Source of the DNA: Dickeya solani IPO 2222
GTDB lineage: Bacteria; Pseudomonadota; Gammaproteobacteria; Enterobacterales; Enterobacteriaceae
Assembly: GCF_001644705.1 (NCBI RefSeq)
Contig: NZ_CP015137.1
Coordinates: forward strand, 4,110,001-4,142,000
Direction: 5' to 3'
Length of the DNA stretch: 32,000 nucleotides
In this document: positions 1-32,000 of the stretch, piece after piece
How positions within the stretch are numbered: position 1 is the first letter of the stretch
Layout: each line of letters starts with the position of its first letter
The notes under the pieces: model-generated
Seen by the model: the letters and a program-made list of their open reading frames with translations, nothing else
Told to the model about the DNA's origin: nothing
Databases searched by the model: none
Position numbers and translations under genes: made by a program

Positions 1-210
1 GGCGACCTGCAAATGAGCATCAGTCTGCTGCTGTTTATCGCGGTGTATCTGTCGGTATTCGGCGTCGGTTATGTCTATCTGGTAAGACTGATCAAGAAAG
101 GACCGCAAGCGGGAGAAGGCGACGCCGCGCCTGCCGGCGGTCCGGGGCAGCCGTCTACACCGGCGCGGCCGCTGTCCGCGGTGCCGGAAACGCTGGAAGA
201 GGGGAAATAA
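1..210 (+). CDS. cydA: cytochrome bd-type ubiquinol oxidase subunit I, C-terminal fragment (gene begins upstream of the window)
   Basis: The frame is open from base 1. It encodes a terminal hydrophobic helix (LLLFIAVYLSVFGVGYVYLV) and stops 1 nt before the subunit II start, the usual operon position 5' of a cydB-type gene. Confidence 0.8.
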   Translation, partial: GDLQMSISLLLFIAVYLSVFGVGYVYLVRLIKKGPQAGEGDAAPAGGPGQPSTPARPLSAVPETLEEGK

Positions 211-211
211 C

Positions 212-1219
212 GTGGGTATCGAACTTTCTGTCATCTGGTTCGCCATCATCATCTTCGCCACGCTGATGTACATCGTGATGGACGGCTTTGATCTGGGCAT
301 CGGCATGTTGTTTCCTTTTCATCGCCATGCCGCCGACCGGGACCTGATGGTCAATACCGTCGCGCCGGTGTGGGACGGCAACGAAACCTGGCTGGTGCTG
401 GGCGGCGCCGGGTTGTTTGGCGCGTTCCCGCTGGCCTACGCGGTAATTGTGGATGCGCTGACCATTCCGCTGACGCTGATGCTGGTTGGGCTGATTTTCC
501 GCGGCGTCGCGTTTGAGTTTCGCTTCAAGGCGACGCCGTCGCACCGTCCGTTCTGGGATCAGGCCTTTATGTGGGGCTCGCTGGTCGCCACCTTCTTTCA
601 GGGCGTCACCGTCGGCGCGGTGCTCAACGGTTTTGAGGTGACCGATCGCCATTTCTCCGGCCCGGTATTAGGCTGGTTGACGCCGTTTTCGCTGTTCTGC
701 GGCGTCGGGCTGGTGGTGGCGTATGCGTTGTTGGGGTGTACCTGGCTTATCATGAAAACCGGGCAGGAACTGCATCGACGCATGTCCGCGCTGGCGCCAT
801 CGCTGGTGGTGGCGTTGCTGGCGGTAATCGTGGTGATCAGTCTGTGGACCCCGCTGGCGCATCCGGCGATCAAACAGCGCTGGTTTTCGCTGCCTAACCT
901 GTTCTGGTTCCTGCCGGTTCCGCTGCTGGTGGCGGCCTGTGCGGCGGGAATAGTACGCGGCGTGCGCCGTCACGCGCATTATTCGCCGTTCCTGCTGACG
1001 TTAGCGCTGATTTTCCTCGGCTTTACCGGGCTCGGCATCAGCCTGTGGCCCATGATCATTCCGCCGTCGCTGACGCTGTGGGACGCCGCTGCGCCGGCGC
1101 AGAGTCAGGGGTTCATGCTGGTCGGCGCGCTGCTGATCATCCCGGTGATCCTCGGTTATACCTTCTGGAGCTACTACGTCTTTCGGGGAAAAGTCCGCCC
1201 GGATGAGGGGTACCACTGA
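212..1219 (+). CDS. cydB: cytochrome d ubiquinol oxidase subunit II, short CioB-like form (335 aa)
   Basis: GTG start at 212. The N-terminus MGIELSVIWFAIIIFATLMYIVMDGFDLGIGMLFPF is the conserved CydB/CioB motif. The protein is polytopic, and 335 aa fits the CIO type rather than the ~379-aa E. coli CydB/AppB. Confidence 0.92.
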   Translation: MGIELSVIWFAIIIFATLMYIVMDGFDLGIGMLFPFHRHAADRDLMVNTVAPVWDGNETWLVLGGAGLFGAFPLAYAVIVDALTIPLTLMLVGLIFRGVAFEFRFKATPSHRPFWDQAFMWGSLVATFFQGVTVGAVLNGFEVTDRHFSGPVLGWLTPFSLFCGVGLVVAYALLGCTWLIMKTGQELHRRMSALAPSLVVALLAVIVVISLWTPLAHPAIKQRWFSLPNLFWFLPVPLLVAACAAGIVRGVRRHAHYSPFLLTLALIFLGFTGLGISLWPMIIPPSLTLWDAAAPAQSQGFMLVGALLIIPVILGYTFWSYYVFRGKVRPDEGYH

Positions 1220-1260
1220 TGAAGCTTTTTGCCGTAAGAACAGCTTTTAAGGGCAGTGTA

Positions 1261-1413
1261 ATGGAGAGGGCGACCTCGCAAAAGCCGGTTCGACCGCTGT
1301 GGCGACGACTGGTATGGATGCTGGTGTTATGGAGCGCCAGCGTGCTGGCGCTGGGTGTGGTCGCCACGCTGTTTCGCCTGCTGATGACCGCCGCCGGGCT
1401 GAAAACGCACTGA
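1261..1413 (+). CDS. DUF2474-family small membrane protein (cio operon micro-protein); alternative start at 1219
   Basis: The segment PLWRRLVWMLVLWSASVLALGVVATLFRLLMTAAGL matches the DUF2474 pattern I recall downstream of cioAB. ATG 1261 has an AAGGG Shine-Dalgarno 7 nt upstream. ATG 1219 would overlap the cydB stop (TGATG). Confidence 0.7.
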   Translation: MERATSQKPVRPLWRRLVWMLVLWSASVLALGVVATLFRLLMTAAGLKTH

Positions 1414-1454
1414 TTATCCGCTGTCTTTGTTATCTGCATTTTTATCCGCATCCG

Positions 1455-1480
1455 ATGCCCGCCGGTTGTCCGGCGGGCAT
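1455..1480 (+). terminator. GC-rich stem-loop after the oxidase operon (possible terminator)
   Basis: A perfect 11-bp stem, atgcccgccgg / ccggcgggcat, with a ttgt loop. The 3' tail is only weakly T-rich (gttccgtt). Confidence 0.4.
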
Positions 1481-1620
1481 GTTCCGTTAACCGGGTAAAA
1501 CCGGTTCATTTCGCGTGCCTTACCTCCAGAGGGGTAGGGGATAAGCGTCATCCTATGACTCAGGTCAGGAAAGCTGGGTGGATTTCCGCTATGCTGAGCG
1601 CCAAAATAGTGAATGAAATC

Positions 1621-1644
1621 CGCTATATACAGGGTTATATACCG
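1621..1644. promoter_or_regulatory. ModE (molybdate-responsive regulator) operator-like palindrome upstream of moaA
   Basis: Sequence CGCTATATA-cagggt-TATATACCG is an inverted repeat matching 8 of 9 per arm. It fits the TATAT-spacer-TAYAT ModE operator pattern known for E. coli moaA and modA promoters. Confidence 0.6.
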
Positions 1645-1732
1645 TATTTTCAGTGACGAATAACCTGATTTGGCGATAGACTTCATGAAGCAATCACGGT
1701 TGTCCGGTGTCGGTGAAACCACGCCGGGAAAT

Positions 1733-1858
1733 CAAACTCCTAGCCCCGGAGCCTAAGTTCGCGCGCAAGCGAGGATAAGGTTCCCTGGCCGTGGCCGATG
1801 GTCACCAGGGTGCAGGGTAGAAATGCCCGCATCTCCCGTATTTGGAAAGGTGTTTATG
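1733..1858 (+). promoter_or_regulatory. Moco (molybdenum cofactor) riboswitch-like 5' leader of moaA
   Basis: The 3' part, gcatctcccgtatttggaaaggtgtttatgg, is nearly the E. coli moaA leader as I recall it (CCUCCCGUAUCUGGAAAGGUGUACAUGG). There is an internal long hairpin (ccctggccgtggcc-gat-ggtcaccaggg), and the element overlaps the moaA RBS and start. Confidence 0.7.
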
Positions 1859-2845
1859 GTGAGTCAACTGACCGATGCGTTTGCGCGCAAGTTTTACTAT
1901 TTGCGCCTGTCGATAACGGATGTCTGTAATTTCCGCTGTACCTATTGTCTGCCGGACGGCTACCAGCCGAATGGCGCGACGCCCCATCGTTTTCTGTCGC
2001 TGGATGAAATCCGCCGCGTCGGCCGGGCCTTTGCCGATTTGGGCACCGAAAAGGTGCGCCTGACCGGGGGCGAGCCGTCTTTGCGCCGGGATTTTGTCGA
2101 CATTATTGCCGCTATCCGCGAAAACCCGGCGATCCGCACGCTGGCGGTCACCACCAACGGTTACCGGCTGGCGCGGGATGTGGCGAGCTGGCGCGAAGCC
2201 GGTCTGACGGCGCTTAACGTCAGCGTCGACAGCCTGGATGCCCGTCAGTTTCACGCTATTACCGGGCAGGACAAATTTCGTCAGGTGATGGACGGCATTG
2301 ATGCCGCCTTCGCCAACGGATTTCGCCGGGTGAAAGTCAATACCGTACTGATGCGTGATGTCAACGACAGCAGTCTGCACACCTTTCTCGACTGGATCCG
2401 CACCCGGCCGATCCAACTGCGTTTTATTGAACTGATGGAAACCGGCGACGGGCGAGCGATGTTCCGCCGTCACCATGTGTCCGGTCAGGTGATCCGCGAG
2501 CGTCTGTTGCAGCAAGGCTGGCAACAACAGGTGCGAGCGCGCAGCGACGGCCCGGCGCAGGTGTTCTCGCACCCGGATTATCAGGGTGAGGTGGGGTTGA
2601 TCATGCCGTATGAGAAAGACTTTTGTCAGAGCTGCAACCGGCTGCGGGTGTCGGCCATCGGCAACCTGCACCTGTGCCTGTTTGGCGAGCAGGGCATACC
2701 GCTGCGTGATTTGCTGACGGATGACGACCAGCAGGAGGCGCTGAAGCTGCGTATTTCCGGCGGCCTGAGCAGCAAACGTCAGTCGCATTTTCTGCACGAC
2801 GGCAACAGCGGCATTACCCCGAATCTGTCCTTTATCGGCGGCTGA
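1856..2845 (+). CDS. moaA: GTP 3',8-cyclase MoaA (radical SAM)
   Basis: [33 protein letters not shown] is almost identical to E. coli MoaA. GGAAAGG Shine-Dalgarno lies at 1844-1850. The ORF-track start at 1823 is an upstream extension inside the riboswitch. Confidence 0.97.
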
Positions 2846-2876
2846 ACAGGCCGCGCAATAGCGTTAAGGAGTGTTT

Positions 2877-3389
2877 ATGAGCAAGGTCAGCAGCGAATTT
2901 ATTCCTCTGCGCGTGGCGGTGATGACGGTGTCGTCACGCCGCACCGCCGCCGACGATACGTCCGGCGATTATCTGCGTGAAGCGTTGCAACATGACGGGC
3001 ATCATCTGGCCGGTAGCGTGATTGTCGGCGAAAACCTGTACCAGATCCGCGCGCAGGTCTCCGCCTGGATCGCCAGCGACGACGTACAGGTTGTCCTGAT
3101 CAACGGCGGCACCGGCTTTACGCCGGGCGACCTGGTGCCGGAGGCCGTCCGGGTGCTGTTCGACCGGGAAATCGACGGATTTGGCGAACTGTTCCGCATG
3201 GTGTCGTACGAAGAGATCGGCACCGCCACTATTCAGTCCCGCGCCATTGCCGGGCTGGCTAACCAGACGGCGATTTTCGGCGTGCCGGGGTCGACCAAAG
3301 CCTGTCATACCGCCTGGGAACGCATTATCCGCGAGCAACTGGATGCGCGCCAGAAACCCTGTAACCTCTATCCTCATTTGAAAAAGTAA
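2877..3389 (+). CDS. moaB: molybdenum cofactor biosynthesis protein B
   Basis: MSKVSSEFIPLRVAVMTVSSRR ... PCNLYPHLKK is collinear with E. coli MoaB. ATG 2877 follows a TAAGGAG Shine-Dalgarno. Confidence 0.96.
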   Translation: MSKVSSEFIPLRVAVMTVSSRRTAADDTSGDYLREALQHDGHHLAGSVIVGENLYQIRAQVSAWIASDDVQVVLINGGTGFTPGDLVPEAVRVLFDREIDGFGELFRMVSYEEIGTATIQSRAIAGLANQTAIFGVPGSTKACHTAWERIIREQLDARQKPCNLYPHLKK

Positions 3390-3395
3390 GCTGTT

Positions 3396-3878
3396 ATGTC
3401 ACAACTGACCCACATTAATGCAGCCGGCGAAGCGGCGATGGTGGATGTTTCCGACAAGGCGGACACGGTGCGCGAGGCGCGCGCCGAAGCCTTTGTGGAA
3501 ATGGCGCCGCAAACTCTAGCCATGATCATCGACGGGCGGCACCACAAGGGCGATGTCTTCGCCACCGCGCGTATCGCCGGCATCCAGGCCGCCAAGCGCA
3601 CCTGGGAACTGATCCCGCTGTGCCATCCGCTGTTGCTGAGCAAAGTGGCGGTGGAGCTGGAAGCCCAGCCGGAGCACAACCGGGTGCGGATTGAATCCCT
3701 GTGCCGACTGACCGGCAAGACCGGTGTGGAAATGGAAGCGCTGACCGCCGCCTCGGTGGCGGCGCTGACCATTTACGACATGTGCAAAGCGGTGCAGAAA
3801 GACATGGTGATCGGCCCGGTGAGGTTGCTGGCGAAAAGCGGCGGTAAATCCGGTGATTTCAGGGCGGAGGCATCATGA
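3396..3878 (+). CDS. moaC: cyclic pyranopterin monophosphate synthase MoaC
   Basis: [34 protein letters not shown] is near-identical to E. coli MoaC over the full length. Confidence 0.97.
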
Positions 3879-4120
3879 TTAACGTGTTGTTTTTTGCACA
3901 GGTGCGAGAACTGACCGGCACCGACCGGCTCTCGCTGGCGGCGGAATACCAGGACGTGGCGTCGTTACGACAGGCGCTGTGCGCGCAGGGCGACCGCTGG
4001 GCGCTGGCGCTGGAAGACGGCAAGTTGCTGGCGGCGGTGAATCAGTCGCTGGTGGCGATGTCGCACCCGCTGACCGATGGCGATGAAGTGGCGTTTTTCC
4101 CGCCGGTGACCGGAGGCTGA
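3875..4120 (+). CDS. moaD: molybdopterin synthase sulfur-carrier subunit MoaD
   Basis: 81 aa ending in FFPPVTGG, the diagnostic C-terminal GG. ATGA overlap with moaC. Confidence 0.96.
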
Positions 4121-4122
4121 AT

Positions 4123-4572
4123 ATGGAGACGCGCATTCGGGTAGGGGAAGCGCCGTTCAGCGTGGGCGACGAGTACGCCTGGCTGGCGGCGAGCGATGCG
4201 GACGGCGCGGTGGTAACGTTCACCGGCAAAGTCCGGAATCACAATCTGGGTGATCACGTCAGCGCGCTGACGCTGGAACATTATCCGGGTATGACGGAAA
4301 AAGCGCTGACTGAGATTGTCGACGCGGCGCGGCAGCGCTGGCCGATTCAGCGCGTGAGCCTGATCCACCGCGTCGGCGCGCTCTATCCCGGCGACGAGAT
4401 CGTGTTTGTCGGCGTCAGCGGCGCCCACCGCCATGCATCGTTCGATGCGGCGCAATTCATCATGGATTACCTCAAAACGCGCGCGCCGTTCTGGAAGCAA
4501 GAAGCGACGTCAGATGGCGATCGCTGGGTGGACGCCCGCGATAGCGATCGGCAGGCCGCAGAACGCTGGTAA
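4123..4572 (+). CDS. moaE: molybdopterin synthase catalytic subunit MoaE
   Basis: VVTFTGKVRNHNLGD ... LEHYPGMTEKAL ... DYLKTRAPFWK match E. coli MoaE. The start is 2 nt after the moaD stop. Confidence 0.96.
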   Translation: METRIRVGEAPFSVGDEYAWLAASDADGAVVTFTGKVRNHNLGDHVSALTLEHYPGMTEKALTEIVDAARQRWPIQRVSLIHRVGALYPGDEIVFVGVSGAHRHASFDAAQFIMDYLKTRAPFWKQEATSDGDRWVDARDSDRQAAERW

Positions 4573-4580
4573 TGGCAGAG

Positions 4581-4602
4581 GCGGCGGATTGATTGCCGCC
4601 GC
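4581..4602 (+). terminator. weak stem-loop after moaE (possible terminator)
   Basis: A 7-bp GC stem, gcggcgg / ccgccgc, with an 8-nt loop, 9 nt after the moaE stop. The tail is not clearly T-rich. Confidence 0.3.
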
Positions 4603-4697
4603 TGTATGATTCGCGACGGAATAATTTCACCGGCTAAAAAAAAGCGATAAAAAGCAGTAAATTATAAAATTTGCATTAAAATAGTGTTAAGAGAATA

Positions 4698-4716
4698 ATT
4701 AATAAGAATCATTATT
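4698..4716. promoter_or_regulatory. Fur box in the AT-rich promoter region of the iron ABC transporter
   Basis: attaataagaatcattatt matches the 19-bp Fur consensus GATAATGATAATCATTATC at 14 of 19 positions (my hand alignment). A second partial GATAATGA lies at 4736-4743. Both sit in a markedly AT-rich spacer about 100 bp upstream of fbpA. Confidence 0.65.
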
Positions 4717-4818
4717 ATTTCTATTTTAGTGCAACGATAATGAGCCAGCGGTTATGTGCCGCCTGATTCGCTTTTATTGTCATACAGTTAATTGCCATAC
4801 AGTGAAAAGGATAATGGT

Positions 4819-5835
4819 ATGAAACGGCGTATTGCTTCTCTGTTCCCCGCCACCCTGCTGGCGTCTTCCCTGATGATGGGATTCTCCTTCGGCGCGCAGG
4901 CGGAGGATGAAGGTCTTGTGATTTACAACGCGCAGCACGAAAATCTGGTGAAATCCTGGGTGGACGGTTTTACTCAGGACACCGGCATCAAAGTCACGCT
5001 GCGTAATGGCGGCGACAGTGAATTGGGCAACCAACTGGTGCAGGAAGGCAATTCCTCTCCGGCCGACGTATTCCTGACCGAAAACTCGCCGTCAATGGTA
5101 CTGGTGGATAACGCGAATCTGTTCGCGCCGCTGGATGCCGATACGCAGGCACAGGTGGAGCCGCAGTATCGTCCGTCCCACGGTCGTTGGGTAGGCATCG
5201 CCGCCCGCTCGACGGTGTTTGTCTACAATCCGGAAAAACTGACTGAAGCACAACTGCCGAAGTCTCTGATGGATCTGGCCAAACCGGAATGGAAAGGCCG
5301 CTGGGCAGCGTCTCCGTCAGGTGCCGACTTCCAGGCGATCGTCAGCGCGATGCTGGAACTGAAAGGCGAAAAAGCGACGCTGGAATGGCTGAAGGCGATG
5401 AAAACCAACTTCACCGCCTATAAAGGCAACAGCACGGTGATGAAAGCGGTGAACGCCGGTCAGATCGACAGCGGCGTTATTTACCACTACTACCCGTTTG
5501 TCGACGGCGCTAAAACCGGCGAAAACAGCAAAAATATCCGTCTGTACTATTTCAAACATCAGGATCCGGGCGCGTTCGTCAGCATCTCCGGCGGCGGCGT
5601 GCTGGCGTCCAGCAAACATAAACAACAGGCTCAGGCCTTTATCAAGTGGATCACCGGCAAGAAAGGTCAGGAAGTGCTGCGCACCAACACCGCTTTTGAA
5701 TACGCGGTGGGCGTAAATGCCGCTTCCAACCCGAAACTGGTGCCGCTGAAAGACCTGCAGTCGCCGAAAGTGGACGCCGCCAAACTCAACGGCAAGAAAG
5801 TGGTTGAACTGATGACCGAAGCAGGTCTGCTGTAA
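4819..5835 (+). CDS. fbpA: Fe(3+) ABC transporter periplasmic substrate-binding protein (SfuA/YfuA/AfuA/FbpA family)
   Basis: Signal peptide [28 protein letters not shown]. The mature part, [41 protein letters not shown], is as in Serratia SfuA as I recall it. AAAGGA Shine-Dalgarno precedes ATG 4819. Confidence 0.93.
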
Positions 5836-5869
5836 TGCGTCAGTGCAGGGCGGGAGTACAGTAAGGCAT

Positions 5870-7462
5870 ATGGCCGATGTGGAATGGAAAGTCGCCGGCG
5901 TCGGTGTGACCCGACCGGCGCGACCGGGGGCTCGGCCATACCGGATAGCCGGCGGCGGCATGGCGCTGATGGCCTTGCTGTTGTCGTTGCTGGCGTTGCT
6001 GCCGCTGGGTTTCGTGGTGGGTATCACCCTCGAAACCGACTGGGAAACGATAAAAGCGCTGGTGTTCCGGCCGCGGGTCGGGGAGCTGCTGCTTAATACC
6101 GTATTACTGGTGGCGGTGACGCTGCCGCTCTGCACGCTGCTCGGGGTGGCGCTGGCCTGGCTGACCGAGCGCACCACGTTGCCGGGCCGTCGCGTGTGGT
6201 CGCTGTTGTTGACCGCGCCGCTGGCGGTGCCGGCCTTTGTCCAAAGTTACGCCTGGATCAGCCTGTTGCCCGGTATGAATGGCCTGGCGGCGGGCGTGTT
6301 CCTGTCGGTTCTCGCCTATTTCCCGTTTATTTATTTGCCGGCGGCGGCGGTGCTGCGTCGGCTTGATCCCAGCCTGGAAGATGTGGCGACCTCGCTGGGC
6401 GCCAGACCCTGGCGCGTTTTTTTTCGTGTGGTGCTGCCGCAACTGCGGTTGGCGGTATGGGGCGGTTCGCTGCTGATTGCGTTGCATCTGCTGGCGGAAT
6501 ACGGCCTGTACGCCATGATTCGCTTCGATACCTTCACCACCGCGATTTTCGAACAGTTTCAGTCTACCTTTAACGGCCTGGCGGCAAACATGCTGGCGGG
6601 CGTGCTGGTGTTGTGCTGTCTGGGGCTGTTGTTGCTGGAAGCGCTTACCCGTGGACGCGCGCGCTATGCCCGCGTCGGCTCCGGCAGCGCCCGCAGCCAG
6701 ATGCCCTGGCGACTATCGCCGGCGGCGGCGCTGATTTGCGCTTTGTTGCCGTTGGCGTTAACCGTGCTGGCGCTGGGCGTACCGCTGATGACGCTCGCCC
6801 GCTGGCTGTGGCTCGGTGGCCTGGAGGTGTGGCGCAATAACGAACTGTGGCCCGCGCTGCGTCAGACACTGTGGCTGGGCATGAGCGGCGCGGTGCTGGT
6901 GACGCTGTGCGCGTTTCCGATGGCCTGGCTGTCGGTGCGCCATCCGTCGCGGTTGTATCGCCTGCTGGAAGGTTGTAATTACATCACCAGCGCGCTGCCG
7001 GGCATCGTAGTGGCGCTGGCGTTGGTCACCGTAACCATTCATACCCTGCGGCCGCTGTATCAGACCGAATTTACCCTACTGCTGGCTTATGTGCTGATGT
7101 TTATGCCGCGGGCGTTGATTAACCTGCGCGCCGGCATTGCGCAGGCGCCGGTGGAATTGGAAAACGTTGCGCGCAGTCTGGGATGTTCGCCCGGACGGAC
7201 GCTATGGCGTATCACGTTGCGGCTGGCGGCGCCGGGCGCAGCGGCCGGGGCGGCGATGGTGTTTCTCGCCGTCACCAACGAATTGACCGCCACGCTATTG
7301 CTGGCGCCGAACGGCACCCGCACGCTGGCGACCGGCTTTTGGGCGTTAACCAGTGAAATCGATTATATGGCGGCCGCGCCCTACGCGCTGATTATGGTGG
7401 TGCTGTCGCTTCCACTGACCTGGTTGCTCTATTCTCAATCGAAACGTACGGCAGGTTTATGA
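5870..7462 (+). CDS. fbpB: Fe(3+) ABC transporter permease (double-domain, SfuB/FbpB type); start uncertain (GTG 5843 and ATG 5960 are alternatives)
   Basis: About 530 aa, polytopic, with two repeated permease halves, as expected for the fused FbpB/SfuB permease. Its stop overlaps the ATPase start (ATGA). Confidence 0.9.
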
Positions 7463-8493
7463 ATACGCTTGAACTTTATGGCATCGGCAAATCTTTCAAT
7501 GCCGTCACGGTGCTGGACGGCATCGATTTGCAGGTTGCACCGGGCAGCCGTACCGCGATTGTCGGCCCCTCCGGTTCCGGCAAGACAACGTTGCTGCGTA
7601 TCATTGCCGGTTTCGAGGCGCCGGATAGCGGCAGCGTGCGGCTGCAAACGCGCGTGGTGGCGGACGCGAACCAGTGGGTGCCGGCGCATCAGCGCGGCAT
7701 CGGCTTTGTACCGCAGGACGGCGCGCTGTTTCCGCATTTTACCGTAGCGCAGAACATCGGTTTCGGGCTTGACGGCAGCAAGCCGGATAAACAGCGACGC
7801 ATCGATGAACTGATGGCGATGGTGTCGCTGGACTCGCGGCTGGCGTCACTGTGGCCGCATGAATTGTCCGGCGGCCAGCAACAGCGGGTGGCGTTGGCGC
7901 GCGCGTTGTCTCAGCGTCCGACGCTGATGCTGCTGGATGAACCTTTCTCGGCGCTGGATACCGGCCTGCGCGCCGCTACCCGTCAGGCGGTGTCTGCCCT
8001 GCTGGCGGAGGCGGGCGTGGCGTCGATTCTGGTAACCCATGATCAGGCCGAGGCATTGTCGTTTGCCGATCAGGTAGCGGTCATGCGGCAAGGGCGACTG
8101 GTGCAGGTGGGATCGCCGCAGTCGCTGTATCTGCGCCCGGTGGATGAAGCCGCCGCCGCGTTTCTTGGCGATACGCTGGTGCTGTCGGCGCAGTTGAAAG
8201 ACGGGCGTGCCGCGTGCGCGCTGGGCGATATCGCGGTTGACGATAATCAGTCCGCCGGGGCGGTGCGCATCATGCTGCGGCCGGAGCAGATTCAGGTCAC
8301 GCTGGCCGAGCCGTCGGCGCCGCCGCAGGCGGTGGTGGCGAACATCGAATTCGCCGGATTTGTGTCCACGCTGCGCCTGCGGATGACGAATAGCGCGCAG
8401 GTGATCGAACTAAAAAGCGTTAGCCGGGAAGACATCGCGGTCGGTTGCGGCGTCAATCTGACGGTCGCCGGGCGGGCACACCGGTTGGATTAG
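7459..8493 (+). CDS. fbpC: Fe(3+) import ABC transporter ATP-binding protein
   Basis: Walker [10 protein letters not shown], signature [15 protein letters not shown], Walker [13 protein letters not shown], and a C-terminal TOBE-like regulatory domain. Confidence 0.94.
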
Positions 8494-8647
8494 CGGCGGC
8501 GCGCTCTTCCACCGTGGGCAGGGCATGGCCTCAATAAATCGCTGCTTCCGTTGAAGAAGCGTTATCCGTCGCGCACACCGTTTTGTGTTAAGCTGAAATC
8601 AGGTGGGCGCAAGCCCGTTCCGTTTCACTTCATGCAAAGGTTGTATC

Positions 8648-9358
8648 ATGGATCGATTTCCACGTTCTAACGGTTCCATCGTTCAGCAGGCCACCACCGG
8701 TCTGCAAACCTATATGGCGCAGGTCTATGGTTGGATGACCTGCGGTCTGTTGCTGACTGCGTTTGTTGCCTGGTATGCCGCCAACACCCCGGCGGTGTTG
8801 CAGATGGTGTTCTCCAGCAAGATCACCTTCTTTGGGCTGGTGATTGCCCAACTGGGGCTGGTGTTTGTGCTGTCCGGCATGGTGCACCGTCTGAGCGGCG
8901 GCGTCGCCACCACGCTGTTCATGCTTTACTCGGCGCTGACCGGCCTGACGCTGTCCAGTATTTTCATCGTCTATTCCGGCGAGTCCATCGCCAGCACCTT
9001 TGTAATTACTGGCGGCATGTTCGGCGTCATGAGCCTGTACGGCTATGTCACCAAACGCGACCTGACCGGCATGGGCAGCATGTTGTTCATGGCGCTGATC
9101 GGTATTCTGCTGGCGACCCTGGTGAATTTCTGGCTGAAAAGCGAAGGGTTACAGCTTGCCATCACCTACATCGGGGTGCTGGTGTTTGTCGGCCTGACCG
9201 CTTATGACACGCAGAAACTGAAAAACATCGGTGAAGAGCTGTCGGTCGATGATCGTGATAGCTTCCGCAAGTATTCGATCATGGGCGCGTTGACCCTGTA
9301 TCTTGATTTCATCAACCTGTTCCTGATGCTGCTGCGCCTGTTCGGTAGCCGTCGTTGA
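8648..9358 (+). CDS. ybhL: Bax-inhibitor-1/YccA family inner membrane protein YbhL
   Basis: MDRFPRSNGSIVQQ..GLQTYMAQVYGWMT ... LTLYLDFINLFLMLLRLFGSRR is collinear with E. coli YbhL. AAAGG Shine-Dalgarno lies 7 nt before ATG 8648. The track start at 8603 is an extension. Confidence 0.94.
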   Translation: MDRFPRSNGSIVQQATTGLQTYMAQVYGWMTCGLLLTAFVAWYAANTPAVLQMVFSSKITFFGLVIAQLGLVFVLSGMVHRLSGGVATTLFMLYSALTGLTLSSIFIVYSGESIASTFVITGGMFGVMSLYGYVTKRDLTGMGSMLFMALIGILLATLVNFWLKSEGLQLAITYIGVLVFVGLTAYDTQKLKNIGEELSVDDRDSFRKYSIMGALTLYLDFINLFLMLLRLFGSRR

Positions 9359-9663
9359 GGGGCTGTTGACAAACAGCGGGATTGTTTTGTGAACGGCGAG
9401 GTCTGTTCGGCTTGAGAGCAATTTCGTGCGAGATACATGGTGTAGTTTCTTTGCTGCATCATCTCACGCACGACAAGGAGAGGCTCAACGCCGCCTCTCC
9501 TTGACCTCAGGCTGGTGGCTAAACTGCGCCGCTGGCGCGGTACCTTCGGCATCCGCCTTCGCTGTTCGGGCCGCTCGTGACGCGCTCCCGGCGCGGCACG
9601 AGCTTTCGCCGCGTCCATGCGGCTCACCCGGCGAAGTCGTCCACCTCAGCACAGTTTTTGACG

Positions 9664-9700
9664 CCGGAAACCCCCTTTGCCGGACACTTTTGTTATTTTC
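9664..9700 (+). terminator. plus-strand intrinsic-terminator-like hairpin with T-rich tail at the end of the GC-rich spacer
   Basis: ccggaaa-ccccc-tttgccgg stem-loop followed by acacttttgttattttctgtttt. The T-tail overlaps the 3' end of clsB on the other strand. The reverse complement has no T-tail, so the orientation favours a plus-strand transcript. Confidence 0.4.
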
Positions 9701-10895
9701 TGTTTTCATCCTTCTGTCCCACCTGAGTCAGTTGCGGGCTGTGCGCCGGTAGCCAGCCGACCATCGACGGGAAACGTCTCAGGAAATGGAACACCACCAT
9801 GCCTTTGAACACCTGCCAGTATGAGCGCTTTGGCAGCTGTGAGGGGTCAACCTGCACGCAGTCTTCGCGAATGAGTTGGTGCAGGTTGTCCCGTAATTGC
9901 TGGTTGAAGTTTCGGTCATTGATGATCAGGTTGGCTTCGAGGTTGAGCGCCAGACTGAGCGGGTCGAGGTTGCTGGAACCGATGGTGGTCCAGTATTCAT
10001 CCTGCAACGCCACCTTGCTGTGCAGCGGCTGGCGGCGATATTCATAAATGTCCACCCCGGCTTTCACCAGCCAGGGATAGAGCAGACGCGCGCCTACCAG
10101 TACGATCGGCATATCCGGCTGTCCCTGAATGATCAGCCGCACCCGCACATCCCGCCGCGCGGCTTTGCGCATCGCCCACAGTAAGCGATAGCCGGGGAAA
10201 AAATAGGCATTGGCGATCACCACCTCGCGTTTGGCCCGTCGCAGCATCTGCAGGTATTGACGTTCGATGTCGCGGCGGTGCAGGCCGTTGTCGCGCCAGA
10301 CAAACAGCGCCTGGGCGTTACCGGGGTGGGTGTTGCGCACGGCGCGGCGAAAGCGTCGCCGCCACCAGATGCGCGGTTCCTCATCGTGGACCAGCGCCGC
10401 CAGCGCAAAACGGTAGATGTCGTCCACCACCGGGCCGCGCACCTTAACGGCGTAATCCTGCTTGGCTTCCGGGCCGTAGTCGCTCAGATGGTCGGCGGAG
10501 TAGTTGATGCCGCCAATCCAGGCGGTGTGGCCATCCACCACCACGATCTTGCGGTGCAGCCGCCGGAACAGGTTGGTGCGCATCAGACCGAACAAGCGCG
10601 GACGCGGATCGTAAAAATGAAAGCGCACCCCGGCTTCCACCATCGGCGCCAGAAAGGTGGATGATAGGTCGTGCGAGCCGTAGCCGTCGGCGGTGGCATC
10701 CACGCTGACGCCGCGCCGCGCCGCCGCGATCAGCGCCTCCCGCAACGCGTAGCCGACCTTGTCTTCAAACCAGATGAACGTTTCCAGCACCACCCGGTTG
10801 CGGGCCTGACGGATGGCGTCAAACACGCTGGGGTAGAACTCGTCGCCATTCACCAGCAGCTCAATCTGGTTACCGTCGCGCCATTCGGTTTTCAC
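9693..10895 (-). CDS. clsB: cardiolipin synthase B (phospholipase D family, two HKD motifs)
   Basis: [22 protein letters not shown] ... HRKIVVVDG ... HSKVALQDE are collinear with E. coli ClsB (YbhO). The GTG start overlaps the ybhP stop (GTGA). Confidence 0.94.
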
Positions 10896-11662
10896 AAGTG
10901 AATCTCCACCGCCAGCGGCGCGTGATCGGACAGGTGCGACCAGGGTTTGGGCGGCAGCAACCTGGGGACGCTGGTCCGGGCGTTGCGCACGTAGATGCGA
11001 TCGAGGCGCAGCAGTGGAAAGCGGGCCGGAAAGGTCCGCGCCGGTTTGCCGAAATGCTGGCTGAACACCTCTTCCAGACCGGCGCTGCGTTTCAGCAGGG
11101 CGCTGGCTTTCATCTGCCAGTCATTGAAATCCCCGGCGACGATCAAGGGCGCTTCAGCGGGTAGCGTCGCCAGCAGGTCGCACAATAATGTCATTTGCTG
11201 CCGCCGGTGCGAAGCGGTGAGCCCCATGTGCACACACACTACGTGGATATGCAAATCCCGGTTGGGGACTTTCAGTACGCAATGCAGGATGCCGCGTTTG
11301 GCTCTTTCGGATACCGATACGTCCAGATTGCGATAGCTGAAAATCGGAAAGCGCGACAGCACCGCGTTGCCGTGTTCGCCCTCCGGGTACACCGCGTTGC
11401 GCCCGTAGGCGTAATCGTTCCACATGGTTTCCGCCAGAAATTCGTAGTGCGAGGTGTCCGGCCAGTGTTCCACCTGCAACGGATGGGTGGAGTGGCGGCC
11501 CAGCACTTCCTGCAGGCAGACGATATCGGCGGAAACCGAACGTACGGCATCGCGCAGTTCCGGCAGGATAAAGCGACGGTTCAGTGCGCTGAACCCTTTA
11601 TGGGTGTTGATGGTCAGCACGGTGAAAGAAAACCCCAATGACGGTTGCGAGACGGTATCCAT
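10892..11662 (-). CDS. ybhP: endonuclease/exonuclease/phosphatase family protein YbhP
   Basis: From [53 protein letters not shown] to [13 protein letters not shown] it matches E. coli YbhP (256 aa). GAGGGA Shine-Dalgarno precedes ATG 11662. The 484-aa track ORF is an artefactual upstream extension. Confidence 0.93.
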
Positions 11663-11754
11663 TGTTTTCCCTCGTTCCCAAGTAGCTGAATAATCAGTGT
11701 AGCCAGTGTTTGGCAAAGCGTCGCTGACGCCGGGCGCCGCCTGTTCGCGCAAAC

Positions 11755-12861
11755 CTAGCCAATCTTGCGCCGGAACAGAGCGTAGGCGGCGCTGCCAGTG
11801 GTGGCGGTGATCATCAACAGCGGCCACACCCCGCGCCAGACCACGGCCAGGCTGGCGTTTTTCAGATATATCTGTTTGGTAATATTGGTGAAATGGCGCA
11901 CCGGGTTGACCCAGGTGAGCTGTTGCAGCCATAACGGCATATTCTCGACGGGCGACACATAGCCGGACAGCAGAATGGCGGGCATCACAAAGACAAATAC
12001 GCCGATGAACGCCTGCTGCTGGGTGGAACAGAGCGCGGAAATCAGTAGCCCGAATCCTACCAGCGATAACCCGTACACCAGTATGCAGACGTAGAACAGC
12101 AACAGCGAGCCGGAAAACGGGATGCGGTAGGCGAGGATACCGGCCGCCAGCACGATGCTGGCCTGAACGGTGGCGACGATCAGCGCCGGGACCGCCTTGC
12201 CGACAAAGATCTGCCCGGTGGACAGCGGCGAAACCAGCAGTTGTTCCAGCGTGCCCTGTTCGCGTTCGCGCGCCACCGACAGCGCGGTGACGATCAACAC
12301 GCCAATGGTGGTAATCAGCGCCACCAGCGACGGCACTACAAACCATTTGTAGTCCAGATTCGGGTTGTACCAGTGGCGAATCACCAGCTCGCTCTGGTGC
12401 GTCAGCGTCGGGTCGTTCAACTGCTCCTGCTGATAATTCTGCACGATCTGCTGGACGTAGCGGGCGGCGATCTGGGCGCTGTTGGAGTGGCGTCCGTCGA
12501 GCAGAAGCTGGAGGCTGGTCGGCGTGCCGCTCACCAGTTGGCGTGAGAAATCGGGCGGGAAACGCACCAGCAGCAGTGCTCGCTGATTATCAATCGTGGG
12601 CGCAATTTCCTGCGGGCTGTGCAGCGTGATGACCCGCGAAAAGGCACTGGCGCTGGCGAAACGCTGCATCAGTTCCACCGAAGCCGGGCCATTGTCTTCG
12701 CTGTAAATGGCCAGCGTAGCGTCGGTGACGTCCAGCGTGGCGGCGAACGGGAACAGCAGCACCTGCAGCAGCACCGGCAGCACCAGAATCGCGCGCGTCT
12801 GCGGCTCGCGCAGCAATGACTGAAGCTCTTTGCGGATCAGCGTCCACAGGCGATGCAACAT
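11755..12861 (-). CDS. ybhR: ABC-2 type transporter permease YbhR
   Basis: [26 protein letters not shown]... 368 aa, the same length as E. coli YbhR and near-collinear with it. Confidence 0.96.
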
Positions 12862-12924
12862 ATTCTTTTCCTCATCAGCGTGCCGATAGATATCCAGCGC
12901 TACCCGGTTAATGAATTCGCGCCC

Positions 12925-14070
12925 TTAATCCAGCCGACGGCGGGTTTTCCAGGCGGTCAGGCCGATAAAAAATACCGCCGACGTCATCAAAAACAGCAGG
13001 TTCATCAGCAACACGCTGTTGATATTCCCAGCCAGAAACAGGGTTTGCAGCGTGCTGACGAAATAGCGGGCAGGGATCAGGTACGACACCGCCTGCACCG
13101 GCACCGGCATGCTGTGGATTTCGAAAATAAACCCTGACAGCATCACCGCCGGCAGAAAGGCGGCGTTGAGCGCCACCATCGCCGCGTTGAACTGATTACG
13201 GGTCAGGGTGGAAATTAACAACCCCATCCCCAGCGTACTGGCTAGAAACAGGCTGCTCAGGCCGAACAACAGCCACAGCGAGCCGCGATAAGGCACCCCC
13301 AACACAAACACCGCCACCACCACGCACAGGGCCATGGCGATCATCCCCAGCACGTAATAAGGGAGCAATTTGGTGAGCAGCAGTTCGGTGCGGGTGACCT
13401 GCGTTGAAAGCAGCGCTTCCATGGTGCCACGCTCCCACTCGCGGGCGATCACCAGCGAGGTCAGGATTGCGCCGATTACCGTCATGATGATGGTAATGGC
13501 GCCGGGAATAATGAAATGCCGGCTGATGGCGGCGGCGTTGAACCAGTAGCGGGTTTGCACCTCAATCAACGGTTGATAGCGGCCGCCGTGGTCCTGCGCG
13601 TACTGCTGCTGCCAGAGTTGCCATACTCCCTGCGCGTAGCCCTGCACGAATTGCGCGGTATTCGGCTCGCTGCCGTCGGTGATGACCTGAATCGGTGCGC
13701 GATCCTGCGGGCGCGCCAGCCGTTCGGCGAAATCAGCCGGGATGACGACCAGACCGCGAATCTGCCCGACCTGCATCCGTGCGATCAGCGACGGGCGGTT
13801 ATCGCTGAGGGTAACGGCCAGAAAGGGCGAACCGGTAAAGGCGCGCGCCAGACTGTCGGCCTCGGCGCTGTGCTGTTCCATCAGTACGCCGACGTTCAGG
13901 CGGCTGGAGTCGAGGTTGATGCCGTAGCCGAAGATAAACAGCAGCAATAGCGGGATGACGAAGGCGATCAGCGCGCTGCTGGGGTCGCGCAGGATCTGGC
14001 GGGTTTCCTTCAGGCACAACGCGCGTAAGCGCCGCCAGGAAAAATGGTTATCGTCAATGCGCAGTGGCAT
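12925..14070 (-). CDS. ybhS: ABC-2 type transporter permease YbhS
   Basis: [40 protein letters not shown] matches E. coli YbhS. ATG 14070 is preceded by AGGAGG at 6-nt spacing and overlaps the ybhF 3' end by 17 nt. ATG 14088 is the alternative start. Confidence 0.95.
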
Positions 14071-15805
14071 GTCCCGCCTCCTGATCATAGGCCTGTACCA
14101 GTGCGATGAACGCCTGTTCCATGGTCGGTTCCGGCGTGTCGTCGCTGGCGGCCTGACGTTTCAGGTCATCCGGCGTGCCGCTGGCGATGAGCCGGCCGCG
14201 GTACACCAGCCCGATGCGGTCGCAGTATTCGGCTTCGTCCATAAAATGGGTGGTGACCATCACCGTCACGCCTTTGTCCACCATGCCGTTGATGTGCTGC
14301 CAGAACTCCCGGCGGGTAAACGGATCGACGCCGGAGGTGGGTTCGTCAAGAAACAGGATATCCGGTTCGTGCATCAACGCGCAGGCCAACGCCAGCCGTT
14401 GGCGGAAACCGAGCGGCAGCGCGTCCGGCGTTTGCTGGAAGATGGGATGAAAGTTGAACGCCTGCGCCATACTGTCCATCTTATCCTGCTGATGCTGACC
14501 GCGCAGGCCGTAAACGCCGGAGAAAAAGCGCAGGTTCTGTTCTACGGTCAGATTGCCGTACAGCGAAAATTTTTGCGCCATGTAGCCGAGGTGCTGCCGC
14601 GCCCGGCCGGAACGGGTTTTGAGGTCCATATCCAGCACCAGCGCCTGGCCTTCGGTCGGCGTCAGCAGGCCGCACATCATGCGAAAGGTGGTGGATTTGC
14701 CGGCGCCGTTCGGCCCCAGCAGGCCGAATATTTCCCCGCGGCGCACCTGAAAATTCACCCGGTCGGTGGCGGCGAAATCGCCGAATTTTTTGGTCAGGTT
14801 CCGCGCCTCGATCACCGTTTCCCCGCGGTGGGTGTCCAACTGCGGCAGAATAGAAGCCAGTAATGAGGTGGCGCTCGGCCCGCCGCCCAATAAGTCGATG
14901 AAGGCATCTTCAAAACGCGGCGCGGTGTCCTGCACGCTGTCCGGCGGCAGGCCGAGGGTGTGCAGCAGCGTGGCGCGATCCGCCTGCGGTTTCAGAATCA
15001 GCCGCACGTAGCGCCCCTGAATCACGCCGTCGCTCACCTGCGGCTGACGTAGCGCCTGTTGCAGCAGGCGACGGTGGTTGCTGCCCGGCTGGTCGAGCAG
15101 CAGACAGCGGCCCGCCATCCGTTGCGTCAGGTCGGCGGGCGCGCCCCGGTAGAGCAATTCGCCTTCGTTGAGCAGCAGCACGTCGCGGCACTGTTCCGCC
15201 TCGTCCAGATAGGAGGTGCTCCACAAAATCAGCATGCCGTCGTCCGCCAGTTCATGCACCATACGCCACAGTTCACGGCGGGAGATCGGGTCGACGCCGA
15301 CGCCGGGTTCATCCAGCAGCAGTACGCCGGGCTGCCCCAGCAGGGTGCAGGCCAGCCCCAGCTTCTGCTTCATGCCGCCGGAGAGTTTACCCGCCAGCCG
15401 GGTAGTAAAGCAGGTGAGGTCGGTAAACTGCAGCAGCCGCTCGAAGGTGGCGCGCCGGGTGTCGCCGGTGATGCCGCGCAGGTCGGCGTACAACGTCAGG
15501 TTTTCCATCACGGTGAGGTCTTCATACAGGCCGAATTTCTGCGGCATGTAACCGAGCCGGGCGTGCAACTGGCGGTCATCGGCGATCGGGTCCAGCCCCA
15601 GCACCCGACTAGTGCCCGCGCTGGGCGTCAGCAATCCGGCCAGCATGCGCATCAGCGTGGTTTTGCCGGCGCCGTCCGGCCCTACCAGCCCGGTGACCGC
15701 GCCGGCGCGAATTTCGGCGCTCAACTGTGCCAGCGCCGGTTTCGTCATGCCGGCGAAGCGTTTTTCCAGCGCCTCAAGGCGGATCAGCGGCGGGTCACTG
15801 GTCAT
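14054..15805 (-). CDS. ybhF: ABC transporter ATP-binding protein YbhF (two fused nucleotide-binding domains)
   Basis: Two Walker A motifs (GPDGAGKTT and GPNGAGKST) and two signature/Walker B sets. Collinear with E. coli YbhF. Confidence 0.96.
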
Positions 15806-16799
15806 GGCGTGATCTGTCCTGTACCAGCGTGAGGGTCACCGGCATGCCCTGGCGCAGACCGTCGTCTGGGTCACTGACGATGATGCGCAGCCGGTAGACC
15901 AGATCGGTGCGCAACTCCGTGGTTTCGACATTTTTTGGCGTAAATTCGGCGCTCGGCGATACAAAGCCGATTCGGCCGTGATAGGGGCGGTTCGGGCGGC
16001 CGTCGGTGTAGATCCAGACTTCGCGGCCGGGCGCGGCACGCCCCAACTGAGTTTCATTGACGTAGGCGCGAATCCACACCGGATGGGTCAACGACAGGGT
16101 AAAGACGGTGCTGCCGGCGCTCAGCATGCTGCCGGCTTCGGCGGCCCGGGTCAGGATCACGCCGGGAGACGGCGCGTACAGGCGCGTATCCTGCAGATTC
16201 AACTGCGCCTGCGCTTCGGTGGCCTGCGCTTGCGCCAGCGCCGCTTCGGCGGCGGCGATTTCCTGCGGGCGGTTGCCGCGTTGATACTGGTTCAGTTTTT
16301 CTCGCGCCGCCTGCAGCGTCGCCTGCGTCTGGTTACGGGTGGAACGGGCGTCTTCCAGCGCGTTGACGGCGAGGGTGTGCTGTTTCCACAGGCCGAGCTG
16401 ACGCTGATAGAAACTGTTGGCGTAATCGTAGGCGGCCTGCGCCTGTTCCAGCTGTGAGCGCACCTGGGCGATTTCCTCGCTGCGGTAGCCTTCCCGCAGT
16501 AACGCCAGTTGCGCCTGCGCGCTGGCGACGCTGGCTTTCGCCTGCCGCAGTTCGTTCTGCAACGGTGCGCTATCCAGCCGGGCCAGCAGTTGACCCGGCT
16601 GGATAGCATCCCCTTCATCTACATTCAGGCCGGCCAGCCGCCCACCCACCCGAAACCCCAGATTGACGCTGCGGATATCTACATTACCGTACAGCGTCAG
16701 CGGTGCATCCTGCTGGCTACGATACTGTATCAGGCCGTAACCGACGGCGGTGACGACGATCAGCGCCAGCACCAGCCATAACCCTGTTTTCTTATTCAT
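15795..16799 (-). CDS. ybhG: HlyD-family membrane fusion/periplasmic adaptor protein YbhG
   Basis: From [16 protein letters not shown].. through [21 protein letters not shown] and [20 protein letters not shown] it matches E. coli YbhG. GGGAG Shine-Dalgarno precedes ATG 16799. The 74 upstream in-frame codons of the track ORF have no homology signal. Overlaps the ybhF start by 11 nt. Confidence 0.93.
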
Positions 16800-17246
16800 A
16801 GCGCTCCCGATATGACTTTGCGTCCCACTCTTGTTCGTCGATGTCGTTATTGCCGATTCCGTGTTGACGACGACGTACAGTAAGAATAATCCGTGATTCA
16901 ACAGATTGCCGTGTTCTGGCCGGCAGCGCGCTGATTCCGTGCGGGATACGCTGTCGTTACGGGGATGAAAACCGGTTTTTTTAATCAGTAACTGGTTGAT
17001 ATCCATGAAGAGCAGAATCATTTTGCGCAGAATGCGCAGGATAAAATGTGATCGACAGATAAAAATTCCTCAAACAAGCGATTTTCTGTTACAATCGCGC
17101 GCAGTCATGCACCGTAGTTTGTGCCCATTCATCTGGAGTCAGTATTGTGAGGCGTACGCGCCGGCGCGGTGCTGAACCCATCTGTTGTCACCCTGAAAAC
17201 TGCACCGGCGAATGCCGGGTAGGGTGAATCTGGAGTTGTTCTCGTT

Positions 17247-18614
17247 ATGTCTTTTGAATCTCTCGGCCTGAGTGCCGATATTTTGCGCGCTGTTGAAGAA
17301 CAGGGCTACCGTGAGCCGACGCCGGTTCAGCGTCAGGCGATTCCGGTGGTGCTGGAAGGGCGCGACCTGATGGCCAGCGCCCAGACGGGCACCGGCAAAA
17401 CCGCTGGTTTCACCCTGCCGCTGCTGCAAATGCTGAGCCACCGCCCGTCGCAGGCGAAAGGCCGTCGCCCGGTGCGGGCGTTGATCCTGACGCCGACACG
17501 CGAACTGGCGGCGCAGATCGGCGAAAACGTGCTGGCGTACAGCAAATACCTGCGTCTGCGCTCGCTGGTGGTGTTCGGCGGCGTCAGCATTAACCCGCAG
17601 ATGATGAAGCTGCGTAGCGGCGTCGATATTCTGATTGCCACGCCGGGCCGTCTGTTGGATCTGGAGCACCAGAACGCGGTCGACCTGTCGCAGGTGGAAA
17701 TTCTGGTGCTGGATGAAGCCGACCGCATGCTGGACATGGGCTTTATCCACGATATCCGCCGGGTACTGGCGAAGCTGCCGTCCAAACGGCAGAACCTGCT
17801 GTTTTCCGCCACCTTCTCCGATGAGATCAAGGAATTGGCCGGCAAGTTGCTCACCAATCCGGCGTCGGTGGAAGTGGTGCGCCGCAATACCCCGTCCGAA
17901 CTGGTGACCCAGCACGTGCATTTCGTGGACAAGAAACGCAAGCGCGAACTGCTGTCACACCTGATCGGCAAACACGACTGGCGGCAGGTGCTGGTGTTTA
18001 CCCGCACCAAGCACGGCGCTAACCACCTGGCGGAGCAACTGAATAAAGACGGCATCACCGCCGCCGCTATCCACGGCAACAAGAGCCAGGGCGCGCGTAC
18101 TCGTGCGCTGGCAAATTTTAAAGACGGCGACATCCGCGTGCTGGTGGCGACCGATATCGCCGCCCGCGGACTGGATATCGACCAGCTGCCGCATGTGGTG
18201 AACTACGAGCTGCCGAATGTGCCGGAAGATTACGTGCACCGTATCGGCCGCACCGGTCGGGCGGAATCTACGGGTGAAGCGTTGTCGCTGGTGTGTGTGG
18301 ATGAACACAAACTGCTGCGCGACATTGAGCGTCTGCTGAAGCGGGAAATCCCGCGGATGGAGATTGCGGGCTATGAGCCGGACCCGACTATCAAGGCCGA
18401 GCCGATCCAGAATGGCCGGCAGGGTGGGCGTGGCGGTCACGGTGGCGCGCCGCGTCACGGCGATCGTCCACAAGGCGAACGCACATCTGGACGCCCGCAG
18501 GGCGAGCGCCCTCATCAGCCGCGTCGTGAAGGTGCCGCGCGCCCGGCCGGACAACGTCCGGAAGGGCAATCCGCCCGCCGCCGTCCGCCGCGTAAACCGG
18601 CCGGCGGACAGTAA
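17247..18614 (+). CDS. rhlE: ATP-dependent RNA helicase RhlE (DEAD-box)
   Basis: [45 protein letters not shown] (VLDEADRM), SAT and HRIGRTGRA motifs, plus a basic disordered C-terminal tail. Near-identical to E. coli RhlE over the core. Confidence 0.97.
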
Positions 18615-18635
18615 TCGCATTTTTTCGCCAGTCAT

Positions 18636-18675
18636 CCCACTCCACGTTATCCCGGTAACGGGAACGCGGAGTGGG
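18636..18675. terminator. compound stem-loop between convergent rhlE and the EamA gene (putative bidirectional terminator)
   Basis: The outer 8-bp stem is cccactcc / ggagtggg. The inner 5-bp stem is tcccg / cggga with a GTAA tetraloop. It lies 21 nt after the rhlE stop and 6 nt after the EamA stop. No canonical U-tract directly adjoins it. Confidence 0.5.
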
Positions 18676-18681
18676 GTAGCG

Positions 18682-19581
18682 TCATACTGAGTTTTTCGCC
18701 ACCGGCTGTTGCGGCCGGGGGCGATAAAACATCACCGCATTGCCCGCCAGAATCAGCAGCAACCCCAGCACGGCGTTGCTCCGCCAAACATACCCTTCGT
18801 ACAGGGTGGAGATAGAAAGCGCGACTAACGGAAACAGCAAGGTAGCATAAGCCGCCTGGCTGGCGCCGATGCGCCCGACCAGCGCGAAGTAAGCGCCAAA
18901 ACCGACAACCGAGCCGAACAGCGACAGATAGAGCAGCGAACCGAAATACCGCGGCGAGAATTCCGGCGTGAAGCGATAGCCCAGCAGCAGTGCGATCAAT
19001 CCCATCGCCAGCGCGCTGTATAACATGCCCCAGCCGTTGGTGGTCATGATGTCGCGCCCCATGCGTTGATGCTGGGCGCTGATCATGTTGCCGAGTGAAA
19101 AGCCGTAGGTGCCGAGCAGGCTCAGGCCGACGCCCCACAATAACGGTGGGCTGCTGCTAAGCCGCAGCAGGTCGTGCCAGAACAGCAGGATGATGCCAGC
19201 CAGCCCCAGCGGCGCGGCCAGCATCACATTACGGTTGAGGCGGGTGCCGAAAAATAGCCGGCTGTTGAAGGCGTTGAACAGCACCGCCATCGAAAAGATC
19301 ACCGATTCCAGCCCGCTGGGGATCCAGGCGGCGGCATGATAAAAGCAAAAGAAATTAAGGCCAAAGACCGTCACTCCCTGCACCATACACAGCAAATGCG
19401 CCCGGCCGCTCATTGGGCGCAAACGGCGCGTCAGGATCAAAAACGTCATTAACAGCGCTGAAGCGATGGCGAAACGCCAGAAAATCGACACTTCTGGCGG
19501 CACGCTACCGTGCTGTAGGCTGATGGCAATCCAGGTCGTGCCCCAGATCAGCACCACGGTGCAATAAAGCAGGCTATTCAT
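18682..19581 (-). CDS. EamA/DMT-superfamily transporter (10-TM drug/metabolite exporter type)
   Basis: Starts MNSLLYCTVVLIWGTTWIAISL. It shows two EamA-like hydrophobic halves across ~299 aa. GGGGAG Shine-Dalgarno precedes ATG 19581. The track ORF extends 53 codons further upstream without support. Confidence 0.85.
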   Translation of the reverse strand: MNSLLYCTVVLIWGTTWIAISLQHGSVPPEVSIFWRFAIASALLMTFLILTRRLRPMSGRAHLLCMVQGVTVFGLNFFCFYHAAAWIPSGLESVIFSMAVLFNAFNSRLFFGTRLNRNVMLAAPLGLAGIILLFWHDLLRLSSSPPLLWGVGLSLLGTYGFSLGNMISAQHQRMGRDIMTTNGWGMLYSALAMGLIALLLGYRFTPEFSPRYFGSLLYLSLFGSVVGFGAYFALVGRIGASQAAYATLLFPLVALSISTLYEGYVWRSNAVLGLLLILAGNAVMFYRPRPQQPVAKNSV

Positions 19582-19771
19582 CGTCAGACTCCCCAAACAA
19601 CAGATACATTCAGTATCCGGCATGGGTGGAATCATGGCTGTCAGCAGATTGCGGCGAGTAGCAGAATCCTGCGGTTTTTTTATTTCAAACTGATTCCGGC
19701 ACCGGCATGGGTCATGTCTCCATGCAACCCCCCGCAGCACGTTTTCCCACCGTTTATGAGCGTAACGATAT

Positions 19772-19783
19772 GGCTATCGTTCC
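19772..19783 (+). repeat. left copy of the 12-bp perfect direct repeat GGCTATCGTTCC flanking the acc-like module
   Basis: Exact 12-mer also present at 26867-26878 in the same orientation. With the following 8 nt, 16 of 20 positions match (..gtggCTGG versus ..tgacCTGG). Confidence 0.55.
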
Positions 19784-20009
19784 GTGGCTGGCTGAGCGCC
19801 AGCATCTGGCGCGAGCCAGCGCCGCCATTGGTAAGTGAGCGATTTCGTTCATTAAGATGGTGCTGGGTGTACCGCGCAGTCTCCTTATCTGGCAACGCTT
19901 TGATGGCGGTAATGGACGCAATTTCTTCATACAAGTGTCATCTGAAAAGGATAGGGTTCGCTCAGATTGTTGATCGATAACGGTCACGATAATGACAAGG
20001 AACACCCTT

Positions 20010-20783
20010 ATGCTGACTCAGGCGGAAGAGCGTCAGGCGAAAATCGTTGAATTTCTGCGCGAAGAGAATTTTGTTGATCTGCGCACGTTAACGAAGCGAT
20101 TCGAGGTGTCGGTCGCCACCGTCCGTCGGGATCTTTGCGACCTTGAAGGCGCTGGAATGCTGCGCAGGACGCATGGCGGCGCGGTTAATATCAATCAGGT
20201 CGCTCTGGACGCGACAAACGAGGCCCGTGCCGTCTGGAATCAGGCGGAGAAGGCGGCCATCGCCACTGCCGTCGCCGCAATGATTGCCGATGGCGACACC
20301 GTGCTTCTGGATGCCGGTACGACCGCGCTGGAAGTGGCTAAAAAGCTCGTCGGTCGTCAGAGCCTGACGCTGATCTCGAATGGCCTTGATATCATTGCTG
20401 AATTTTCGCGAGGCGAGGGGCAAAGCATTTACTCGGTCGGGGGCGAATTTACCGCAACGAACCGCTCATTCAGAGGCCCTTTGGCGGAGTATTTCATACG
20501 GCAGTTCAATGTCGACAAACTCATCCTGAATGCCGCGTCGATCGACGTCGACCGTGGTTTGATCTGCACTTCATCGCCGGTGAATGCGAGTGTCGCACGG
20601 GCCATGATCGACGTGTCGAACCGCGTCATTGTGGTGGCTGACCACTCGAAGTTCACAAAATCAAGCCTCTCGGTCATCACCCGGATAGAAGACGTGGGCG
20701 TCATTGTTACTGATGCCGGCGCCCGCGGCATCATCGAAACAGTACCTGAAAAACTGCGCAAGAAGTTTGTCATCGCGCACTGA
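20010..20783 (+). CDS. DeoR/GlpR-family transcriptional repressor (AccR-like); alternative start at 19992
   Basis: N-terminal wHTH (RQAKIVEFLREENFVDLRTLTKRFEVSVATVRRDLCDLE) plus a C-terminal DeoR sugar-phosphate sensor domain (DGDTVLLDAGTT ... VADHSKF). AAGG Shine-Dalgarno precedes ATG 20010. Confidence 0.9.
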   Translation: MLTQAEERQAKIVEFLREENFVDLRTLTKRFEVSVATVRRDLCDLEGAGMLRRTHGGAVNINQVALDATNEARAVWNQAEKAAIATAVAAMIADGDTVLLDAGTTALEVAKKLVGRQSLTLISNGLDIIAEFSRGEGQSIYSVGGEFTATNRSFRGPLAEYFIRQFNVDKLILNAASIDVDRGLICTSSPVNASVARAMIDVSNRVIVVADHSKFTKSSLSVITRIEDVGVIVTDAGARGIIETVPEKLRKKFVIAH

Positions 20784-20830
20784 ACCCCGACCCTCTGGTC
20801 GACGGCCCCGCTACTTAAGGAGTGGTTTGG

Positions 20831-22393
20831 ATGAAGATAAGAACCTTTATCGGTATGGCGGCGGTGATCGCCATATCCCTTTCAGGTGGAATCGCGGCCG
20901 CTCAGGAAGATAATCGTCCTGAGTTACGGATCGCGGTTCAGAAAAACCCGGAGACACAGGAGCCGGTCGACGCTGCGTCCAACGTCGCTTTCCGTAACAA
21001 TCCCTCGATTCACGAGACGCTGCTGAAACTTGACCTTGAGGGTCACTTCTCGGTGCAGCCGAATCTGGCGACCTCGTGGCGATGGATTGACGATAAAACC
21101 CTCGAAGTAAAGCTGCGCAAGGGGGTTATTTTCCATGACGGTCGTGAGATGACCGCTGAGGACGTCGCTTTTTCGTTCGGGCCGGAACGGTTGACTGACC
21201 CGAAGGCACCCGGTTATCCAACCTATCTGACCAGCTTTAGCAGTCTTGCGCATGTCGACGTGGTGGACCCGGACACCGTCCGTTTCGTCACCAAGTTCAA
21301 GGACCCCATCTTGTTACAGCGACTGGCCAGTTATGCCGCGGTGGTTATCAGCAAAGATGCCTGGGTTAAGATGGGCGGCGACTGGGCTAAGTGGAAGCAG
21401 AAACCGGTCGGCGCCGGCCCTTACAAGGTTCTCGAATCTGTCGCTAACGATCATGTCACGTTGGTCGCTCACGATCGGTATTTCGGTGGAAAGCCTAATG
21501 CGAAGCGCGTCACCTTCAGGGTGGTGCCGGAAGTGTCATCCCGTATCGCCGGCCTTCTGGCGGGCGACTATGACATCGCGACCGATCTGCCGCCGGACCA
21601 GCTCGACGTGGTGAACAAGTCCGGTAGCGCGACGATCGTCGGAGGCCCGGTGCCGAACAACCGCATCCTCTTCTTCGACAAGTACAACCCGGCGCTTAAG
21701 GATCCGCGCGTGCGTCAGGCGCTGATTCTTGCTATCGACCGTCAGGCGATCGTCGACACCATCTGGAACGGCCTGACCGTCGTCCCGAACGGCGAGCAGT
21801 TCAAGGAGTTCGGCCCCATCTACATGAAGGACCGGCCGAAATACGAATACAATCCGGAAAAAGCCCGGCAACTGCTGAAAGCGGCCGGCTACAAAGGCGA
21901 ACCGATCGCAATCCGCTCGCAGAACAACTACTACACGGCGGAAAACCCGGTCAGCGAAGCGGTCGTCGCCATGTGGCAGGCGGTCGGTATCAACGCCAAA
22001 CTGGAGTTTGTTGAAGCCGGCAAGCTCTTCGATAACGCCAACGGCCGGACGACCGGCAACTGGTCCAGCACCGCGGTTATTGCCGACCCTTACGTTTCCA
22101 TCTACTCGATGGCGTTCGCCAGAACCGCATCGATGGGCACGCAGAAGATCTGGATCAATGATGAATTCGATGCGCTCGGCGCAAAGCTTGAACAGGCCGT
22201 AGCCCCGGCGGATCGTGCCAAAATTTTCTCCGACATGCTGGACATCATTGAATGGAAGGACCCAGGCATCACGGTCCTTCACCAGAACGCCGTCTTCTTC
22301 GGCGTCTCCAACAAGGTGAAGTGGAAACCGCAGCACGCCTTCGCGATGGATCTGGGTCCGCAAAACCTGTCCTTCGTCAATGCCGCCATGTGA
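20831..22393 (+). CDS. ABC transporter periplasmic substrate-binding protein, family 5 (peptide/opine/nickel cluster C; AccA-like)
   Basis: Signal peptide MKIRTFIGMAAVIAISLSGGIAAAQ. Family-5 hallmarks include LATSWRWIDDKTLEVKLRKGVIFHDGREMTAEDVAFS and KPVGAGPYK. TAAGGAG Shine-Dalgarno lies 8 nt before ATG 20831. Confidence 0.9.
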   Translation: MKIRTFIGMAAVIAISLSGGIAAAQEDNRPELRIAVQKNPETQEPVDAASNVAFRNNPSIHETLLKLDLEGHFSVQPNLATSWRWIDDKTLEVKLRKGVIFHDGREMTAEDVAFSFGPERLTDPKAPGYPTYLTSFSSLAHVDVVDPDTVRFVTKFKDPILLQRLASYAAVVISKDAWVKMGGDWAKWKQKPVGAGPYKVLESVANDHVTLVAHDRYFGGKPNAKRVTFRVVPEVSSRIAGLLAGDYDIATDLPPDQLDVVNKSGSATIVGGPVPNNRILFFDKYNPALKDPRVRQALILAIDRQAIVDTIWNGLTVVPNGEQFKEFGPIYMKDRPKYEYNPEKARQLLKAAGYKGEPIAIRSQNNYYTAENPVSEAVVAMWQAVGINAKLEFVEAGKLFDNANGRTTGNWSSTAVIADPYVSIYSMAFARTASMGTQKIWINDEFDALGAKLEQAVAPADRAKIFSDMLDIIEWKDPGITVLHQNAVFFGVSNKVKWKPQHAFAMDLGPQNLSFVNAAM

Positions 22394-22403
22394 GGTTGTC
22401 ACG

Positions 22404-23285
22404 ATGCGTGAATCCGTTCTCTCGATTCAAGACTTGAGTATTTCCTTTCGCGCCGGAAAGACCAGAACGACGCCGGTCAAGTCGGTATCCTTTGACGTCA
22501 AGGAGGGCGAAATCCTGGGTATTGTGGGGGAGAGCGGTTCCGGAAAGTCGCTTTCATGCCTCGCCGTAGCCGGCCTGCTACCGGCAACGGCCCTGGCTTC
22601 CGGTTCGGTCGCCATTGGCGACCAGACGTTCGCCGCCGCCGATCTGCAACACGCGCTGGCGTCGAAACAACTTCCGCCTATCGGCATGATCTTCCAGGAA
22701 CCCGTATCCTGTCTCAATCCGGTACGCAGCGTTGGCGAGCAAATCGCCGAGGCGGCGCGAAGTGCCGGGCACCCTGCGGAAGAAGCCCGCAAGATTGCGC
22801 TAGAGCTCCTTAAGGACGTCGCCATCGACGAGCCGGAGACGCGCTACCATGATTATCCTTCGCAATTTTCCGGCGGTATGTGCCAGCGCGTCATGATCGC
22901 CACGGCGCTGGCGCTGGAACCGCAACTCGTCATCGCCGACGAGCCAACGACCGCACTCGACGTCACTGTCCAGGCTCAGGTGGTGTCGCTGCTGGTGTCG
23001 CTGGTGCGCAGCCGCGGCATTGCCATGATTTTCATCAGCCACGACCTTGATCTGGTCGCGGAGGTCTGCGATCGCATCGTCGTGATGTACGGCGGCGAGA
23101 TCATGGAAGTCGGCACGACTGAAAGCGTCTATGAACGACCGAGTCATCCCTACACCCGGCTTTTGCTCGACGCGATGCCGGGGCACGGCGAACCGCTCAC
23201 CCGATTGGTGGAAATGCCTCAGCACTGGCGGCTCGACGCGGCTGCATCACTAACCTCAGCAACCTCAGCGGAGCGCTTGTCATGA
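22404..23285 (+). CDS. ABC transporter ATP-binding protein (OppD/DppD-like)
   Basis: Walker A GESGSGKS, signature [15 protein letters not shown], Walker [18 protein letters not shown] Shine-Dalgarno precedes ATG 22404. Confidence 0.93.
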
Positions 23286-24154
23286 GTGTGCAAGCAATAG
23301 GCAGGCCGACCGTTCTTGAGGCCCGCGATCTGGATTTCACTTATCACGCTGGATTTTCTCTTTTGCCGGGCGGTCGGGTCGGTCACCATGCCGTCCGCGG
23401 TGTTTCCCTCACGCTTGGTCAGGGCGAAACGCTCGGTTTGGTCGGCGAGTCCGGATGCGGGAAATCAACCCTTGCCGCACTGCTGTGCGGCGACTACCCG
23501 CCGGATCATGGAACAATGGAACTCTTCGGCGAACCCTTCGCCAGCTATCTCAGGCCGAATCGCCGGCGTTTGGCTCGCGTTCTCCAGGTCGTCGCACAGG
23601 ATACGCTCGGGGCCTTCGACCCGCGCCATACCATCGGCCGGCAGATCGAGGAAGTGCTCTTTATTCATGCTATCGGCTGCAAGAGCGAGCGGCGCGATAG
23701 GGCTAAAGACGCGCTCGGTGCCGTTGCGCTGCCGGGCGCTATGCTAGACCGCTATCCGCATCAGATGTCGGGAGGCCAGAGGCAACGTGCCGCCATCGCT
23801 CGGGCGCTGGTGACCGAACCCAAGATCCTGCTGTGCGATGAACCGGTCTCGGCGCTGGATGTGTCGGTCCAGGCGCAGGTGCTCAATCTCCTGCTCGAGC
23901 TCCAGGAGAAGCGCGGTCTTTCGATCCTGTTCATCAGTCACGATGTGCGTGTGGTACGCCATGTGTCGCACCGGGTCGTCGTGATGCAGGCCGGTCGTGT
24001 AGTGGAGAGCGGGCCGACGTCAACCGTCTTCGCCGCGCCGTCCGATCCCTATACCGCGAAACTGCTGGCTGCCGTGCCGAAAGGGAAGCGGCGCGCCACG
24101 TCTGCGGATAGGGCGAGTAACCGCTCAATTCTGACGGAGGCGAGAGCATGCTGA
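23282..24154 (+). CDS. ABC transporter ATP-binding protein (OppF/DppF-like)
   Basis: Walker A GESGCGKST, signature MSGGQRQRAAIARAL, Walker B LLCDEPVSALD. ATGA overlap with the preceding ATPase gene. Confidence 0.93.
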   Translation: MSVQAIGRPTVLEARDLDFTYHAGFSLLPGGRVGHHAVRGVSLTLGQGETLGLVGESGCGKSTLAALLCGDYPPDHGTMELFGEPFASYLRPNRRRLARVLQVVAQDTLGAFDPRHTIGRQIEEVLFIHAIGCKSERRDRAKDALGAVALPGAMLDRYPHQMSGGQRQRAAIARALVTEPKILLCDEPVSALDVSVQAQVLNLLLELQEKRGLSILFISHDVRVVRHVSHRVVVMQAGRVVESGPTSTVFAAPSDPYTAKLLAAVPKGKRRATSADRASNRSILTEARAC

Positions 24155-25074
24155 ACATCATGACCGGCTCCTTTTTTCGCGCGATATTGACGGTTTTTCT
24201 TGTCGTTACCTTCACCTTCGTCATGCTGCGCATCAGCGGCGACCCGATGACGTCGCTCCTCGGTGTCGAAGCCCCGCCGCAGGTGGTTGACATGCTGCGC
24301 CAGCAATGGGGTTTGGATCGCCCGGTGACCGAACAGTATTTCACCTATCTCGCACGGATGCTGACCGGCGATTTCGGCACCTCGCTGCGAAGCGGTCAGG
24401 ACGCGCTTGCCATCATCATTGAGAAGGTTCCGGCGACGCTGCGGCTGATGGCGGCTGCGCTGGTACTGGCGCTGGCGGCAGGTGTCCCGCTGGGTATCGT
24501 CGCGGCACGCTATCGTGGCGGATTTGTCGACCGTGCGGTGATGAGCCTCGCCGTGTTGACGCACTCTGTGCCAACCTTCCTGACCGGCATTCTCTTGATC
24601 CAGCTGTTTGCCGTGAAGTTGCGGCTGCTGCCCTCTGGCGGCGGGTCGACGCTCGCCCACATGGTGATGCCTACCCTGGTGATCGGGCTTTACAATGCCG
24701 GCGTCATCGCGAGATTCGTCCGTTCAAGCGCGCTGGAGGTTATCGGGCAACGCTATATCCTCGCCGCCCGAGCGAAGCGGGTATCGGAGTGGGGGCTTAT
24801 CGTGAGGCATGTGATGCCGAACGCAGCGCTTCCCTTACTGACACTGCTCGGATTCCTGCTCGGCGGCATGATCGGCGGCTCAGCGGTGATCGAGGCGGTA
24901 TACGCCTGGCCCGGCGTCGGCCTGCTACTTATCAGTTCGGTCGCTTCCCGCGACGTCGCGGTGGTGCAGGCGATTGTCATTCTCATCACCGTTGCCATGG
25001 TCAGCGCCAACCTGCTGGTCGATTTCCTGCATGCGATGGCTGACCCCCGTCTGCGCTACGCGAAACGGGCTTGA
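24148..25074 (+). CDS. ABC transporter permease (DppB/OppB-like)
   Basis: Six-TM BPD-transport protein with N-terminal ..RAILTVFLVVTFTFVMLRISGDPM typical of DppB/OppB. GGAGG Shine-Dalgarno lies 7 nt before ATG 24148. Overlaps the ATPase stop by 7 nt. Confidence 0.9.
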   Translation: MLNIMTGSFFRAILTVFLVVTFTFVMLRISGDPMTSLLGVEAPPQVVDMLRQQWGLDRPVTEQYFTYLARMLTGDFGTSLRSGQDALAIIIEKVPATLRLMAAALVLALAAGVPLGIVAARYRGGFVDRAVMSLAVLTHSVPTFLTGILLIQLFAVKLRLLPSGGGSTLAHMVMPTLVIGLYNAGVIARFVRSSALEVIGQRYILAARAKRVSEWGLIVRHVMPNAALPLLTLLGFLLGGMIGGSAVIEAVYAWPGVGLLLISSVASRDVAVVQAIVILITVAMVSANLLVDFLHAMADPRLRYAKRA

Positions 25075-25085
25075 GGGAGGGATTC

Positions 25086-25964
25086 ATGGCCGATATCACC
25101 CCCGAATCACCCAAGCTGCTTTCCGGCTTCTTCGCCGGACTTCCACGCATCAATCCGCTGCTGGCGGTATGCGTGTTGGTCATCGTGCTTGCCGTCGGTC
25201 TTGCCGTATTCGCCGACGTGCTGGCGCCATATGGCTTCGCCCAGATCGACCTGAGGGCACGCAAGATGCCGCCACTCCACTTCGGGGCCGGTTCCACGCA
25301 TTGGCTCGGCACCGATGAGATGGGGCGCGATATCCTAAGCCGCATCTTCTACGCGCTGCGTATGAGCATCTTGATATCGCTCGGCGCGTCGATCATCAGC
25401 ATGATCATCGGTACGGCGCTTGGCCTCATCTCAAGTTTCCGTCGTGGTCTCGTCGACGCCATCATTCGGGTGGCGGTCGATTTTCAGGCCTCCATGCCGT
25501 TTATTATCATTGCCCTCACGGTGCTGGCGTTTCTCGGCAACAGCCTCACTCTTTTTATCTGCCTGCTTGGTTTGTTTGGTTGGGAACGGTTTGCGCGCCT
25601 GACGCGGACCATGGCCGGTCTTGAACTGGGAAAGCCCTATATCGCCGCTCTGCATCGCAATGGCGCGGGGAGTTTTCGTATCGCGATGGTTCACGTTCTT
25701 CCCAATATCCTGGCTGTGGTACTGGTCACATTCACGGTGGTGATGCCTGAAATCCTCATTCTGGAATCGTCGCTGAGTTTCCTTGGCCTCGGTGTGCAGC
25801 CGCCACAGGTCAGCCTGGGTTCCTTGGTTGGCGCCGGCCGCGACTACATCATGACCGAGTGGTGGATCGCTATCGTTCCGGGCGTGGTCATCTTCGTCCT
25901 GTCGCTAACCATTAGTCTCATCGGCGACCAGCTACGCGACATCTTTGACCCGACACTGAAATGA
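25086..25964 (+). CDS. ABC transporter permease (DppC/OppC-like)
   Basis: HWLGTDEMGRDILSRIFYALRMSI, the conserved DppC/OppC N-terminal motif. GGGAGG Shine-Dalgarno lies 5 nt before ATG 25086. Confidence 0.9.
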   Translation: MADITPESPKLLSGFFAGLPRINPLLAVCVLVIVLAVGLAVFADVLAPYGFAQIDLRARKMPPLHFGAGSTHWLGTDEMGRDILSRIFYALRMSILISLGASIISMIIGTALGLISSFRRGLVDAIIRVAVDFQASMPFIIIALTVLAFLGNSLTLFICLLGLFGWERFARLTRTMAGLELGKPYIAALHRNGAGSFRIAMVHVLPNILAVVLVTFTVVMPEILILESSLSFLGLGVQPPQVSLGSLVGAGRDYIMTEWWIAIVPGVVIFVLSLTISLIGDQLRDIFDPTLK

Positions 25965-26042
25965 TCGAAGCGCGCTGATTTCATCGCGCAGCGCGATTGA
26001 GCGCGAAACCGCGCTAAACGAATGTAAACAGGAGGAATGAAC

Positions 26043-26843
26043 ATGAATCCGCTAAGAATGACGCCAGAGACCCTGCGCCTCGGCGGCCACCGCGGCCATA
26101 GCGCCGGGGCACCGGAAAACACCCTCGCCGCGTTTAAAAAGGCGTTTGAATACGGCGGCCGCGGCGTGACCTGTGAAACCGACCTCGGCATCACCCGCGA
26201 TGGCGAACTGGTGCTGATTCACGACAACACGGTTGACCGCACCACCAACGGTCGCGGCCTGGTGCAAAACATGACCTATGCCGAACTCGCCCAACTCGAT
26301 GCCGGACAATGGTTCAGCCATGAATTCGCCGGAGAGCGCGTTCCGCGGCTCAGGGATGCGCTACAGCTTGCCCGCGAGCTTGGCATCATCTATCAGCTTG
26401 AGCTCAAGTTATACGATCGCAATGAGGTGCTTTTCCCGAAGCTCAGCGCGCTGATTGATGAACTGGACTGTGCCGACCTGTTGCAGTTTTCCTCGTTTGA
26501 CTACGTGCAACTGAAGGCGGTGAAAGCGGCGATACCTGAAGTGCCGACCGTCGGACTGATGCATTCTCGTTTGATCGACCCTGCCGCGCTGGCCCGGCAA
26601 GCCAACCTTGATGCGATGAACATTGAGATCTACCACTTTGCCAGCGGAGAGGCGCGCCAGCTGCATGACGAGGGCTTTGCCGCCTTCCTCTACCTGCCTG
26701 CTCAGGAACACCAGAAGCGCAAGGACTACGGTGTCGATATCGAAGCTCAGGTCGTGCAATGGATTCGTGAGGGGCAGTTGGATCAACTGCTGGGCGATGA
26801 CGTTGCTCAGGTAGCAAGACTCAAAGAAGAAGCCTGTGGCTGA
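26043..26843 (+). CDS. glycerophosphodiester phosphodiesterase family protein (GDPD; UgpQ/AccF-like), cytoplasmic
   Basis: GDPD catalytic motifs GGHRGHSAGAPENT, CETDL and LIHDNTVDRTTNG. No signal peptide. AGGAGG Shine-Dalgarno lies 7 nt before ATG 26043; ATG 26037 is too close to it. Confidence 0.88.
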   Translation: MNPLRMTPETLRLGGHRGHSAGAPENTLAAFKKAFEYGGRGVTCETDLGITRDGELVLIHDNTVDRTTNGRGLVQNMTYAELAQLDAGQWFSHEFAGERVPRLRDALQLARELGIIYQLELKLYDRNEVLFPKLSALIDELDCADLLQFSSFDYVQLKAVKAAIPEVPTVGLMHSRLIDPAALARQANLDAMNIEIYHFASGEARQLHDEGFAAFLYLPAQEHQKRKDYGVDIEAQVVQWIREGQLDQLLGDDVAQVARLKEEACG

Positions 26844-26866
26844 TACGTAGATGGTGCCCTGACGCG

Positions 26867-26878
26867 GGCTATCGTTCC
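26867..26878 (+). repeat. right copy of the 12-bp perfect direct repeat GGCTATCGTTCC
   Basis: Identical to 19772-19783. Lies 23 nt after the GDPD stop, in the short spacer before the AraC-family gene. Confidence 0.55.
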
Positions 26879-26957
26879 TGACCTGGAAAGACCCATTCCT
26901 AATGGTGGGCGCTTGTTTTACTCTGTGGCCTGAGGCGATATTTTTGCAGGGTGATAG

Positions 26958-27833
26958 ATGAGTCAGTACGAGGCGTTCGAGGTGTTACAGCATTATAAAA
27001 CCCAGTTGCAGGAAACGGTCACGCTTGCCAACGAGGTGCAACTGGCGGTCTGGCGGAACAGTCACGACCGGGTCACGTTAGAGAACGCCCACCACCACAC
27101 GTTCAGCATGTACGTGCAGGACGGCTACGAAAGCTACCACAAGCGCCCGGACGGGTGGTTCAACGGCGGTGCGCCGGGGCGTTTTTGTCTGATGCCGAAA
27201 GAGAGCCAGTCCACCTGGGATATTCGCGGTAGCCTGCGTTTCGCCCACTTTTACTGTACCGATCAGCACCTGCGCCAGTTGGCGGAGCAAACCTGGGATC
27301 GCAGCCCGACGTCGATCCGTCTTGATGAACGCATTTTTATCGTCGACCCGGCGCTGGAGGCGCTGTACCGCCATTTTCTGCTCGCCGGCAACTGGGGCGA
27401 CCCGGCCAGTCAGATGACGCTGAGTTCCGCTTCCACGCTGGTGATGCTGCATATGTTGCGTCAGTACAGCCAGTTGCAGTGGCAGGCGCCGAACAGCCGC
27501 GGCGGGCTGGCCCCGGCGGTGCTGCGGCGGGTAAAAGCGCGGATTGACGCCGGGCTGGGGGAGCCGCTCACGCTGGCCGAGCTGGCGGCGGAAGCCGATC
27601 TTAGCGAGTTTCATTTTTCCCGCATGTTCCGCCAGAGCGAAGGCATGGCGCCGCATCAGTATGTGATGAAGCGGCGACTGGCGCAGGCGGAACAGTGGCT
27701 GCGCCACAGCCGTCGTTCCATCACCGATATCGCGCTGGCCTGCGGGTTCAGCTCCGCCAGTCATTTCAGCCAGCGTTTTCGCGCCGAATACGGCATCACG
27801 CCCTCGGCGCTGCGCCAGCAATGCTCAGGCTGA
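26958..27833 (+). CDS. AraC-family transcriptional regulator
   Basis: C-terminal double HTH (LTLAELAAEADLSEFHFSRMFRQSEGMAPHQYVMKRRL ... ITDIALACGFSSASHFSQRFRAEYGITPS) with an N-terminal ligand/dimerisation domain. Confidence 0.88.
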   Translation: MSQYEAFEVLQHYKTQLQETVTLANEVQLAVWRNSHDRVTLENAHHHTFSMYVQDGYESYHKRPDGWFNGGAPGRFCLMPKESQSTWDIRGSLRFAHFYCTDQHLRQLAEQTWDRSPTSIRLDERIFIVDPALEALYRHFLLAGNWGDPASQMTLSSASTLVMLHMLRQYSQLQWQAPNSRGGLAPAVLRRVKARIDAGLGEPLTLAELAAEADLSEFHFSRMFRQSEGMAPHQYVMKRRLAQAEQWLRHSRRSITDIALACGFSSASHFSQRFRAEYGITPSALRQQCSG

Positions 27834-29066
27834 AGGCTGCTGCGCCGCCAGCAGACACAGCGTCAACGCCACCTGATAGGATTTGACGAACGACGGCACC
27901 GGCAGAAACTCAAAGCGTGAATGGAAGTTGTGCGCGCCGGTAAAAAAGTTCGGCGTCAGGATACCTTTGGCCGACAGCGCCGCGCCGTCGGTGCCGCCGC
28001 GCATTGGAATTACGTTCGGCGCAATCGACAGGGTGTTCATGGCGGCGAACAGCAGATCCAGCGCCCGCCGGTCGTCTCCCAACGCGTTGCTGATGTTGCT
28101 GTAGATATCGGCGATGGCGCAACTGACCTGACCGGTTGGGTAGAGGGCGGCGATCTGCGCCGCGACGTCGCGTATCTGCTGTTTACGCTGTGCAAATCCG
28201 GTCAGATCGAAATCGCGGATCGAAGCTTTCAGCACCGCTTCATTGGCGTTGGCGTGAATGTCGTTGAACCAGACGTAGCCTTCGCGGCCTTCGGTGTGCT
28301 CCGGGGTGTGCCGGCGGTCAAACTGGCCGATGAAATCGTGCGCCATCAGGATCGGGTTGACCAGTACGCCTTTGGCCGACATCGGGTGTGCGGTCACGCC
28401 GGTAAAACGGATTTCCGCTGCGGCGGCGTTAAAATTCTCGTACACCACTTCGCCCAGTTCGCAGCAGTCGATGGTGTAGGCGAAATCGACGTCGAAACGC
28501 GCCAGATCCAGCGCTTTAGCGCCTCTTAGCCCAATCTCCTCATCCGGCACGAACGCCACCACGATATCGCCGTGCGGCTGGTCGTCGCGCAGGTTTTCCA
28601 GCAGCGTCATCACCACGGTGACGGCGGCTTTGTTGTCTGCCCCCAGCACGCTGGTGCCATCGCTGAAAATAATCTCCTGATCGCGGTAGGGCAGGATCTC
28701 CGGATGCTCGCCGACCCGCAGCCAGATGTCCTGCGCCGGATTGAGACACAGGTCTTCGCCGCTAAAACGCAGGATTTGCGGGTGAATCTCCGGCGACAGG
28801 CCGACATCCACGGTGTCGATATGGGTGATGAAGCCGATGCGCGGCGCGGACGGTGTGTTGCCCGGCTTCACCGCGGTGACGGTGGCGTGCTCGTCGCACA
28901 CCACCTGGCTCAGCCCCAGCGCGCGCAATTCCTCCGCCAGTAGCCGGGCCATCGCCATTTGGCCCGGCGTGCTCGGCAGCGTGGTCGAGGCGGCGTCGCT
29001 TTGACTGGTGACCGCCAGATAGCGGTAGAAACGGTCGGTCAACTGACGCGCCGGGTTATTGCTCAT
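27825..29066 (-). CDS. pepT: peptidase T-type tripeptide aminopeptidase (M20B family), divergent paralog
   Basis: M20B motifs ITHIDTV, GADNKAA, PDEEIGLRGA and MRGGTDGA are collinear with E. coli PepT, but the sequence is clearly diverged. AAGGA Shine-Dalgarno lies 6 nt before ATG 29066. Its 3' end overlaps the AraC gene's 3' end by 9 nt (convergent). Confidence 0.86.
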   Translation of the reverse strand: MSNNPARQLTDRFYRYLAVTSQSDAASTTLPSTPGQMAMARLLAEELRALGLSQVVCDEHATVTAVKPGNTPSAPRIGFITHIDTVDVGLSPEIHPQILRFSGEDLCLNPAQDIWLRVGEHPEILPYRDQEIIFSDGTSVLGADNKAAVTVVMTLLENLRDDQPHGDIVVAFVPDEEIGLRGAKALDLARFDVDFAYTIDCCELGEVVYENFNAAAAEIRFTGVTAHPMSAKGVLVNPILMAHDFIGQFDRRHTPEHTEGREGYVWFNDIHANANEAVLKASIRDFDLTGFAQRKQQIRDVAAQIAALYPTGQVSCAIADIYSNISNALGDDRRALDLLFAAMNTLSIAPNVIPMRGGTDGAALSAKGILTPNFFTGAHNFHSRFEFLPVPSFVKSYQVALTLCLLAAQQPSA

Positions 29067-29180
29067 AGCGGATCCTTATTGGTAAACCAGTCGAAAAATT
29101 CGGTATTGTTTTCAAAAATAATCAAAGGTTTCGTTGTACTCAGCGAGCCGCCCGGAAGTCAATAAAAAACGAGGATAGGG

Positions 29181-30776
29181 ATGAAAAACGCAATAACGCG
29201 CGTCGCGCTGGCGGCGCTGACGCTGGCGGCCGCTCAGACGGCGTGCGCCAAAACGCTGGTGTACTGTTCAGAAGGCTCACCGGAGAATTTTAACCCGCAG
29301 CTGTATACCTCCGGCACCAGTGTAGACGCCAGCGCGGTGCCGATTTACAACCGGCTGGTGGATTTTAAGGTTGGCACCACCGAACTGGCGCCAAGTCTGG
29401 CGGAAAGCTGGGATATCAGCCCGGATGGCACCCAATACACGTTTCATCTGCGTAAAGGGGTGAAGTTTCATCACAACGCGCAGTTTACCCCGAGCCGCGA
29501 TTTCAACGCCGATGACGTGATTTTCTCTTTTCAGCGCCAGCGCGACCCCAACCACCCGTATCACAAGGTATCCGGCGGCACCTATGCCAATTTCGAGAGC
29601 CTGTCGTTCCGCAGCCTGATTACCGCCATCGACAAGCCGGATGATTACACGGTGCGTTTTACCCTGAGCCATGCGGAAGCGCCGTTTCTGGCTGATTTGG
29701 CCTGGTATTTCGCGTCGATCCTGTCCGCTGAATACGCCGACCAGATGCTAAAGGCCGGCACGCCGGAGAAAGTGGATCTGGAACCGATCGGCACCGGCCC
29801 GTTCCAACTGGCGCAGTACCAGAAAGATTCCCGCATTCTGTATCAGGCGTTCCCCGACTACTGGCAGGGCAAAGCGAAACTGGATCGACTGGTGTTCAGC
29901 ATCACGCCGGACGCCTCGGTGCGTTACGCCAAGCTGCGCAAGAACGAATGTCAGGTGATGCCGTTTCCCAATCCGGCGGAACTGGCGGACATGAAGAACA
30001 ATAAGGACATCACCCTGATGCAGAAAGCCGGCTTGAACATCGGTTTTCTGGCCTTCAACACCCGTAAAGCGCCGCTGGATAACGTCAAGGTGCGTCAGGC
30101 GCTGACGATGGCGATCAACAAACCGGCGATTATCGAGGCGGTGTTTCAGGGCACCGGCACCGCGGCCAAAAACCTGCTGCCGCCCGGCGTATGGAGCGCG
30201 GCAACTGACCTGAAGGACGATGAATACGACCCGGAAAAAGCCAGAGCGCTGCTGAAAGAAGCCGGACTGGCGGAAGGAACCGCTATCGATCTGTGGGCGA
30301 TGCCGGTACAGCGGCCGTATAACCCCAATGCGCGCCGCATGGCGGAAATGATTCAGGCCGACTGGGCGAAGGTGGGGGTAAAAGCGAATATCGTCAGTTA
30401 TGAGTGGGGCGAATACCTCAAACGGGTGAGGAGCGGCGAGCATCAGGCGGCGCTGATGGGCTGGACCACCGCTACCGGCGATCCGGACAATTTCTTCGGC
30501 CCGCTGTTTACCTGTACTTCCGCCAATGGCGGGTCCAACTCCGCCAAATGGTGCTACCCACCGTTTGATAAGCTGATTACCGACGCGCGCGCCGAGCAGG
30601 ATCACCAGAAACGCGTGGAATTATATCGTCAGGCGCAGTTCATGATGCATGAGCAGGCGCCGGCGGTGATGATCGCGCACTCGACTATCTTTGAGCCGGT
30701 GCGCAACACGGTGACGGGCTATGAAATCGACCCGTTCGGCAAACACATTTTCTATCAGGTGGATATCCGGCAGTAA
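29181..30776 (+). CDS. DppA-family periplasmic dipeptide-binding protein, orphan (no adjacent permease or ATPase genes)
   Basis: Signal peptide MKNAITRVALAALTLAAAQTACA. The mature KTLVYCSEGSPENFNPQLYTSG ... WAMPVQRPYNPNARRMAEMIQADWAKVGV is very close to E. coli DppA as I recall it. GAGGA Shine-Dalgarno. A strong terminator follows. Confidence 0.9.
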   Translation: MKNAITRVALAALTLAAAQTACAKTLVYCSEGSPENFNPQLYTSGTSVDASAVPIYNRLVDFKVGTTELAPSLAESWDISPDGTQYTFHLRKGVKFHHNAQFTPSRDFNADDVIFSFQRQRDPNHPYHKVSGGTYANFESLSFRSLITAIDKPDDYTVRFTLSHAEAPFLADLAWYFASILSAEYADQMLKAGTPEKVDLEPIGTGPFQLAQYQKDSRILYQAFPDYWQGKAKLDRLVFSITPDASVRYAKLRKNECQVMPFPNPAELADMKNNKDITLMQKAGLNIGFLAFNTRKAPLDNVKVRQALTMAINKPAIIEAVFQGTGTAAKNLLPPGVWSAATDLKDDEYDPEKARALLKEAGLAEGTAIDLWAMPVQRPYNPNARRMAEMIQADWAKVGVKANIVSYEWGEYLKRVRSGEHQAALMGWTTATGDPDNFFGPLFTCTSANGGSNSAKWCYPPFDKLITDARAEQDHQKRVELYRQAQFMMHEQAPAVMIAHSTIFEPVRNTVTGYEIDPFGKHIFYQVDIRQ

Positions 30777-30787
30777 CCTCTGCGCCG

Positions 30788-30824
30788 CAGCGGGAAAGCC
30801 TTGGCTTTCCCGCTGGTTCTTTTG
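30788..30824 (+). terminator. rho-independent terminator of the DppA-like gene
   Basis: A perfect 13-nt inverted repeat, cagcgggaaagcc / ggctttcccgctg, followed by gttcttttg, 12 nt after the stop codon. Confidence 0.8.
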
Positions 30825-30853
30825 CCTGTCCCCCCTTGCGCGGTTTTTTTCCG

Positions 30854-30949
30854 TAGAGAGCTACTCCTATAGAGTGCTACTCCTATAGAGAGCTTCCTCC
30901 GTCTACAGCTTCTCCCATCGACAGTTTCTCCCGCCGACAGTACCATTGC
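30854..30949. repeat. degenerate 16-bp tandem repeat array (about 6 units)
   Basis: Units in order: TAGAGAGCTACTCCTA, TAGAGTGCTACTCCTA, TAGAGAGCTTCCTCCG, TCTACAGCTTCTCCCA, TCGACAGTTTCTCCCG, CCGACAGTACCATTGC. The period is not a multiple of 3, and the array is intergenic, directly upstream of dusC. Confidence 0.8.
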
Positions 30950-30975
30950 CTGCCTTTTTTATGATGAGTCGAGTT

Positions 30976-31911
30976 ATGCGCGTTTTACTGGCCCCGATGG
31001 AAGGGGTGTTGGATTCCCTGGTGCGGGAATTGCTCACGGAAGTGAATGATTACGATCTGTGCATCACCGAGTTTTTGCGGGTGGTGGATAGCCGTTTGCC
31101 GGTAAAAGCCTTTTATCGCCTGTGCCCGGAATTGCGCCACGGCAGCCGTACGCCGTCCGGCACGCGGGTGCGGGTGCAACTGCTCGGTCAGTACCCGCAA
31201 TGGCTGGCGGAAAACGCCGCCCGGGCGGTGGAACTGGGTTCCTGGGGCGTTGATCTTAACTGCGGCTGCCCGTCGAAAATGGTGAACGGCAGCGGCGGCG
31301 GCGCCACGCTGCTCAAAGACCCTGATTTGATCTACCGGGCCGCCAAAGCGATGCGCGAGGCGGTGCCGGCATCGCTGCCAGTGACGGTGAAGGTGCGGTT
31401 GGGCTGGGACTCCGGCGATCGCCAGTTTGAGATTGCCGATGCGGTGCAGCAGGCGGGAGCCAGCGAGCTGGCGGTGCACGGTCGTACCAAGGAGGACGGC
31501 TACCGGGCGGAGCGTATCAACTGGGCGGCGATTGGCGAGATCCGCCGGCGTCTGCGTATTCCGGTGATCGCCAACGGCGAAATATGGGACTGGCAAAGCG
31601 CGCAGGACTGTATGTCCGCCACCGGGTGCGACGCGGTAATGATTGGCCGCGGTGCGCTCAACGTGCCCAACCTGAGTCGGGTCATCAAATACCGCGAGGC
31701 GCGCATGCCGTGGCCGGATGTGGTGCAACTGTTGCAGAAATACGTGCGGCTGGAAAAGCAGGGCGACACCGGCCTGTATCACGTGGCGCGCATCAAGCAG
31801 TGGCTGGGCTATCTGCGAAAGGAGTACCACGAGGCGAGCGAGCTGTTCAGCCAGGTTCGTGCGCTGACGACCTCGGCCGATATCGCACGGGTTATCGACG
31901 CTATCGGATGA
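30976..31911 (+). CDS. dusC: tRNA-dihydrouridine(16) synthase DusC
   Basis: [33 protein letters not shown] ... [11 protein letters not shown] ... is near-identical to E. coli DusC. The track ORF start at 30946 is a 10-codon extension. Confidence 0.95.
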
Positions 31912-32000
31912 ACTAATATCGGATGAACGGATATCGTGTCGCGGGCAATGGCCTGAGCACATTAACCCGAACGGAAATGAGGCGGCGCGTTACCGGCAGA

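Follow-up and report, generated by a model that had tools for sequence, protein, structure and literature searches.

It is proposed that seven genes of the Dickeya solani IPO 2222 chromosome, at positions 20010-26843 of the window (the whole 32,000-nucleotide stretch of DNA analysed here), form an orthologue of the agrocinopine (acc) operon of plasmid pAtK84b, which was acquired horizontally from a Rhizobiaceae-like donor and then inherited vertically as a functional agrocinopine operon; we assign this reading a probability of about 0.7. Agrocinopines are sugar phosphodiesters produced in crown-gall tumours and by certain naturally transgenic crops, and pAtK84b is a nopaline/agrocinopine-catabolic plasmid. 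The initial annotation had suggested that a plant-associated host other than Agrobacterium acquired an operon for sugar-phosphodiester uptake and cleavage, and the homology, PDB and island comparisons support this. The match to the Agrobacterium acc loci is closer than was supposed there. The enterobacterial, probably plant-associated host that it predicted is correct, D. solani being an Enterobacterales plant pathogen that causes potato soft rot. The Dickeya operon appears to have had no earlier experimental study.

Organization of the acc operon

All seven genes lie on the + strand and are tightly packed; the open reading frames are present at the coordinates first given, and the start positions listed here follow public gene calls. 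The first gene, accR (20010-20783), encodes a DeoR/GlpR-family repressor of 257 aa (Pfam HTH_DeoR and DeoRC) and is followed by accA (20831-22393, with an alternative GTG start at 20822), encoding a periplasmic family-5 binding protein of 520 aa (SBP_bac_5, E = 8e-80). An OppD-like ABC ATPase of 293 aa and an OppF-like one of 290 aa, both with ABC_tran and oligo_HPY domains, are encoded by accB (22404-23285) and accC (23282-24154), and two ABC permeases by accD (24148-25074; DppB-like, 308 aa, BPD_transp_1 and its N-terminal domain) and accE (25086-25964; DppC-like, 292 aa, BPD_transp_1 and OppC_N). Gene accF (26043-26843, with an alternative ATG start at 26037) encodes a putative cytoplasmic GDPD-family agrocinopine phosphodiesterase of 266 aa (GDPD, E = 1e-34). 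Overlaps of 4 nt (ATGA) between accB and accC and of 7 nt between accC and accD, and spacers of 10-78 nt elsewhere, bear out the co-directional layout first described, as Pfam does for every domain, and the GDPD motifs reported there (HRG..PENT, ETD and HD) can be read in the AccF translation as GHRGHSAGAPENT, CETD and LIHD. UniRef names proteins of D. solani D s0432-1 'AccR' and 'Agrocinopine phosphodiesterase'.

Relationship to the acc loci of pTiC58 and pAtK84b

The acc operon of pTiC58, reportedly described as accR-accABCDEFG by Kim and Farrand in 1997, has the same gene order from accR to accF as that of Dickeya, and the ATPases precede the permeases in its annotation just as the initial annotation stated. 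Product by product, AccR and AccF are 76% and 84% identical to their pTiC58 counterparts, AccA 33%, AccB 43%, AccC 46%, AccD 45% and AccE 46%. None of the best homologues belongs to a generic peptide or nickel system. Nucleotide homology to pTiC58 is limited to accR and accF, which fits a published comparison in which Ti and OC plasmids show ~76% ANI across <22% of the ACC region (PMC6546132). Judged by these identities, the operon is a mosaic relative to pTiC58, with AccR and AccF orthologous and a K84-type transporter, AccA-E representing a lineage separate from that of pTiC58. The acc-like identity first proposed thus holds for all seven genes and their order, whereas the transporter, at 33-46% identity to C58, is to be assigned to the pAtK84b type. 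In addition, pTiC58 carries accG and a divergent arc operon with traR; the Dickeya locus retains accR-accABCDE-accF and has neither accG nor the arc/traR quorum-sensing link.

The Dickeya operon is colinear (accR-accABCDE-accF2) with an acc cluster of pAtK84b from Rhizobium rhizogenes K84 (Arad_14131-14123), sharing order and orientation for all seven genes, 78-80% DNA identity over 6.9 kb, and 78-87% identity of the Acc proteins. AccR is 76-78% identical to the two pAtK84b AccR copies and AccA 83-86% to the AccA copies; AccB, AccC and AccE are each 86% and AccD 87% identical to their counterparts, while AccF shares 82% with AccF2 and 51% with AccF1. The two loci differ in that the Dickeya operon is chromosomal rather than plasmid-borne, lacks accF1 (the first of two K84 GDPD genes), accG, the duplicated accR-accA pair and the arc/traR conjugation link, and has an accR-accA spacer of 47 bp instead of 190 bp. 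Near-identical copies of the pAtK84b cluster are carried by pOC-Colt5.8, by plasmids of walnut A. tumefaciens and by A. vitis/Allorhizobium Ti plasmids. Catabolism of agrocinopines A and B is conferred by pAtK84b (PMC4231840, PMC6546132); the literature consulted assigns it to the plasmid as a whole, which carries three acc-like clusters, and not to one particular cluster.

Family-level matches in Pfam and NCBIfam, which are to GDPD and to components of Opp, Dpp, Nik and Gsi, together with a public annotation that mostly reads 'ABC transporter substrate-binding protein', would also suit a generic oligopeptide, dipeptide or nickel importer beside a housekeeping UgpQ-like glycerophosphodiesterase for phosphate scavenging. 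However, the scores fall short of every NCBIfam equivalog cutoff, for example those for NikA (147 vs 600 bits), DppA (112 vs 1005 bits) and, in the case of AccF, the UgpQ-type equivalog (132 vs 264 bits). The best PDB sequence match of Dickeya AccA is AccA (E = 2e-77, the next family reaching 1e-35), ahead of every peptide or nickel binder by ~40 orders of magnitude. Moreover, the regulator is an AccR orthologue and not a Pho- or peptide-responsive protein, and linkage of the GDPD gene to the transporter extends to all close relatives. Cutoffs, PDB scores, AccR orthology and GDPD linkage together effectively refute such a generic system.

Island boundaries, distribution and selection

The operon constitutes a 7.2-kb island (19710-26884) with sharp blastn breakpoints (19709/19924 on the left, 26844/26885 on the right). 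Synteny with acc-negative Dickeya stops at 19709 and pAtK84b homology begins at 19924; the 214-nt segment in between (19710-19923) matches acc-positive Dickeya only (D. dadantii 87.5%, D. fangzhongdai 81%). On the other side, pAtK84b homology ends at the accF stop codon, where only the first three accG codons remain and tblastn finds no AccG remnant, and a 40-nt junction (26845-26884) without a match outside D. solani leads to the Dickeya core synteny, which restarts at 26885. A terminator-like hairpin followed by a T-run (26892-26909, + strand), identified by a consensus scan only, sits in this core DNA.

D. dadantii and D. fangzhongdai also carry the island at this site, while in D. dianthicola and D. 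zeae the site is present and the operon absent. We propose that the recipient was an ancestor of the three acc-positive species, in which the operon would have entered the interval separating eamA from an araC-family gene, and from which it would have descended vertically as a functional unit. Among Dickeya species the acc genes match the core gene rhlE in dS, and their dS relative to K84 is ~1. The transfer was probably long ago. D. solani has a further deletion beside the island. In Pectobacterium (P. polaris, P. brasiliense and P. carotovorum), accABCDE-accF is 81-86% identical to the Dickeya genes but resides at another chromosomal site (between cysH and cysG) and lacks accR entirely. In the transporter tree, Pectobacterium and Dickeya form a group (61% bootstrap) whose sister is the clade of Agrobacterium plasmids. 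R. tropici-group rhizobia have a transporter of this type alongside an unrelated GDPD.

The losses of accG, accF1 and arc/traR relative to pAtK84b, the deletion adjoining the island in D. solani and the loss of accR in Pectobacterium might indicate that the operon is a remnant of an ancient transfer, in decay and no longer functional. Yet none of the seven ORFs is interrupted or truncated in any of three Dickeya species, the regulatory block upstream is conserved, codon GC3 is host-like, and dN/dS, at 0.06-0.18 (accR 0.09), is similar to that of the core gene rhlE (0.06). These dN/dS values place the operon under strong purifying selection, and decay is a very improbable account of it.

Binding protein AccA and its putative ligand

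The AF2 model of Dickeya AccA (pLDDT 92.3) has AccA as all of its top 11 fold matches (TM 0.88-0.94), and the 402-414 loop, a feature specific to AccA, is modelled as coil; solved AccA structures are available (El Sahili et al. 2015, PMC4526662). Seven of the 13 ligand-contact residues are identical to C58 AccA. The residues Asn54, Tyr145, Asn284, Tyr375, Tyr376, Trp418, Ser419 and Trp504 are kept, among them both phosphate-binding tyrosines (375 and 376) and three of the four OH1 anchors (Asn54, Asn284 and Ser419), and the non- or semi-conservative changes are E510A, W423V, E434M, M372Q and W178Y. Glu510 is the remaining OH1 anchor. Conservation of the ligand contacts, on which the initial annotation would have judged the assignment, thus extends to the tyrosines and three anchors but not to Glu510, Trp423, Glu434 and Met372, which are replaced. 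The sensitivity to agrocin 84 that the initial annotation thought possible gains no support from this pattern. The core residues are also kept in relatives down to 41% identity and so are not diagnostic of agrocinopine.

These observations bear on the possibility that the machinery is acc-derived and its substrate in soft-rot bacteria is another sugar or polyol phosphodiester, not agrocinopine A/B. The five differences of the K84-type AccA from C58 are consistent with it, and a phosphate-binding core shared so widely suggests many sugar-phosphate ligands; purifying selection in pathogens not known from galls, the retention of the cluster without AccR in Pectobacterium and the unrelated GDPD of the R. 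tropici-group rhizobia point the same way. In contrast, AccF (84%) and AccR (76%) are too near their C58 counterparts for a large specificity shift to be expected by default, and the contact-residue pattern is the same in Dickeya and in the pAtK84b copies, pAtK84b giving agrocinopine A and B use (PMC4231840). We consider a different substrate rather unlikely. Candidates would be glucose-2-phosphate esters resembling agrocinopines C/D, or a metabolite of plant or microbial origin. Against agrocinopine itself count the 33-46% identity of the transporter to the characterised C58 AccA-E and the missing accG, and crown galls are not a known habitat of Dickeya.

Candidate operator and proposed pathway

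A promoter/operator block upstream of accR (19926-19980, + strand) is a candidate AccR operator. This ~55-bp block aligns among Dickeya, both pAtK84b accR copies, pTiAv2, pTiC58 and Pectobacterium, where it lies upstream of accA, and is conserved across four lineages. It contains a GTCAT direct repeat (TCATAC at 19927-19932, GTCATCT at 19937-19943) and, downstream, the inverted repeat CGCTCA-N6-TGATCG (19959-19976), the C58 version of which is perfect (CGCTCA-N5-TGAGCG). One copy of the motif is present in the window where 0.37 would be expected by chance, which is not significant alone, and its operator role is suggested by the conserved position of the block.

Gene content, orthology, the limits of the island, its distribution and the selective constraint on it are established by the comparisons above; the substrate, the induction and the steps of agrocinopine use in Dickeya are proposed by homology. 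When substrate is lacking, AccR would act on the candidate operator to keep accR-accABCDE-accF low as a single unit. Periplasmic AccA would take an agrocinopine A/B-type phosphodiester by its buried pyranose-2-phosphate and deliver it to the AccBCDE importer, and AccF, resembling the characterised C58 enzyme, would cleave it in the cytoplasm to sucrose (or glucose) and L-arabinose-2-phosphate. The sugar-2-phosphate would then bind AccR and derepress the operon, as has been demonstrated experimentally for C58 AccR. Since there is no accG phosphatase and no arc/traR, the output would be nutritional only (carbon and phosphorus), with a host phosphatase required for dephosphorylation of the sugar-2-phosphate.

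Homologues of agrocinopine synthase (ACS) are confined to Rhizobiaceae plasmids and plant cT-DNAs, and none was found in soft-rot bacteria, which therefore look like agrocinopine consumers; Dickeya may be a 'pirate' of the compound from Agrobacterium-transformed tissue or naturally transgenic plants. The AvrBs2-XanT-XanP xanthosan system of Xanthomonas (PMC12807533) differs in that Xanthomonas makes its own synthase, whereas no ACS/AvrBs2-like gene is detectable in Dickeya, and in its parts, a TonB-dependent transporter and a 2H phosphoesterase, which are unrelated to acc. The likeness lies in the strategy, in which a GDPD-derived synthase makes a sugar phosphodiester inside plant cells and the bacterium takes it up and cleaves it as a private nutrient.

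Gene content and family assignment

The island at window positions 19710-26884 is a chromosomal, trimmed member of the pAtK84b-type acc family in soft-rot Pectobacteriaceae, not a new kind of system; its orthology, anatomy, history and selective constraint are established by the comparisons below. Seven genes lie on the + strand: accR (20010-20783), accA (20831-22393), accB (22404-23285), accC (23282-24154), accD (24148-25074), accE (25086-25964) and accF (26043-26843). Our ORF listing and the public gene calls on the identical contig both give these genes, so the tightly packed operon described in the initial annotation, with its ATGA and 7-nt overlaps, was recovered. Pfam searches confirmed the domains of the products: a DeoR helix-turn-helix with its sensor domain in AccR, SBP_bac_5 in the binding protein AccA, ABC_tran/oligo_HPY in both ATPases (AccB and AccC), BPD_transp_1 in both permeases (AccD and AccE) and GDPD in the phosphodiesterase AccF, in whose translation the GDPD catalytic motifs were found.

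None of the acc products reached the curated NCBIfam equivalog cutoffs for the named peptide, nickel, glutathione or UgpQ/GlpQ systems. Identity with an Opp, Dpp, Nik or Gsi peptide or nickel importer is rejected on scores far under the cutoffs (NikA, 147 versus 600 bits; GsiB, 132 versus 594; DppA, 112 versus 1005; OppA, 71 versus 947). AccF is likewise not assigned as a UgpQ/GlpQ glycerophosphodiester phosphodiesterase, scoring 132.5 bits with PRK09454 (cutoff 264) and 27.6 bits with GlpQ (cutoff 254).

Orthology to pAtK84b and pTiC58

Window 19924-26844 is colinear with accR-accA-accB-accC-accD-accE-accF2 of pAtK84b, a plasmid of Rhizobium rhizogenes K84, at 78-80% DNA identity, and the likeness is at the level of orthologues in each gene, with protein identities of 78-87% across the seven. 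A search of plasmids found AccA to be 83-86% identical to the products of genes named accA on pAtK84b, pOC-Colt5.8, plasmids of walnut A. tumefaciens and A. vitis Ti plasmids. In pairwise comparisons AccA-E are 83-87% identical to their pAtK84b counterparts, AccR is 76-78% identical and AccF is 82% identical to AccF2. The relation to pTiC58, reportedly the type described by Kim and Farrand in 1997, is different: orthologues of its AccR (257 aa, 76%) and AccF (266 aa, 84%) are present in D. solani, whereas AccA-E share only 33-46% identity with the pTiC58 transporter and are not orthologues at that level. Nucleotide homology with pTiC58 is confined to accR and accF, and by sequence comparison the D. 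solani operon is thus a mosaic relative to the characterized pTiC58 operon. This restriction is in line with the published comparison of ACC regions between nopaline Ti plasmids and those for opine catabolism (OC plasmids), which gave about 76% average nucleotide identity across less than 22% of their length (PMC6546132). Plasmid pAtK84b reportedly confers catabolism of nopaline and agrocinopines A and B (PMC4231840; PMC6546132). The acc-like interpretation first proposed for this DNA therefore holds, given the colinearity with pAtK84b, the identities of AccR (76%) and AccF (84%) to pTiC58 and the structural matches of AccA.

The Dickeya island differs from its plasmid relatives in several respects. 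The pAtK84b operon also carries accF1 and, downstream, accG of the inositol-monophosphatase family, both missing from D. solani; for accF1 the alignment skips from 17137 to 18093 of the pAtK84b locus (80461-100011, reverse complement), and tblastn with AccG found no match in the window or in the other Dickeya loci. The plasmid type resides on repABC opine-catabolic or Ti plasmids, whereas the D. solani island lies on the 4.9-Mb chromosome between eamA and araC; the exact AccA sequence is also encoded on the 4.92-Mb D. solani chromosome GCA_013334125.1 (CP051457.1). No traR or arc genes were found among the ORFs of the window, the AccR-controlled arc/traR conjugation operon belonging to the plasmid type.

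Three adjoining acc-like clusters occur in the pAtK84b locus itself: a divergent accA'-B'-C'-gdpD-D'-E' set beside genes that resemble those for mannopine synthesis and SmoC, then a solo accR-accA pair, and lastly the full accR-accABCDE-accF1-accF2-accG. The copy nearest to Dickeya AccA is the solo AccA, Arad_14132 (86%).

The binding pocket and fold of AccA

Among solved structures, the best matches of Dickeya AccA are the AccA proteins of A. tumefaciens C58 and Bo542 and of A. vitis S4 (E = 1e-73 to 2e-77), the next binding-protein family following at 1e-35. The AlphaFold2 model (pLDDT 92.3, pTM 0.88) agrees: the 11 best fold matches in a Foldseek search of the PDB are all AccA (TM 0.88-0.94, E about 1e-50), with dipeptide binders ranked behind them at 1e-42. 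In C58 AccA a flexible loop, 402-414, replaces a helix of other cluster-C binding proteins (PMC4526662); its counterpart in the Dickeya model, residues 395-407, is predicted as coil between two strands.

In the pyranose-2-phosphate pocket of C58 AccA, OH1 is anchored by Asn54, Asn284, Ser419 and Glu510 and the phosphate is held by Tyr375 and Tyr376, the other pocket residues being Tyr145, Trp178, Met372, 418-421, Trp423, Thr430, Glu434 and 504 (PMC4526662); the last is printed as Glu504 there but is Trp in the aligned sequence. Seven of 13 contact residues are identical in Dickeya AccA (N54, Y145, N284, Y375, Y376, S419 and W504), as is Trp418; two changes are conservative (W178Y and T430S) and four are replacements (M372Q, W423V, E434M and E510A), the Dickeya residues being Q364, V416, M427 and A505 in the numbering of its own protein. 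Both pAtK84b AccA copies display the Dickeya pattern. Across 48 members of the AccA family the phosphate/OH1 core is kept down to 41% identity, and Tyr145 is present in C58 AccA and in all 11 members of the tier at 68% identity or more, in 4 of 19 at 52-59% and in none at 41-45%. The Dickeya pocket thus appears compatible with a sugar-2-phosphate ligand, which stops short of proving agrocinopine because the core is conserved so widely across the family.

The titles of PDB entries 8c6u and 8cdo name changes engineered in Bo542 AccA at 144/145 (to Tyr) and 440 (to Gln), which suggests that these positions set specificity for agrocinopine A versus agrocinopine C/D. In Dickeya AccA the 145-equivalent is Tyr, and the residue tentatively aligned with 440 is Ser.

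Distribution, phylogeny and selection

Only a few close relatives were found outside the Rhizobiaceae by database search. A 120-member cluster from Pectobacterium (P. polaris, P. brasiliense and P. carotovorum) is 86% identical; here accABCDE-accF, with accR absent, lies between cysH and cysG, as on P. polaris contig JBEHFD010000015.1 (9694-16160 of the fetched locus L044). In Paraburkholderia sp. J8-2 (CAJMZA010000010.1) the protein is 78% identical and accABCDE 78-84%, with a GDPD gene (56% to AccF) upstream of accABCDE. Within 8 kb of the Paraburkholderia genes lie an AccG-like inositol-monophosphatase, a DUF4432 protein, a LuxR-type autoinducer-binding regulator and a methyl-accepting chemotaxis protein, a layout resembling an acc/arc region in a betaproteobacterium. 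In rhizobia of the R. tropici group, which lack AccR, the transporter (63-74% identity) is accompanied by an unrelated GDPD.

A neighbour-joining tree of concatenated AccABCDE placed Dickeya and Pectobacterium together (61% bootstrap) as sister to the Agrobacterium plasmid clade (100%), with Paraburkholderia and then Rhizobium outside and pTiC58 as the outgroup; Dickeya, Pectobacterium, the K84-type plasmids, Paraburkholderia and Rhizobium form one clade with 100% support, apart from C58. An origin of acc in the Rhizobiaceae is the most parsimonious reading, with one or two entries into the Pectobacteriaceae.

Between D. solani and D. fangzhongdai the seven acc genes have dN/dS values of 0.06-0.18 (rhlE, 0.06) and dS values of 0.25-0.37 (core gene rhlE, 0.23), consistent with vertical inheritance of acc as functional genes since the species diverged. 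A dS to pAtK84b of 0.8-1.4 marks the transfer as old, and GC3 of the acc genes is host-like. Exact-sequence look-ups place the AccA protein also in D. dadantii and D. fangzhongdai. A contig scan returning no Dickeya or Pectobacterium locus had raised the alternative that acc is accessory within D. solani, which is rejected because at least 43 D. solani contigs encode the exact protein; that collection was scanned with exact peptide words, and Dickeya and Pectobacterium are apparently masked or missing in it, so absence there is uninformative.

A candidate regulatory block upstream of accR

Upstream of accR, a block of some 55 nt (19926-19980) can be aligned between Dickeya, the two accR copies of K84, pTiAv2 and pTiC58. 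It recurs upstream of accA in Pectobacterium, from which accR has been cleanly removed, the distance in P. polaris being about 75 nt. Within the block are a direct repeat of GTCAT and an inverted repeat; the latter is a perfect CGCTCA-N5-TGAGCG in C58 and reads CGCTCA-N6-TGATCG at 19959-19976 in D. solani. The inverted repeat is degenerate in P. polaris (GGTCAA...TGATCA). From its conserved position the block is a candidate promoter/operator, graded no higher than a candidate because the operator motif count in the window is not significant (1 versus 0.37 expected) and a sigma-70 consensus scan upstream of accR gave no convincing promoter. Three regulatory states of one operon can be compared, with AccR coupled to quorum sensing (Agrobacterium), alone (Dickeya) or absent (Pectobacterium).

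Substrate source and ecological meaning

The textbook case of a private nutritional niche is the one that Agrobacterium builds through opine catabolism, and here a complete acc operon with its regulator gene has passed from Rhizobiaceae plasmids to the chromosomes of the economically most important potato soft-rot pathogens. In full-text searches that paired either genus, Dickeya or Pectobacterium, with agrocinopine or opine, we found no paper describing the operon and none reporting growth on or induction by agrocinopines A/B, AccR release by arabinose-2-phosphate or glucose-2-phosphate, or agrocin 84 susceptibility for Dickeya. The UniRef names for D. solani D s0432-1 include 'AccR' and 'Agrocinopine phosphodiesterase', so the similarity has already been noticed at the annotation level.

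The substrate, induction logic and ecology of the Dickeya operon are inferred. Homologues of the T-DNA agrocinopine synthase (ACS) were confined to plasmids of Agrobacterium, Rhizobium and Sinorhizobium and to T-DNAs resident in naturally transgenic plants (Ipomoea batatas, 66%; Nicotiana noctiflora). None came from Dickeya or Pectobacterium in this search, which relies on shared words that very distant synthases could escape; self-synthesis of the substrate is rejected on this ground, and the soft-rot bacteria are taken as its consumers. According to a preprint (10.64898/2025.12.18.694140), the sweet potato synthase IbACS produces agrocinopine A and influences the microbiota of the rhizosphere. 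The AvrBs2/xanthosan system of Xanthomonas (PMC12807533), built from unrelated parts, offers a parallel in concept. That the operon has been kept under selection across species suggests that soft-rot necrotrophs regularly meet agrocinopine-type compounds. Several predictions follow: mixed infections would see opine piracy, naturally transgenic crops that express ACS would be exploited (D. dadantii is a sweet potato pathogen), and Trojan-horse antibiotics carrying a pyranose-2-phosphate motif might find entry routes. Agrocin 84 susceptibility of Dickeya is only a possibility, since the transporter is not of the C58 type. The pAtK84b locus is not known to confer agrocin 84 sensitivity, and this is not used as evidence here. 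As an example of unrelated plant pathogens capturing opine catabolism, the case is clear, ecologically suggestive and open to direct test.

A bolder and rather improbable alternative is that acc persists in D. solani, D. dadantii, D. fangzhongdai and a number of Pectobacterium species for a reason other than crown galls, namely agrocinopine-type phosphodiesters in healthy, naturally transgenic host tissue. Sweet potato, whose synthase IbACS is the one 66% identical to the T-DNA enzyme and reportedly makes agrocinopine A, would be the example host. Were this so, an ancient gene of resident plant T-DNA would have become a private nutrient or host-recognition cue for a necrotrophic pathogen; in a variant, the target of the operon would be a hitherto undescribed plant sugar-2-phosphodiester.

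Borders and surroundings of the island

Dickeya core homology ends at 19709 and restarts at 26885, and pAtK84b homology spans 19924-26844. The flanks show Dickeya core synteny, with ybhGFSR-like genes, rhlE and eamA on one side and araC, pepT, an orphan family-5 binding protein and dus on the other. The order in D. dianthicola and D. zeae is rhlE, eamA (-), a pair of genes for an AraC-family protein (254/271 aa) and an EamA protein (320 aa), araC291, pepT (-), the binding protein and dus; in D. dadantii and D. fangzhongdai accR-accF is inserted between eamA and the AraC+EamA pair. D. solani has the acc insertion and is missing the pair (window 26845-26957, compared with 16022-18164, 16000-18431 and 12436-14230 of the Dickeya loci L042, L043 and L038, L042 being D. 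dadantii). Since the pair stands between accF and araC291 in D. dadantii and D. fangzhongdai and occurs also in D. dianthicola and D. zeae, which have no acc, D. solani has undergone a lineage-specific deletion directly beside the island.

The 214-nt left junction (19710-19923) is common only to acc-positive Dickeya (81-87.5%); neither acc-negative Dickeya nor any fetched Agrobacterium or Rhizobium locus contains a match, and it may be flank DNA of an unsampled donor. At the right border homology stops three codons into accG. A possible accG remnant in D. fangzhongdai, an ORF of 59 aa that overlaps the stop codon of accF, was dismissed, having no AccG similarity. The accR-accA spacer is 47 nt in D. 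solani versus about 190 in K84.

Nothing convincing in the way of tRNA genes, IS elements or flanking repeats was found at the island borders. An 11-nt repeat near both, GCTATCGTTCC, was discarded, since accE contains it too and chance would account for it. In D. dadantii a tandem array of the 16-nt unit TGTTTGTAGTAGACCG (6.4 copies, 81% matches) lies between accF and the AraC-family gene (16075-16184 of L042); D. fangzhongdai has a shorter array and D. solani none. Two genes adjoining the island at 27825-30776, pepT (peptidase T, - strand) and the one for the orphan family-5 binding protein (29181-30776, 531 aa), are conserved in every Dickeya locus examined; the binding protein has no permease or ATPase genes adjacent and is unrelated to AccA (27-28% identity). 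The sole match of an Rfam scan for border elements is a Moco (molybdenum cofactor) riboswitch, RF01055 (1725-1868, + strand; 88.6 bits, gathering score 36), which is unrelated to the island and lies just upstream of the ORF at 1823-2845, overlapping its start.
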